Numbered from the stretch's first letter, positions 1-64,000 are shown. The stretch: DNA of 64,000 nucleotides from an uncultured Acidobacteriota bacterium (GCA_963836075.1 CAWIIB010000009.1:1888001-1952000); one strand, 5' to 3'. Numbers and translations: made by a program. Notes: generated by a model not told the origin, from the letters alone.

Positions 1-203
1 GAACTCTCGGTGTAGCCATCCGTCAGCCCTTCTTTAATCGCCTTGATCGCCGCATCCCGGATATGCGGCGGCGCGTTTGAGGTCGGTTTGGCCCACGACA
101 GAAACGAGACATCCTCTATCTCCTTTGATAAACGCGTCATCTCATGGATGGCTGATTTTGGTATTTGCGCCACTCTTTTCGACACCAGTGTTGTATTGCT
201 CAT
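1..203 (-). CDS. PLP-dependent aminotransferase class I/II, N-terminal part (runs off window start)
   Basis: Not in ORF track. Manual translation from ATG 203: MSNTTLVSKRVAQIPKSAIHEMTRLSKEIEDVSFLSWAKPTSNAPPHIRDAAIKAIKEGLTDGYTES, a typical AspC-like N-terminus. GAGG RBS upstream. Confidence 0.8.
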   Translation of the reverse strand, partial: MSNTTLVSKRVAQIPKSAIHEMTRLSKEIEDVSFLSWAKPTSNAPPHIRDAAIKAIKEGLTDGYTES

Positions 204-240
204 GAATGAATCCTCGACGATCTGTTTGGGATATACCATT

Positions 241-1209
241 TCATATGATCCTCCTGTTCTCGTTGTCACACCCACCAGCCTGCTTCAGCAGGTTCCGGAT
301 ATCGCCCACTTTCTCCTTCATGCCGAGATACCCTTCCTCCATGGAGTGCTCCACCTGGTCGAAATCCATGGTCTTCAATGCGCCGAGGCGGGGTTGGATC
401 AGGACGTCGGGAGGCTCCACCGCCAAATTGATCCGCGTGATCCGCTCCTGCATGATCCCCACCGAGGTCATTACCGTCTCCACGATATCGGGGGTACCAG
501 CATCGTTGTTCAGTTTTTCTCCGAAAGTCTTCCGGACTCTCATTCCCGCGTTCTCGTAAAACGCCGCCACCTTGCTCAGCCACTCCCTCTGGTGCCCGCC
601 CCGGTCATTAACCGAGGCTCCAATCCGTGGCCGTTCGCGGTGCTGCTTACGCCTGGAGAGAATTCCGCTGTTCAAGTCCACTGCCACCACCAGGTCCGCT
701 TCGGCGGCCCGGGCCACCCCCACCGGAACCGGGTCCACCAAACCGCCATCCACCAGCCAGCGGTTCTTCACCCGAGCCGGCGCGAAAAGCCCCGGAAAGG
801 ACATGGTGGCCCGAAGCGCCTCGAGCAGGTTGCCCGATTTGAGCACCACCTTGTCGCCTAATTCGAGGTCCGTGGCCACCACCGAAAGCGGGATAGCCAG
901 TTCGGCAAAGTCTTTCACTGCCGTGTGCATGGAAAAGAGTTCATGCAGTTTCCTGGTTCCATCCAGCAGCCCTGACCGCGGAATGACAAAATCAAAATAG
1001 GAGAAGACCTTTTTGCCGTCCATGCGTAGAACGAAATCCTTGAGCTGCTGCAGACAACCACAGGCATGAAGGGCCCCCACATAGGCCCCGATGCTGCAGC
1101 CGGCAATGAGGTCAATGGGGATCCCGGCCTCATCCAGGGCTTCGATGACCCCGATGTGCGCCCATCCGCGGGACGAACCACTGCCCAAAACCAGCCCGAC
1201 CTTTTTCAT
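241..1209 (-). CDS. Patatin-like phospholipase (RssA/NTE family)
   Basis: GSGSSRG glycine loop, GCSIG nucleophile motif, DGG motif. Start MKKVGL follows a GGAGG RBS. Confidence 0.9.
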   Translation of the reverse strand: MKKVGLVLGSGSSRGWAHIGVIEALDEAGIPIDLIAGCSIGAYVGALHACGCLQQLKDFVLRMDGKKVFSYFDFVIPRSGLLDGTRKLHELFSMHTAVKDFAELAIPLSVVATDLELGDKVVLKSGNLLEALRATMSFPGLFAPARVKNRWLVDGGLVDPVPVGVARAAEADLVVAVDLNSGILSRRKQHRERPRIGASVNDRGGHQREWLSKVAAFYENAGMRVRKTFGEKLNNDAGTPDIVETVMTSVGIMQERITRINLAVEPPDVLIQPRLGALKTMDFDQVEHSMEEGYLGMKEKVGDIRNLLKQAGGCDNENRRII

Positions 1210-1229
1210 CGTCTCCTCCTTAGGACGGA

Positions 1230-1664
1230 TCACTCCGGATAGTCCATGAATCTGCCGGTGGCGGTGGCCAGGACCTTGCCGTCCTGGCTCAGATCAGCGG
1301 CGAGCATGTGCAACGAGCCGCGGGTTTTTTCCCACCAACCCCGGACCGTGACGGGCCGGCCGGTCAACACCGGTTTCAGGAACCGGACCTCGAACCGGGC
1401 GGTAAGACCGGGGGTGCCGCGGGCCATCAAGCAGTTTGTCATGGCGCCATCCAACAGGGCGCTGGTAACACCGCCGTGCAGGAACCCCGGGTACCCCATG
1501 AATTCCTCGTGGCAGGGGAATACCCCGGTGACGACGCCGTCGGCACCAGCCTCGAACCGCACAGCGAGGCCGTGGTCGTGCAGCGGAGCATAGACCCAGC
1601 AATCGGGATGGCGCCTGGCGCGCGTGGCGGCATATTCGCCGGTAGTGTCAATGGTCGCAGGCAT
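1230..1664 (-). CDS. PaaI-family hotdog thioesterase
   Basis: GYPGFLHGGVTSALLDGAM and FLKPV motifs. Start MPATID follows GGAGG. Confidence 0.85.
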   Translation of the reverse strand: MPATIDTTGEYAATRARRHPDCWVYAPLHDHGLAVRFEAGADGVVTGVFPCHEEFMGYPGFLHGGVTSALLDGAMTNCLMARGTPGLTARFEVRFLKPVLTGRPVTVRGWWEKTRGSLHMLAADLSQDGKVLATATGRFMDYPE

Positions 1665-1740
1665 TGGCCTCCGCTCGATGCTTCGTGAACCACTCGTCAT
1701 ACTCGTCCGCAAACATTTCGAAGGGTTCGATGTTCGCCAT
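1648..1740 (-). pseudogene. N-terminal remnant of a class I SAM-dependent methyltransferase
   Basis: 30-codon ORF MANIEPFEMFADEYDEWFTKH... resembles the F..A..YD.WF N-terminus of type 11 methyltransferases, then runs into the thioesterase RBS. Confidence 0.6.
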
Positions 1741-1767
1741 GATCTCTTTCACCGGAGAGGATCGAAG

Positions 1768-2727
1768 CTACGTCTTCGGTGCTCTTTTCGGTAAAGACAG
1801 CTTTCTCAAGTAGAACTTCCGGCCATTGTACTCCGTGACAACAAGCTCCCCTTCTCTCACCAACTTCTCAACGATGCTGTCGTTGCTCTCAGCCTTCTTC
1901 AGATATGCTTCTACGGCATCCGCTCTCATTGGATGTACGGAGGTGATGCTCAGAATGTCTTCTTCGGCGTTGCCCGTGTAAGCAAATTGGTTTCCCTCAT
2001 ATCCGATGAGGTACTCCACCGTCAGTTCATTCTCGACAAAGATCTGGTAGGCCTGATTCAACGCCGATTCCTCGGGTGGTTCTACCCAGTCCTCCGCGGG
2101 AGGCCTCGTCGGAACACTCAGGTACGAAGTGGCTGCTCCCAGGTATTGAATGAATCTGGCAACCCCACGAACCTGCTCCGGGGTGTCATTGAGCCCCTTC
2201 ACCAGCATCGTTTCCGTCACCAGTCGTCCATCGAATTTCCTGGCGAAGAGATCCATGCCTTTGAGCATTGAATCCAGATGCAGTTTCCGGTGCGGTCGAT
2301 CGATCTTTCTCCACACCTTCTCGTCGACGGCATCAACCTTGATCGAAACCCAATCGGCCTTGGCAAGATCGTTCCGCACTGCGGGCTGGTCGATCAGGGT
2401 TGCATTTGTGATCACCGCCAACTTGGTCTTCCAGGGTTTGAGTAGATCCAGCAACACACCGAGGTTCTCGTCCAGGGTCGGTTCTCCGTCGGGTACCAGG
2501 GTCAGGTAATCGATGGGCTCGCCATGCTCGCGGGCACGCTGGAGATGCTCTTCGATTTCGCGATAGAGCTCGTTCGGCGAGTAGAATTCCTGTCTGTCGA
2601 CGGTCATTTTCAGTGAGCGCCCAAGCTGACAATAAACGCAGGAATAGGTGCAGATCTTGGGCGGGATGTTGTTGATCCCGACACTTCGTCCCAATCGCCG
2701 GGAAGGAACCGGACCGAAAACACGCAT
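1768..2727 (-). CDS. Radical SAM protein (FGPVPSRRLGRS family)
   Basis: CTYSCVYC motif, DGEPTL, ITN. C-terminal winged-helix-like tail. Confidence 0.9.
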   Translation of the reverse strand: MRVFGPVPSRRLGRSVGINNIPPKICTYSCVYCQLGRSLKMTVDRQEFYSPNELYREIEEHLQRAREHGEPIDYLTLVPDGEPTLDENLGVLLDLLKPWKTKLAVITNATLIDQPAVRNDLAKADWVSIKVDAVDEKVWRKIDRPHRKLHLDSMLKGMDLFARKFDGRLVTETMLVKGLNDTPEQVRGVARFIQYLGAATSYLSVPTRPPAEDWVEPPEESALNQAYQIFVENELTVEYLIGYEGNQFAYTGNAEEDILSITSVHPMRADAVEAYLKKAESNDSIVEKLVREGELVVTEYNGRKFYLRKLSLPKRAPKT

Positions 2728-2897
2728 GGTTTCTCCCTTGTTCAATCGTATGCATTGTGAACTGCGGCCAAAGAATGCGTCGGCCAAATCCACTCCTGCC
2801 ATTCCGAAGCGTTCCAGGTGCCCGGTTGTTGATGGATCAGGAAGTACAACCCGGGGATTGGATGCGCACCCACCACCACATTCGGATCACTTGAATC

Positions 2898-2913
2898 AGC
2901 AAAGCCTGTGCCA
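2898..2913 (-). promoter_or_regulatory. sigma54 -24/-12 promoter for the leftward operon
   Basis: TGGCACAGGCTTTGCT on the minus strand, consensus TGGCAC-N5-TTGCW. Confidence 0.8.
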
Positions 2914-3009
2914 TGATGAGTGAGCGAATGTAAATGATTGAATAAAGAAACTTATGATGATCAATGGAATCATCTGGACCACAGTACGGTGAGGATCATT
3001 GGACGGAGA

Positions 3010-3110
3010 GTAGCAAAAGCGCAACTTCAAACTAAGAGAGCGTCGCATAACAGCTACGGTTCAATCGATTATTTGCTGACGCCCTCACACCAAAGAAGCG
3101 CGAGTGCAAC
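3010..3110. promoter_or_regulatory. Putative enhancer (UAS) sites GTnGCA-N4-YGCnAC
   Basis: GTAGCAAAAGCGCAAC (3010-3025), GTCGCATAACAGCTAC (3042-3057) and GAAGCGCGAGTGCAAC (3095-3110), between divergent sigma54 promoters. Confidence 0.55.
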
Positions 3111-3217
3111 GATATTCAATAAAACGTCCGAGATTTTTTTCATCGAATAGAGGGGCACCAATACAACCTTTGTTTTATCAGGTGGTTGGCAGAAAAAGTA
3201 TACTTCCGCTCGTCATC

Positions 3218-3233
3218 TGGTACGGCCTTTGCG
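3218..3233 (+). promoter_or_regulatory. sigma54 promoter
   Basis: TGGTACGGCCTTTGCG, GG-N10-GC spacing. Confidence 0.7.
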
Positions 3234-3348
3234 TTAGTGAATGATCGTCAGGGGAATATCAACCCCGGGTCGAACGCAATACCAGTATTTCCTCCTGCCT
3301 TCACTTTTGGACAACCATGGCGGGGCAGGAGTCGAGAAAGGAAGAAAG

Positions 3349-3714
3349 ATGAATCAAAGGGATCAACTCGCAGGAGAGATCATGGTGATGATCAGCAGTG
3401 CAAGAGAACAGCGATTGAGACCACACGAGATACAGAAGGCGCTCTCAACGAAATTCTCTGTTCCCTTGTCCATGGTGAATGATGTTCTAAAGGAACTCGT
3501 GGCAAGAGAGAAGCTGGTCTTCACCTATCGCGACCCGTGCAATTACGTGGAAATTCCCTGCACTGAAGTCAACACAGGCGCCCGCCCCCTGAAAGTGATC
3601 GTTGACGTCGAAGGTGAACCGTGGATCTGTGATACCGACGTGGATCCGTCAAAGGAACTGGCCGATCAGGGTTGCTGGCGCTGTGGAGATCTGAGCTTCA
3701 CGAGAAACGACTAG
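3349..3714 (+). CDS. Hypothetical protein: winged-helix-like N-domain plus C-terminal Cys-rich domain (WxCD...QGCWRC)
   Basis: Helix-helix-hairpin pattern (LKELVAREKLVFTY). C-terminal ~45 aa homologous to 8997..9194. Confidence 0.7.
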   Translation: MNQRDQLAGEIMVMISSAREQRLRPHEIQKALSTKFSVPLSMVNDVLKELVAREKLVFTYRDPCNYVEIPCTEVNTGARPLKVIVDVEGEPWICDTDVDPSKELADQGCWRCGDLSFTRND

Positions 3715-3840
3715 CCAACAAATCTCATCGGGCCGAAAACATCTGAATACTGATGGTGTGAGACAGTTTGTTACGAGGGTCACTTTCCCGGAAAGGTTGT
3801 TTTCGGAATCACTGTTGAGCATTGATCTTAAGGTGTCGCA

Positions 3841-5526
3841 ATGGAAACAGCAGGCTCTTCCAAGGGTTGTGAGCTTGTGCTCTCTGGGCGGATCATCGCT
3901 CCTGGTATCGCGTTTGGTTACGCACATTTCGATGAAGTTCTACCGTCAGTCTCCTCCGCAGGCATCGGTCCGACTGAGGTAGATACGGAAATAGACCGGT
4001 TGAAGAGCGCCGTTTCGATCGCCCACCGAAACCTTGAAGTCCACATCCGTGAACTACACGACCCGTCAGAGGAGGATTTCCAGCAGATCCTCTCGTCGCA
4101 TCTCCTCATGCTGGATGACAGGGAATTCCTCTCCTCGGTTGTCAACCGCATCAAGTGTGACCTTGTGCCGGCAGAATTTGCAGTGCAGGAGGCGTTCAGC
4201 GTGGCGGCGGTTCGGCTGGGAGCCAGCAGGGACAGTTACCTCCGTGCTCGCGCAGAGGACATTCGCGATATCTGCCAGGTCATCCAGAGAACGCTCATGC
4301 TTGGGGAAAAGGCCTTCCAGACAAGCGCTCAGGATCGAACCGCGGCCATATGGATTGCTCCCCGCATTCATCCTTCCGTTGTTTTTCGCGCCAGGAGCTC
4401 TGGTGTCGCTGCGCTGATCACGTCCAGCACTGCCTACTCCTCTCACGGCGCCATTCTCCTGCGATCAGTCGGCGTTCCATCGCTGGGCAGCATCTCGTTT
4501 CCCGACGGTATCGTGAATGAAGGAACCCCGATTCTCGTCGATGCTGTCCATGGCAAAGTCCACCTTCGACCTGCTGCGGAAACGATAAAATCCACGATGA
4601 CCCTTGCAGCGGGGTTGGAGCAGTTAAACTCGAGCGAGTCGCTTTCCCCGCTTGATGCGCTCACGGCTGACGGACGGGCCATCAGACTCAGGGCCAATAT
4701 CGAGCACCCCTCCCAGACATCGCTCTGCTTTCATTACAGACTCAACGGTATCGGACTTTTTCGGACCGAGTTCATGGTACTGGCCAACGGCCGGATTCCG
4801 GATGAGGAAGAGCAATACCGAGCATACCGGGAACTGGTAGACCGTATGGGGGGGAAACCGATTGTCATCCGCACGTTTGATATTGGCGGCGATAAGGTTA
4901 CCGCCGACCTTCACCAGTGTTCGGGCTCGAATCCGGCCCTCGGTGTTCGCGGCCTTCGCCGACATCTTCTGCGAACTCCGCATGAACTCCACACCCAGAT
5001 GAGGGCGATTCTCCGCGCTGCCAGGGATGCTGACGTAGCGATCCTTTTTCCGATGGTCACCCATGCCGGCGATCTTGCCACCGCTAGGGGAATCCTGGAA
5101 AAGGTAAAGGCGGAACTCGAGCAGGAACGCTTTCCCTTCAACAATAACATCAGAATGGGCGCCATGATCGAAGTGCCCTCCGCTGCATTGGAACTGGGGG
5201 AAATCCTCGAACTTGCAGACTTCGTGAGCATCGGCACCAACGATCTCCTGCAGTATTTAACTGCAACGGACCGTGACAACCCCGAAGTGGAGGAGTACCA
5301 GAGCCTCACCACTTCAGGACTTCGCCCGCTGGTGAACCTGATGATGGATCAGGCACGGTCCATGGGGCGGGAACAGGATGTATCTGTTTGCGGCGAGATG
5401 GCCTCCGATCCAGAGGGCGCCAAATTTCTCGTGGAACTCGGAATTGAATCACTGAGCATCTCTCCAGGCGCGGCGCCGGCGGTGAGGAATGCCATCGGGA
5501 CGATCAATCCATTCATTGATATCTGA
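3841..5526 (+). CDS. ptsI: Phosphoenolpyruvate-protein phosphotransferase (PTS enzyme I-like)
   Basis: SSHGAIL phospho-His motif, GIGLFRTEF, RTFDIGGDK, NPALGVRG, SIGTNDL, CGEMA. Confidence 0.9.
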   Translation: METAGSSKGCELVLSGRIIAPGIAFGYAHFDEVLPSVSSAGIGPTEVDTEIDRLKSAVSIAHRNLEVHIRELHDPSEEDFQQILSSHLLMLDDREFLSSVVNRIKCDLVPAEFAVQEAFSVAAVRLGASRDSYLRARAEDIRDICQVIQRTLMLGEKAFQTSAQDRTAAIWIAPRIHPSVVFRARSSGVAALITSSTAYSSHGAILLRSVGVPSLGSISFPDGIVNEGTPILVDAVHGKVHLRPAAETIKSTMTLAAGLEQLNSSESLSPLDALTADGRAIRLRANIEHPSQTSLCFHYRLNGIGLFRTEFMVLANGRIPDEEEQYRAYRELVDRMGGKPIVIRTFDIGGDKVTADLHQCSGSNPALGVRGLRRHLLRTPHELHTQMRAILRAARDADVAILFPMVTHAGDLATARGILEKVKAELEQERFPFNNNIRMGAMIEVPSAALELGEILELADFVSIGTNDLLQYLTATDRDNPEVEEYQSLTTSGLRPLVNLMMDQARSMGREQDVSVCGEMASDPEGAKFLVELGIESLSISPGAAPAVRNAIGTINPFIDI

Positions 5527-5542
5527 GAACTGCGGTGACGAG

Positions 5543-6568
5543 ATGGTTGTTTGGAATGTCTTCAAGGAAGCGTTGACAATCACGGCCTTTGTTGCGGTGA
5601 TCATGATCGCCATCGAATACGTCAATATACGGACCCGCGGTCTGGTCATGCAGGCACTGGGTGATTCACTTCCGCGGCAATACTTACTGGCTGCAGCGCT
5701 TGGAGCAACGCCCGGCTGCCTGGGTGCTTTTGTCCTCGTTGCGCTCTTCACCCATCGGCGACTTTCGCCCGGTGCGCTTGCGGCAGGCATGATTGCCACC
5801 AGCGGCGACGAGATGTTTGTGATGCTCGCACTAATGCCGAAGACGGCACTCCTCATGACCGCCGGTCTGATGATCCTGGGAGTTGCTGCCGGGTGGATCT
5901 CTGACCGAATCTTGCGGTTGAAACCGACGTCGGCCTGCAATGGATGTGCAAGCTTTGCCGTTCACGAGGAGGAACACTGTCGCTGCTTTCCCAGAGGCCA
6001 GGTAAGAGAGTTATGGAATCCACCCAGTCCACATCGGGCGATCCTTGCCGTGGTGGTCGCCGTCATTCTTCTGTCCATCATGGCGGGAAAGATCGGCCCC
6101 CTGGGCTGGGACTGGAAACGCGTTACGCTGCTTTGTCTTACAGGATCTGTAGAATTTATCATTTGGACCGTTCCGGATCACTTTCTCGATGAGCACCTGT
6201 GGAATCATGTTTCACGAAAGCACGTACCTCAACTCTTCCTCTGGACGTTGGGGGCGATGGCCACCATCAGTCTTTTCGATTCATTTTTTGATCTGAGGTC
6301 GATGCTGGCGGATAACAGCTGGCTGGTCCTTTTGGCCGCGGCCATTGTCGGCATCATTCCCGAATCCGGACCCCACCTGCTGTTTGTCAATCTTTTTGTC
6401 CAGGGCATTGTTCCGTTCAGCGTGCTCGTGGCGAGTTCGGTTGTTCAGGACGGACACGGAATGCTTCCGCTGCTGGCCCATTCCCGAGGTGATTTTCTGC
6501 GAATCAAGGCAGTGAACCTGGTGTTCGGGCTGGGGGCGGGTGCCCTGCTCATGGCGGCAGGTTTCTGA
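5543..6568 (+). CDS. Putative manganese/metal transporter (ArsP_2/DUF2899-like)
   Basis: GATPGCLG, ATSGDE, GIIPESGPH and SSVVQDGHG motifs. Multiple TM helices with a Cys/His-rich loop. Confidence 0.8.
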   Translation: MVVWNVFKEALTITAFVAVIMIAIEYVNIRTRGLVMQALGDSLPRQYLLAAALGATPGCLGAFVLVALFTHRRLSPGALAAGMIATSGDEMFVMLALMPKTALLMTAGLMILGVAAGWISDRILRLKPTSACNGCASFAVHEEEHCRCFPRGQVRELWNPPSPHRAILAVVVAVILLSIMAGKIGPLGWDWKRVTLLCLTGSVEFIIWTVPDHFLDEHLWNHVSRKHVPQLFLWTLGAMATISLFDSFFDLRSMLADNSWLVLLAAAIVGIIPESGPHLLFVNLFVQGIVPFSVLVASSVVQDGHGMLPLLAHSRGDFLRIKAVNLVFGLGAGALLMAAGF

Positions 6569-6619
6569 CGCTGGCCGCTCAAGTCCATTGCCGGCAAGTT
6601 TAATCGTGAGGAGAGGATC

Positions 6620-8527
6620 ATGAAAGCCTTTGAGAGTATCCGACTCAATGCACTGACACTCCCGAATCGCCTGGTCATGGCCCCGGTGAAAACAGCGTTC
6701 GGAAGCAGCGAAGGGAAAGTGACCGATACGCTTTTGGCCTACTACTCGCGCCGCGCGAAAGGCGGTGTGGGAACGATCATTGTCGAGCCGCTTTATGTAG
6801 ATGGTGCGGGCAAGGAACATCCCAAGCAGCTTGGGATCGATGTCGGCAACCATCTTGACGGCCTCCATCGGCTCGTCTCCACAATCCACGCCGGTGGCGC
6901 TAGAGCCTTTGCCCATCTCAACCATGCCGGACGCGCCGCAAACCCGAAGGCCACCGGCCTCACTCCGGAGGCGCCATCGGAAATGGTTTGTCCCTCCACC
7001 GGGGTTGTGGCCCGGGAGATGGATGAAGCTCGGATTCAGGAGATTGTCCAGGCCTTTGTCCACGCTGCGTGGCGGGCGAAATGGGCGAAATTCGACGGAG
7101 TGGAACTTCAATGCGGGCTGGGCTACCTTGTGGCTCAATTTTATTCCCCAAAAACCAATCATCGCCAGGACGGATACGGTGGTAGCCGGGAGAGACGCGC
7201 GCGATTTGCTCAGGAGGTGGTCAAGGCCGTGCGTAAAACTCTTGGGCCGGACATGCCTCTCATCGCCCGTATCTCCGCAACGGAACAGGTGGATGGCGGG
7301 CTGGACCTGAAGGACGGTCAGGATCTGGCCCGGAGGCTGGTGAGCTGGGGAATCGACGCCCTGCACGTGGTAAGCGGTTCGGCCTGCGACACACCTCCCT
7401 GGTACTACCAGCACATGAGTCTGCCCGAGGGGAAGAACGAACTGTTTGCCGCCGGAATCCGAAAGGGGCTCGATATCCCGGTCATCGTTGCCGGGCGTCT
7501 CGGGGATCCGGATCGAATTGCCGGCATCCTTGCCGACGGGCAGGCGGACATGGTGGCCTTGGGCCGGCCCCTGGTTGCCGACCCTGATCTGCCCCGGAAA
7601 ATGCGTGAGGGCCGCACGGATAAAATCATGCTGTGCGGGGGCTGCCTGCAGGGCTGCCTCGTTTCCGTCAAAGCGGGTGAGGGTCTCAGCTGCATCGTAA
7701 ACCCGGAAGTGGGCCACGAAGCGGAAACAGAGCCGGCCGCGAAAACCCCACGCCACGTGGTGGTGATCGGCGGCGGGCCGGCGGGTCTGATGGCTGCTAT
7801 CGTTGCCCGCAGGCGCGGTCATTCCGTCACCCTTCTTGAAAAAGGGGAACTGGGAGGGCAATTCGCGCTCTCCTATCTCGCACCGGGCAAGGAGGCCATG
7901 CAGCGGCCCTTGTCTTCACTGCTCCATTGGGCGCGCCGATCCGGGGCTGACATTCGCACGGGAATGGCGGCCGACGTTGATGCAATTATCGACCTGGCCC
8001 CCGGCGTGGTGGTGTTGGCAACCGGAGCGAAACCGATCATGCCGGTCATTCCGGGTCTCGTATCAGCTGTTACCGGTGAGGAGGCTCTCAACGGGAACAC
8101 GGAGATCGGCGATAGAGTCCTCGTACTTGGCGGCGGACTGGTGGGTATCGAGGTTGCCGAATTCCTCGCCAAACGCAACAGAAAAGTAGTTGTCGTCGAA
8201 ATGCTGGACGATATCGCCCGCGACATGGAAATGATCACACGCAAAATGACGATCAAACGTCTTCAGACCCTGGATGTTGAGATTCATACAAACACGACAC
8301 TTCTGCGGATGGAGGGAAACAGGGCCATTGTGCGGGATGAAACGGGCATCCATGATTCTGGATCGTATGACACGGTTGTGGTGGCGGTGGGGACGCACCC
8401 GGAGGGTTCACTCTCGCAGCCCCTTGCCGAACGGGGGATCGAGGTCCACAAAATCGGTGATGCCTCGGAACTGGGGCAGGTGATTGGCGCCGTTCGTTCG
8501 GGATGGGAAACGGGGCGGCGAATCTAA
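6620..8527 (+). CDS. NADH:flavin oxidoreductase (OYE/2,4-dienoyl-CoA reductase-like, FMN, 4Fe-4S, FAD)
   Basis: LPNRLVMAP, NHRQDGYGGS, CGGCLQGC-x11-C cluster motif, GGGPAG and GGGLVG Rossmann motifs. Confidence 0.9.
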   Translation: MKAFESIRLNALTLPNRLVMAPVKTAFGSSEGKVTDTLLAYYSRRAKGGVGTIIVEPLYVDGAGKEHPKQLGIDVGNHLDGLHRLVSTIHAGGARAFAHLNHAGRAANPKATGLTPEAPSEMVCPSTGVVAREMDEARIQEIVQAFVHAAWRAKWAKFDGVELQCGLGYLVAQFYSPKTNHRQDGYGGSRERRARFAQEVVKAVRKTLGPDMPLIARISATEQVDGGLDLKDGQDLARRLVSWGIDALHVVSGSACDTPPWYYQHMSLPEGKNELFAAGIRKGLDIPVIVAGRLGDPDRIAGILADGQADMVALGRPLVADPDLPRKMREGRTDKIMLCGGCLQGCLVSVKAGEGLSCIVNPEVGHEAETEPAAKTPRHVVVIGGGPAGLMAAIVARRRGHSVTLLEKGELGGQFALSYLAPGKEAMQRPLSSLLHWARRSGADIRTGMAADVDAIIDLAPGVVVLATGAKPIMPVIPGLVSAVTGEEALNGNTEIGDRVLVLGGGLVGIEVAEFLAKRNRKVVVVEMLDDIARDMEMITRKMTIKRLQTLDVEIHTNTTLLRMEGNRAIVRDETGIHDSGSYDTVVVAVGTHPEGSLSQPLAERGIEVHKIGDASELGQVIGAVRSGWETGRRI

Positions 8528-8554
8528 CTTTTTACATGCAGATTGGAGGTCGCC

Positions 8555-8866
8555 ATGCTCGACATGATCGTAGATTGCAATTCAATGGAATGGCAGGACG
8601 CCAGCGACATGTATCCGCAGGGTACGAAAATTAAAGTGCTTCGCGACGACCAGGGAGGAAGAACCATCGTCCTTCAGCTGCCACTAGGTTTCAGAATGGA
8701 AGGCCACAGCCATACCAAGAATGAGCAGCACTATGTTTTGAGCGGGCAGTATGAATTGGAGGGTAGAGCCTGCGGCGAGGGGACCTACCAGCTTATTCAC
8801 TCTGAAATGAGCCATGGTCCATTTACGTCGGAGGCCGGAGCAGTGGTTCTGGTCATCTGGAACTGA
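8555..8866 (+). CDS. Cupin domain protein (ChrR-like)
   Basis: HSH-x3-EQHYVLSG...HGPF cupin motifs. GGAGG RBS. Confidence 0.85.
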   Translation: MLDMIVDCNSMEWQDASDMYPQGTKIKVLRDDQGGRTIVLQLPLGFRMEGHSHTKNEQHYVLSGQYELEGRACGEGTYQLIHSEMSHGPFTSEAGAVVLVIWN

Positions 8867-8919
8867 TGGCAAAGAGGGCAGTACTGAGCAATTCCCGCAG
8901 CGGGCCTGTCGGCTGGTCG

Positions 8920-8935
8920 TGGCATGAGTTGTGCT
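8920..8935 (+). promoter_or_regulatory. sigma54 promoter
   Basis: TGGCATGAGTTGTGCT, GG-N10-GC, ~60 nt upstream of 8997. Confidence 0.55.
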
Positions 8936-8996
8936 TAAGCAATAGGGTGTACTGAGCGTTCATTCATGTCACCCTGAAACAGGGAAGGAGAATGTC

Positions 8997-9194
8997 ATGT
9001 CTGATAAAATCAATCCGGACGAAAGAGAAGAGATGACCACCGACACTCACAAACCTGCTCGCCCACTGAAGTACTTCAAGGACAATGATGGTTACGGCTG
9101 GCTTTGCGACAAGGATATCGATCCCGGCAAAGATTTCCGGACGCAGGGTTGCTGGCGGTGCGACCAGATGGCGTTCCCCACTGGAGGGAGATAG
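8997..9194 (+). CDS. Small Cys-rich hypothetical protein (RPLK..WLCD..QGCWRC)
   Basis: AAGGAG RBS. Paralogous to the C-domain of 3349..3714. Confidence 0.75.
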   Translation: MSDKINPDEREEMTTDTHKPARPLKYFKDNDGYGWLCDKDIDPGKDFRTQGCWRCDQMAFPTGGR

Positions 9195-9580
9195 TCGCAG
9201 GTATACCAGGCCCTCTTGTCCTTGATATGGCCGGGAGCATCCTGCTTGACGCAAAACCTGGTCTGTCCGCCAGCAGCATTCGCCGGCGGACAGGCCGGCA
9301 TGATAGTGATCGCCGCTACTCTCTGAACACGACCGAGCCTGGTCTGATCATCGTGCTCCCTTCCTCTATCGCCACCTTGTAAGCGTTGGACATTCCCATG
9401 GATAAGACCTTCATTTAAACTGCAGGGGTGGACAGGATCGGCGATAGAGCTGGTCACGGCTGTTTGGATCCCGGATTCATCTTGACCCGAGGATTGCGAA
9501 AAGGCTACTCTAGCGTGATGGGACATTGCAATAGTGCGACTATCGACAGGTTGCCCTTCCAAACCGGAGCGTTGGGTTAA

Positions 9581-10957
9581 ATGACCAGTGAGCAGACCCC
9601 GTCCTTCGAAATATCGTCTCCCGATTTGCTGGAGGCGGTTCTCTCGAGCCTCAACGATGGAGTGTTCTGTGTCGACCAGAACTGGAAGGTCATTTTATTC
9701 AATCAAGCCGCCCAGATGATCACCGGGATTTCCAGGGAGCAAGCCATCGGAAAGCAGTGCTGTGAGGTCCTGCGCAGCAACATCTGCGAGAATGCCTGCG
9801 CGCTCCGCTATACCATGGAAACCGGCAGACCTGTTGTCAACCTTGCCATCACCATTACCAATACCGAGGAAGCGAAAATCCCGATCAGCATTTCAACGAG
9901 CCTGCTGAAGAACAGCAGGGGTGAGGTCGTCGGTGGGGTGGAAACATTTCGTGACCTTCGCCTGGTGGAGCAACTGAGAAGGGAACTCGAGGCTCGTCAC
10001 ACATTTCAGGATATCATCAGCAAAAGCCCAAAGATGCGGCACCTGTTCGACATGATTCCCGTCGTTGCCGATAGTGACAGCACTGTATTGATCACTGGAG
10101 AAAGTGGAACCGGCAAAGGTCTGGTGGCAAAAGCTATTCACTTTACAAGCCCTAGACAGGACGGGCCTCTCATCACCGTCAATTGCTCTGCCATGCCCGA
10201 AACGCTCCTGGAATCGGAACTGTTTGGCTACAAGAAGGGCGCTTTCACCGATGCCCGACGGGACAAGCCGGGCAGATTTGCCGCTGCCGAGGGCGGAACT
10301 CTTTTTCTCGATGAAATCGGCGATATCCCGCCGTCGATTCAGATGAAATTGCTGAGAGTCATCCAGGAAAAGGTTTACGAACCGCTGGGGGGAACAAAGA
10401 GCGTGAGCGCCGATGTTCGCATCCTGTCAGCAACGAACAAAAATCTCGAGCAGTTGGTGAAGGAAGAGCGATTCAGGATGGATCTCTACTATCGAATTAA
10501 CGTGATCCGCCTGGAGTTGCCGCCTCTTTCGGAGCGGAGTGAGGACGTGCCCTTGCTGGTGAACCATTTCATCGCGCGCTTCTCCTCAATCAAGGGGAAG
10601 GATATCGAAGGCATTGTGCCGGACGCGATGAATATCCTTATGCGACATGAATACCCGGGGAATGTGAGGGAACTGGAAAACATCGTCGAACATGCATTCG
10701 TGTTGTGCCCGGGCGGGATGATCCGGACCAACCATCTGCCGGAATATCTCCAGCCCAAAATCGTCCCCCCCGAAAGTGGCGCCCTTCAATTGCTGCAGCA
10801 GTATGAGAAGGAACTGATCCTGGAAGTGTTGCGAAGAAATCACTGGAACAGGGATCGAGCCGCCAGGGAGCTGGGAATCCACAAAACCACGCTGTTCAGA
10901 AAGATTCAGAAGTTGGGTCTCCAATTGCCGAAACAGGACGGAAGATCGAAAAAATAG
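9581..10957 (+). CDS. sigma54-dependent enhancer-binding protein with PAS domain
   Basis: PAS domain, GESGTGK Walker A, GAFTDA, LDEIGD, YPGNVREL, C-terminal Fis HTH. Confidence 0.95.
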   Translation: MTSEQTPSFEISSPDLLEAVLSSLNDGVFCVDQNWKVILFNQAAQMITGISREQAIGKQCCEVLRSNICENACALRYTMETGRPVVNLAITITNTEEAKIPISISTSLLKNSRGEVVGGVETFRDLRLVEQLRRELEARHTFQDIISKSPKMRHLFDMIPVVADSDSTVLITGESGTGKGLVAKAIHFTSPRQDGPLITVNCSAMPETLLESELFGYKKGAFTDARRDKPGRFAAAEGGTLFLDEIGDIPPSIQMKLLRVIQEKVYEPLGGTKSVSADVRILSATNKNLEQLVKEERFRMDLYYRINVIRLELPPLSERSEDVPLLVNHFIARFSSIKGKDIEGIVPDAMNILMRHEYPGNVRELENIVEHAFVLCPGGMIRTNHLPEYLQPKIVPPESGALQLLQQYEKELILEVLRRNHWNRDRAARELGIHKTTLFRKIQKLGLQLPKQDGRSKK

Positions 10958-10967
10958 CGTTTTGGCT

Positions 10968-11013
10968 CTATTGCTATTCCAAATCGCAATAGCCCAAGTC
11001 GCAATAGCGCTAC
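10968..11013. promoter_or_regulatory. Putative UAS (repeated TCGCAATAGC; GTCGCAATAGCGCTAC)
   Basis: Same motif as 3010-3110 and 9525-9540, ~105 bp upstream of the sigma54 promoter at 11117. Confidence 0.55.
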
Positions 11014-11116
11014 GCTCAGGACCCTTCAGGCCACCGCCATTCGACCCCCACCACTAGTTCCTGCGTATCCAGTTTGATTACAACAAGTACAAATGTTGTC
11101 CGGTCTGTGCTTTTAC

Positions 11117-11132
11117 TGGTACGGTCCTTGCT
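11117..11132 (+). promoter_or_regulatory. sigma54 promoter
   Basis: TGGTACGGTCCTTGCT. Confidence 0.75.
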
Positions 11133-11228
11133 TTACTAGTTGGATACCACCTTGGTAGACCCCATGGGACGAGAGATTGATGGTGTGCCCCTCGTCTTTC
11201 GGGCGCAAGGGGTAGATTGGAGGTTGTC

Positions 11229-11585
11229 ATGAGGTACGAAGCCAGCAAACTCCAGGGGGTAGTTGTCTTCAAGCTTTTCGGATACCTCAAGGGTTGCCGG
11301 GACAGTTACCATTTTCTGAACAGGGTCCGGGAACTACTGGAAAACCAGAACCGGGGGAAGGTCGTCATCGATCTGGGATGCTTGGAAAAAATCGACAGTG
11401 CGGGTGTCGGTGTTCTGGCATCCATTGTCACGGCAGCGGAGCTTTCGGGGGCATCCCTTGTCTTTTCAAACATCACCAAGAGAGTCGAGAAACCGATTGT
11501 GATCGCCAGGTTGATGCGTGTGCTCAAAGTGGTGCCGACTCTTGAAGACGCAGTAACGGACCTGGCGGGCCAAGCAGTATTGTAG
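11229..11585 (+). CDS. STAS domain anti-sigma factor antagonist
   Basis: VVIDLGCLEKIDSAGVGVL with conserved phospho-Ser context. GGAGG RBS. Confidence 0.85.
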   Translation: MRYEASKLQGVVVFKLFGYLKGCRDSYHFLNRVRELLENQNRGKVVIDLGCLEKIDSAGVGVLASIVTAAELSGASLVFSNITKRVEKPIVIARLMRVLKVVPTLEDAVTDLAGQAVL

Positions 11586-11641
11586 TGACCTCCCCCTTTT
11601 CCCGGTGGAGCGTCAATTAACCGAAATAGGAGGAGCCGCAG

Positions 11642-12064
11642 ATGAACACGAATCTCATCAGGATGATAGAAACAAATCGAGATCTGCTCAGAACCAGGGT
11701 GTCAACCCAGGTTCGAATCCCAAGTGCACCTCACTATCAAGATCGGGTAAAGCAGCTCCTCGGAGTCCGGGCCGAAAGGCTCATCCAGGAATACCTGGAA
11801 TCAGTACGCACAGAATCCACGGGATTCATCGACTATGTGCGCAGTTTGGCGGAAGAGAGGATCCAGGAAGGATTCCGCTTGAGTGAGATCCAGATGGCCC
11901 TGAATATCTTTGGTGAGGAAATATGGCAGCTCTGCACCGAGTCGGAACCTGACAAGTACAAACAACTGAGGTACCTGAGCCAGATGTTTATCACAATCGG
12001 GGCGGCCAAGGACCAGGTGGCACAAGTGTACCTGCGCCAGAGGGAAGAGGAGTTGTTTAAGTGA
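11642..12064 (+). CDS. RsbRD N-terminal-domain-like helical protein (paralog 1)
   Basis: ERIQEGFRLSEIQMALNIFGEEIW motif. AGGAGG RBS. Confidence 0.7.
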   Translation: MNTNLIRMIETNRDLLRTRVSTQVRIPSAPHYQDRVKQLLGVRAERLIQEYLESVRTESTGFIDYVRSLAEERIQEGFRLSEIQMALNIFGEEIWQLCTESEPDKYKQLRYLSQMFITIGAAKDQVAQVYLRQREEELFK

Positions 12065-12173
12065 AAACAGACGCCAGCCTGACAAATATCAGAACCCGAT
12101 AGAACCTGTAGAGAAACGGCCGCCACCCCAATAGTCGTGTTCAGTTCATGTCACCGGCTCTCCCGGCACCACC

Positions 12174-12188
12174 ATTTCAAAATGAAAT
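12174..12188. promoter_or_regulatory. Putative UAS ATTTCA-N3-TGAAAT
   Basis: Perfect palindrome ~100 bp upstream of a sigma54 promoter. Also at 17514 and 19166. Confidence 0.6.
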
Positions 12189-12287
12189 ACCGCCTCTTTT
12201 ATTTTGCATTTCCCCGAGCTCTCCGCCATGGCCAAACAACCACATAATCACTTGAATATAAAGTCACTTAACCTCTTCCCGATGGGT

Positions 12288-12303
12288 TGGCACTCAAGTT
12301 GCT
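12288..12303 (+). promoter_or_regulatory. sigma54 promoter
   Basis: TGGCACTCAAGTTGCT, full consensus. Confidence 0.8.
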
Positions 12304-12466
12304 TTGCTGTATAGCCGGTGAACGGGCATCGTTTGCAAATGGCTTCGATCCCCTTGCGGAGGTCCGTAAGCCAATATGAAATTCGAGGAATCACAAGTTA
12401 TCGGTGTTGGAGGATCCGTCAATGAACACGAACCGTGATCAAAAGCATTCTGGGGGGCAGAGTCAA

Positions 12467-12848
12467 ATGTTATCCATCAAGAAGATATTGTTCCCTACGG
12501 ACTTTTCCCGTTGCTCTGAACAGGCTTTTTCACATGCACTCTATCTTTCGAAGCGATATGGTGCGGAACTGCACTTACTCCATGCCATCGTGATGTATGA
12601 ACATGATTTTAGAGGATGTCGGTGAGACAAAACGTAAAGAAGTGGTAAGTGTTGTCGACGGCCATGCAGCCAGTGAAATCGTGAAATATGCCAAAGACCA
12701 CGAAATGGACATGATTGTCATTGCCACCCATGGTTTGACCGGGCTTCAACACATGTTGATCGGCAGCGTAACTGAAAAGGTGGTTCGTATGGCACATTGT
12801 CCGGTGTTCGTCGTCAAGGCATATGGCAAATCTCTGGTGGGTGACTGA
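12467..12848 (+). pseudogene. Universal stress protein, frameshifted or internally deleted
   Basis: N-part KKILFPTDFS...LHLLHAI and C-part DMIVIATHGLTG...GSVTEKVVRMAHCPV lie in different frames, switching near 12600-12625. Confidence 0.8.
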
Positions 12849-12912
12849 TAAACGGGGAGCGGGATCTCATCAAGCGTTTCGACAACGGATTACAGATGTG
12901 GAGAATCAGAGG

Positions 12913-13248
12913 ATGAACACCCAATTTTATTCGCTCTTGAAAGAAGAACAAGATGATTTGGTATTGGAAGCAGTCAATCGGCTCAAAACCTCGACAGCCA
13001 CTCACTATAGCCACGCTGACGTCAATAATCTTCGTTCGAGGTTTAATAAACTGATTCAAGAATTTATTCTGTCCGCAATGGGGGAGCAAGAGGGTTTTGC
13101 CGAGTATTTACAAAAGATCAGCAACGACAGAATCAGAGAGGGATACGACTTCAGTGAAGTGCAAGATGCCCTGAACACAATCGAGAGCCTGGTTTGGAGG
13201 CTTTGCAGGGAATCCCGCAGGGAATCAGCACCCGCTTTTCACTCCTGA
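12913..13248 (+). pseudogene. RsbRD-N-like protein (paralog 2), C-terminally truncated
   Basis: TATHY and DRIREGYDFSEVQDALNTIESLVWRLC. Homology ends near 13214, so the last helix found in the paralogs is missing. Confidence 0.65.
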
Positions 13249-13348
13249 TCAGGAGGACGCTCTTTTCCGGATAGTGCCTCTTGCTAGTCAGTGCCGCGGT
13301 CAACCCTGCGGCACTGCCCCCGGCTACTACAACGTCATATGTGTCCAT
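13205..13348 (-). pseudogene. FAD-dependent pyridine nucleotide-disulfide oxidoreductase (NADH oxidase-like), N-terminal remnant
   Basis: MDTYDVVVAGGSAAGLTAA...LIPCGIP (FAD motif and redox Cys) after a GGAGG RBS, truncated after ~47 codons. Confidence 0.8.
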
Positions 13349-13362
13349 TGTTCTTCCTCCCT

Positions 13363-14484
13363 TCACCCGATGAGCGAAAGCAGTACACCTGCCGCCACGG
13401 CGGTGCCGATCACCCCGGCCACATTGGGGCCCATGGCGTGCATCAAGAGGTAGTTGTCCGGGTCTTCCTCGCTGGCCACGTTGTGTACCACTCTGGCGGC
13501 CATGGGAACCGCCGAAACCCCGGCGGCCCCGATCAGGGGGTTGACCGGGCTTCCGGGCAGCCGCGACATCAGCTTGCCCAGCAGCAGCCCGCCGGCGGTG
13601 GAGATGGCGAAGGCCGCGCAGCCGAGGACCAGAATTTTCAGCGTCTGCGGCTGGAGGAACTGTTCGCCGTTCATAGTCACGCCGACGCAGAGTCCCAGGA
13701 GGATGGTCACCAGGTTGATCAGCTCGTTCTGAGCTGAGCGGGTCAGCCGCTCGGTCACCCCGCATTCACGCAGCAGGTTGCCAAACATCAGCAGACCCAC
13801 CAGGGTGATGGAAGCGGGCACCAGCAGGGCGCAGATGATGGTGACCGTCACCGGGAAAACGATCCGCAGCCAGCGCGGCACGTTGACGTTGTTCTCCATC
13901 CGGATCGCCCGCTCCTTCCGCGTGGTCAGCAGGCGCATGATCGGCGGCTGGATAATCGGCACCAGCGCCATGTAAGAATAGGCCGATACCGCGATGACCC
14001 CCAGCAGATGCGGGGCCAGCTTGGCCGAGAGGTAGATCGAAGTGGGGCCGTCAGCGCCGCCGATGATGGCGATGGCAGCTGCTTCCTCGGGGGTGAACCC
14101 AAGAAGCCCGGCGGCAACCAGGGTGATCACCACGCCCAGCTGGGCCGCGGCGCCGAGGAGCAGGGTCTTGGGGTTGGAGAGCAGTGGCCCGAAATCGGTC
14201 AGCGCCCCCAGGCCGAGAAAGATCAGCGGCGGGAAGATCTCCAGCCGCACACCGTGGAACAGGTAGTAAAAGAGACCGCCGATCTCCTCCCCCACCGGGG
14301 CGGCCATCAGCCCGCCCAGGGGCAGGTTGGCCAGGATGGCGCCAAAGCCGATGGGCACCAGCAGGAGGGGCTCGAATCGTTTGTGGATGGCCAGCCAGAG
14401 CAGAACCACCCCCACGCCGATCATTGCCGCTTCACGCCAGACCAGGTGGTAGAGGCCGGTATTGCTGAGCAGTTCGGTCAGCAT
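13363..14484 (-). CDS. mmdB: Na+-translocating decarboxylase beta subunit
   Basis: FEPLLLVPIGFG, AIIGGADGPT, AYSYMALVPIIQPP, GVSAVPMAAR, HAMGPNVAG. Confidence 0.93.
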   Translation of the reverse strand: MLTELLSNTGLYHLVWREAAMIGVGVVLLWLAIHKRFEPLLLVPIGFGAILANLPLGGLMAAPVGEEIGGLFYYLFHGVRLEIFPPLIFLGLGALTDFGPLLSNPKTLLLGAAAQLGVVITLVAAGLLGFTPEEAAAIAIIGGADGPTSIYLSAKLAPHLLGVIAVSAYSYMALVPIIQPPIMRLLTTRKERAIRMENNVNVPRWLRIVFPVTVTIICALLVPASITLVGLLMFGNLLRECGVTERLTRSAQNELINLVTILLGLCVGVTMNGEQFLQPQTLKILVLGCAAFAISTAGGLLLGKLMSRLPGSPVNPLIGAAGVSAVPMAARVVHNVASEEDPDNYLLMHAMGPNVAGVIGTAVAAGVLLSLIG

Positions 14485-14485
14485 G

Positions 14486-14917
14486 TCACACCTGGTTTTC
14501 CTGTGGCTGGTAGCGCACCAGCACGTCGCCAGCCTGCACCGGTTCGCCAACGACCACGCACTGTTCGGCGATTACCCCCTTGCGTGGGGCGTAGATGTAG
14601 GTGTCCATCTTCATCGCGTCCAGCAGCACCAGGGGAGCCCGGTCTTCCACCGTGGCCCCGGCGTCGGCGAAATACTTCTGCACGGTGCCGGCAATGGGGG
14701 CTTTCACTGCGTCGGGGTCGGCGGCGGCAGCGCCGCTCGACCTGACCCTGGCCGGCTGTGGCGCCGCCGCCGTCGCCGGAGGCCGGCCAGCCAGCGGGGT
14801 GCCGGTGCGGGAGAAGGAGTTCATCCCGGCCCCCGGGACGTGCCGCTCATCGTCCTCCAGCACCTCCACCTCAACGTCATATCGATTTCCGTTGACCGTA
14901 ATACGGAGCTTCTTCAT
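14486..14917 (-). CDS. mmdC: Biotin carboxyl carrier subunit of decarboxylase
   Basis: ITVNGNRYDVEVE N-terminus, Ala/Pro linker, DAMKM biotinylation motif. Confidence 0.88.
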   Translation of the reverse strand: MKKLRITVNGNRYDVEVEVLEDDERHVPGAGMNSFSRTGTPLAGRPPATAAAPQPARVRSSGAAAADPDAVKAPIAGTVQKYFADAGATVEDRAPLVLLDAMKMDTYIYAPRKGVIAEQCVVVGEPVQAGDVLVRYQPQENQV

Positions 14918-15231
14918 CGTTTGGGTTCCACCCTGTGTGAATGCATGATGTCCACCCGGCCGGCGCGGGACCAGAGTTCGTCCTCGGTGTCATGGTGCAG
15001 GTGAATCCGGCGAACGCGCGCCCTGGGCCCCAGCACGGTGTGCGCCGCTGCCGCCAGCACAACGGCGAGTTCCTCATCGGGACCATCGCCTGCCGTTTTC
15101 CCGGCCGGAACCCGCCGTCCTTCAACGGCCAGCGCCAGAGCTCTGAGGCCATAGAGCACCAGGCTGATCAGGGCCAGCGAGGTGGACACCATCAGAAAGG
15201 TCATCAGCGCACTGTTGAGAAAGATGTTCAT
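14914..15231 (-). CDS. mmdD: Decarboxylase delta subunit (OadG-like membrane anchor)
   Basis: N-terminal TM helix, EELAVVLAAAA, WSRAGR. Operon position fits. Confidence 0.75.
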   Translation of the reverse strand: MNIFLNSALMTFLMVSTSLALISLVLYGLRALALAVEGRRVPAGKTAGDGPDEELAVVLAAAAHTVLGPRARVRRIHLHHDTEDELWSRAGRVDIMHSHRVEPKR

Positions 15232-15235
15232 GGTT

Positions 15236-16777
15236 TCACAGCGCCATGTTTCCGTGTTTTTTCTCCGGCCGGTGGTCCCGCTTCATCCGCCAGGTGCCCA
15301 GGGCCTCGATCAGCAGGCGCCTGGTCCAGGAGGGCCGGACCACGTCGTCGATGTGCAGCATCTCGGCCGCCTTGTAGGGGTTGGCGTGAACCCGCCGGTA
15401 CTCGGCGGCCTTTTCGCGAAGCAGCGCCTGGGGAGTGTCAGCCTGCTCCAGTTCCTTGCGGTGCAGAATCCTCGCCGCCCCCTCCGGCCCCATGACCGCC
15501 AGTTCCGCCGTTGGCCAGGCCAGCACATAGTCGGCGCCCATGTCGCGGGAACACATGGCGAGGTAAGCGCCACCGTAGGCCTTGCGCATGATCACCGTCA
15601 TCTTCGGGACGGTGGAGGCAGAGTAGGTGAAGAGCATCTTCGCACCGTGGCGGATGATGCCGCCCTGCTCCTGGGCCACGCCGGGGAGAAACCCGGGTAC
15701 GTCCACCAGGGTGACCAGGGGGATGTTGAACACGTTGCAGGTGCGGATGAAGCGGGACGCCTTGTCCGAAGCGTCGATGTCGAGGGCGCCGGCCAGGCTG
15801 CAGGGCTGGTTGGCCACGATCCCCACCACCATCCCCCCCATCCGGGCCAGGCCGATGACGATGTTCGGCGCGAAGGCCTCCTGGATCTCGAGAAAGTCGG
15901 CCCCGTCCACCAGCTTGGAGATCACCTCCCTGACGTCGTAGGCCTGGCGCGGGTCATCGGGGATCAGCCGGTCCAGTTCCTCATCATCTGTGACCTGGTC
16001 CTCGAAGGGCCGAGGCGGGGCGGATTCCAGGTTGTTCAGCGGCAGGAAGGAGAGGAGCCGCCGGGCGATCCTCAGCGCATCCTCGTCGTCAGAGGCAACG
16101 AAGTGGATATTCCCCGAGATGGCGGCGTGGGCCCGGGCCCCGCCCAGTTCTTCCTCGCCGATCACCTCCCCGGTGGCCGCCTTGATCACCTGCGGCCCGG
16201 TGATGAACATCCGGGCGGTGCCATCGACCATGATGATGAAGTCGGTCATCGCCGGCGAGTAAGCAGCGCCGCCAGCGCAGGGCCCGGCGATCACCGAGAT
16301 CTGCGGCACCACACCGGAGAGCAGGGTGTTGTGGTAGAAGATCTTCCCGTAGCCGGAGAGACCTTCCACCCCCTCCTGGATGCGGGCGCCGCCCGAGTCG
16401 TTGATGCCCAGAACCGGGACGCCGCACTTCAGCGCCTGCTGCATGATGTCCACGATCTTGGCCGCATGTCGTTCACCAACGGCGCCGCCGCCCACGGTGA
16501 AGTCCTGGGAGAAGGCGAAGACCGGGCGGTTGTCCACCTCGCCCTTGCCGGTGACCACCCCGTCGGCGGGCAGGTCTTTCCCGGCCAGGTCGGGGTGGCG
16601 ATGGCGGGCCCAGAGCCCCAGCTCGAGAAAGCTGTCCGGGTCAAAGAGCAGGTCCAGCCGTTCGCGAGCGCCGAGCTTTCCCGCCTGGTGCTGTTTCTCC
16701 AGCCGGTCCGCCCCGCCGCCGGCCTCGATGGCGGAACGCTTCCGGTCAAGATCTTCAAATCGATTCTGTTCATTCAT
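15236..16777 (-). CDS. mmdA: Acyl-CoA carboxyltransferase (methylmalonyl-CoA decarboxylase alpha-like)
   Basis: QDFTVGGG, DSGGARIQEG, GPCAGGAAYSPA, DVPGFLPG, RKAYGGAY, KKHGN. Confidence 0.9.
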   Translation of the reverse strand: MNEQNRFEDLDRKRSAIEAGGGADRLEKQHQAGKLGARERLDLLFDPDSFLELGLWARHRHPDLAGKDLPADGVVTGKGEVDNRPVFAFSQDFTVGGGAVGERHAAKIVDIMQQALKCGVPVLGINDSGGARIQEGVEGLSGYGKIFYHNTLLSGVVPQISVIAGPCAGGAAYSPAMTDFIIMVDGTARMFITGPQVIKAATGEVIGEEELGGARAHAAISGNIHFVASDDEDALRIARRLLSFLPLNNLESAPPRPFEDQVTDDEELDRLIPDDPRQAYDVREVISKLVDGADFLEIQEAFAPNIVIGLARMGGMVVGIVANQPCSLAGALDIDASDKASRFIRTCNVFNIPLVTLVDVPGFLPGVAQEQGGIIRHGAKMLFTYSASTVPKMTVIMRKAYGGAYLAMCSRDMGADYVLAWPTAELAVMGPEGAARILHRKELEQADTPQALLREKAAEYRRVHANPYKAAEMLHIDDVVRPSWTRRLLIEALGTWRMKRDHRPEKKHGNMAL

Positions 16778-16788
16778 TGTTTGTACCG

Positions 16789-17304
16789 TCAGTCCACCGG
16801 AAGGAAGGAGGACTCCGCACCACCCGAGAAATCTTCCAGCTGGTCGAAGAACACCTTGGCGATGGACAGCACGCTGTCCTTCTGTTTGAGATACTCCCGG
16901 GCCAACTGGTCCTTGGCCGTGCCGAAGATGCCGGTCACCAGGCTGAGGTCCTTGAGCAACTGGTCCTTGTCCTCCACCTTGTGGGCGCAAATCTTCCAGG
17001 CATACTCCTCGAAGATATTGAGCGCCATCTGGATCTCATCCAGACCCAACCCTTCGCCGATCCTGGCCTGGGCGATGCCGATGATGTAGTCCACAAAGCA
17101 GCGGGGCGATCCTTCGACGGCCTCGAGGAACTTGTCCACCAGCGTCCCGCACCGTACGCGCAGAGCATCCACGTCCGCATTCCTGTAATGCGTTGCGGTG
17201 GAATTGCGGATCTGGGTCAGCACGGCCTCTCTCAATACATCCCGCTCGGCAGCCATCAGGTCATGGAGCCTTTCGTAAGTTATGTCGTTGATTTCATCGT
17301 TCAT
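16789..17304 (-). CDS. RsbRD-N-like helical protein (paralog 3), first gene of the decarboxylase operon
   Basis: TATHYRNADV, ARIGEGLGLDEIQMALNIFEEYAW, GTAKDQLAREYL. Confidence 0.72.
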   Translation of the reverse strand: MNDEINDITYERLHDLMAAERDVLREAVLTQIRNSTATHYRNADVDALRVRCGTLVDKFLEAVEGSPRCFVDYIIGIAQARIGEGLGLDEIQMALNIFEEYAWKICAHKVEDKDQLLKDLSLVTGIFGTAKDQLAREYLKQKDSVLSIAKVFFDQLEDFSGGAESSFLPVD

Positions 17305-17402
17305 TTTGATCACCCGTTTACGGCTCCGCACCCCGGAGGGGCTGGAACGTCCTGTTATTCGCCGCGGGCGGCATGCCCGGGCCGATCCTCGGCCGCTTTA
17401 AG

Positions 17403-17418
17403 AGCAAGGCCTGTGCCA
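17403..17418 (-). promoter_or_regulatory. sigma54 promoter of the decarboxylase operon
   Basis: TGGCACAGGCCTTGCT on the minus strand. UAS-like GTTTCAAAATGCAAT at 17514-17528. Confidence 0.8.
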
Positions 17419-17542
17419 TCTCACAGCATGCAATACAACCAATTCAATCTATTGCGGTTAAATGGAGAAGTGTGTTCGGACGAGGGAAAGGGCCGACCGG
17501 AATCGGTAGTAGCGTTTCAAAATGCAATGGCCGGGGAGCGCC

Positions 17543-19156
17543 TCAATCTTTCAGCTTGCGCCACAGAGTGGAGGGGCTGATGCCCAGGATGCGGGAGGCG
17601 GCCTGGCGGTTGCCCCCGGTGGATTCCAGAACCGCCCGGATGTAGTCCATCTCCAACGCGGCAAGGGTGCGGGTGGGAGAGAGGGACGGAGTCAGGACAC
17701 CGGCCGCGTGGTGCCGGATCTCCGGCGGCAGTGTATCCAGGCGGACGATCCCGTCGGTGCTCACCACTGCCGCCCGCTCGATGGCGTTCTCCAGTTCGCG
17801 GACATTCCCCGGCCAGGGGTAGCTCAGCAGCACGTCGATGCATGTGGCGTCCAGGTGCAGCTGGGGCAGGTTGAGCCCCTTGGCCAGCCGGGCGGCGATA
17901 TGGCGGGCCAGCGGGAGGATATCCTCCTGCCGCCGGCGCAGGGGCGGCACCTCGATCTCAACCACGCGCAGCCGGTAGAGCAGGTCCTCTCTGAACCGGC
18001 CTTCCCGCACCTCCTCGTCCAGGTGACGGTTGGTGGCGGTGATAATACGAACATCGACCTTCCGCGGGGTGCTCTCTCCCACGCGGAGCACTTCCCGCTC
18101 CTGGAGCACACGAAGGATCTTGACCTGCATGGCCGGGCTCACATCGCCGATCTCATCGAGAAAGACGGTTCCGCCGCCGGCCGCCTCGAAAAGCCCCGCC
18201 CGGTCGCGGATGGCGCCGGTAAACGACCCCGCCTTGTGCCCGAACAGCTCGCTCTCCAGCAGCGTTTCGGGCAATGCACCACAGTTGATTGCCACGAACG
18301 GTCCCGACTCACGGTGCGAGGCGTCGTGGATGTGGCGGGCCAGGACCTCCTTGCCCACTCCGGTCTCCCCGGTGACCATCACCGACGAGTCGAACTTGGC
18401 CACCCGCTCGGCCATTTCCATGACCCGCAGCAAGACCTGGCTCTTCGCCTCGGCCAGGAAGGGGCTGCCCTTCTTTCTCAGCGATTCCAGACGGTCACGA
18501 TGCCGGGCCAGCTCCCGCGATTTCTTCTTCAGTTCCTGGGTCAGGAGCGCCACTTTCCCCACGATGTCCTCAGCGCTAAAGTAGGGGAGGTACGGCTCGA
18601 TCCGCTCGCCCCAGTTCTCCCGGGTCTTTCCCATCGCGCAGCAGGACAACCCGCCGGACACCTGGCACCCTGTCTCGAGGAAGTAGACGTTGGTGTTGAG
18701 GCAGAAGGAAACATAGCCGCTCATATAGCCCACCAGCTTCCAGCATTCGGGGGTCTGGGAAGGACCGAGCACGGTCCGATGCTCCAGCGCCTCCACCGAG
18801 TCCTGCCAGGAAACTTCCATCTCCACCAGCCGGTTCGACTGGTCCAGCTCGAGTTTCAGGACACTGGTTTCAGCGATTCCCTCAATGGACTGCATCCGGC
18901 AACCGGCCTTGAGCAGTTCAGCGATGTCTTTCCACTGAAACACTCGCTTCATCGCCGCGGCATCGGCCTGGCCCCAGAAAAAACCGAACCGGGTGAACAC
19001 CCGCCGGGCGTTCTCCGGCCCCAGCATTTTCACCAGATCCTGCCGGAACTGGCCGAAGGCGTCGCTGGAGTGGAGAACCAGGCGTCGTCCATGCAGGCTG
19101 AGGTTGCCACTGGTGAACTGGACCAGTTCGTTGAGTTCAAGATCTTCAGCTTTCAT
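17543..19156 (-). CDS. XylR/DmpR-type sigma54 activator (XylR_N, V4R, AAA+, HTH)
   Basis: LSLHGRRLVLH, V4R Cys residues (ECWKL, ETGC...CC), GETGVGKE, GSFTGA, WPGNVREL, HTH. Confidence 0.93.
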   Translation of the reverse strand: MKAEDLELNELVQFTSGNLSLHGRRLVLHSSDAFGQFRQDLVKMLGPENARRVFTRFGFFWGQADAAAMKRVFQWKDIAELLKAGCRMQSIEGIAETSVLKLELDQSNRLVEMEVSWQDSVEALEHRTVLGPSQTPECWKLVGYMSGYVSFCLNTNVYFLETGCQVSGGLSCCAMGKTRENWGERIEPYLPYFSAEDIVGKVALLTQELKKKSRELARHRDRLESLRKKGSPFLAEAKSQVLLRVMEMAERVAKFDSSVMVTGETGVGKEVLARHIHDASHRESGPFVAINCGALPETLLESELFGHKAGSFTGAIRDRAGLFEAAGGGTVFLDEIGDVSPAMQVKILRVLQEREVLRVGESTPRKVDVRIITATNRHLDEEVREGRFREDLLYRLRVVEIEVPPLRRRQEDILPLARHIAARLAKGLNLPQLHLDATCIDVLLSYPWPGNVRELENAIERAAVVSTDGIVRLDTLPPEIRHHAAGVLTPSLSPTRTLAALEMDYIRAVLESTGGNRQAASRILGISPSTLWRKLKD

Positions 19157-19165
19157 CCCGCCACC

Positions 19166-19201
19166 ATTTCATTTTGAAATTCAGTTGTTTCATTTTACAA
19201 C
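19166..19201. promoter_or_regulatory. Tandem UAS ATTTCATTTTGAAAT / GTTTCATTTTACAAC
   Basis: Immediately upstream of the activator start and ~135-170 bp upstream of the sigma54 promoter at 19336. Confidence 0.6.
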
Positions 19202-19335
19202 ATATTCTGATCTCCGGGAAAGGGAAATGTTGTTTGGATAACGGACTCCCCGGAACGCTGTACCCGGAAAAACGTCAACCAGACCAGCCTCTCCCCACCG
19301 GTGGGGGTGCCTTCAATGTGCCGATCCCCCCATGC

Positions 19336-19351
19336 TGGCATCTGATTTGCT
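19336..19351 (+). promoter_or_regulatory. sigma54 promoter
   Basis: TGGCATCTGATTTGCT. Confidence 0.75.
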
Positions 19352-19429
19352 TTTGACAAAGGTGCCCCCTTGATTGTCGGGGGCATCGGCAGGGGGGCGA
19401 ACGATGGGAACCTGATTGATGAGGATCGG

Positions 19430-20209
19430 ATGATGAGCAGACCGGAAACGAAACACGAAGATTTTCTCACCTGTGTCCTGCGGGAGGGAATCGCGGTGCT
19501 GACCCTGGAGGGGGGAGCCCTGGACATCACCACCAGCCACAGGGGCAGGGACAATTTCCTCGCCCTGATCTCGGGGGTGGAGCAGGAAGAGAAGGCCCGG
19601 GCCCTGCTGATCATCAATTCGTCGGCATACGCCGGGGTGCAGGGACAGCGAACATTTTTCGAGCAGCTCACCGGCCGGTCTGGCATTTCGGCGGCGGAAA
19701 GGGAGCGGCTGCTCTCCCTGGAAGAGCATGCCCGCTACCGGATTCTGGTGCGGCTGATGGGCTTTCGGAAGCCGGTGGTGGGGGCGATGCAGGGTGAAAT
19801 CGCTTCACCCTTCTTTGGTCTGAGCCTCGCCTTTCCCCTGCGCCTGGCCGCTGATGACATGTCGGTCCGTTTCCCCCGGATGGAACACGGCTTCCCTCCC
19901 GGCTGGCCCCTCGGCCTGTTCCTGCCGCGATACGTGGGCCAGGGCCGGGCGGCGGAGATGATGCTCTCCGGCCGGCCGGTGGGGGCGGCCACCCTGCTGG
20001 AAATGGGTCTGCTCCACGAAATCGTCACGGCGGACTCGTTCCAGACCCGCTGTGTGGAGCGAACGGTGGAACTGTGCCGCCAGCCAGGGTTTCAGGTCAC
20101 GGGCATCAACCGGATGCTCCTGCCGGACCCGACGGAGATCTCCAACTGCTTTAACAAGTCGATGACGATCATGAATAAAGCGCTCCATGCGGCGCGGAGA
20201 GGTGAGTGA
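19430..20209 (+). CDS. Enoyl-CoA hydratase/crotonase-fold protein, catalytically atypical
   Basis: KPVVGAMQG...LPRYVGQGRAAEMMLSG...LLEMGLLHEIV fold pattern. Canonical Glu residues absent. Confidence 0.75.
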   Translation: MMSRPETKHEDFLTCVLREGIAVLTLEGGALDITTSHRGRDNFLALISGVEQEEKARALLIINSSAYAGVQGQRTFFEQLTGRSGISAAERERLLSLEEHARYRILVRLMGFRKPVVGAMQGEIASPFFGLSLAFPLRLAADDMSVRFPRMEHGFPPGWPLGLFLPRYVGQGRAAEMMLSGRPVGAATLLEMGLLHEIVTADSFQTRCVERTVELCRQPGFQVTGINRMLLPDPTEISNCFNKSMTIMNKALHAARRGE

Positions 20210-20982
20210 TGACCGACAACAAGCGATTTCTGGTGGACGTGGGGATGAAGGACCTGCCTTTCCCCATGCGGGTTGCCTCGAGGAGGGATCCGGAGGGACA
20301 GGCCACCGTGGCCGGTATTTCAATATCCGCGCGGATCATGCAGGAGTTCGAGGCCCGCTGGATCGACAGGTTCATCAATGTGCTGCACCAGCACCGTGAA
20401 CGTATTGGCACGGATTTCCTCCGCACCAATATCCACGACTACCGGGACGAACTGAAAGCCAGTGCCATCCGAATCGACTTTTGCTACCCGTACTTTGTCG
20501 AGAAAATCGCGCCGTTCTCGGGGGAGCCATGCCTCGTCCAGCATCCATGCACTTACTCGGCCAGGATGACGACGGTTGATGAAACACCGAAGATCCGATT
20601 TGGCATCGAGATTCCCTGTATCACCACCTATCCCGGATCGGCTACGGCAGAGTCCGGCGGTCTTTTTGGCCAGTTGAGCTCGGTGGCCATCGAGGTCGAG
20701 TCCGGAGAGGAACTTTATCCTGAAGACCTGGTGGAACTTGTGGACCGCAATGCACTGGCCCCGGTTTACTCCTTCCTGCGCACCGCGGACCAGGAATTCA
20801 TCATCCGCAAGATCCACACCGATCAGGTTTCCAGCGTGGTGATGACCGACGCCATCCGCGAAGAACTTGCCCGGGACAGCCGGGTGGACTGGTACTCGGT
20901 GAATACCACAAATTCCGGCATGCTCCATACCTACAGCACCATCGTCGGCACCGAAAAGAGCCAGTGGGTCCCCTATAGCTGA
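20206..20982 (+). CDS. GTP cyclohydrolase FolE2-like (type IB) protein, degenerate active site
   Basis: DVGMKDLPFP, YPYFVEKIAPFSG, YPEDLVELVDRNALAPVYSFL. The CPCS/AHNQR/ESIH motifs are replaced. Confidence 0.75.
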   Translation: MMTDNKRFLVDVGMKDLPFPMRVASRRDPEGQATVAGISISARIMQEFEARWIDRFINVLHQHRERIGTDFLRTNIHDYRDELKASAIRIDFCYPYFVEKIAPFSGEPCLVQHPCTYSARMTTVDETPKIRFGIEIPCITTYPGSATAESGGLFGQLSSVAIEVESGEELYPEDLVELVDRNALAPVYSFLRTADQEFIIRKIHTDQVSSVVMTDAIREELARDSRVDWYSVNTTNSGMLHTYSTIVGTEKSQWVPYS

Positions 20983-21131
20983 TTCCCCCGACGCCAGAGC
21001 TTTTTGCCCGGGGGGGTGCAGTCCCCGCCAAATTTCTGTAAAATAATGGGCCCTGTGGAAGCCGGCCGCCGGCGGCGCGGCTTGTGGTGATGTACCGGAA
21101 AACCGTTGACCGTAACCAGGAGTGACGGACA

Positions 21132-23879
<2,748 letters not shown>

Positions 23880-23915
23880 AAGAAGACGACACCAAGTAAG
23901 AGGAGTCCCGAGACA

Positions 23916-25157
23916 ATGGCCGAGGTCAAGATACCGGAAGTGGGCGAATCGATCACCGAGGGGATCCTGGTGGAGTGGATTGCCGCCGACGGGGCGATGG
24001 TCAAGGTTGACGACCCGCTCTTCGTCCTGGAGACGGACAAGATCACCATGGACGTGGCCACCGAGGTCGCCGGGAAGCTGGCCATCCAGGTGCCCGCCGG
24101 TGAGACGGTGACCATCGGGCAGATCGTGGGGACCATCGACACCGTGGCGAGCGACGATACGGCCGCAGCCCCGGCCGCGGCTGAAGCAGCGCCGGCAGCC
24201 CAGGCTGCCCCGGCGGCAGAGGTGAGTGACGACCTGGCCCCGGCGGTGCGGCGGCTGGTGGCTGAGCACAATCTCGATCCTGCGGCGATCAGCGGCACGG
24301 GCAAGGGCGGCCGGATCACCAAGGAGAATGTGCTGGCCCATCTGGCGAAACCGGCAGCTCCGGCAGCGGCCGCGCCTGCCGCGCCCGCAATGCCCGAAGC
24401 CGCACCCCTCGACACACCGGCGGTCCCGCGGCCCGCCGGCCCGGTCACCTCGGCCGACGGCCGGGAGACCCGCGAGCCGATGACCTCGCTGCGCAAGCGG
24501 GTGGCCGAACGGCTGCTCCTGGCCCAGCAGAGCGCCGCCATCCTCACCACTTTCAACGAACTGGACATGAGCGCGGTGATGGCCCTGCGCAAGGAGCGGC
24601 AGGAGGCCTTCCAGCAGAAGTTCGGCATCAAGCTCGGATTCATGTCCTTCTTCATCAAGGCCACGGTGGAAGCGCTGCGCACCGTGCCGGCGATCAATGC
24701 CCGCGTGGAGGGCGAGGATATCGTCCACAACCACTACTTCGACATCGGCGTGGCGGTGGGCACCGAGAAAGGACTGGTGGTGCCGGTGATCCGCGCCGCC
24801 GACCAGCTGAGTTACGACGGTGTGGAAAAAGCCATTGCCGACGTGGCCGGCCGGGCCCGGGACCGCAAGCTGACGCTCAACGACCTCAGCGGCGGGGTGT
24901 TCAGCGTCTCCAACGGCGGGATCTACGGCAACATGATGAGCACACCGATCATCAACCCGCCCCAGAGCGGCATCCTGGGGATGCATGCCATCAAAAAGCG
25001 GGCGGTGGTGGTGGATGACGAGATCGTGGTGCGGCCGATGATGTATGTCGCCCTCTCCTACGACCACCGGCTGGTGGACGGCAAGGAAGCCGTGACCTTC
25101 CTCAAGACCGTCGTCGACTACGTGGAGAACCCCGACCCGGCCCTGCTCGGGCTCTGA
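23916..25157 (+). CDS. sucB: Dihydrolipoyllysine succinyltransferase E2
   Basis: Lipoyl ETDK motif, E3-binding GTGKGGRITKE, LSYDHRLVDG. Confidence 0.97.
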   Translation: MAEVKIPEVGESITEGILVEWIAADGAMVKVDDPLFVLETDKITMDVATEVAGKLAIQVPAGETVTIGQIVGTIDTVASDDTAAAPAAAEAAPAAQAAPAAEVSDDLAPAVRRLVAEHNLDPAAISGTGKGGRITKENVLAHLAKPAAPAAAAPAAPAMPEAAPLDTPAVPRPAGPVTSADGRETREPMTSLRKRVAERLLLAQQSAAILTTFNELDMSAVMALRKERQEAFQQKFGIKLGFMSFFIKATVEALRTVPAINARVEGEDIVHNHYFDIGVAVGTEKGLVVPVIRAADQLSYDGVEKAIADVAGRARDRKLTLNDLSGGVFSVSNGGIYGNMMSTPIINPPQSGILGMHAIKKRAVVVDDEIVVRPMMYVALSYDHRLVDGKEAVTFLKTVVDYVENPDPALLGL

Positions 25158-25172
25158 TGGAGACAAGAGAAC

Positions 25173-26564
25173 ATGGACAGCTTTGATTTTGCCGTCATCG
25201 GCGCCGGGCCCGGAGGCTACGTCGCCGCCATCCGTGCCGCCCAGCTGGGAATGAAGGTGGCGCTGATCGAAGAGCGGGACAAACTCGGCGGGACCTGCCT
25301 CAACGTGGGCTGTGTGCCCTCCAAGGCGCTGCTGGAATCGAGCGAGCTGTTCCAGGTCACCCGCGACCATCTGGGTGAGCATGGCATCAGCGCGGCCGGT
25401 GTGGAACTGGACCTGGCAAAGATGCTGGAGCGCAAGTCACGCATCGTCACCGAGGTCACCGACGGCCTGGGCCTGCTGATGAAGAAGAACAAAATCACCG
25501 TGATCAACGGCCGCGGCGCCCTGGCCGGCGACAAGAAGATCAGGGTGGAGGGCCCGGACGGGACCACCGAGCTGGAGGCGACCGCCATCGTGCTGGCCAT
25601 GGGCAGCGTGCCGGTGGAACTGCCCGGCCTGCCCTTTGACGGCAAGAAGATCATCTCCTCCACCGAGGCCCTGGAGCTCACCGAGGTGCCGGGCCGCATG
25701 GTGGTGGTGGGCGGCGGGGCCATCGGCCTCGAGCTGGGCAGCGTCTGGAAACGCCTGGGCGCCGAGGTCACAGTGGTTGAACTGCTGCCCCGCATCGCCA
25801 TCTTCGCCGACGTCCAGCTGAGCAAAGGGCTGAAGAAAGAGCTGGGCAAGCAGGGCATGGAGATCCTGCTGGAGAGCAAGGTCACTGCCGCCGACACCAG
25901 TGGCAAGGAGATCAAGGTCACCGTGGCCGGCAAGGACGGCGAAAGCGAACTGACCTGCGACACCCTGCTGGTGGCCGTGGGCCGCAAGCCCTGCACCGGC
26001 ACCGCCGGTCTGGATGAGGCGGGGGTGGAACTGGAGCAGGGCCGGGTCAAGGTGGACGGCCAGTGGCGCACCTCGGTGCCCGGCATCTACGCCATCGGTG
26101 ACCTGATCCACGGCCCCATGCTGGCCCACAAGGCCGAGGACGAGGGCATGGCCGTGGCCGAGCTGGCCGCCGGCCAGCCGGGCCACGTCAACTACGACGT
26201 GATTCCCAACGTGATCTACACCATGCCCGAACTGGCCCAGGTGGGCCTCACCGAGAAAGAGGCCAAGGACCAGGGCCTCAAGGTCAAGGTGGGCCGTTCC
26301 TACTTCAAGGCCAACGCCCGGGCCAAGAGCCTGGCCGAAGAGGAGGGGCTGGTTAAAGTCATCGCCCACGCCGAGACCGACCGCATCCTCGGGGTGCATA
26401 TCCTCGGCGCCCGGGCCTCGGACATGATCGCCGAGGCGGTGGTGGCCATGGAGTTCCAGGCCTCGTCCGAGGACATCGTCCGCACCTGCCACGCCCACCC
26501 CACGCTGTCCGAGATCTTCCGCGAGGCGGCCATGGCTGTGGACCGCAGGTCGATCCACGGGTAG
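25173..26564 (+). CDS. lpdA: Dihydrolipoyl dehydrogenase E3
   Basis: [28 protein letters not shown]. Confidence 0.97.
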   Translation: MDSFDFAVIGAGPGGYVAAIRAAQLGMKVALIEERDKLGGTCLNVGCVPSKALLESSELFQVTRDHLGEHGISAAGVELDLAKMLERKSRIVTEVTDGLGLLMKKNKITVINGRGALAGDKKIRVEGPDGTTELEATAIVLAMGSVPVELPGLPFDGKKIISSTEALELTEVPGRMVVVGGGAIGLELGSVWKRLGAEVTVVELLPRIAIFADVQLSKGLKKELGKQGMEILLESKVTAADTSGKEIKVTVAGKDGESELTCDTLLVAVGRKPCTGTAGLDEAGVELEQGRVKVDGQWRTSVPGIYAIGDLIHGPMLAHKAEDEGMAVAELAAGQPGHVNYDVIPNVIYTMPELAQVGLTEKEAKDQGLKVKVGRSYFKANARAKSLAEEEGLVKVIAHAETDRILGVHILGARASDMIAEAVVAMEFQASSEDIVRTCHAHPTLSEIFREAAMAVDRRSIHG

Positions 26565-26674
26565 GGGGGCCCGCACTCGCTGCTTGCCCGCGCCTGCCTG
26601 ACGGTGACCGCAAAAGGGCTCCGTCACGAAAGCCGCGAGTGTGGGGTCTGTTCCCCACGTTTCCGATCCGTCAC
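26408..26674 (+). repeat. 267-bp imperfect direct repeat, copy 1 (lpdA 3' end plus downstream)
   Basis: Colinear with 28257..28523. Confidence 0.92.
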
Positions 26675-26802
26675 CCGTGGTTGACACGACCCCGTCAATG
26701 CCTTCAGCTTATTGACCGGTCTGACCCCCGGCCGGCCGGATGATGGGGTAATCGTTGCGGCTTCCTTGCGACGGACTCAATTATGGAACAACACCAGGAT
26801 CA

Positions 26803-28119
26803 TCATGGACCAGGATCGGGGCGTTTCGCTTGAGGGGCCAAGAGCGCCGCACGAAGATTCAGGCGTCCGCCGGAGACGACCTTGTCCTCGAATGCCGGAC
26901 GCTTGTCCGACAACCTCATGATCCTCGTCTTGATATTCAGGAGGCTCCTGTTCGGGAAGCGGGCCTTGACCAGAGCCACCGCGCCCGCGACGAACGGGCA
27001 GGCAGCGGATGTGCCGGTTGCAAAGCCGTAAGTGCCGCCGATCTGGGTGCTGTAGATGTTGGTCGCGGGTGCCGCAATGTCCACCGAGAGAAGCCCCCAG
27101 TTCCCGTAGAGCCCGTCGGTTTGACTGCTGCCCGCCACGGCGAACACCTCGGGGTAGGGGATGCTGGCCGGATAGAGGGGAACGAGATCGTTGTCGGAAT
27201 TGAAGTTCCCCGAGGCGGCCACGAAGAGCATGCCCTTTTTAACCCAGGCGGTGCGGATCGCATCCGCCAGGGGCGCCACGTCGTTCCATGAGTAACTGAT
27301 CACCCAGCTGTTGCTCGACAGATGGGCGCCGTTCTTCATGGCGTACTCGACGGCCCGGACCGCCCCGGCCACGTTTGCGTCACCGCTGGCGCTGATGAAT
27401 TTCACGGGCATGAGCCGGACCTTCCAGCACACGCCGGCCACGCCCAGGCCGTTGTCGGTCACGGCGGCCAGGATGCCCCCGCAGTAGGTGCCGTGGCCTA
27501 AATCGTCCGATGGGTCGCCATCCTCGTTGTAGAAGTCGTAGCCATGCACGTCGTCGACGTACCCGTTGCCGTCGTCGTCGATGCCGTTGCCGGGGATCTC
27601 ACCCGCGTTGGTCCAGATGTTGGCTGCCAGGTCGGGGTGGTCCAACTGGGCTCCCGAGTCGATCACGGCCACCACAATGTCGCTGGCGTCGGGCTGCAGA
27701 TCCCAGGCCTCCGGAGCGTCGATGTCCACGCCGGTCACCTGGTCGAGAGCCCACTGGTAGCCGAATCCGGGATCATCGGGATAGCCCTGGACGTGGACCA
27801 GGGCATTGGCGGTGGCGTAGGTGACGGTCGGCAGGGCTTCGAGAAGCTTGGCCGCGGCGCGCACGTCCGAGCCCGGCAACAGCTTGAGCAGCCAGATGTC
27901 CTGTTCGAACAGCCGCTCGTGACCCGTGGCGCCGACCATCCTCTCGAGAAAATCCAGGTCCGCGTCGCGGGCCTCCTCTACGCGCACGATGACCTGGTCC
28001 GCGACGTAGCTGGCAGTGGACACCGACACCTGGCCCCGTGCCGGACGGCCACCCTGGACGAGAGCGATCGAGGCGAAAAGCAGGACTCCGATGCAAAGGA
28101 AACGGCGATATTGCGACAT
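26803..28119 (-). CDS. Secreted S8 (subtilisin-like) serine peptidase
   Basis: Signal peptide. Triad VAVIDSG, HGTYCGG, GTSAACP. DDDGNGYVDD loop. Start may be 28161. Confidence 0.92.
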   Translation of the reverse strand: MSQYRRFLCIGVLLFASIALVQGGRPARGQVSVSTASYVADQVIVRVEEARDADLDFLERMVGATGHERLFEQDIWLLKLLPGSDVRAAAKLLEALPTVTYATANALVHVQGYPDDPGFGYQWALDQVTGVDIDAPEAWDLQPDASDIVVAVIDSGAQLDHPDLAANIWTNAGEIPGNGIDDDGNGYVDDVHGYDFYNEDGDPSDDLGHGTYCGGILAAVTDNGLGVAGVCWKVRLMPVKFISASGDANVAGAVRAVEYAMKNGAHLSSNSWVISYSWNDVAPLADAIRTAWVKKGMLFVAASGNFNSDNDLVPLYPASIPYPEVFAVAGSSQTDGLYGNWGLLSVDIAAPATNIYSTQIGGTYGFATGTSAACPFVAGAVALVKARFPNRSLLNIKTRIMRLSDKRPAFEDKVVSGGRLNLRAALLAPQAKRPDPGP

Positions 28120-28165
28120 GACCGAAATCTCCGGCGAGGGGAGCAAGTCCAACGATTTCATGTAT

Positions 28166-28236
28166 ATGTATAGGGGTTTCCTTTCCCGGTGTCAAGAATT
28201 ATGTATAGGGGACACCTTATCCCGGCGTCAAGAAAT
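28166..28236. repeat. Two tandem 35/36-bp units (ATGTATAGGGG...CCCGGYGTCAAGAA)
   Basis: Related inverted copy at 30327..30361 and a degenerate copy at 31774..31800. Confidence 0.8.
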
Positions 28237-28256
28237 CCCCCCCCGCGCAAATCCGC

Positions 28257-28523
28257 CGCCCGGGCCTCGGACATGATCGCTGAGGCGGTGGTGGCGATGG
28301 AGTTCCAGGCCTCGTCCGAGGATATCGTCCGCACCTGCCACGCTCACCCCACCCTCTCCGAGATCTTCCGCGAAGCGGCCATGGCTGTGGACCGCAGGTC
28401 GATCCACGGGTAGGGGGGCCCGCACTCGCTGCTTGCCCGCGCCTGCCTGACGGTGACCGCAAAAGGGCTCCGTCACGAAAGGCGCGAGCGTGTGGTCTGT
28501 TTCGTGCGTTTCCGATCCGTCAC
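28257..28523 (+). repeat. 267-bp direct repeat, copy 2 (duplicated lpdA 3' end)
   Basis: Encodes the same ARASDMIAE...RSIHG peptide with synonymous changes. Confidence 0.92.
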
Positions 28524-28680
28524 TGGAGAGCGTCCACCCGGTGCTGGTCCATTACGACGCGCTGACCTTTTTATCGCTGCTGGCGCTGCAGGTGCCGCCG
28601 TCCGGGGTGCGCATGGTTCGCTACTACGGCCATTACTCGGTGCGGAGCCGGGTGGAGAAAAGGCGGCGGGCCGGGAATCA
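28523..28680 (+). mobile_element. IS91-family (Y2) transposase C-terminal fragment
   Basis: YDALTFLSLLALQVPPSGVRMVRYYGHYSVRSR resembles the FL..L..HIP......VRYYG.YS motif. Confidence 0.7.
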
Positions 28681-29124
28681 GCCTTCCCGGCGGCGTTTCA
28701 AAGATTTCAGGTACTTGAGATCCTCCCTGTCCCGGGGCCTGTCCGCTGCTGTTTTCATGGCGATCAGGTCGTCCAGTCCGGCGAAGAAAACGGGCGTGCT
28801 GCCGATCTTGTCTTCGACTTTGTTCGCCCAAACCTGTTCAAATGTGATCCCCTTCACGAACGGATGCACATCGGTTTCCTGCACATATTGCCGAATGAGC
28901 ACTTTCTTCGTCAACAGGTCATCGATGGTCAGGTCGGCGACATCATAGCCGAAGTGCCGGAGCGCCTCTAGCGTGCGCCGGGCGTTCTGCCGGTCCGGAC
29001 GGATGAAGATGTCGATGTCCAGCGTCGCCCGTGAATATCCGTGAACGGGGAAGGCCGCGGCGCCGATCACGACATACTCAACGCCCTGGTCGTTTAACGA
29101 TTTCAGCAGGCTTGCGGTGTCCAT
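28678..29124 (-). CDS. Nucleotidyltransferase-fold protein (DUF6036-like), putative TA component
   Basis: IGAAAFPVHGYSRATLDIDI, LIAMKTAADRPRDREDL. Confidence 0.85.
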   Translation of the reverse strand: MDTASLLKSLNDQGVEYVVIGAAAFPVHGYSRATLDIDIFIRPDRQNARRTLEALRHFGYDVADLTIDDLLTKKVLIRQYVQETDVHPFVKGITFEQVWANKVEDKIGSTPVFFAGLDDLIAMKTAADRPRDREDLKYLKSLKRRREG

Positions 29125-29269
29125 TCCGAATCAGCGATTCCTTGATTTCATTGGACCGGGATATCATCATTTCGAAACGCTCTGCGAAAGAAAGCGAAAG
29201 GAGATATTCGATTTCGAATTCCAGCTCACGCTGTTCATCGTGAGTGTCCAGTTTCAGGATCGGGCTCAT
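29078..29269 (-). CDS. Small hypothetical protein, putative TA partner
   Basis: MSPILKLDTHDEQRELEFEIEYLLSLSFAERF, 63 aa. GGAGG RBS. Overlaps the NTase start. Confidence 0.65.
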   Translation of the reverse strand: MSPILKLDTHDEQRELEFEIEYLLSLSFAERFEMMISRSNEIKESLIRNGHRKPAEIVKRPGR

Positions 29270-29505
29270 TGCCTGACCTCCAGCCATTGACTCGCAAACG
29301 ATCAGTAAAACCGAGTGTAATAGACAGTATGCACCGATCGGCATGCTCTGGCAAGTTCGAGGAACGGTGGAAGGCCGGGCGACCCGCGGCCGGGACAGGG
29401 GCCGCCGGCGGGGGTTTTTCGAACCACCCGCCGGCAAATCCGTTATCTTGGATTCCGGGCACCTGTTCTCTGGAAATTGCCGAACCATGGGACGTCACCG
29501 TCAGG

Positions 29506-30003
29506 ATGAGGATATCCATTCTGCCACTTCGCACGATCCTGTTCGCAATCCTTCTCGCTGTGTTTCTTCAATCATGCGCCGAACCGCCCGAACAGGATTT
29601 CAATGGAATACCGGTGTTCGGCAGTTACGTCGAAGCGGGCTTCGATGCCGCAGGGATCGAGGCCGCAAGGCGCTGCAAGAAGTCGGCCGGCCCGGTCGTC
29701 ACCGCAGCTCTCGTCGTCTTCCAGGCAAAGGTCCTTCTCGCCTGGGGTGACGTCAGCTTTCCCTACAAATGTCACTCGGTTCGCAAGCGACTGCTGAGTA
29801 CCCTCTACGGCATTCATGCGTCTCAAGGGAGCATCGACCTGGAAAGCATGCTTGCCGAGCTGGAGATTGATGATATTCATCCCCTGACCGACGCGGAGAA
29901 GCAAGCAAAGGTCATTCACCTGCTCAAATCACGGTCGGGCGTCTATCATCCGGCTGCTGCAGAAACCAGCGCCATGGCGGCCCGGCGTTGTAGCGTCCAT
30001 TAA
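29506..30003 (+). pseudogene. Serine hydrolase (beta-lactamase class C-like) lipoprotein, truncated
   Basis: LQSC lipobox, SVRK (SxxK), HLLKSRSGVYH. Ends after ~165 aa. Confidence 0.75.
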
Positions 30004-30326
30004 TTGATGTCCGCCTTCCCCGCCCCTAATCGGTTGACAGTCTCCCCACTCCAGAACGATGAGCGACAGGCTATTGGAGGCCATCATGTCATTATTCTGG
30101 AAGAGGAAGAAGCAGTATGATAGACGGGAGACCCATGGGGCTCCCGGCGGAGCGGCCCGTCAGTGCCGGCGGCGGGCTGCTGGTGGCGGGGTGTGTCAAG
30201 ATGACCATTTCATCGGGGGCGAATCGTCGGGGTGGCTTCATGAGACAGCAGATCGACCTCGAGAGGCGGGGGAGCGGATAACCGGAAGGGGGAAACGACC
30301 CGGATCGGGGACCTGTGAGAGAGAGG

Positions 30327-30361
30327 AATTCTTGACACCGGGAAATGAAATCCCTGTCCAT
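30327..30361. repeat. Inverted copy of the 35-bp unit
   Basis: Reverse complement matches 28166..28200 at 31/35 positions by manual alignment. Confidence 0.8.
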
Positions 30362-30363
30362 TT

Positions 30364-30579
30364 ATTGCACAACTTTTCAAAAACAGACTCCTGGCCGTCA
30401 TGCTGAAGCGGGGGATCATGATCCGGAAACGCGTGGATTTGTATCTCGGATGGCGTCATAACGCTGGCTTCCATGGCCAGGACGGCGGCCGCATTTTCGA
30501 CCACCCTGGCGAATCCATAGATAATCCGACCAGGTATATGAGCCGGTTTTTTCGTAATGTGCTCGACTGGGTGGAGTGA
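30364..30579 (+). mobile_element. Degenerate IS91-family transposase internal fragment
   Basis: IAQLFKNRLLAVMLKRGIMIRKRVDLYLGWRHNAGF...SIDNPTRYMSR resembles the LF...VL..L...G.I...V..L..WRH.GF...LARY segment. Confidence 0.55.
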
Positions 30580-30591
30580 GAAAGGAGCGCA

Positions 30592-31563
30592 ATGGTGATC
30601 AAATGCTCTCGACTGTGTGTTCTGTGTTTCGTGGCGGCCGTTACGGCCTTACCTCTCTTTATCGCCTGTGCACCTGGAAGCGGCGAGCAAGACCATTCGA
30701 CTCAGGCGGAGCCAGCGGCCGCGAGGCTGGAGGCGCCTACACTCGACGAGTTGGCCAACGCCACCTACGAGGGGATCTTTGACGATCCCGTATCACTCTC
30801 GGATGGCGAGTACGAAGGTGAGCCCTTCGAGCCCGGCGCTGCCTCTCGGCCCGCTGCCGGACTCGTCGAGGACTTTCGGCTGACCGGCGATCTGAACGGT
30901 GACCAGAGTGAAGAAGCGGTCGTGCTTTTATGGGAAAACTCCGGAGGCACCGGCATCCACGACTACTTGGCGATCGTGGGCCACCGCAGTGGTGAGATTA
31001 CCAATGTCGGCACTGCACTCATCGGCGATCGGGTCCAGGTACAGGCCGCACGTGTGGTGGACGGGCAGATCGTGCTCCAGGTGATACAGGCAGGGCCCGA
31101 AGACGCCGCCTGCTGCCCCTCTCAAAAAATGACCAGAACCTGGGCGTTGTCCGGTGACGGCTTGAGCGAGATCTCCTCCGAGGTCACCGGCACCCTCTCC
31201 TTATCGGATCTTGCCGGTGTGGAATGGGTCCTGACCCATATCAGCTGGGACGAGCCGGCACCCCCGGAGCCGGAAGTCACCTTGTCCTTTGAGGCCGATC
31301 GAATCTCCGGCCGCGGCGGCTGCAACAACTACTTCGCGAGTGTCGAGGCCGGGGGCATGCCGGGTTGGATGACCGTGGGAACCGTCGACAGCACCCAGAT
31401 GGTCTGCCCGGAGACGATCATGGCTCTGGAAAGACGCTATCTGAAGGCTTTTGCGGGTGAGGTGCAATATCGCTTTCTGGCCGGGCGTCTCGTTCTCACC
31501 TCCACACAAGAAGGGGTGACGACATCCATGCGATTTGCAGCGCGAGAAGCCAAGGCGCAGTGA
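30592..31563 (+). CDS. META (HslJ-like) domain lipoprotein
   Basis: FIAC lipobox, DAACCPS, C-terminal LAGVEWVL...GRGGCNNY...TQMVC. Confidence 0.85.
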   Translation: MVIKCSRLCVLCFVAAVTALPLFIACAPGSGEQDHSTQAEPAAARLEAPTLDELANATYEGIFDDPVSLSDGEYEGEPFEPGAASRPAAGLVEDFRLTGDLNGDQSEEAVVLLWENSGGTGIHDYLAIVGHRSGEITNVGTALIGDRVQVQAARVVDGQIVLQVIQAGPEDAACCPSQKMTRTWALSGDGLSEISSEVTGTLSLSDLAGVEWVLTHISWDEPAPPEPEVTLSFEADRISGRGGCNNYFASVEAGGMPGWMTVGTVDSTQMVCPETIMALERRYLKAFAGEVQYRFLAGRLVLTSTQEGVTTSMRFAAREAKAQ

Positions 31564-31921
31564 CGGCGGCACAGCGCTCCGGCGCGATAATGTCCTTGTG
31601 TTGGACTTCAACAGGGTGGTGGCACTACGAGTGAGGCGAGGGAGTTCGCTTCCACAACCTAGATTGTCGAGCAGCACCTCTCGCGCGGGATGTTGCGCTC
31701 ATGCGTGAGAGAATTGACGCCTACCGTCTTGTATCGCTTAGCGGGCTGGGCGCTCGTCCTCCCCAGTAGAGAGTAGGATTTCCTTACCTCAAGTCAATAT
31801 TTCCCGCGCCCTTCCCGTCCCGAATAGTCACCCGCTTCCCCGTTTAACCGGCTTTAACCGCCGGGGGAGAACCCACCCGCCGCATCCGGACCGTGATCTG
31901 CGGATCGGCCGTCACCCGGGC

Positions 31922-32065
31922 TCACCTAGACCCGGCGTCAGAGCGGGCCGGTCCCTGAAATCCGGCCGCTCTCGTATCACCGTTCTCACTCCGGCTGAAT
32001 GGAGGGCTCCTCGTCTTGCGCTTAATCTCCCGGACTACCGCTTCTGATCCTGGTTTTGAGCCCAT
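31922..32065 (-). mobile_element. IS3-family transposase OrfA N-terminal remnant
   Basis: GGAGG RBS then MGSKPGSEAVVREIKRKTR, which resembles E..V..I.R.TRR OrfA starts. Similarity is lost afterwards. Confidence 0.5.
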
Positions 32066-32152
32066 GATCCTCTCCTCTCGCTAGTGGCTCCATTTACCAA
32101 AAACCATACCTTAATCTAGACCTTCGATCTGCACGAATTGTTCTGAAGCCAA

Positions 32153-32956
32153 ACAGTCACCGAAAACCTCACCCTGGGCGACAAGGTCGAGGATCAAGGC
32201 CTGGTGGAGCTGCCATTCAAACTCGGAGCCTCCCTGCTCACCGACGGGAATGGCCTGATCTCCCTCGATGTTCCGATCAGCGGGAATCTCGAGGATCCCG
32301 GCTTCGTGATCGGCGCCGCCGTCGGCCAGGCGACGAAAACGATTATCGCCGGCATCGTCCGTTCCCCGTTTCGCCTGCTGGGCAAACTCGGGGGTGGATC
32401 CGGCGACGAGGATCTCGGTTTCGTCGAGTTCGCGTCCGGCGGCAGCCAGTTGGACGAAGCCGCCATCGAGCGGCTGAAGATTCTGGCGACGGGGCTGGAG
32501 CAGCGTCCTTCACTGGTCCTGCTGGTGGAAGGCACTTGGGACAGCGAGTCGGATCCGATCGCCCTGCGGGCGGCACGTTTCGAAGCGCTGCTGGCGGAGC
32601 GGCGGGAAACACCGGAAGTGCTGGAATCGCTGTATAGAGATAGCCACTCGGAAAATGAGCTGGCGGCACTTCGGGCGGATCACCAGGCTCCAGACGAAAC
32701 GGAGCCCGGGTCCGGGCCGGTGCTCGACGAGGCGGCCTACCAGCGTGATCTCAAAGCCGCCCTGGCGGCGGATCTCCCGGTGGATCAGGACGATCTGATT
32801 GCCCTCGGTACCGCCCGTTCCGAGTCGGTGAGGTCATACATTCTCGAAACGTTCGCCAGCGAACCCGGGCGTATCGAGGTTACTTTCCCGACGGAATCGA
32901 CAGGAGGCGGCGGTGATCGAGTGCGCTGCCGCCTGGACGTCCGCACCGGCAGTTAG
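32153..32956 (+). pseudogene. C-terminal fragment of a DUF748/OmpA-like envelope protein
   Basis: LTLGDKVE...LPFKLGASLLTDGNGLISLDVPISGNLEDPGF...SPFRLLG. No 5' part. Confidence 0.75.
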
Positions 32957-32984
32957 CGCACTCACGGCCGGCGGAAGTTCGATC

Positions 32985-33285
32985 CTGCCGGTGCCGGCCG
33001 TGGACCAGTTGAGCCGCGACAGTGTCGAAAAGGCCATCGCCTACCTGGCCGGCCGGGCCAGTGGCTGCAAGCTGACCCCCGCCGGCCTGAGCGGCGGAGT
33101 GTTCACCGTCTCCAACGGCTGTATCTACGGCAGCATGATGTCGACGCCGATCATCACTCACCCAAGCGCCGCATTCTGGGGATGCACGCGATCAAGAAGC
33201 AGGTGACCGCCATCCGCGCTGCACGGCTGGGGATGAAAGTGGCCCTGATTGAACAGCGGGACCGCCTGGGTGAGCACGGCATCGG
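32985..33285 (+). pseudogene. Decayed sucB and lpdA fragments
   Basis: DQLSRDSVEKAIA...GGVFTVSNGCIYGSMMSTPII...LGMHAIKK followed by AIRAARLGMKVALIEQRD/LGEHGI, matching 24796-25000 and 25226-25390. Confidence 0.85.
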
Positions 33286-33506
33286 AGCTTCGTGCATCAG
33301 GGGCTGCCGGCGGGGATTGCGCACCCGGAACCGGGCTTGAAATGAGTTCCTGGAATTCAATCCTTGCAATATACTGGTATTTCTTAAGTTTTTTCCCGTG
33401 CATTCTGCGCGCGCAGAAGAATGAACCGGTGCGGCAGGGCCCGGGTACATCGCGGGTCTATCAACAACTACAGGAAACAGAAGCGTTTGAACGGAGTGAG
33501 GGTAAA

Positions 33507-34562
33507 ATGAAGAACTGTACGCCGGCAAGTATCGCCACGACACTGCGCAGAGGGCTTGGTTTCACTCTGCTTTTTCTGCTCACCGCCCTGCCTCTTTGGG
33601 CGGATCGGGTCTCTACTGACACCAGGCCGGGGGACCTCAAGACCGGAGACTGGGTGTGGGATCCCGCAGCATCCCCCACCGGCCCGGTGGTGGTGGTGGT
33701 CAGCGTTACCGAACAGCGGACCTACGTCTACCGCAACGGCATCCTCATCGCCTACACATCGGTGGCCACGGGTAAACCCGGCCACGAGACTCCCACCGGT
33801 GTCTTCACGGTGCTGGAGAAGGACAAGGACCACGTCTCGAACCTCTACAATGCCAAAATGCCCAACACCGAACGCCTGACCTGGACCGGCATCTGCCTGC
33901 ATGCCGGCAGCGTTCCCGGTTACCCCAACTCCCACGGCTGTGTCCACCTCCCGCTGGAGTTTTCCCGCCTGCTTTACGAGCTGGACCAGGTGGGTACCAC
34001 CGTAGTGATCGCCGATGACCACTCGGGGCCAGCCGAGGGGGCGCACCCGGGCCTCGTGCTCTCCCCGTTGCTCCACGAGCCCGACGGACCGGTGACCGTG
34101 GACACGAAGTACCGCTGGGAACCGTCGCGATCCGCCACTGGCCCGGTGAGCCTGCTGCTGAGCACCGCCGAGGGCCAGCTGTATGTCTACCGCAATGGCC
34201 TGGAGATCGGCGCGGCGGCAGTCCACATTCCCAATCCGGAGCACGCGGTCTGGGAAAGCGTGTTCACGATCCTGGAGGGCAAGACGGCAGAGAAAAGCCC
34301 CTTCGACCCCAAGCGGCCAATGAACAAGTGGATGGCGGTCGCCCTCTCATCCGGAGACGGGCCGCACATGCCGGAGGTGGAAACCACCTTCATGCGCCTG
34401 CATGTCCCGCATCAATTCGGCAAGCAGGTCTACGATCTCCTGTCGCCGGGGACAACCCTGCTGATCACCGCCCAGGCGGCGGCGCCCCGGGCCACCTCGG
34501 ACGAGGATTTCGTGGTCATGGCCACCCACCAGGGGGAACCGGAGAAACAGGAAGCCGACTGA
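33507..34562 (+). CDS. L,D-transpeptidase (YkuD family)
   Basis: VATGKPGHETPTGVF, LHAG...SHGCVHL. Signal peptide. Confidence 0.9.
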   Translation: MKNCTPASIATTLRRGLGFTLLFLLTALPLWADRVSTDTRPGDLKTGDWVWDPAASPTGPVVVVVSVTEQRTYVYRNGILIAYTSVATGKPGHETPTGVFTVLEKDKDHVSNLYNAKMPNTERLTWTGICLHAGSVPGYPNSHGCVHLPLEFSRLLYELDQVGTTVVIADDHSGPAEGAHPGLVLSPLLHEPDGPVTVDTKYRWEPSRSATGPVSLLLSTAEGQLYVYRNGLEIGAAAVHIPNPEHAVWESVFTILEGKTAEKSPFDPKRPMNKWMAVALSSGDGPHMPEVETTFMRLHVPHQFGKQVYDLLSPGTTLLITAQAAAPRATSDEDFVVMATHQGEPEKQEAD

Positions 34563-34565
34563 CCG

Positions 34566-34595
34566 GGGCGGGCGGCGGGAGACCGCCGCTCGCTC
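34566..34595. terminator. Hairpin between convergent genes
   Basis: GGGCGGGCGGCGG-GAGA-CCGCCGCTCGCTC. Confidence 0.55.
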
Positions 34596-36384
34596 AAGCC
34601 TCGGTCGGCGATGCCTGCTTGGCGGCGGCGGGATGGAGGTGGACGTCTCGCTGCGGGTAGGGAATGTTGATCCCCTCCCTGTCGAACCGCAGCTTGACCT
34701 CCCGCGTGATGTCCCAGTGCACCTCCCAGAAGTCCTCGCTGGCGCACCACGGCCTGACGATGAAGTCCACGGAGGATTCCCCGAGAGCGTGGAGCCGGAT
34801 TACGGGTGCGGGGTCGACCAGGACCTTCGGGTGGTCACGAACGATTTCCGCCAGCACCCGTTCGGCCCTGGGGATGTCGTCGTCATAGGAAATCCCGAAC
34901 ACCAGGTCAACACGGCGGGTCTTCTGGACGGTCACGTTCTTGATCGTGTCGCCCCAGATCTTGCTGTTGGGCAGCACCAGAGTCTGATTGTCGAAAGTCA
35001 TGATCGTGGTCGACACCAGGGACATGTGACTGACCCGGCCAAAGGCACCGCCGGCCTCCACCACGTCATCCACGTCGAAGGGCTGGTAGAGAAGGATCAT
35101 CATCCCGGCGGCGAAGTTCGAGAGCGTATCCTGCAGAGCAAAACCGAGGATGAAACCGGCGATTCCCAGGCCGGCGAGGAACGGGCCGATGCTGACGCCC
35201 AGCTGTGAGAACGCGAAAAGAACGCCCAGGACCAGAACCACCCGGCTCGTCATCTTGAGCAGCATGCCGTGGAGCAGGCGGGACACCGGGATTCTCGCGG
35301 TGTCCAAACTGCGGGCAACAAGGCGACGCAGCAGGTGGGCCGCGACCCAGGACAGGAGAATAATCACCACGAACAGCAGCACGTTGAACAGCATTGCGGG
35401 GCCGTTGCGGACGATCCACTGACGTGCCGTCTTCACCAGTTCCGTGAGCAGCCCCGCGGCCACGTCCTTGTCGAGGACATCCGGGCTGAGCTCGCCTGTG
35501 GTCGACACGAGGGCTGCCTGGTATGAGGTGGTGTCTGCGTCGAGGCGCTTCAGCAGGGACACCGTGGCATGCAGGTGCGAAACATTTTCCGCCAACCGGT
35601 CATCGGCCTCCGCCAGCTCTGTGTTGGTGGCGCCGTCATCGGGCAGCCGCTTCGAAAGTTCACGAAGCCGGTCGCGATGCTCCACGTTCAGCTCGATCCG
35701 GCCCACCAGCAGACCCGCCCTGGCGGTGAGTTCGTCCAGCAGGTATCGCCTGTCCTCTTCGGTACTGAGGCCCAGGGTTTCCCTCATCTCGGCAATGTCC
35801 AGAAAGCTCAGATACAGCTGGTCCATCTGATCGAGGTAGAGGGAAATGCGCTCCGCGATGGAGCGTCGCTCTTCCGGGCTCGCCGCCCCCCTGATATCCC
35901 GAAGTTCGGCGGTCTCTGCTTTCAACGAGGAGACGAGCCCGGGGATGATGTTCGTTGCCCTGTCCAGGAGCAATTCCACCTTCGCCCTGAGGGCCGCGGC
36001 CTCTGCATCAAGGGCTTCCAACCGCTGAAGATCCTGGGCCAGCTCATGTATATCGTCGAGCAAGCCAACGCGCCTCCCGATAAGAAAATGTTCGAGCGCC
36101 TGGCGGTCTTCCCCTTTGGATACCTTGATGCGGGCCGACAACTCCGAGATGTTCTGCTCTGTCTGGTGAATCTTATCGAGTCGTTTTTCGGCGCTGGCCT
36201 CCAGGTCCTTGACGGCATCCGTCTCGTTCTGCGCTGACGATGTGGCGCACGGCCCGGCGAAGGCGATCAGGATCCAGATCACCAGGACGGTGAGGCGGGC
36301 CGGTAACGGCCGGTAAAACACAGTTCTGGGGTGGTTCTGTCGTTTCCCCCGTATCAGAGCGATATGATCATTTCTGCTTCTCAT
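34594..36384 (-). CDS. Mechanosensitive channel MscS with large periplasmic coiled-coil domain
   Basis: GFALQDTLSNFAAG, PFDVDD, LPNSKIWG, IPYPQRDVH. Start uncertain. Confidence 0.88.
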   Translation of the reverse strand: MRSRNDHIALIRGKRQNHPRTVFYRPLPARLTVLVIWILIAFAGPCATSSAQNETDAVKDLEASAEKRLDKIHQTEQNISELSARIKVSKGEDRQALEHFLIGRRVGLLDDIHELAQDLQRLEALDAEAAALRAKVELLLDRATNIIPGLVSSLKAETAELRDIRGAASPEERRSIAERISLYLDQMDQLYLSFLDIAEMRETLGLSTEEDRRYLLDELTARAGLLVGRIELNVEHRDRLRELSKRLPDDGATNTELAEADDRLAENVSHLHATVSLLKRLDADTTSYQAALVSTTGELSPDVLDKDVAAGLLTELVKTARQWIVRNGPAMLFNVLLFVVIILLSWVAAHLLRRLVARSLDTARIPVSRLLHGMLLKMTSRVVLVLGVLFAFSQLGVSIGPFLAGLGIAGFILGFALQDTLSNFAAGMMILLYQPFDVDDVVEAGGAFGRVSHMSLVSTTIMTFDNQTLVLPNSKIWGDTIKNVTVQKTRRVDLVFGISYDDDIPRAERVLAEIVRDHPKVLVDPAPVIRLHALGESSVDFIVRPWCASEDFWEVHWDITREVKLRFDREGINIPYPQRDVHLHPAAAKQASPTEA

Positions 36385-36410
36385 CGTAATTGAACCCTCT
36401 AGGCCCATGC

Positions 36411-36445
36411 AAAACGAACCGCCGGCAGAAGATGCCGGCGGTTCG
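36411..36445 (-). terminator. Rho-independent terminator after 36478..36876
   Basis: 13-bp stem CGAACCGCCGGCA/TGCCGGCGGTTCG followed by TTTT on the minus strand. Confidence 0.7.
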
Positions 36446-36477
36446 CGGAGAGGAAATACCATCCCCGGTTTCACCCG

Positions 36478-36876
36478 CTACTCGTGGTCGAGGTTGATCC
36501 TGACGGATTTGACCGTGTTTTCAAGCACCTTGAGGGTAAAGTTGGCCGTGCCGTGATGTCTTTTCACCAGGACGTCCTCGCCGTCGTCCTTCTCGACATG
36601 GAAGACATCGCTGGGGAGCTGGGCCTTGAAGGCATCACGGATCTTGCTGGCCACGTGATTTTCGCTGGTGCCCCTGGAGATGTCCACAACGACTCTGACC
36701 GGTTCGCCGCCCTTCGGCTCAACCAAAAAGATGATCTGCCCATCGGACTTGGCGCTTTCGCTGCACTGGATGCGCCACTTGTTGCCCGCATACGCACTCA
36801 CCTGGACGGTAAAGGCAAGGAGCAGGATGGCCGCGATGGCGGCTCTGCTGCACCCGACAAAAATTCTGTACATCAT
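36478..36876 (-). CDS. Secreted hypothetical protein
   Basis: Signal peptide, GGAG RBS, NKWRI...DDGEDVLVK, own terminator. Confidence 0.75.
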   Translation of the reverse strand: MMYRIFVGCSRAAIAAILLLAFTVQVSAYAGNKWRIQCSESAKSDGQIIFLVEPKGGEPVRVVVDISRGTSENHVASKIRDAFKAQLPSDVFHVEKDDGEDVLVKRHHGTANFTLKVLENTVKSVRINLDHE

Positions 36877-37043
36877 AAGACTCCCTGAAAATGGCGTGAT
36901 CCGGCAGGATACCGTACGCCTGTTCGATGCAATACCGCATATCCCGGGGGAGTAACCCCCTACGAGGAAAATCCATTGTTTATATCCATTTAATGGCCGG
37001 TGTCATTGGTTTCCGCCGAAAAAAAACGGCAACTGGTCTTCTT

Positions 37044-37775
37044 TCATTTCTCCCCGGAAACAGCTCGGGATACCTCCGCGGAGCAGCCGTTAAGATAGAC
37101 CGAGGCCGACAGCCAGTGGTCATCCGGGTAGTAGATGAACAGGTAGTTGCCGCCCTTGATCTCGTCGATCAGGGGCCGCGCCACCGTGCGGGTGACCGCC
37201 GGGCAACCCCAGCTCCGCCCCAGCCTCCCGTGCTTTCGCTTGAACTCCTCACTCACATACCAGGCGCCGTGCATCACGATCGTCCGCTGGAGCGCGTGGT
37301 CGTTGATACCCGCCTCGAGACCGTGGAGCTTGAGCGAGTAGCCGTTGTGCCCCTGGTATGTTTTGCCGGTAAGGAAGAGGCCAAGGCTCGACTTCCTGCT
37401 GCCGCGCCTGTTGGAAAACCTGACGGCACGATTTTTGCCCGTATTCTTGCCGTGGGCGACGAGTTCGTGGTAGATCAGCGCGTCGCGATCGAGATCGAAG
37501 ACCCAGAGGCGTTTCTCGGTGGAGGGCCGTGAATAATCGATGATGGTCACTCGGCGCCCCCCGCCCTCGCCCCGCTCTTCGGCACAGCCCACAGCCCGCA
37601 GGCCCAGCCGCAGCACTTCGGGATTGAGCGTCGGCGCTTCGGCCTGCAACGCTTCCAGGCGGTCCGGGGGCAGACCGGCGGCTACCCCCGGCAGCGCGGC
37701 GAGCAACGCCGCTGCCGCCATCAGCAGCAACGGAAGGCAGCGGGATCGACGTGCTCTGCGATCTCTGGACATCAT
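37044..37775 (-). CDS. Murein L,D-transpeptidase (YkuD_2 family)
   Basis: IIDYSRPSTEKRLWVFDL, VAHGKNTG, SSLG, MHGAWY, GRSWGCPA. Confidence 0.9.
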   Translation of the reverse strand: MMSRDRRARRSRCLPLLLMAAAALLAALPGVAAGLPPDRLEALQAEAPTLNPEVLRLGLRAVGCAEERGEGGGRRVTIIDYSRPSTEKRLWVFDLDRDALIYHELVAHGKNTGKNRAVRFSNRRGSRKSSLGLFLTGKTYQGHNGYSLKLHGLEAGINDHALQRTIVMHGAWYVSEEFKRKHGRLGRSWGCPAVTRTVARPLIDEIKGGNYLFIYYPDDHWLSASVYLNGCSAEVSRAVSGEK

Positions 37776-37786
37776 TCCCGGCCCGC

Positions 37787-38620
37787 CTACTTGTGTTTGC
37801 TCCGGTATTCCTTGCTGTTGCGCAGCTGGCGGGCCACGTCCCTCTCGGTCCAGTGATCGTTGAGCACGTGATCGACGAATCCCCGGCTCCCACCGCTGTC
37901 CGGATCGCGGTGCAGGACACTGCGGTAGGCCCGGCGGACCACCTCTTCGGCATCCTTGCGGCTCATGCTGTTCTTCTGGCGATACTCGGGGCTTTTGGCT
38001 ATCGCCTGGCGCACATCGTGCTCGTCCCAGCCGTCGTGCAGAATGTGGTTCCGGAAGGTGACCAGGCCGTTGTGGTCCGGCTCACGGTGCAGGAGGTCCT
38101 GGTAGGCGCGGCGTACGATCTTGTCCGCCGACTCCGAGCTTCTCCGGTCGAACTCCTGGCTTTTGCGCAGAGCCTCGCGCACGTCCTGCTCGGTCCAGCC
38201 GTCGTCGATCATGTGGCTGCGGAAAGTGCGCATGCCGTCCCGGTCCGGCTCGCGGTGCAGGATGTCGTCGTAGGCCCGGCGGATGACCTGTTCAACGTCC
38301 TTGGAAGACCCGGATCCATGGCGGCGGTAGTCCGAACGGCCCCGCAGGTCGTCGCGGACGTCCTCAACTGACCAGTGGTGCTCGTCCATCATCGTGCGGT
38401 AGCGCTGATACTCGCGGTCGGTGGGCTCCCGGCCCAACTCGTCGCGGAAGGCACTGGCGATGTCCTCGTCCTGCTGTTCGGCGACCAGCGAGTCTGCAAT
38501 GCCGCTCAGCAGATCGGCCAGGGCGCTGTTGTCCTTTTCCCCCGCCGAAGCCGGAACGCTCCAGACCAGTGCCAGTATGGCCAGCAGGCCGGGAATCATC
38601 AATCGGATAGTCAGTTTCAT
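37787..38620 (-). CDS. Secreted helical-repeat protein (DUF4214-like, four repeats)
   Basis: Repeats of (I/V)RRAYxDxLHREPD...W.E.DVR. Confidence 0.8.
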   Translation of the reverse strand: MKLTIRLMIPGLLAILALVWSVPASAGEKDNSALADLLSGIADSLVAEQQDEDIASAFRDELGREPTDREYQRYRTMMDEHHWSVEDVRDDLRGRSDYRRHGSGSSKDVEQVIRRAYDDILHREPDRDGMRTFRSHMIDDGWTEQDVREALRKSQEFDRRSSESADKIVRRAYQDLLHREPDHNGLVTFRNHILHDGWDEHDVRQAIAKSPEYRQKNSMSRKDAEEVVRRAYRSVLHRDPDSGGSRGFVDHVLNDHWTERDVARQLRNSKEYRSKHK

Positions 38621-38738
38621 TGTTCACCCTCCATTCCCCCCGGGCCTGGCGCCCGGGGGTCCAATCAAACGAACCCCTGCTTTTCAAAGAGGTTCATTCA
38701 GTCAATTGCAGATAGGCGTGGATTGGCCTCATTGCGGG

Positions 38739-39476
38739 TCAGCCGCCGGTGATGACGGCCTCGGGTGCCTCGTAGGTTTCCTCTTCGACAATCAGCACCC
38801 ACATGTCGGCACGCTTGGTGGCCTTGACCTCGGCCGCCGAGTCGGTGGACCACTTGCCGCTGTCGAAGTAAAGGATCCGGGTACCCTGGCCCCCAGGCTT
38901 GAGGACATAGATGGTGGCCCCGTAATCATTGCGGATAACCTTGAATGGACAGGCTCCCGTCTGCATCGGAGCCCCGCCGGAAGCACAGCCCAGATTTCCG
39001 CTGGCATCGTACTCCAGCGGCCCGAACGTGCTGGCCTCGCGCGCCACCGCCGGGTCGGGGGATCCGGAGATGCCGACCTTCAGGGTGTAATTGGCAACTT
39101 CGTCCCGCCGGGCCGCGCTGCGCATCATATAGACCCTGATCTTCCAGTCACCGTCCAGGTCTAGACGGCCCTCGTAACGGTTTTCACTGGTGGAGCCGTT
39201 GAAAACCGCTTCGTTTTCGGAATCCGGCGGCAGAACGTTGAAGTAATTGGCCCCGTTATCCGTGGTCATCGATACCGACATGGTCTGGCCCGCCCGCGCG
39301 CCGAGCAGGTAATCGACGGTTTCGTAGCCAGTGATTGTCCCCTTGATATCGGCGCCCGAAGCGCCCTTTTCGAACTGCACTCGCTCCTTCCTCACCTCAT
39401 TCCCGGCCATGCCCGGCGGGGCAGCGAAAAAAACTGCCGCCATCAGGCACAGCACTCCAGTCGTTCGGTTCCACAT
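38739..39476 (-). CDS. Secreted PliG-like (g-type lysozyme inhibitor-like) protein with C-terminal extension
   Basis: ERVQFEKGASGADIKGTITGYETVDYLLGARAGQTM...YFNVLPP. Signal peptide. Confidence 0.65.
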   Translation of the reverse strand: MWNRTTGVLCLMAAVFFAAPPGMAGNEVRKERVQFEKGASGADIKGTITGYETVDYLLGARAGQTMSVSMTTDNGANYFNVLPPDSENEAVFNGSTSENRYEGRLDLDGDWKIRVYMMRSAARRDEVANYTLKVGISGSPDPAVAREASTFGPLEYDASGNLGCASGGAPMQTGACPFKVIRNDYGATIYVLKPGGQGTRILYFDSGKWSTDSAAEVKATKRADMWVLIVEEETYEAPEAVITGG

Positions 39477-39680
39477 CTACCGGCCTCCTTAACAGATCAT
39501 TTTCCTTGCTTGTCGACAATAATTTTGAAATATAGTATGGTTGCCTAGTTAAAGTCAAGATATTTTATAGATTATCTTCGTCAGATTCCGGTTTCTTCAT
39601 CGATATGTTTCGCTCTATCGCACGAGTGAACGACAGCGGAGCAGAAATCCAGGCGTGGAATATCCTGAAAGGCATGGCTG

Positions 39681-40832
39681 ATGAACCATCGACACTGCAA
39701 GCCCGTCATCCCCTATCTGCTCGTATTTCTGCTGGCACTCGCCGCCGGGGCGGGCCCGCTGAGCGCCGGCGACGCATGCCGCCCGGCAGCGGACAGACCC
39801 GGTGCAGCAGGCCCGGAGAACGGCAACCTGGGGGGCACCTCATGGCAACTGGTGCGAATCATGTCGATGGACGACACGGAACACGCGCCGGACGACGCCT
39901 TGCTGTATACGCTGGCCTTTTCCGCTGACGGCACGATGACCTTGCGCGCGGACTGCAACCGGGCCAGCGGTTCCTGGACTTCCGAGTCCCCGGGCCTACT
40001 CCAGTTCGGCACCATCGCCGCCACCAGGGCGATGTGCCCCCCGGGCTCGCTGCACGACATCTTTCTCGCCCAGTTCGAGTGGGTCCGCTCCTACGTCGTC
40101 GAGAACGGGCACCTCTTCCTCGCCACCATGGCCGACGGGTCGATCATTGAGTTCGAGCCGCAGGCAGCGCTGCCCCCCGCCGCCACCGTGCTTGACGTAG
40201 AGATCCAGACGGAAGATGCCCGTGAGATGCAGGCCGCGATCCTCGAAGCGCTGTTCGAGCGTTACAAAGCCGATAACGGCATCTCTGCCGGCAAAGAGGA
40301 GATCGAGACCTTTGACGAGCGCCTCGACCACGTGGCGAAAAAGGACCGTGCGGAACGGGAAGCGCGTCTGGCCGATATCGAACGGCAGCTGAAGTCGGCG
40401 GACCTCCCTCCCGACGACCGGGAAGCGCTGGAGAACGAGCGCCGGCAGACGAGCGATCTGCTGGAGAGCCTGGAGACCGGCGAAGACATGACCGCGGAAG
40501 AGGCGGCGGAGGTCGCCGTCATGCGGCGCGAGATGGCCCGGGCGATCATCGAGCAGTGGAAGCTGAACCGCACCCTGTATCAGCAGTACGGCGGCCGCAT
40601 CATCTACCAGCAGCTCGGACCGGAGCCGCTTGACGCCTACCGGCGTTTTCTCGAGGAGCGCCAGAAAGAGGGCGCCTTTACGATCCGCGACAAGGAACTG
40701 GCAGCCGGATTCTGGCGCTATTTCACCGACGACTCGATCCACTCGTTCTACGAGCCGGGCAGCGAGGACGAGGCAAAGGCCTTCGCCGTTCCCCCCTGGG
40801 TGGAGCCGCTATCTGATGCCCCGGGCGAATAG
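39681..40832 (+). CDS. META domain protein with C-terminal helical domain
   Basis: LGGTSWQLV, ADCNRASG, ATRAMCPPGS. Confidence 0.8.
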   Translation: MNHRHCKPVIPYLLVFLLALAAGAGPLSAGDACRPAADRPGAAGPENGNLGGTSWQLVRIMSMDDTEHAPDDALLYTLAFSADGTMTLRADCNRASGSWTSESPGLLQFGTIAATRAMCPPGSLHDIFLAQFEWVRSYVVENGHLFLATMADGSIIEFEPQAALPPAATVLDVEIQTEDAREMQAAILEALFERYKADNGISAGKEEIETFDERLDHVAKKDRAEREARLADIERQLKSADLPPDDREALENERRQTSDLLESLETGEDMTAEEAAEVAVMRREMARAIIEQWKLNRTLYQQYGGRIIYQQLGPEPLDAYRRFLEERQKEGAFTIRDKELAAGFWRYFTDDSIHSFYEPGSEDEAKAFAVPPWVEPLSDAPGE

Positions 40833-40855
40833 CCCGTTTCGAGCCGGGAGTTCTC

Positions 40856-40964
40856 GGTACCGCCGGTCTCGAAGAAGCCGGCGTGACCATCATCCAGGGC
40901 CTGGTCAAGGTGGTGGCCATGATGTTCCAGGCCTTGTCCGAGGACATCGTGCGCACCTGCCACG
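40856..40964 (+). pseudogene. Decayed lpdA fragments
   Basis: GTAGLEEAGV / GLVKVVA / [13 protein letters not shown], with nucleotide match to 25998 and 26439-26493. Confidence 0.8.
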
Positions 40965-41199
40965 TGCCCCCGCCCCGGCCGTCACGGATCCGCTTCTGAC
41001 TGCCGCCACTCCATTCTTGCCGGCGATCAAGGCCCGATCCAATTATATCGATAAGAAATGCGAGCGGCGGCGGCCTCGCCACGCCCTTTGTACGGCGGGC
41101 CGCAAGGGCGTGAATGTTTGTCTGCTAAACAGTGGTCTTTCCTTGTTGTCGGCAGCGTCGTCTGCAGTGGGATGTGAACCTGCTTTGAACGAGACCGGT

Positions 41200-43200
41200 G
41201 TGGAGACAGAGACTGAAGGGGAGGAGGCTTCGAGTAGCCGGTTCTCCACGTTGAAATCCCTGGTGGGCCTCGGATCCGAGACCGAACACCAGCAGGCGGT
41301 GCTGCGCCTGGTGGTTGGTTTCTTTTTCTTCTGCTATCTGCTCTACATCACCCTGTCGGACGGTGCCCTTCTGGGCAACGATCTGATTACCCTGATCGGG
41401 GGAGGGATCTTCTTTGTTTGCGCCTTTGGTATCATCACCTGGCTTGTTCTTTCGCCGGAGGTGTCGGTGCCGAGACGGCTGGCGGGAATCGTTGTCGACA
41501 ACGGTGCGGCGACAGCCGTCCTCTACTTTCTCGGGGAACTGGGGGCACCGCTTTTCATTGTCTATCTCTGGGTAAGTTTCGGCAATGGTTTCCGGTTTGG
41601 CGAGAAGTATCTGGCCTTCTCCGCGGGCTGTGCCGTGTTGGGTTTCTCCTTTGCCGCACTTGCCAGCCCGTCTTACAGTCTCGGGCCCTACGTGACCTTT
41701 GGCATCCTCGTCGGTCTCATTGTCCTTCCCTTCTATGTGGCGGTGCTTCTCCGTCAGCTGCGGCGCACCCTCGAACTGGCCCGGAGTGCCAGCCGGGCCA
41801 AGTCCAATTTTCTGGCGACGATGAGTCATGAGATAAGAACGCCACTGAACGGGGTGGTGGGCATCTCGGAAATGTTGTCCAGGACCAGTCTGGATAACAG
41901 GCAACGCCACTATGTGGAGATGATCGGACGAAGCAGCGAGTGGCTGATGAGGGTCATCTCAGATGGGTTGGACTTTTCAAAAATCGAAGCCGGCGAGTTC
42001 CTCCTGGTCAACGAACCGTTCGGGCTCAAGGAGGTCCTGGAGGATTTAGGCAGCCTCTATCAGGGGGTGGAAGGCGATAGCGATGTGGAGTTAGTCGTGG
42101 AACTGGATCCCGACCTTCCGGAGCAGGTGGTTGGCGATCAACTGCGGCTGACCCAGGTTGTCGGGAATCTGCTCACCAACAGTTTCAAGTTCACCGAGAG
42201 GGGGGTGGTCCGCCTGGCAGTCAAAGTGACGAGTCGATCGCCCCGCGGGGTCAGGGTTCTGTGCAGTGTCGAAGATACGGGGCCGGGGATTGACCCGGAA
42301 AAGCAGGCCCTGGTCTTTGAGCCCTTCCGCCAGGAAGAGTCGGGAACGGTGAAGAGATACGGAGGGACCGGCCTGGGGCTCACCATCGCCGACCGGATTG
42401 TCCGCCTGATGGGGGGCGAACTGACCCTGGAGAGCGAGGTCGGGGTGGGGAGCTGTTTTCGCTTTGAGGTGGAGTTCGAGCTTCCGGACCCGGACGAGAC
42501 CGACCTCGCCGTCCATATCGAACAGCCCTCCGCTGCGGTCTGGCAGCGTCCACCCAGGATACTGCTGGTTGAGGATCATGAAATAAACCAGGAGGTTGTC
42601 GTCCACCAGTTGGAGATGATGGGCTGTGAGGTGGTCCTGGCCTCCAACGGCCAGGAAGCGGTGGAGAAGGCAATGGCCGGTGGGATTGATGCGGTGTTGA
42701 TGGACTGTCAGATGCCCGTGCTGGACGGCTACGAGGCAACGAAAGCGATTCGCCAGGCTGAGCAGCCGCTGCAGGACGGAAAGAGCCTGCCGATAATCGC
42801 CCTCACCGCACACGTCACCCTCGACGACAGAAAGCGTTGTCTGGCCTGCGGCATGGATGACTATCTGGGGAAACCGTTCAGGACCCGGGACCTTTGGATC
42901 AAGCTTGTCAGGTGGCTGCCTTTCCTGCTCCGGGACGCGGCCGCCTCCCCCGCCCTGGCGGATCAGGACCCGGCGGCAGTGGAGGAACCCGCCATTCCTG
43001 TCGCCGAACATGACGATCTTTCGAAGCGCAAGCTTCTTCACGATCTGAATAACATGCTCTTCAGTATCCAGGGCAGCGCCGAGCTCTACCTGGCGGCGCA
43101 ACAGAAGGATGCTGAGAGACAGCACGTCGAAATCATCTACAAGGCCGTGCGGAAGGCCAATTCACTGGTCGCACGCCTGGAAGAGGAACGGACAGAGTGA
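41200..43200 (+). CDS. Membrane hybrid histidine kinase (RpfC-like input) with REC and an extra C-terminal HisKA-like domain
   Basis: EHQQAVLR, LWVSFGNGFRFG, FLATMSHEIRTPLNG, GGTGLGL, LMDCQMP, LLHDLNN. Start uncertain (41110 or 41200). Confidence 0.85.
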   Translation: METETEGEEASSSRFSTLKSLVGLGSETEHQQAVLRLVVGFFFFCYLLYITLSDGALLGNDLITLIGGGIFFVCAFGIITWLVLSPEVSVPRRLAGIVVDNGAATAVLYFLGELGAPLFIVYLWVSFGNGFRFGEKYLAFSAGCAVLGFSFAALASPSYSLGPYVTFGILVGLIVLPFYVAVLLRQLRRTLELARSASRAKSNFLATMSHEIRTPLNGVVGISEMLSRTSLDNRQRHYVEMIGRSSEWLMRVISDGLDFSKIEAGEFLLVNEPFGLKEVLEDLGSLYQGVEGDSDVELVVELDPDLPEQVVGDQLRLTQVVGNLLTNSFKFTERGVVRLAVKVTSRSPRGVRVLCSVEDTGPGIDPEKQALVFEPFRQEESGTVKRYGGTGLGLTIADRIVRLMGGELTLESEVGVGSCFRFEVEFELPDPDETDLAVHIEQPSAAVWQRPPRILLVEDHEINQEVVVHQLEMMGCEVVLASNGQEAVEKAMAGGIDAVLMDCQMPVLDGYEATKAIRQAEQPLQDGKSLPIIALTAHVTLDDRKRCLACGMDDYLGKPFRTRDLWIKLVRWLPFLLRDAAASPALADQDPAAVEEPAIPVAEHDDLSKRKLLHDLNNMLFSIQGSAELYLAAQQKDAERQHVEIIYKAVRKANSLVARLEEERTE

Positions 43201-43267
43201 AGGTGGCCATGGACCGGTAATTCATAGAACAGGCGATGGAAATAGCATAACCGTGAACAAGTATTCG

Positions 43268-43587
43268 ATGAGCAGGTTTTCGCTGAAGTTCAGCGATCCG
43301 GAGACGGAAATGCTCTACATGGAGCATATCTTCCACCGGAAGATCTGGTATTGCCGCATCGCCTGGGGGCTGGTGATCGTCCTGGGGGGCCTGTTTGCCC
43401 TGTTGGACCGGCAGGTGTTCGGGGAGCGAGCGGAACTGGTTCTCCTGGTTTGATTAAGCCTTATTTCGCTGGCGGCGCTGGTCCTGGCTTATACCTTCAG
43501 TCCCCGGGCGAAGCGGTTTTTCGAATGCAGTTCGTGTTTCTTTGTTCTGGGCGTCGGGACTTTTTTGTACCTTCCTGACGGTGATGA
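43268..43587 (+). pseudogene. Truncated membrane sensor/cyclase-like gene with an in-frame stop
   Basis: MSRFSLKFSDPETEMLY followed by TM helices. TGA at 43451-43453, hydrophobic frame continues, then cut. Confidence 0.55.
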
Positions 43588-43756
43588 GCGGCGCGGCCAG
43601 GCCCCCGCCCTTCCCGTGGATGCGCTGCAGGTCACTGAGCGTGTCCTCCAGGTTGCGCGCCGTCTTTTGGACTTCCGGGGACTGGAATTCCGTGACCTCG
43701 ATACTGGTCTCACGCAACAGCGGATTGCCGAACTGCAGGACGTTGCGTTTCGCCAT
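43588..43756 (-). pseudogene. def: Peptide deformylase N-terminal remnant
   Basis: VLQFGNPLLRETSIEV...GGGLAAP, truncated before QIG; no EGCLS or HExDH. Confidence 0.8.
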
Positions 43757-43758
43757 GG

Positions 43759-45069
43759 TTAGCGTCCGTTTTCCTGCTGCAGCGACTGCGCCACCTTTTC
43801 CACCGCCCGCCAGGTGCGGAGGAGGTTCCCGCCCCAGATCTTGCGGATGTCCTTGTCCGAATAGCCGCGCCGGACCAGTTCGACGGTGACGTTGAGGGCC
43901 TGGCTGTGGTCGGCGAAGCCGATGAACCCGCCGCCGCCGTCAAAGTCGGTGCCGATACCCACGTGGTCGATGCCGGCCACCTGCACCGCGTGGTCGATGT
44001 GGTCCACGTAGGTCTCGATGGTGGCAATGGGGTGGGCCTCGGCGATCTGCCGGCGCCGGCCCCAGTACTCATCCAGCTTCGGGCGCAGCACTGCGCGCTG
44101 TTCTTCGGTCAGCAGGCGGTACTCGTCCCAGGTGGGGATCCCCATCTCCTGGCGCAGCTTGTTCATCGCCGCCTCCCGCTCCGGCGATTCCGGCCCCAGG
44201 TATTGCTCGAGGGTCACGACCTGGATCACGCCGCCGTTTTTTGCCAGGGCCTTCAACTGGTTGTCGGTCAGGTTGCGGTCATGGGCGTGGACGGCGCTGC
44301 ACCCCGAGTGCGAGGCGATGATCGGTGCCCGGGACGTTGCGATCAGGTCAAAAAAGGCCTTCTCCGAAATGTGTGATGCGTCACACATGATGCCCAGACG
44401 GTTCATCCGGGCCACCACTTTTTTCCCGAAGGCGGAGATCCCGTCATGCAGCGGCTTCTCCGGGCTGGACGAATCGCAGATCTGGTTGTGGCCGGTGTGG
44501 CAGAGCGTGATATATCGTGCCCCCAGCTCGTGACAGCGGCTGAGATACTCCAGGTTCTCGCCGATGGGGAACCCATTCTCCACGCCGATGATCACGGCTT
44601 TTTTGCCCCCGGCCACAATCCGCTCCACGTCGGCGGGCGTGCGGGCCAGGGCGCAGCGATCGGGATACTGCTTCTCCACCACCCGCTGGATCGCGACGAA
44701 CTGCGCCTTGGCCTTTTCCCGGGCCCTGGAGTATGTCTCCTCGTTCAACTCCTTCGCCTGGCTGGTGAAGACGGCCAGAAAGACCGCGTCCATCCCCCCC
44801 TGCTCCATCTTCACCAGGTCGCAACGCAGCTTGGGGTTGTCGATGCCCGGGTCCAGCTCGCCGGTGCCGTATTGCTCACCGGGAATATCCACGTGGGAAT
44901 CGATGGTCAGGGCCAGCTCATGGACGGCCATTGCCCGGTCGAGGAGTTGCTCCTCTTTGGTCCGGGGGGCTGATTCATCGGCCCGGGACATCACAGTGAT
45001 GGCCATCAGAGCCGCGAGCAGACCACAGGCGATACAGAGTGCGGTCGTCGATTTCTTTTCAGTCCTCAT
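43759..45069 (-). CDS. Membrane dipeptidase (peptidase M19)
   Basis: IDSHVD, GVENG, YITLCH, DASH, ASHS, HVGIGTDFDGGG, GGNLLR. Confidence 0.93.
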   Translation of the reverse strand: MRTEKKSTTALCIACGLLAALMAITVMSRADESAPRTKEEQLLDRAMAVHELALTIDSHVDIPGEQYGTGELDPGIDNPKLRCDLVKMEQGGMDAVFLAVFTSQAKELNEETYSRAREKAKAQFVAIQRVVEKQYPDRCALARTPADVERIVAGGKKAVIIGVENGFPIGENLEYLSRCHELGARYITLCHTGHNQICDSSSPEKPLHDGISAFGKKVVARMNRLGIMCDASHISEKAFFDLIATSRAPIIASHSGCSAVHAHDRNLTDNQLKALAKNGGVIQVVTLEQYLGPESPEREAAMNKLRQEMGIPTWDEYRLLTEEQRAVLRPKLDEYWGRRRQIAEAHPIATIETYVDHIDHAVQVAGIDHVGIGTDFDGGGGFIGFADHSQALNVTVELVRRGYSDKDIRKIWGGNLLRTWRAVEKVAQSLQQENGR

Positions 45070-45395
45070 GTGATATCTCCTGACAACTGCAGATGAGCGC
45101 GCCGTTCGGGCGGTTCATGCCCCGCCTGCCGGCTCCGGCAGGGGAATGACCCGCAGGAATTGCATCCGGATCGTTGCGGTGGCTCACGTTTGTTCGGGGA
45201 TGTATATCTCCCGGGTCCGTCACGGGAGGGTGTGTGAAAAGAGTGTACCCCGCCGACTGCGGTCTGGCAACACTCTCCCCCCCGGTTCCTTGACTGGACG
45301 GCAGCAATTCCCTACTCTTTTACCTGGTGGTGTTGCGATGTATTGTGTGAACCGGGCACACGGGTGATGACAGTGGACCAGGGGAGGATCAACTG

Positions 45396-46226
45396 ATGAG
45401 TGAGGCGAAGGAGCGGATTTCTTCGGCCATTGACCGGGCCAGAGCCGATCTCGAGCTGGCCTTGCATGATCTGGAGAAGCTGCCGGTGGTCAGCAAGGAT
45501 GCCGTGGGTTTCGCATCACACGCCCTGAACAACTACATCACCGTCACCGGGGGGGCGGTGGAACTGCTGGGAATGATGCTGGCGGATCACCCCAATCCCG
45601 AAGTTGCCCGGCTGCTCGGCGCCATGCGGCGTTCCACCGACCTGATGACGTGCACGGTCGCTCAAATGAGGAGCGATTCGGCGGGGTGGGACAGCACTGT
45701 CATCCTCGACAAGGTCAATCTGGGGGTCATGACCAGGCGTTTTACCGAGTTTTATCAAGCGCTGGCGGATCGGAAGCAGATCAGCTGTATCTTCGAGCCC
45801 GCTGAGCAAGAGGCGCTGGTCTGGACGGACCATGTGATGACCGCCGTGGTCCTCGACAACCTGCTGTCCAACGCGGTGAAGTTTTCACCGGCGGGCAGTT
45901 GTGTCCGGATCAGTTTGTCGGTGGAGCAGGAATGGGTTTCCTGCAAGATTCGTGACGAGGGGCCGGGGATTGGCCCGGAAGACCAGGCGAAGTTGTTCCA
46001 GCGTGGGGGTCGTCTGACACCGCAACCCACGGGAGGAGAGTCGTCCACGGGATACGGCCTGGCGGTGGCCAAAGAGTTCATCGACAAGCTGGGCGGGACG
46101 ATCTGGTGTGAGAGCCGTCCGGGTGAAGGGTCGTGCTTCGCCTTCCGCCTGACCCGCTACCAGGAGCAGATCCACGGACCGGGGCGCAGTGAGCCATGGC
46201 CCTCCGCGGAGAATACGACCCGCTAA
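45396..46226 (+). CDS. Cytoplasmic histidine kinase (HisKA and HATPase, no sensor domain)
   Basis: SHALNN, NLLSNAVKF, DEGPGI, GYGLAV. Confidence 0.88.
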   Translation: MSEAKERISSAIDRARADLELALHDLEKLPVVSKDAVGFASHALNNYITVTGGAVELLGMMLADHPNPEVARLLGAMRRSTDLMTCTVAQMRSDSAGWDSTVILDKVNLGVMTRRFTEFYQALADRKQISCIFEPAEQEALVWTDHVMTAVVLDNLLSNAVKFSPAGSCVRISLSVEQEWVSCKIRDEGPGIGPEDQAKLFQRGGRLTPQPTGGESSTGYGLAVAKEFIDKLGGTIWCESRPGEGSCFAFRLTRYQEQIHGPGRSEPWPSAENTTR

Positions 46227-46228
46227 GT

Positions 46229-47512
46229 TCAGGCGTCCAGCAGCAGATGACTGCTCACGGTGCCCTCGAGACAGGTAGCGCAGGGTGCCCCAACCTTTTT
46301 TCGCCCACCAGGCCGGGCGAGGGTCCGGGCCATGGACAATCGCCGGGGAGACCAGTAGAGGTCGCGAAGCGGTCTTTCGAACGCATTGCCCAGATTCAGC
46401 TCCCCCTGGTCGTCGCCGCAGCACATCCCGAAGTCCCCGTCGTATCGAATCATCAAAAAGTGGTAGGGCTGCGGGCACGGGAAATCGAGGTAGACCGGAT
46501 CGGCCAGGCTCCTGTCCACACTGTCTGAGGCGTTGGCGCGGATGGTGCAGTTCCACTGCGGCACGCTGAAGCGAACCGTCGTTTTCCTGAAGCGGCTCTT
46601 CCACCTCGCAATCTCATCGTTCAGTTCATCGGCGCTCTGGGCATCGTAGAGACCGATATTCAGCCCATCCACCACGCCGTCCAACCTGCGGCACAGATCG
46701 GGGCTCTTTGCCAGAACCGCGCCGTTGGTGTCCTCCCATTGGGCCATCCCGCTGTTCTCTCTCACATAGCGGGTGAATTTCTCGTAGCGCCCGTCGAGAA
46801 AGGCTTCCGACAACCGGTGCTTTTTAAGGGTGCCCCGGTAGCCCAGTTCGGCCAGCTGGTCGATCAGGGAATAGAACTGCCTGTCCGGCATCCGCTGGTC
46901 CACATGCCGGCCTTTTGGATCCTTGCGGACCCCGCTGCGGTCTTTGAACCGCGGGCACCAGGTGCAGTTCAGGTTGCAGTTGGACTGGATCTCCAGCTCG
47001 GCACTGCGCCACATGGGAAAGGTGCTGCGGGTCCGTGTCACCGTCCGGTAGCCGTCGCGCAGGAACTCGAGATGCCTGCCGCTCCGGGTCATGGCATGGA
47101 GCAGTGACTGCAACGGCGGCATCCGGCGGCCGAGCGGCCGCACCTCCGCCAGGTAGATGGCGCTGATTTCCGAACGCTGCAGCAGGCGGAAGCGCCACTC
47201 CGCGGGGAGTTCGTCGCCTGCGGCGGTCACCAACTGTTCGACCAGCGGGCCTCCGGAGGCGAAGGCGCGGAACAGGCTGACCAGGCAGAGACGCAGGCAA
47301 TCCCGGAGAGGGAAGAGGCGTCCGATATGGTGCCCGGCCAGGGCCTGACGGTCCGTGCCAAGCATCTCCGACATGGTCTGGTCCAGATCGAGAATCGTCA
47401 TCTGATCGAGAAGAATCCGCCCCCTGTCCGGGGATTTCTCCCGCAGCAGGGACTGATACCTCTGGATGGTCTGCTGGCGAGGTTCAACGGGTGTGACCGG
47501 AAGTGGTTTCAT
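46229..47512 (-). CDS. Radical SAM/SPASM protein with N-terminal PAS-like domain
   Basis: CNLNCTWC, CPQP...GMCCGD...GNAF...CATC. N-terminal ILDLDQTMSEMLGTDRQALAGHHIGRLFP. Confidence 0.75.
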   Translation of the reverse strand: MKPLPVTPVEPRQQTIQRYQSLLREKSPDRGRILLDQMTILDLDQTMSEMLGTDRQALAGHHIGRLFPLRDCLRLCLVSLFRAFASGGPLVEQLVTAAGDELPAEWRFRLLQRSEISAIYLAEVRPLGRRMPPLQSLLHAMTRSGRHLEFLRDGYRTVTRTRSTFPMWRSAELEIQSNCNLNCTWCPRFKDRSGVRKDPKGRHVDQRMPDRQFYSLIDQLAELGYRGTLKKHRLSEAFLDGRYEKFTRYVRENSGMAQWEDTNGAVLAKSPDLCRRLDGVVDGLNIGLYDAQSADELNDEIARWKSRFRKTTVRFSVPQWNCTIRANASDSVDRSLADPVYLDFPCPQPYHFLMIRYDGDFGMCCGDDQGELNLGNAFERPLRDLYWSPRRLSMARTLARPGGRKKVGAPCATCLEGTVSSHLLLDA

Positions 47513-47714
47513 CGTGATGCCCTTGCATGCTGGTGGCGAAGCTCTCAAATCCCCGCATCGTCAACATTCTCGGGCCTCCAATTACAAAATGTCAAGGATA
47601 CGGATTGGCCTGGGTTCAAATTATTGATTTAAATAGGGAAAAATATCTTGAATTACTTTAGAGTTATTATTATATTGTCTGGAGCAGGGCTGATCGAAGC
47701 GGAGTCGGGACACC

Positions 47715-48826
47715 ATGAGCACTCACCAACTGCAGGGACTGAAGGGTATCGACCTGGTGATGGGGTATCCGTGCAATGTCCGCTGCGAATTCTGTCACCA
47801 GGCTGACTACTCACCCAAACGGGTTCTCCACCGGAGAATATGGAGCGAAGCGCTGCTTCCGGCCTATGAGGTCATCGGCGGTCTGAACATGCAGGGAGGT
47901 GAGCCCACGGGTACCTGAAGAGCTGCCGGGAACTGCTGCAACTGCTGCTGGACCGCTATCCCAATGTACGGCTGGCCCTGATGACCAACGGGTTGAAGTT
48001 CGAGGGGATCTTCGAAGAAGCCTATCTGGAGCGGGGCCGTTTCGTCAATTTCTCGCTCAACGCGGTGGACAAGGCGGTGTACGACAGGGTGATGGTCGGG
48101 TCGGACCACCAGCGTGTTTTCGCCAATCTCGAACGGTTCATCCAGCGCCGGGAAATATCCGGAAGCACGGTGGCCATCGGCGCCAGCCTGGTGATCACCC
48201 AGCTGAACCTCAATCAGATCGCGCCCTTCATCCGCTACTGCCGGGAAAAGGGGATCAGCGCACAGCTCACCACCGACTGTATCCTCAGCGTCGAGGTGGA
48301 ACCGATGCTGGCCCAGGCCGCCATCGCCGAGGGCTACGCCGCTTCTGAAGGGGCCCAAAATGGGGATGTGGTGGGTCTGAGCGAGTATGACTGGCTGCTG
48401 TCCATACGCCACCGGGTTCAGCCCCTGCGGGAACGGTTCACCGTGGAGGAGCGCAAACGGAGCACGGCCTGCCACGTGGCCTACGAGCGGCTCTTTGTGG
48501 ATTTCGAAGGCACTTGCCAGGTCTGTTGCCAGTCCTGGTACCCCGTGGGAAGCCTGAAGAAGCAGTCGCTGGCGGAGATCTGGAATGGTGATAGGATGAA
48601 CCGCTTCCGGGAGCGTCTGGAGAACAGCGACTACCGCGACTGCGGGCTCACCTGTATTTACAACCAGGCCCCGGCCAGTCCCCGCACCTCTCTGATGCGT
48701 AAGGTCGCCTTCAAAGCCACCCGCGATCCCTGGCTTTATCTCAAAAAGGCGCGTGCCAAACGGAAGACGAACGGTCGCTTCAGGAAACTGAGGGATCAGC
48801 AAAGAGCTGCCGGTGTCCTCAGCTGA
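47715..48826 (+). pseudogene. Radical SAM/SPASM protein with a frameshift near 47910
   Basis: CNVRCEFC...GGEPT in one frame, continuing YLKSCRELL...MTNG...CQVCC...SLAEIWNG in another. Confidence 0.8.
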
Positions 48827-48949
48827 CCCGACCGATCCTTCCCCTCGGCCGATTCCCCGCCTTGTTTCCCACGTCTCGCCGTCCGGCCAAAAACCATGTA
48901 CAATACACTCATCTGAAGCAATTTCCCCGACGGACCCGAATTGTGAGGG

Positions 48950-49921
48950 ATGAAGATGAACCGTTCGACTCTCCGCGTGTGTGTCGTTATCAGTCTCGTC
49001 TTGCTGGCCGCCGGTTGCGGAGAGGTGCCGCGTGGCCAGGGCAGTATTTCCGGACGGCAGGTCAGCGCGGTGGCCACCACCGGGATGATCGGCGACCTGG
49101 TGGCCAACATCGGCGGGGAACGGGTGCAGGTCACCACCCTGATGGGCCCCGGTGTCGATCCGCATCTCTACAAGGCCAGCGAAGGGGATGTGGGACGGCT
49201 CACTGGGGCGGACATCATCTTTTACAACGGCCTGCACCTCGAGGGGAAGATGGCCGAGGTGCTGGAGCGGTTGGGAGCCAGTGTCCCCACCATGGCGGTG
49301 GCCGAAGCGCTGGACGAGGAGCGCCTGCTCACGCCCTCGGAGTTCAGGGGGGCCCACGACCCCCACGTCTGGTTCGACGTGTCACAGTGGGCCGACATCG
49401 CCGCCGGAGTTCGCGACCGGCTGCTGGAACTGGATCCCGAGCACGCGCAGACATATCGGCAGAACGCTGCCGCCTACATCGAGCAACTGGAAGCGCTGCA
49501 CAGTGAGGTGCTGCGCAAGGCCGAGCTGATCCCGGCGGAACAGCGCATCCTGGTCACGGCCCACGATGCCTTCAACTATTTCGGGCGGGCCTACGGCTTC
49601 GAGGTGCGCGGCCTCCAGGGGATCAGCACCGCCACCGAGGCCGGCACCGCCGACGTGCAGGACCTGGTGGACTTTGTCGTGGAGAACCGGGTCCCGGCGC
49701 TGTTCATCGAGTCCTCGGTGCCGGTGCGCACCATCGAAGCGGTACGCAATGCTGTGCGGTCCAAGGGGTTTGACGTCTCCATCGGCGGCGAGCTGTTTTC
49801 GGATGCCATGGGAAGTCCCGGCAGTCCCGAGGGCAGCTACCTCGGGATGGTGAGCCACAATATCGACACCATCGTCAGTGCCTACGGGTTTGATCCCGTC
49901 GCCATCCCGGCAGCCCACTGA
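48950..49921 (+). CDS. mntA: Mn/Zn ABC transporter substrate-binding lipoprotein (TroA/MntA)
   Basis: LAAGC lipobox, [28 protein letters not shown]. Confidence 0.9.
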
Positions 49922-49923
49922 CC

Positions 49924-50742
49924 GTGTCGTCGCAAGCAGGACGCAACGTGACCAAATCAGCGGCCATTGAAGTCAGCGACATCACCGTGGCCTACCGGGA
50001 GAAGCCGGTGCTCTGGGACATCGACCTGCTGGTCCCCCAGGGCGTGCTGATGTCCATTGTCGGCCCCAACGGCGCGGGCAAGACCACCCTGATCAAGGCC
50101 ATCCTCGGGCTGGTCCCCACGGCGGCGGGAAACGTCCGGATTTTTGGCCAGCCGTACGGCGAGGTGCGCAAGCGGGTGGGCTATGTCCCGCAGCGCGGCA
50201 GCGTTGACTGGGATTTCCCCACCACGGCGCTCGACGTGGTGATGATGGGGAGTTACGGCTCGCTGGGATGGGTGCGCCGCCCGGGACGCATCGAGAGGGA
50301 GGCCGCACTCAAGGCATTGGATCGGGTGGGCGTCCGTGAGCTGGCCGGCCGTCAGATCAGCCAGCTCTCCGGCGGGCAGCAGCAGCGCGTCTTTCTTGCC
50401 CGCGCCCTGATCCAGAATGCGGATCTCTACTTCATGGATGAGCCGTTCCAGGGGGTGGATGCCACCACCGAGCGGGCGATCATCGAGATCCTCAAGGAAT
50501 TCCGCGAGCAGGGTAAGACGGTGCTGGTGGTCCATCATGACCTCCAGACCGTGCCGGAGTATTTCGACTGGGTGATCCTGCTCAACGTGCGCCGGATCGC
50601 CAGCGGTTCGGTGAGCGATGTGTTCACCGAAGAAAACCTCCGCCTCGCCTTTGGCGGCAAGGTGGGATTCCTCTCCCCCCACGAAGCCGGCGGCACGGAC
50701 CAGCACATTATCGAACGGAAGGGCGCCGAAACAGCCGATTAG
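49924..50742 (+). CDS. mntB: Mn/Zn ABC transporter ATPase
   Basis: [25 protein letters not shown]. Confidence 0.92.
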
Positions 50743-50760
50743 AGGCAGCGTACCAGGCCT

Positions 50761-51885
50761 ATGGATCCTCTCGCCATCTTTACCGACTATACCCTGCGCA
50801 CCGTGGCCATGGGTGCGGCACTGCTGGGTGCCGTGAGCGGGGCGCTGGGCACCTTCGCCCTGTTGCGCCGCCGGGCCCTGCTCGGCGACGCCATGAGCCA
50901 TGCCGCCCTCCCCGGCATCGCCCTCGCCTTCCTGATCACCGGCAGCAAGGCGCCGCTGGTGATCCTGGCCGGGGCGGCGGTGGCCGGGTGGCTGGGGGCC
51001 TGGTTCGTGCTGCAGGTGGTCAACCTGACCCGGATCAAGGAGGACAGCGCTCTCGGCCTGGTGCTTTCGGTCTTCTTCGGCTTCGGTCTGGTCCTGCTGA
51101 CCTGGATTCAGAAACGTCCCGATGCCTCCCAGGCCGGGCTGGACAAGTTCCTCTTCGGCCAGGCGGCCACCCTGATGGAGAAGGATCTGCTGGCCATGGC
51201 GGCCCTGGGCCTGCCGGCTCTGATACTTATGCTTCTCTTCTGGAAGGAACTGAAGCTGCTCAGTTTCGATCCCGAATTCGGCAATTCCCTCGGCTATCCC
51301 ATGCGGCGGCTGGACCTGCTGCTGACCACCCTGCTGGTGGTGGCCATCGTCATCGGGCTGCAGACCGTGGGTGTGGTGCTGATGAGCGCGATGCTCGTCG
51401 CTCCGGCAGCTGCTGCCCGGCAGTGGACCGACCGCCTGGGTGTGATGGTGTTGCTGGCCGCCATTTTCGGTGCGGCGGGGGGAGTGGGCGGGGCGGTGCT
51501 TTCCAGCGCTGTCCGCCGGCTGCCAACCGGGCCCACCATCGTGCTCTTCATGAGCGCGGTGGTGCTGCTGTCGCTGCTGCTGGCGCCGAACCGCGGGCTG
51601 CTCTGGTCCTGGATCCGCCGGCTGCGCAGCCGCCGCCGCCTCCAGCTGCGGGCGGTGCTGGAGGACCTTCACGCCCTCTCGCTGCAGCATGCCGACCCAT
51701 ACCACCCGCACCGCACGGCCGTGCTGCGGGCGATGAGCGAAGGGCACGGCGGGGCGGACCGCAGCCTGGAGGAACTGGAGTCGCGGGGGCTGGCCCGGCG
51801 GGTGGGGCCTGACCGCTGGGCGCTGACCGAGGCGGGGGCGGCCGAAGCTGTCCGGACCATCGGTGAGCAGGGAGGTGCCCGATGA
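50761..51885 (+). CDS. mntC: Mn/Zn ABC permease with C-terminal winged-helix extension
   Basis: GDAMSHAALPG, FLFGQ, GLQTVG. Tail LEELESRGLARR...WALTEAG. Confidence 0.9.
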   Translation: MDPLAIFTDYTLRTVAMGAALLGAVSGALGTFALLRRRALLGDAMSHAALPGIALAFLITGSKAPLVILAGAAVAGWLGAWFVLQVVNLTRIKEDSALGLVLSVFFGFGLVLLTWIQKRPDASQAGLDKFLFGQAATLMEKDLLAMAALGLPALILMLLFWKELKLLSFDPEFGNSLGYPMRRLDLLLTTLLVVAIVIGLQTVGVVLMSAMLVAPAAAARQWTDRLGVMVLLAAIFGAAGGVGGAVLSSAVRRLPTGPTIVLFMSAVVLLSLLLAPNRGLLWSWIRRLRSRRRLQLRAVLEDLHALSLQHADPYHPHRTAVLRAMSEGHGGADRSLEELESRGLARRVGPDRWALTEAGAAEAVRTIGEQGGAR

Positions 51886-52991
51886 GCCCGGCCCAGGTGG
51901 AAATCCAGCTCATCGCGGCGGTGACCGCGGCCGCCTGCGCCCTGCCCGGGGTGTTCCTGGTGCTCCGGCGAATGGCGATGATGAGCGACGCCATCAGCCA
52001 CTCGATCCTTCTGGGTATCGTGCTGGCCTTCTTTGCCACCGGTGACCTGGCTTCGCCGCTGCTGCTGGTGGCGGCGGCGGTGACCGGTCTGGTCACCGTG
52101 GCGCTGGTGGAACTGCTGGGCCGGTCACGCCTCTTGAAGGAGGATGTCGCCATCGGCCTGGTTTTCCCGGTGCTGTTCAGTGCGGGGGTGATCCTCATCG
52201 CCCGCTATGCCGGGGACGTGCACCTGGACACCGACTCGGTGCTGCTGGGTGAGCTGGCCTTCGCACCCTTTCACCGCTTCCAGATGTTTGGTATGGATTG
52301 GGGGCCGGTCTCCCTGGTGGTGATGATCGGAGCGCTGCTGGCCAACGCCGCTTTCCTGCTCTTCTTCTACAAGGAGATGAAGCTCTCCACCTTCGACCCC
52401 GAGCTGGCCGCTGCACTGGGCTTCTCTCCAGTCTTCCTCCACTACACCCACATGGGTCTGGTCTCGGTAACCGCGGTGAGTGCCTTTGATGCGGTGGGCT
52501 CGGTGCTGGTGGTGGCCTTGATGATCGGTCCACCGGCCGCGGCCTACCTGCTCACCGACCGGCTGCCGGTGATGATATCCCTCTCGGTGGGCATCGGGGT
52601 GGCCAGTTCGCTGGCCGGGTACTGGCTGGCCCATTCCCTCGATGCCTCCATTGCCGGGTCGATGGCCGCCATGACCGGAGTGGCCTTTCTGCTGGCCCTT
52701 TTCTTTGCGCCGGGACGGGGGCTGGCCGCCATCGCCCGTCGCCGCCGGCGTCAGCGTCTGGACTTTGCCGGGCAGATGCTGGCCGTCCACTTGCTGCAGC
52801 ACGAGGGCTGCCCAGAGGAACCCTACGAGAGCAGCATGGCCCAGCTGGAAGAACACTTCCGCTGGGACCGGGGATTCGCCCAGCGCATTGTCCGGTTGGG
52901 GACGAATCGGGAACTGATGGTGCAGCAGGACGACTGTCTACAGCTCACCGACAGCGGGCGGGATCTGGCGCGGACAGTGGTGGTGCGTTAG
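51882..52991 (+). CDS. mntD: Mn/Zn ABC permease
   Basis: DAISHSILLG, VHLDTDSVLLGE, AFDAVGSVLV. Winged-helix-like tail LQLTDSG. Confidence 0.9.
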   Translation: MSPAQVEIQLIAAVTAAACALPGVFLVLRRMAMMSDAISHSILLGIVLAFFATGDLASPLLLVAAAVTGLVTVALVELLGRSRLLKEDVAIGLVFPVLFSAGVILIARYAGDVHLDTDSVLLGELAFAPFHRFQMFGMDWGPVSLVVMIGALLANAAFLLFFYKEMKLSTFDPELAAALGFSPVFLHYTHMGLVSVTAVSAFDAVGSVLVVALMIGPPAAAYLLTDRLPVMISLSVGIGVASSLAGYWLAHSLDASIAGSMAAMTGVAFLLALFFAPGRGLAAIARRRRRQRLDFAGQMLAVHLLQHEGCPEEPYESSMAQLEEHFRWDRGFAQRIVRLGTNRELMVQQDDCLQLTDSGRDLARTVVVR

Positions 52992-53542
52992 GGCAGCAGC
53001 TCGCGCCGCACCATGGCCAGCCAGGATTTGCGTGCCCGCACTTCATTCAGTGCGTTGTGCGTGGCCAGCCGGGCGAACCGGTCTTCCCCGAATTTCAGCG
53101 CTGCTAACCGTTCCAGCGTGTCTTTCTCCAGGCTCTTCAGTTCCGCGGCGGCACTGTCCAGCCAGCGGCCCAGCTCCCCCTGGTTCAGCAACCCGAGGAA
53201 GAAGGTCCGCGTGCGCAGCGGGTCGAAGGTTCCGTCCACGGCGGCACGTACCACCGGCGGGCCAAGCCAGCCGCGCAGTGCCTTCAGGCCGGACGGGGTG
53301 ACGGTGTACTCCTGCCCCGGGCGGCGTCCGCGGCGCCGTGTCCGTCCGGCGATCAGGCCGCGCTGGGCCAGCCGGCGGACCAGGGGGTAGATCGAGCCGG
53401 TGCTGGCGCTCCAGTGGGAGGAGAGCGACTGTTGAAACTGCTTTCGCACGGCGTAGGCCGTGCAGGGGCCATCGCTCCAGACCACGCCGAGCACGGTGGC
53501 TTCCAGGTCGGTGAGACCAGGCATTTCTTCAGACGTTCTCAT
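52988..53542 (-). CDS. PadR-family transcriptional regulator
   Basis: WSASTGSIYPLVRRL...YTVTPSG..ALRGWL. GAGGAG RBS. Confidence 0.85.
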   Translation of the reverse strand: MRTSEEMPGLTDLEATVLGVVWSDGPCTAYAVRKQFQQSLSSHWSASTGSIYPLVRRLAQRGLIAGRTRRRGRRPGQEYTVTPSGLKALRGWLGPPVVRAAVDGTFDPLRTRTFFLGLLNQGELGRWLDSAAAELKSLEKDTLERLAALKFGEDRFARLATHNALNEVRARKSWLAMVRRELLP

Positions 53543-53659
53543 GGCACTCCTCAACAGGTCATCTGACCGCTGGTTGGTGCGAATCGTATCGTGTTTCTGT
53601 CCGGCGTGCCAGTGCGGCAGACAGTTGACCGGAACCCGGAGCGCGGATAGAGTCGAGTG

Positions 53660-55042
53660 ATGGACGTCCTGCTCATCAAACCCGGCAATCTGAGCGACCA
53701 CATTCAGCCGTCGTTGGCCCTGGGATACCTGGCGGCGCAGATCCGCCGGGACCACCGGGTGCGGATCGTCGACCTGATGAAGGAGGACCACTCCGCCGAA
53801 GGCCTGGCCGCCTTGCTGGGGGAGTTCCAGCCGCGGCTGGTGGGGATCCAGTGCTACAGCATGGATCTGCCCCAGGTGAAGAACCTGCTGGAAACGGTCA
53901 AGAACCACGATCCGGAGGTGACCACCATCATCGGCGGGGCCCACCCCACGGCCGCCCCGGCCCAGTGCCTGGTGCAGTTCGGTCCGGAACTGCTCGACTT
54001 CGTTATTGCTGGTGAAGCGGAACGGGGTTTTCCCCTGCTGCTGGCGGTGCTGGAGGCGGGCCAGGTCACATTCGAAGAAATCCCTGGACTGGGCTGGCGG
54101 GAAGGCGAGGGGGTCCGCCTCAACGAGCCGGAGTTTCTGGAAGACCTGGATAGCCTGGGCATGCCGGCCTGGGACCTGATCTCACCGGAAAACTATCCCT
54201 TTTCACCCCACGGTGTGGTCTGCATGAACCAGCCGGTGGCGCCGGTGATGGCCACCCGGGGCTGCCCCTACCTCTGCACCTTCTGTTCCACTGCCGGCCA
54301 GCCGTTCCGCAAGCGCTCGGCAGGCCTCTTCCTCGAGGAGGTGCAACTACTCTACCAGACCCACGGGATCCGCGAATTCCACATGGTCGACGACAACTTC
54401 ACCATGGACATGGACTATGCCCGCGACCTGCTGGAGGGACTGATCCGCCTCGACCTCAAGGCCAGCTGGTCCACCCCTAACGGGGTTCGCCTGGAGCGGC
54501 TGGACCGGGAGATCATCGAACTGATGAAGAAGGCCGGTTTCTACTCCATCGCCGTGGGGATCGAGTCGGGATCGGACAGGATACGTAAACTGATCCGCAA
54601 GGGGTCCACCACCGACGAGGTGCGGCGCAAGATCAGGATGGTCCGGGACGCTGGCGGGATCGACATTACAGGCTTCTTCATGCTCGGCATCCCCGGGGAG
54701 ACCCGCGAGGACATCGAAGCCACGCTCCGCTTCTCCCGCGAGCTGCCCCTGCACCGGGCCGCCTTCCACTCCTTTCTGCCCCTCCCAGGGGCCAGAATCT
54801 GGCAGGAAATGGAGGAGAGCGGCGAGATCAACCAGGCGGACCTTTCCCACCGCTACTTTTTCTGGGCCGGGGCTTACGTGCCGCGGGGGATGAGCAGGGG
54901 CGAACTGCGAAGCCTGCACCGCAAGGCTTTTCTCCGCTTCTACCTCCGCCCCCGGATCCTGCTGGCCAACGGCCGCTACCTGCTCAAACCCCGGGTGATG
55001 AAACACGCCCTCAAATATCTTCTCCGGCGGTTCCAGGGTTGA
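53660..55042 (+). CDS. B12-binding radical SAM protein
   Basis: IGGAHPT, GEAE, TRGCPYLCTFC, DDNF, GIESGS, GIPGET. Confidence 0.92.
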   Translation: MDVLLIKPGNLSDHIQPSLALGYLAAQIRRDHRVRIVDLMKEDHSAEGLAALLGEFQPRLVGIQCYSMDLPQVKNLLETVKNHDPEVTTIIGGAHPTAAPAQCLVQFGPELLDFVIAGEAERGFPLLLAVLEAGQVTFEEIPGLGWREGEGVRLNEPEFLEDLDSLGMPAWDLISPENYPFSPHGVVCMNQPVAPVMATRGCPYLCTFCSTAGQPFRKRSAGLFLEEVQLLYQTHGIREFHMVDDNFTMDMDYARDLLEGLIRLDLKASWSTPNGVRLERLDREIIELMKKAGFYSIAVGIESGSDRIRKLIRKGSTTDEVRRKIRMVRDAGGIDITGFFMLGIPGETREDIEATLRFSRELPLHRAAFHSFLPLPGARIWQEMEESGEINQADLSHRYFFWAGAYVPRGMSRGELRSLHRKAFLRFYLRPRILLANGRYLLKPRVMKHALKYLLRRFQG

Positions 55043-55057
55043 GGCCGGGCGGGTCAT

Positions 55058-55080
55058 CCCCCCCGTCTGCCGGGGGGGGG
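55058..55080. terminator. C/G hairpin between convergent genes
   Basis: C-run / G-run stem. Confidence 0.4.
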
Positions 55081-55090
55081 ATTCAGCCGG

Positions 55091-55936
55091 CTACAAATTG
55101 ATGGCCAGGGCGATCACCGAGATCAGGTCGTTCCTCTTCGAGTCGTAGGGCGGACGTGAGTTGTAGCGGTCCTCGATGGAGAAGCGCAGGCTCAGAGTGG
55201 TGGTCATCGCCGCTTCCACACCGATGGCGGCGTTGACCAGGTAGCTGTCGAAATCGTCGAACTCGGGCATATACTCCGCCGTCTGCCAGATCTTCGCCGT
55301 CGGGCTGAACCGGTACTCGAAGTTGTTGGCCAGGCGCAGGGAGAATTTGTCGTCCGCATCGAGGGTCGGCATGTCGCCGGTGGGGTCGTCCTCGTAATCC
55401 TCGTGGATGTAGGCCACACCGCCTTCCAGGCCCAGCGTGGTCCGCCCGCTGTCGATCACGTTGCGGCCGTAGCCCACCGCGGTGGTGAAGCGGTAGGCGA
55501 TCAGCGCGATCTTGTCGTGGAACAGCGAGGTGTTGGAAAAGATATACGACTTGTCGAACATCCGCTTGTAGTTGAAGAACAGGTTGGCGATCTCGGTGGA
55601 TGTCTCACTGTCGGTCTCGCCGTAGCTGCCCGAGAGGCCGAGGGCGAACTCGTTTTTCTCGGTTTTCTTTTCGCTGCCCACGGACAGGTTCAGGCCCAGG
55701 GTGTCGCTGTTGCCCGAGGTCAGGCTGCCGCCAAAGCCGATGGAGGTGAGCCAGCGGGGTTCGGCATCTTCCTCTTCTTCCGTGGCCGTGGCCTCCAGCA
55801 GGTCCTCGGCCGCCGTGGCGGCGCCGGCAACCGAGTCCTGTGCCAGGGCCATGGACGGCACGGCGAGCAGCAGGACGGCAACGGCCAGGGTCATCAGGGC
55901 TCTCAAAATCGAGGCGTTCAGTTTACGTTTACTCAT
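55091..55936 (-). CDS. DUF481 (YdiY-like) outer-membrane beta-barrel protein
   Basis: Signal peptide, GGSLTSGNSDT, alternating beta pattern, DRYNSRP. Confidence 0.85.
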   Translation of the reverse strand: MSKRKLNASILRALMTLAVAVLLLAVPSMALAQDSVAGAATAAEDLLEATATEEEEDAEPRWLTSIGFGGSLTSGNSDTLGLNLSVGSEKKTEKNEFALGLSGSYGETDSETSTEIANLFFNYKRMFDKSYIFSNTSLFHDKIALIAYRFTTAVGYGRNVIDSGRTTLGLEGGVAYIHEDYEDDPTGDMPTLDADDKFSLRLANNFEYRFSPTAKIWQTAEYMPEFDDFDSYLVNAAIGVEAAMTTTLSLRFSIEDRYNSRPPYDSKRNDLISVIALAINL

Positions 55937-56045
55937 GGTCTTTCTCACGAGCTCCTCTGAATAGTGCCGGGCCTTATATCCAAGGCCCGGAGAATTCGTT
56001 TCGTTCACACAGCCGCAATTGGCGGCCGAGTCCAAATCTGGATGC

Positions 56046-56873
56046 TCAGGCAGCGCTGTCGCCGGCCTGGTGAATGTGCACGTCGCGCTGGGGGAACGGG
56101 ATGGAGCAGCCGTTGGCCTCCAGCTCTTCCTTCAACCGGCGGGTCAGTTCGAACTTCACCCCGAAGTAGTCGGCCGGGATGCACCAGGGGCGGACCACCA
56201 GGTTGACCGAGGAATCGCCCATCTCGCAGACCGCCACCTGGGGCTCCGGATCGGCCAGCACACGGTCGTCAGCCTTCACCACCCGGGTGATAATCTCGAT
56301 GGCCTTGCCGATGTCGTCGCCGTAGCTGATACCCACCACCATGTCCACCCGCCGTCTTTCGATGTCGGTGTAGTTGCTGATGGTGGCGCCGTAGACCTGA
56401 GAGTTGGGGACGATTACTTTGACGTTGTCCGGGGTGCTGAGCGTGGTGGTGAAGATACCGAGCTCCTGGACCACACCAGTGATGCCGCCGGTTTCCACCA
56501 GGTCCCCGATCTTGAAGGGTCGGAAGATCAGCAGCATCACCCCGGCGGCGAAGCTGGAGAGGGTTCCCTGGAGGGCCAGGCCCACGGCCAGACCGGCGGC
56601 GCCCAGCACCACCACGAATGATGCGACGGGAATGCCGAAGATGCCGAGCACGGCGATGATCACGAAAGCGATCGCCAGGTAGTAGACCATGCTTGAAACA
56701 AAGGGGATCAGTGTCGCGTCGGTTTTGCTCCGCTCGAGCAGACGCCGGGTCCAGCCGCGCATCATGCCGGCCACCATGCGGCCGATGATCAGCACCGCTA
56801 TTGCGCCCACTACCCGAAGCCCCCAGGTGGAGACCAGTTGGGTGATCACGTTTATGATCGCTTCCGTGTCCAT
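56046..56873 (-). CDS. mscS: Small-conductance mechanosensitive channel
   Basis: GAAGLAVGLALQGTLSSFAAG, RPFKIGD, IPFPQRDVH. Confidence 0.93.
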   Translation of the reverse strand: MDTEAIINVITQLVSTWGLRVVGAIAVLIIGRMVAGMMRGWTRRLLERSKTDATLIPFVSSMVYYLAIAFVIIAVLGIFGIPVASFVVVLGAAGLAVGLALQGTLSSFAAGVMLLIFRPFKIGDLVETGGITGVVQELGIFTTTLSTPDNVKVIVPNSQVYGATISNYTDIERRRVDMVVGISYGDDIGKAIEIITRVVKADDRVLADPEPQVAVCEMGDSSVNLVVRPWCIPADYFGVKFELTRRLKEELEANGCSIPFPQRDVHIHQAGDSAA

Positions 56874-57289
56874 TTTGCGTTCCTCCGAACAGTTTTTGCG
56901 GGTTTACTCGATGGTGACCGAATTCCGTGGGAATTGCCGGCCACCCGTGTGCATTCCTGATTCGATAATTTAATCGACAGATATTATCTAAATAGCGGGC
57001 GATGTCAAATGATAAAACAGGGACTGCTTACGATTTATATGATGATCTTAAGACAAAAAAGTCACAAGAAAAGTGAAGTCATGACCCACTTGAGCCGGAT
57101 GGCACTGTTGCCATGGGGCAGGTCGTGGTTAATGAGGCCAATGCAGTCCGTCTCGCCTTCCCATGGCAAAGTAATCCGGATAGTATTAGGGAATATTGAA
57201 TACACAGTTTTTGGCGATTTTCACGTTTTTATGGACGGGATACACCGTAAACTTGTCATGCACCCTGATTCATTCCTGAGGAGCAAGAA

Positions 57290-58438
57290 ATGATGGAAAA
57301 ACCCAGATGCCGGTCCGTCCGGTGTTGCGGCCTGGTCATTGCGGCGCTCATTTTCGTGCTGCCCGCCCTGACCCTTGCCTCCACCGGCGATGCGGGCCAC
57401 CCAAAAACCGGGGCGGAAATCTACATGGAGGCCTGTGCCAACTGCCATGGCGCGGACGGCCGGGGGGCGCCTCCGAGCCTGCTGGCCTTCGCGGAGCAGG
57501 TGCCCGACTTCACCGATTGCGATTTTACCATGCGCGAACCTTCGGCCGACTGGACGGGCATCGCTTTCGAGGGCGGCCCCACCCGGGGGTTCTCCGTGAT
57601 GATGCCCGCCTTTGGCGAAGTGCTCACCGTGGCCGAGCTGGAAATGGTCATCGCCTACGTGAAGGAGTTCTGCCAGGACAAGCGTTGGCCCAGCGGCGAC
57701 CTGAACCTCCCCCGGGCGATTTTCACCGAAAAGGCCTTTGTCGAGGATGAGGCGGTCTTCTCGGTGACCGTACCCACCGAAGGCGACAAAGTGTCTTCCA
57801 AGGTGATTTACGAGCAGCGTTTCGGGCCCAAGAGCCAGTTCGAGCTGATCGTGCCCCTGGGCTGGGCAGAGAAGCCGGGAGATGAAAATGGTGACGGCGA
57901 CGGCTGGACCTCGGCGGTGGGCGACATCGCCGTGGGGGTCAAACACATCCTCTACTTCAGCAGGGAGCGGGGGAGTATCTTCAGCATTGCGGGAGAGGTA
58001 AAACTTCCCACCGGTGACGAGGACGAGGGGTTCGGCAAGGGAACCGCGGCTATCGAGCCTTTTGTTTCCTTTGGCCAGATCCTGCCCGCCGAGTTCTTCC
58101 TCCACGCCCAGGCCGGCACCGAGGTGCCATTCGATTCCGACAAGGCGGACACCGAGGGTTTCCTGCGCCTGGCCCTGGGCCGGACCTTTACCGCCGGGAC
58201 CTGGGGCCGTGCCTGGTCACCCATTGTGGAAGTGCTGGGTGGACGGGAGTTCGTCTCCGGAGCCGACACCAACTGGGACGTGGCGCCCCAGATCCAGGTG
58301 ACCCTGAATACCCGGCAGCACGTGATGATGAGCATCGGTGTGCGCACGCCGATCAACAATACCGAAGGACGTTCGACCCAGATTGCGGCCTACCTGCTGT
58401 GGGACTGGTTCGACGGCGGATTCTCCGAGGGGTGGTGA
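57290..58438 (+). CDS. Monoheme cytochrome c fused to an outer-membrane beta-barrel-like domain
   Basis: Signal peptide, CANCH, MMPAF distal Met. C-terminal GDIAVGVK...VKLPTGDEDEGFGKG and terminal Trp. Confidence 0.8.
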   Translation: MMEKPRCRSVRCCGLVIAALIFVLPALTLASTGDAGHPKTGAEIYMEACANCHGADGRGAPPSLLAFAEQVPDFTDCDFTMREPSADWTGIAFEGGPTRGFSVMMPAFGEVLTVAELEMVIAYVKEFCQDKRWPSGDLNLPRAIFTEKAFVEDEAVFSVTVPTEGDKVSSKVIYEQRFGPKSQFELIVPLGWAEKPGDENGDGDGWTSAVGDIAVGVKHILYFSRERGSIFSIAGEVKLPTGDEDEGFGKGTAAIEPFVSFGQILPAEFFLHAQAGTEVPFDSDKADTEGFLRLALGRTFTAGTWGRAWSPIVEVLGGREFVSGADTNWDVAPQIQVTLNTRQHVMMSIGVRTPINNTEGRSTQIAAYLLWDWFDGGFSEGW

Positions 58439-58439
58439 A

Positions 58440-60107
58440 ATGAAGAGCATGAAACAGGCAATTGTTCTGCTGCCGGTTCTGCTGCTGTGGACGGCGGTTT
58501 TCCTTAGCCCGGCGGCCCTGGCTTCTTCCCCGGAATCGACCACGGGTGTGCTGACCGAAGAGATGGCCGGGCAGCCCGAACTGTTCGTCACCGCCGACCG
58601 CTGTATCGCCTGTCACAACGGGTTGACCGACCATTCGGGCCAGGACATCTCCATCGGCGCCAACTGGCGCTCCTCGATGATGGCCAATGCGGCCCTGGAT
58701 CCATACTGGCAAGCCGCGGTGCGCCGGGAGATCATGATTCACCCCGCTGCTTCGGCGGCGATCCAGCACGAGTGTTCGGCCTGCCACATGCCCATGGCGC
58801 GCTTTCATGCCAAGGTCGCCGGCGGGCAGGGCGGTGTCTTCGAAAACCTGCCGGCAAACCGGCAGCAGTCGCCCAGAGGAGTGCTGGCCGTCGACGGCGT
58901 TTCCTGCACCGTCTGCCACCAGATCACGGCCGATCATTTTGGAGAGAAAGAGAGCTTCACCGCCGGTTTTACCATCGACACCACAACGCCGATGGGACAG
59001 CGCACGATCAACGGGCCGTTCGAGGTCGATGCCGGCCGCCAGCGCCTGATGCATTCGGCCACCTTTTACAACCAGCAGAAGGCGGGGCACATCCAGGAGT
59101 CGGAACTGTGCGCCACCTGCCATACGCTATACACCCATGCCCTGGACGACCAGGGCAACGTGGTGGGCGAACTGCCCGAGCAGGTGCCGTACCTGGAGTG
59201 GAAACACAGTTCCTTTGCCGGGGAGCGAAGCTGCCAGTCCTGCCATATGCCCGAAGTAGCCGGGGAGGCGAAGGTCTCCGGCGTGATGGGCCTCCAGCAC
59301 GAGAACGTCTCGAAGCACAGCTTCCGTGGCGGCAACTTCTTCATGCCCCGGATTTTCAACAAGCACCGCGGCGAGCTTGGCGTGCCGGCACTGCCCCAGG
59401 AACTGGCCGGCACCTCGGCCAGCGCGGAAGAGAACCTGGCCAATGCTTCGGCCACTCTGGCCTTGCAGAATGTCGAGCGTTCCGGTGACACGGTGCGGGC
59501 GGAAGTGCTGCTGCAGAACCTGGCCGGTCACAAACTGCCCACGGCCTACCCCTCGCGCCGGGTCTGGGTCCGTTTCACGGTGCAGAACGACAAGGGTGAG
59601 CCCCTCTTCCAGTCGGGTGTGTTGAACGCTGACGGCTCCATTGCCGGCAATGACAACGACGCTGATGGCGCCACCTACGAGCCGCACTACGACCTGATCG
59701 ATCAGGCCGTCCAGGTTCAGATCTACGAGCCGATCCTCGGCGATCACCAGGGCAGGGTCACCACCTCGCTGATCAGCGGCGTCAGCTACCTCAAGGACAA
59801 CCGCATCCTGCCCGATGGCTTCGACAAGGCCACGGCCCACGAAGACGTTGCGGTCAACGGTGCGGCCTCCGAGGACGCCGACTTCATCGGCGGCTCTGAC
59901 CGCGTGAGTTACGAGATAAAACTGGAAAGTGCCCCGGGACCGGTCACCGTCAGGGCCGAGCTGTGGTACCAGCCCATTGGCCATCGCTGGGCGCACAACC
60001 TGGCCGACACCGACGCCGCCGAGACCGCCCGCTTCGTCTCCTACTACGAAGAGCAGGCGGCTGACTCCGCCGTGATGCTGGCCCGGGACGAGGTGGTGGT
60101 TGAGTGA
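58440..60107 (+). CDS. Pentaheme cytochrome c with C-terminal beta-sandwich-like domain
   Basis: Five CxxCH motifs (CIACH, CSACH, CTVCH, CATCH, CQSCH), AGHKLPTA, signal peptide. Confidence 0.88.
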   Translation: MKSMKQAIVLLPVLLLWTAVFLSPAALASSPESTTGVLTEEMAGQPELFVTADRCIACHNGLTDHSGQDISIGANWRSSMMANAALDPYWQAAVRREIMIHPAASAAIQHECSACHMPMARFHAKVAGGQGGVFENLPANRQQSPRGVLAVDGVSCTVCHQITADHFGEKESFTAGFTIDTTTPMGQRTINGPFEVDAGRQRLMHSATFYNQQKAGHIQESELCATCHTLYTHALDDQGNVVGELPEQVPYLEWKHSSFAGERSCQSCHMPEVAGEAKVSGVMGLQHENVSKHSFRGGNFFMPRIFNKHRGELGVPALPQELAGTSASAEENLANASATLALQNVERSGDTVRAEVLLQNLAGHKLPTAYPSRRVWVRFTVQNDKGEPLFQSGVLNADGSIAGNDNDADGATYEPHYDLIDQAVQVQIYEPILGDHQGRVTTSLISGVSYLKDNRILPDGFDKATAHEDVAVNGAASEDADFIGGSDRVSYEIKLESAPGPVTVRAELWYQPIGHRWAHNLADTDAAETARFVSYYEEQAADSAVMLARDEVVVE

Positions 60108-60126
60108 ATGAAAAGAGGTGACAAAA

Positions 60127-60230
60127 AATAGGTGACAGTCACCTATTATCCGGCTGTGAAAGATTGGGGTCAGGTCCCTTTCATTTGCATCGATTCCGGT
60201 GCAAATGAAAGGGACCTGACCCCAATCTTT
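60127..60230. repeat. REP/REPIN-like palindromes (probably also a bidirectional terminator)
   Basis: AATAGGTGAC-A-GTCACCTATT, plus a perfect 31-bp inverted repeat at 60159-60189 / 60200-60230. Confidence 0.8.
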
Positions 60231-60235
60231 ATGCA

Positions 60236-62263
60236 TTATTTCTTGAACGCCTGTCCCACCGCTTCGGCCACCAGTTTCTCGTCCGCCGCGGAGGGCAGGG
60301 TGACGTTCATGTCCGGCTCGGCCTCCATGGCCCGGCCGGCGGCGTAGACGGCGCCGTCGTTGCCGGCCCAGGCCCGGCGGGCCAGGCCGTTGGAGACGTC
60401 CCAGGAGAGCATGGCTTTGGCCCGGCGCGCGGCGTCGTCGGTGCCGTCCAGCACCATACCGAAACCGCCGTTGATCACCTCGCCCCAGCCCACGCCGCCG
60501 CCGTTGTGCAGCGAGACCCAGGTGGCGCCGCGGAAGCCGTCGCCGATGAAGTTCTGCACGGCCATGTCGGCGCAGAACATGGAGCCGTCACGGATGTTGG
60601 CCGTCTCGCGGTAGGGTGAGTCGGTGCCCGAGACGTCGTGGTGGTCGCGGCCCAGCACCACAGGGGCAGAGACCACGCCGTCGGCGATGGCCTTGTTGAA
60701 GGCCAGGGCGATGTCGATGCGGCCCTGGCGGTCGGCGTAGAGGATCCGCGCCTGGGAGCCCACCACCATCTTGTTGCGGCCCGCCTCGCGGATCCAGTGC
60801 ACGTTGTCCAGCATCTGCTGCCTGATCCGCGGGTCGGCGGTCTTTGCCGTCTCCTCGAGGATGCCGGCCGAGATCTCGTCGGTTCTGGCCAGGTCATTGG
60901 GGTTGCAGGAGGTGCAGACCCAGCGGAAGGGGCCGAAGCCATAGTCGAAACACATCGGCCCCATGATGTCTTCCACGTACGAGGGGTAGGCGAAGGTGCC
61001 GTCGGGCCTGAGCAGCCCTTTGGCCCCGGCCCGGGAGGCCTCCAGCAGGAAGGCGTTGCCGTAGTCCCAGAAGTGCATCCCCCGCTCGGCCATCCTGTCG
61101 ATGGCCCCCATCTGGCGGCGCAGCGACTCGTAGACCTTTTCCTTGAACCCGGCCGGGTCGTCCACCATCATGCGGTTCGACTGCTCGTAGGTCAGCCCCG
61201 CCGGGTAGTAACCGCCGGTGAAGGGGATGTGCAGCGAGGTCTGGTCGCTGCCCATCTCCACCTCCATCCCGGCCTCGGCCATCCGTTCCCAGAGATCCAC
61301 CACGTTCCCCAGGTAGCCGAGGGAAACCGGTTTCTTTTCCTTCCGCGCCCGCTCGATGCGCAGCAGCATCCTGTCAAGGTCTTCCTCGTACTCGTCGAGC
61401 CAGCCCTGCTCGTGCCGTTTCTTCAGCGCCAGCGGGTTGATCTCGGCGATCACCCCCACTGCACCGGCGATCACCGAGGCCTTGGCCTGGGCCCCGCTCA
61501 TCCCGCCCAGACCCGAGGTGACATAGATCTTGCCCTCCAGGCCTTCACCGGGCCCCAGTTTGAGGTAGTGCCGGCCGGCGTTGAGCAAGGTGATGGTGGT
61601 GCCGTGGACGATGCCCTGGGGCCCGATATACATGAAGCTGCCTGCGGTCATCTGGCCGTACATCGTCACACCCAGGGAAGACATCCGGGTGTAGTCGTCG
61701 TGGCTCGAGTGGTTGGGGATCACCATGCCGTTGGTCACCACCACCCGCGGAGCGTCGGGGTGCGAGGGGAAGAGGCCCAGGGGATGGCCCGAGTACATCA
61801 CCAGGGTCTGCCGGTTGGTCATCTCCGAGAGATACTTCATCACCAGCAGATACTGGGCCCAGTTCTGGAACACCGTGCCGTTGCCGCCGTAGGTGATCAG
61901 TTCGTAGGGGTGCTGGGCCACCCGCTTGTCCAGGTTGTTCTGGATCATCACCATGATCGCCTGGGCCTGGCGGCACTTCGCGGGATACTCGTCGATGGGC
62001 CGGGCATGCATCTCGTAGGCCGGACGAAAACGGCGCATGTAGATCCGGCCGTCCTCGGCCAGCTCGCTGGCGAACTCGGGCGCCAACTGGCTGTGCATCG
62101 ATGCCGGGAAGTAGCGCAGGGCGTTCTTCACCGCCAGCGCTTTCTCCGCGTCGCTGAGCAGCATCGGCCGGGCCGGGGCGTGGTTGATGTCCGGCTCCTC
62201 GGCCGGCATGGGCGGGATTGCCTGCGGGATTCCGGCGGCCACCACCTTCTGGAAATCACTCAT
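60236..62263 (-). CDS. hutU: Urocanate hydratase (long ~675-aa form)
   Basis: ELITYGGNG, GQMTAGSFMYIGPQGIVHGT, GLGGMSGAQ, SDQTS, GRDHHD, LHNGGGVG. Confidence 0.95.
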   Translation of the reverse strand: MSDFQKVVAAGIPQAIPPMPAEEPDINHAPARPMLLSDAEKALAVKNALRYFPASMHSQLAPEFASELAEDGRIYMRRFRPAYEMHARPIDEYPAKCRQAQAIMVMIQNNLDKRVAQHPYELITYGGNGTVFQNWAQYLLVMKYLSEMTNRQTLVMYSGHPLGLFPSHPDAPRVVVTNGMVIPNHSSHDDYTRMSSLGVTMYGQMTAGSFMYIGPQGIVHGTTITLLNAGRHYLKLGPGEGLEGKIYVTSGLGGMSGAQAKASVIAGAVGVIAEINPLALKKRHEQGWLDEYEEDLDRMLLRIERARKEKKPVSLGYLGNVVDLWERMAEAGMEVEMGSDQTSLHIPFTGGYYPAGLTYEQSNRMMVDDPAGFKEKVYESLRRQMGAIDRMAERGMHFWDYGNAFLLEASRAGAKGLLRPDGTFAYPSYVEDIMGPMCFDYGFGPFRWVCTSCNPNDLARTDEISAGILEETAKTADPRIRQQMLDNVHWIREAGRNKMVVGSQARILYADRQGRIDIALAFNKAIADGVVSAPVVLGRDHHDVSGTDSPYRETANIRDGSMFCADMAVQNFIGDGFRGATWVSLHNGGGVGWGEVINGGFGMVLDGTDDAARRAKAMLSWDVSNGLARRAWAGNDGAVYAAGRAMEAEPDMNVTLPSAADEKLVAEAVGQAFKK

Positions 62264-62510
62264 ATCGTCCTCCGCGATCTTTTTAAAGATGCGCTGTCGC
62301 ACCAAAGTATCCCCGCTGCAGCCGCAGAATCGGCCCGCACGGCCACATTATCGGTTCCGATCCGGGAAAGCGTCAAGACAATCCTTGACTCTTGCGGGAC
62401 AAAGGGCGCAGAGTGGACAAGGGTGGATGTCCACCAGCCTCGATGATCTTCGACGGGTGGGAGGCGGATGGCGGAACCGGGGGCAGTACGATCGCACGCG
62501 AGATCCGGGC

Positions 62511-64000
62511 ATGATCGGTCAAGCAACCACTCTCGGCATCGACGTGGGGTCTGTTGCCGTCGCCGTGGCTGAGACCAGCCTCGAACGCGAGGTTCTGCAC
62601 ACCGCCTACCGCCTGCACCACGGCCGCGTGGCCGAAACGTTCAGCGACCTGCTGGGCGAGTTCGATACTGGCCGGGTCAGCTGGACCGGCGCCACCTCCT
62701 CCACACCGCCGCTCTTTGTGCCGGACCGGCGCTACGACAACCGGCTGGCCATAATCGAGGCCGCTCGCCATCTCCACACTCGTATCGGGTCGATCCTGGT
62801 GGTGGGTGGCGAGGAGTTCGGCCTGATCGGCTTTGACCGGGACGGCCGCTACCGCAGCTTCAAAACCAACACCGGCTGTGCCGCCGGTACCGGCAGTTTC
62901 CTTGACCAGCAGGCCCGGCGGCTCCACCTGGGGAGTTCGGCCGAACTGGGCGAGCTGGCCTGCCGCAACCAGGGGTTTGTGCCGAAGATCGCCTCCCGTT
63001 GCGCCGTCTTCGCCAAGACCGACCTGGTCCACGCCCAGCAGGAGGGATACTCGCTGGAGCAGATCTGCGACGGCCTCTGCCGCGGCCTGGCCCGTAACAT
63101 CGTCGATACCCTCGCCATGGAGCGGGATCTGGCCGCTCCCGTGATTTTCACCGGCGGCGTCTCCCGCAACCGGGCAGTGGTTCGCCACCTCGAATCGATC
63201 ACCGGGACGGAACTGTTGGTCGATCCCACGACTGTTTATGGCGCCATCGGCGCGGCCTTCCTCCTGGCCACCGAAATTGAGCGGGATGGGCTCGGGGCCG
63301 GCAAACCCCTCTCCGGCCTGCTGGTTCGCCGGCCGGCCCGGCGGCGCTACGTTCACCCGCCGCTAAAGCTGGAGCGCAGCCGGCACCCGGATTTCGGCGG
63401 GGCCGAGCAGCATGAATTCACTCCGAACGGGTCCGGACCGGAGGACGCGGTGGAGGTTACGCACTACGAAACGCTGGACGGAGCAGGGGCGCCAGACGTC
63501 TGTCTCGGCCTGGACATCGGTTCCACCAGCACCAAGGCAGTGCTCCTTGGCCCCGGGCGGAAAGTCCTTGCCGGTCTCTATACCGGCACCGCCGGCCGGC
63601 CGGTAGCTGCTGTCCAGCGGATCCTCGCCTCCATCGAGGACCTGGCTGGCAGCGAGGCCGTGGGACTGCGAATCACCGGTTGCGCCATCACCGGGGCGGG
63701 GCGCAGTTTCGGCGGGCGGATCGTGGGCGCCGACCTTGTGCTCGACGAGATCACCGCCCACGCTTGTGCGGCCCGGCACCTCGATCCGGAGGTGGACACG
63801 ATCTTCGAGATCGGCGGCCAGGACTCGAAGTTCACCACCCTGCAGAACGGGCGGGTCACCTTCTCCGCCATGAACACGGTCTGCGCGGCGGGGACCGGCA
63901 GTTTCATCGAGGAGCAGGCACGCAAACTGGACTGCACCCTGGGCGAATACGCCGCGCGAAGCGAAAACCAGCCCTCGCCGATGGTCAGCGACCGCTGCAC
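62511..64000 (+). CDS. Acyl-CoA dehydratase activase (tandem BadF/BcrA-type ATPase domains), runs off window end
   Basis: Not in ORF track. Manual translation gives LGIDVGS, CAAGTGSFLDQQA, RCAVFAKTD, GLDIGSTSTK, EIGGQDSK, MNTVCAAGTGSFIEEQA. Confidence 0.9.
   Translation, partial: MIGQATTLGIDVGSVAVAVAETSLEREVLHTAYRLHHGRVAETFSDLLGEFDTGRVSWTGATSSTPPLFVPDRRYDNRLAIIEAARHLHTRIGSILVVGGEEFGLIGFDRDGRYRSFKTNTGCAAGTGSFLDQQARRLHLGSSAELGELACRNQGFVPKIASRCAVFAKTDLVHAQQEGYSLEQICDGLCRGLARNIVDTLAMERDLAAPVIFTGGVSRNRAVVRHLESITGTELLVDPTTVYGAIGAAFLLATEIERDGLGAGKPLSGLLVRRPARRRYVHPPLKLERSRHPDFGGAEQHEFTPNGSGPEDAVEVTHYETLDGAGAPDVCLGLDIGSTSTKAVLLGPGRKVLAGLYTGTAGRPVAAVQRILASIEDLAGSEAVGLRITGCAITGAGRSFGGRIVGADLVLDEITAHACAARHLDPEVDTIFEIGGQDSKFTTLQNGRVTFSAMNTVCAAGTGSFIEEQARKLDCTLGEYAARSENQPSPMVSDRC

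Follow-up and report, generated by a model that had tools for sequence, protein, structure and literature searches.

Separate signaling branches arise where paralogues of PTS enzyme I (EI) have a specificity of their own, and the model case is EI-Ntr (PtsP), a regulatory EI paralogue unlinked to its carrier (described, for example, in PMC2937029). OrpR (DVU2106) of Desulfovibrio vulgaris, an Fe-S redox-sensing sigma54 activator of PAS-AAA-HTH architecture, carries the PAS motif C52/E54/C61/C65 (PMC8359166). The name dsrT denotes RsbRD_N-type genes that stand alone, with no stressosome (PMC6018805). We compared these systems with a feature at positions 3349 to 12064 of a 64,000-nt stretch of DNA, hereafter the window. 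The reading that we favor, with confidence slightly better than even, is that sigma54 units under an OrpR-like activator include a specialized EI feeding a distal HPr-fold carrier, with the neighboring genes co-regulated and not EI substrates.

Layout of the locus and its sigma54 activator

Pfam was used to scan 22 + 45 window proteins, and domain and homologue scans indicate that the gene predictions at the locus are real genes. A previous sequence-only reading had described one module with an undefined "Motif A," which we read as a sigma54 −24/−12 box. Eight such boxes occur in the window against 2.33 expected, a number reached by none of 100 shuffles, and boxes at 3218 and 11117 bear out the claim that the motif precedes the STAS gene as well. 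Scans of the window for sigma70 promoters and terminators stayed at chance level. From EI through the cupin the intergenic gaps are 16 to 51 bp behind one sigma54 box, which suggests an operon. The remainder is divided: a variant box at 8920 serves the 65-aa gene separately, a 386-bp gap precedes the activator gene, and the STAS and RsbRD_N-like genes lie outside the EI operon, set off by 271 bp and preceded by a separate box at 11117. The span holds at least three sigma54 units and is not a single operon. The neighbors named earlier (winged-helix/Cys, ArsP_2, OYE, cupin, 65-aa Cys, and STAS) were confirmed. The first 13.2 kb form a lower-GC block (GC of 0.55 versus 0.63, changepoint near 13.3 kb), and a USP gene in the window is broken; the genes within the feature are intact.

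Table 1. Genes, promoter boxes, and candidate sites at the locus (window coordinates)
Position	Strand	Feature	Basis or remark
	−	Divergent operon genes: radical SAM, hotdog thioesterase, patatin, aminotransferase-like ORF	Gene/Pfam scan; last by sequence reading, no scan
2899..2913	−	sigma54 −24/−12 box of divergent operon	Box scan
3010..3110	.	Imperfect 16-bp palindromes at 3010, 3042, and 3095; candidate activator sites	Between two divergent sigma54 boxes
3218..3232	+	sigma54 −24/−12 box upstream of EI operon	Box scan
3349..3714	+	Winged-helix protein of 121 aa, Cys domain at C terminus; probable metal-binding regulator	50 homologues, fold
3841..5526	+	PTS enzyme I, distinct clade, 561 aa	Pfam, TIGR01417, alignment, trees, structure model
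5543..6568	+	ArsP_2-family putative metal/arsenic exporter	PF11449 E = 8.6e-33; NF037962 above cutoff
6620..8527	+	Three-domain FMN/[4Fe-4S]/FAD OYE-family oxidoreductase	Pfam, NCBIfam, motif
8555..8866	+	ChrR-like cupin (Cupin_7)	Pfam
8920..8935	+	Variant sigma54 box upstream of 65-aa gene	
8997..9194	+	65-aa stand-alone Cys-domain protein, His18 and three Cys	
9525..9540	.	Palindrome of same type, possible autoregulatory site	41 bp upstream of activator start
9581..10957	+	PAS-AAA-HTH sigma54 activator, OrpR-type C-x-E-x6-C-x3-C (residues 60-73), probable Fe-S redox sensor	Pfam, motif
10998..11013	.	Palindrome, best match	119 bp upstream of 11117 box
11117..11131	+	sigma54 box of STAS unit	Box scan
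11229..11585	+	Single-domain STAS, anti-sigma-antagonist-like, Ser57 in D-S-A-G	PF01740
11642..12064	+	Stand-alone RsbRD_N-like helical protein	Paralogue based
13205..13227	.	Right border of lower-GC block: 10-bp direct repeat	Truncated RsbRD_N-like gene (+) meets truncated flavin oxidoreductase gene (−)

The PAS-sigma54 activator is the likely controller of the cluster. It carries a GAFTxA loop and shares the PAS-AAA-HTH architecture of OrpR, and its PAS cysteines are spaced 9 and 4 residues apart with a D/E two after the first, the same spacing as in OrpR; by this analogy it probably binds a redox-sensing Fe-S cluster. Because the cluster holds such an OrpR-type activator, the redox link proposed earlier is plausible. 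Both activators lie amid divergent sigma54 promoters with palindromic sites, but the palindrome here differs from the OrpR site, and the targets here would be EI, exporter, OYE, STAS, and radical SAM genes rather than Orp3/4/5/8/9 (PMC6345978). No orp3/4/5/8/9-type genes were recognized by Pfam in the window, whose left edge cuts the divergent operon within its aminotransferase-like ORF. The two-site palindrome score of the region before 11117 was reached by 1 of 200 shuffles; a separate matrix test of the sites is partly circular. None of four control regions gave a significant score, the palindrome was not enriched across the window at 2 mismatches (21 versus 30.6 expected), and the activator-upstream region showed no match to the palindromes of the divergent region (P = 0.34). 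A plasmid search with the activator returned generic activators only. The activator gene had gone unnamed in the sequence-only reading, though it lies inside the interval described there.

A separate clade of enzyme I

The EI scores 362.7 bits against the TIGR01417 cutoff of 341.7 and carries PF05524 (N-terminal helical domain), PF00391 (mobile His domain), and PF02896 (PEP-binding domain) on a single chain. All nine catalytic positions checked are present (H202, R308, R344, R370, E444, N467, D468, R478, and C517), with roles assigned from their E. coli equivalents; all nine are also retained in 110 of 120 clade members. The claim of an intact EI is upheld by the TIGR01417 score, the domains, His202, and the PEP-site residues, and we predict that the enzyme is catalytically intact and transfers phosphoryl groups from PEP to an HPr-fold carrier. 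A role of Cys502 in E. coli EI is known from the title of a reference. The EI model (pLDDT 90.4) best matches the phosphorylated EI 2HWG, and the three domains, phospho-His, PEP-site residues, HPr-docking core, and fold are all like those of PtsI (TIGR01417; E. coli 2HWG, 2KX9, and 3EZA), at about 28 to 30% identity to solved full-length EIs.

The differences from PtsI are a separate clade, an altered His loop, conserved His and Cys residues of its own, and, compared with ordinary PtsI loci, no ptsH beside the gene. In trees, the EI belongs to a separate, long-stemmed, and little-sampled clade that takes in 120 of its 120 best matches, and its own clade supports, at the sequence level, the view that this EI is unusual. 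The earlier claim of a phospho-His motif holds for His202, but its loop is not canonical: five residues N-terminal of the His, only 3 of 120 clade members retain the Gly, compared with 71/75 ordinary EIs among the GTDB matches listed and 125/133 ordinary EIs. Residues conserved in the clade are His68 (114/119), His73 (116/119), and Glu139 (119/120) in the docking domain and Cys360 (97/120), Arg374 (120/120), His375 (119/120), and Glu382 (120/120) in the PEP domain; each occurs in 0 to 3 of the 73 to 75 listed GTDB EIs. The score against the housekeeping PtsI equivalog NF008382 is 303 bits versus a cutoff of 824, a threshold that ordinary EIs from other phyla may also miss. Like EI-Ntr, the window EI would be a regulatory paralogue unlinked to its carrier, but it differs from EI-Ntr/PtsP: it has no N-terminal GAF (561 aa versus about 750 aa), scores 267 bits against the PRK11061 cutoff of 583, and groups apart from long PtsP-type sequences. 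A fusion/Rosetta-stone search, in which forms of >982 aa were covered by one listing, found no extra domain in clade EIs, the longest of which has at most 618 aa. Titles and abstract openings in the literature gave no match to this EI clade or gene set. The EI is apparently an undescribed regulatory variant and, on present evidence, adds a branch to a known enzyme rather than introducing a new mechanism.

Eight polar HPr contacts have been named for the E. coli EI-HPr complex (PMC3724859), and by alignment the window EI keeps seven, having lost the Glu74 equivalent. Of the 120 clade EIs, 119 keep Asp93, 118 keep Tyr133, 118 keep Arg137, and 113 keep Asp140; Arg137 corresponds to E. coli Arg126, which a reference title ties to phosphoryl transfer. 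A test for a global charge shift of the clade docking domain found none, the net charge of the alpha domain being −6.7 in the clade versus −6.9 and −5.6 in ordinary EIs. At three normally acidic docking-helix positions the clade has neutral or basic residues: D/E occurs at positions 85, 130, and 136 in 8, 9, and 1 of 117 clade EIs versus 55, 48, and 56 of 75 listed GTDB EIs. Given these positions and the lost loop Gly, the partner may differ from standard HPr.

As the sequence-only reading had stated, the window encodes neither HPr nor EII: the sole match of an HMM built from 35 HPr seeds had an E value of 0.89 and fell on the frame of a lipoamide dehydrogenase, and the Pfam scan of window proteins found no EII. 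Our control set comprised 80 ordinary EIs among the GTDB matches listed, with two motifs common to all EIs; these are 30 to 37% identical to the window EI, none of the 80 listed falls in the clade, and they served as outgroup and control only. Among the listed matches, 42 ordinary EI loci had full flanks, and 19 of these showed no HPr within 10 kb; of 45 HPr matches at ordinary loci, 44 were either fused to the EI frame or no more than about 220 bp away from it. The missing HPr says little, both because so many ordinary loci also lack one nearby and because the lower-GC block is joined via two broken genes. Since seven of eight polar contacts are kept, the best reading of the sequence is that an HPr-fold partner is encoded elsewhere in the genome. 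A plasmid search for the EI returned ordinary EIs only (best, 34%).

Small Cys-domain, STAS, and RsbRD_N-like proteins

The winged-helix/Cys protein (model pLDDT 86.7) has winged-helix fold matches up to Z 10.8 in a search covering residues 1 to 73 of the 121-aa model, DsrD being one among many. In its family, a GntR HMM matches 20 of 51 members and DsrD PF08679 weakly matches 5 of 51 (best E = 0.0085); the protein has no conserved His. The small Cys/His domain, which belongs to no Pfam family, is reused on several regulators: the domain of the 65-aa protein is elsewhere fused to DUF2173, cNMP-binding, and winged-helix proteins. A His lies directly ahead of the domain in 10 of 11 non-winged-helix forms. 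Among 39 winged-helix forms, which are not independent and whose pattern tracks subfamilies, this His and Cys72 occur together in none, His only in 15, Cys only in 18, and neither in 6, a mutual exclusion that fits swapped metal ligands. The His also tracks the third Cys of the domain (24/34 with it, 1/16 without) and is missing from the window's 121-aa copy. The best His among the neighbors, His18 in the 65-aa protein, has by sequence the pattern of a metal ligand, and the small Cys-domain proteins probably bind metal.

As an HPr-like phosphoacceptor, the Cys domain was rejected, having no HPr HMM match, about 45 residues, and its His two residues farther from A-R-P. In HPr the A-R-P stretch starts a helix; in the structure model here it runs into a beta strand. 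No convincing phosphoacceptor site was found in any EI neighbor. The predicted complex between EI and the winged-helix/Cys protein (0.19 and 0.00; mark, 0.32) is counted neither way. Plasmid searches with the 65-aa and RsbRD_N-like proteins gave no match, and Atlas searches gave leads only, all <0.9.

The STAS protein scores 47.2, just below the TIGR00377 cutoff of 53.45, and shares its domain and serine motif with the partner-switching RsbV/SpoIIAA proteins. It retains Ser57, the serine that ATP-dependent kinases phosphorylate, and belongs to a different transcription unit from EI; both points argue against STAS as an EI acceptor. Unlike partner-switching modules, the locus has no linked GHKL kinase or PP2C phosphatase within the window; the scanned proteins include no RsbW/RsbT-type kinase or SpoIIE/PP2C, in agreement with the earlier observation, and two ordinary histidine kinases are encoded at 41185-43200 and 45396-46226. 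The RsbRD_N label is weak. The protein's own sequence has no Pfam match at E ≤ 0.05 (Rsbr_N, E = 0.059; no PF14361 match), and the label rests on the paralogue at 12913-13248, which matches RsbRD_N at E = 7e-4, below cutoff, and is 31% identical. His31 is common to all three window paralogues. With DsrT the gene shares its stand-alone form, but no dsrMKJOP genes were recognized in the window.

Competing readings and the neighboring oxidoreductase

Under the favored reading, the OrpR-like activator would run the sigma54 units at low redox potential. EI would autophosphorylate His202 from PEP and hand the phosphoryl group to the HPr-fold carrier encoded elsewhere, a regulatory, non-transport PTS input, and the clade-specific residues may adjust partner selection or bring in control by metal or redox state. 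The Cys-domain proteins would be metal-binding modules and STAS an ordinary Ser-phosphorylated antagonist, neither being an EI substrate. Such a branch in uncultured anaerobes, under an Fe-S redox sensor and with its own conserved His and Cys, would extend PTS signaling to redox control. A more trivial explanation, which we consider unlikely, is that the arrangement is incidental, with the lineage's ordinary or spare EI caught in a block of accessory anaerobe genes that is partly decaying and either mobile or mis-joined, with no functional tie to its neighbors. The GC shift, the two genes truncated at the direct repeat, and the broken USP gene fit this, as do the origin of three named clade matches from three phyla and the indirect linkage proxy, by which winged-helix homologues P0123, P0126, P0127, and P0130 (68 to 84% identity, 6.9- to 18-kb contigs) show no link to listed EIs. 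However, the feature's genes are intact, the tight gaps behind one box suggest an operon, and the long stem and clade-wide noncatalytic residues argue for a specialized EI role. That EI is a dead-end PEP:pyruvate sensor whose own phosphorylation state controls a partner by binding and goes no further, with Cys360 or a metal site of His68/His73/Glu139 perhaps as the gate, would suit conserved residues outside the catalytic set and co-transcription with a metal exporter and Cys-domain proteins, but Arg137 and the remaining docking core are still constrained, and we hold it to be quite unlikely.

The sequence-only reading suggested that EI may phosphorylate a noncanonical acceptor encoded locally, for which the best candidates are His18, in an H-x-x-A-R-P loosely resembling the HPr site, and His31. 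The distinct, unfused clade with its altered loop and docking rim would accommodate such an acceptor, as would the recurrence of both His residues, and EI P0002 and winged-helix homologue P0129 have an equal longest contig (602,524). This contig proxy is indirect, however, and links 1 of 12 winged-helix/Cys matches on contigs of ≥10 kb to any of the 120 EIs. The retained HPr-contact core and equally acidic alpha domain argue against a local acceptor; A-R-P leads into a strand, the His follows the third Cys and is absent from the 121-aa copy, and both candidate proteins lie outside the EI transcription unit. We regard a local non-HPr acceptor, an unusual departure from EI specificity if real, as very unlikely. 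Equally doubtful is its fuller form, in which the clade EI would be a PEP-driven His kinase bypassing HPr to phosphorylate the Cys/His metal domain at His18 under the Fe-S sigma54 activator, coupling PEP and redox to metal handling in uncultured anaerobes.

The OYE shares the FMN barrel, CxxCxxxC(x11)C motif, and FAD/NAD domains of 2-naphthoyl-CoA reductase (NCR; 6QKG), BaiCD, and FadH. Its best score is 457 versus 793 bits, under every NCBIfam equivalog cutoff shown. It is without the classic His/Asn pair, as is its closest solved structure, 6QKG, which bears a similar substitution. The 80 listed ordinary EI loci have no homologue of the winged-helix, ArsP, cupin, 65-aa Cys, PAS, STAS, or RsbRD_N-like genes; the OYE was matched at 8 of them, one strongly.

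Gene content, promoters and a candidate redox activator

All genes listed by the sequence-only reading were confirmed in the window by gene calls, Pfam and NCBIfam, together with a PAS-sigma54 activator that it had left unnamed. The sigma54 box occurs eight times in the window, compared with 2.33 expected, and none of 100 shuffles gave as many. Because boxes at 3218, 8920 (a variant) and 11117 and the intergenic gaps (126, 16, 51, 27, 130, 386, 271, and 56 bp from the winged-helix gene to the RsbRD_N-like gene) divide the span, it comprises at least three transcription units. The STAS and RsbRD_N-like genes are preceded by a sigma54 motif (box 11117), as had been proposed, and their separate box and the gaps place them outside the enzyme I (EI) unit. 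The OYE had been called atypical, and it does lack the classic His/Asn pair; it is nevertheless not unprecedented, since its closest solved relative, 6QKG, also lacks the pair. Stand-alone genes of the RsbRD_N type have been described under the name dsrT (PMC6018805), so the missing stressosome is not strange.

Features of the window (positions in window coordinates)
Feature	Position	Strand	Remark
Divergent sigma54 operon	1-2802	-	Radical SAM, hotdog thioesterase, RssA-like patatin; aminotransferase-like ORF cut by window edge
Winged-helix protein with Cys tail	3349-3714	+	121 aa; first gene of span
EI	3841-5526	+	Second gene of span
ArsP_2 exporter, three-domain OYE, cupin		+	In this order after EI
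65-aa Cys protein	8997-9194	+	After cupin
Cys/His domain	8997-9194; 3568-3711		~45 residues; no Pfam family
PAS-sigma54 activator	9581-10957	+	After 65-aa Cys protein
STAS protein	11229-11585	+	After activator
RsbRD_N-like protein	11642-12064	+	End of span
Universal stress protein gene	12288-12848		Downstream of sigma54 box; two frames, middle missing; probable pseudogene
RsbRD_N-like gene, second	12913-13248	+	Truncated
Flavin oxidoreductase	start 13348	-	Truncated
RsbRD_N-like gene, third	16789-17304	-	In the operon below
Predicted Na+-pumping acyl-CoA decarboxylase operon	13363-19156	-	XylR-type sigma54 activator; sigma54 box at 17404; headed by RsbRD_N-like gene, then carboxyltransferase, small subunit, biotin carrier, OAD-beta
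Enoyl-CoA-hydratase-like gene, FolE2 and 2-oxoglutarate dehydrogenase E1/E2/E3 set	19336-26564	+	Group starts with a sigma54 box
Short pieces resembling lipoamide dehydrogenase/E2 acyltransferase genes	28273-28413; 32991-33340		Apart from intact copies; remnants or assembly debris
Radical SAM/SPASM genes plus B12-binding radical SAM gene	46229-48826; 53660-55042		One SPASM gene seemingly split (47715-47918, 47981-48826)
Cytochrome c with MetA-type barrel domain, then multiheme cytochrome	57290-60107	+

The PAS domain of the activator carries C-x-E-x6-C-x3-C, the spacing of C52/E54/C61/C65 in OrpR. OrpR binds a redox-sensitive [4Fe-4S] cluster and, when the redox potential is low, switches on sigma54 operons that are transcribed divergently (PMC8359166). 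No Orp structural genes of the kind described in PMC6345978 were recognized among the window proteins scanned with Pfam. Five related 16-bp palindromes (3010, 3042, 3095, 9525, and 10998) are candidate binding sites. When 63,984 positions were scored with a matrix built from the first three, 10998 came at rank 2 and 9525 at rank 5, the sites having been picked after all five were known. In a motif-free test (seven tests, 200 shuffles each), the region upstream of 11117 was similar to both the divergent region (P = 0.005) and the activator-upstream region (P = 0.01); the latter two compared with each other gave P = 0.34, and four control regions were not significant. At two mismatches, the palindrome pattern was not enriched window-wide. 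Judging from these motifs, the span is likely controlled by this activator.

A distinct EI clade

The EI scores above the TIGR01417 cutoff, and its model is a complete EI fold (pLDDT 90.4) with 2HWG as the top structural match. All nine catalytic positions checked are kept, as they are in 110 of 120 relatives. These relatives, the best 120 of 4,076 matches among 8,000 scored, formed a single clade against 75 GTDB EIs (5 of 80 were left out as shorter than 520 aa), with a support of 1.0 and a stem of 0.68. A second tree used alternate clade matches and was enlarged by the 133 nearest ordinary representatives; in it, all 70 motif-bearing sequences grouped together. Their stem measured 0.53, and 3 of 276 internal branches were longer. 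The clade is a small one, supplying 17 of the 150 best representatives at 50% identity. The matches listed in a GTDB genome scan were ordinary EIs and included no member. The three named matches within the best 120 of 4,076 are from Acidobacteriota, Spirochaetia, and Thermodesulfobacteriota. His68, His73, Glu139, Cys360, Gly362, Arg374, His375, and Glu382 are restricted to the clade, for which residues 355-390 are diagnostic; the phospho-His loop Gly is missing, and no member checked carries an extra fused domain. Neither clade nor gene set was described in the literature searched (titles and abstract openings, few subscription journals); the clade is real and seems to be undescribed.

An EI homologue (P0002, 76%) and a winged-helix homologue (P0129, 70%) have longest contigs of equal length, 602,524. 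No other such coincidence occurred when the 120 EI matches were compared with 60 small-protein matches, 12 of the 60 being on contigs of at least 10 kb. Four other winged-helix homologues (68-84% identity, contigs of 6.9-18 kb) had no matching EI among the 120, by a crude proxy whose values are per cluster and in which genes may sit at contig ends. These data suggest that the two genes are linked in a close relative and loosely beyond.

A compositional break at 13.2 kb

The first 13.2 kb differ from the remainder of the window in GC (0.55 versus 0.63), third-position GC (0.61-0.78 versus 0.74-0.92, one out-of-frame value left out), and tetranucleotide distance (0.16 inside versus 0.25-0.44 towards other blocks). 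Two genes, the second RsbRD_N-like gene and the flavin oxidoreductase gene, break off at a 10-bp direct repeat at 13,205-13,227. This block is either an island or the product of an assembly join, so its native context is perhaps not the remaining 51 kb; the break at 13205-13350 could itself be an island border, a deletion, or an assembly join. The three RsbRD_N-like paralogues are stand-alone, each downstream of a sigma54 box, with 31-41% identity to the first and a His-Tyr pair and W-x-C motif common to all.

The phosphoryl acceptor

We favor, at somewhat better than even confidence, a reading in which this EI would be transcribed in a sigma54 regulon under Fe-S redox control by an OrpR-like activator and would hand its phosphoryl group to an HPr-type carrier encoded elsewhere. 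An HMM search found no HPr in the window, and Pfam scans of 22 + 45 window proteins found no EII, RsbW/T kinase, or PP2C, bearing out the sequence-only reading. Among the matches listed, which gave 80 ordinary GTDB EI loci, an HPr domain is present at 45 loci. The 10-kb flanks were complete at 42 loci, and 19 of these have no HPr domain (8 of the 19 are long PtsP-sized frames). Because so many ordinary loci lack HPr and the block may not lie in its native context, the lack of HPr near this EI means little.

PMC3724859 gives eight polar EIN-HPr contacts (E. coli Glu67, Glu68, Glu74, Asp82, Glu84, Tyr122, Arg126, and Asp129); by alignment, the window EI keeps seven and has lost Glu74. The equivalents of Asp82, Tyr122, Arg126, and Asp129 are kept in 113 to 119 of 120 clade members, and the docking-domain net charge matches that of ordinary EIs. 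Acidic positions 85, 130, and 136 of this domain are changed across the clade, which suggests that specificity is altered rather than that the partner is of a new type.

With such docking features, phosphorylation of a noncanonical local acceptor, as originally proposed, was not supported and is the least probable reading, the neighbors offering no convincing site. No His is conserved across the winged-helix family, in which His26 occurs in 20 of 51 members. The STAS serine is kept, and this serine is the site of ATP-dependent kinases; the cupin histidines would fit the cupin's own metal site. Two candidates are left. One is His31 of the RsbRD_N-like protein, common to the three paralogues; the other, His18, belongs to the 65-aa protein, where it is part of an H-x-x-A-R-P stretch that 10 of 11 non-winged-helix Cys-domain forms have. 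Once 12 of 62 sequences without the full domain pattern were left out, this His accompanied the third Cys in 24 of 34 sequences with it versus 1 of 16 without, and His and Cys72 occurred together in 0 of 39, statistics inflated by relatedness. From this pattern, the His18-type residue appears to behave as a swappable metal ligand. Incidental clustering of the EI with its neighbors is unlikely, and an EI serving as a dead-end sensor is slightly less probable still. The Cys domain, which stands alone or is appended to winged-helix proteins, is also fused to DUF2173 and cNMP-binding proteins and is thus a mobile module, not tied to EI.
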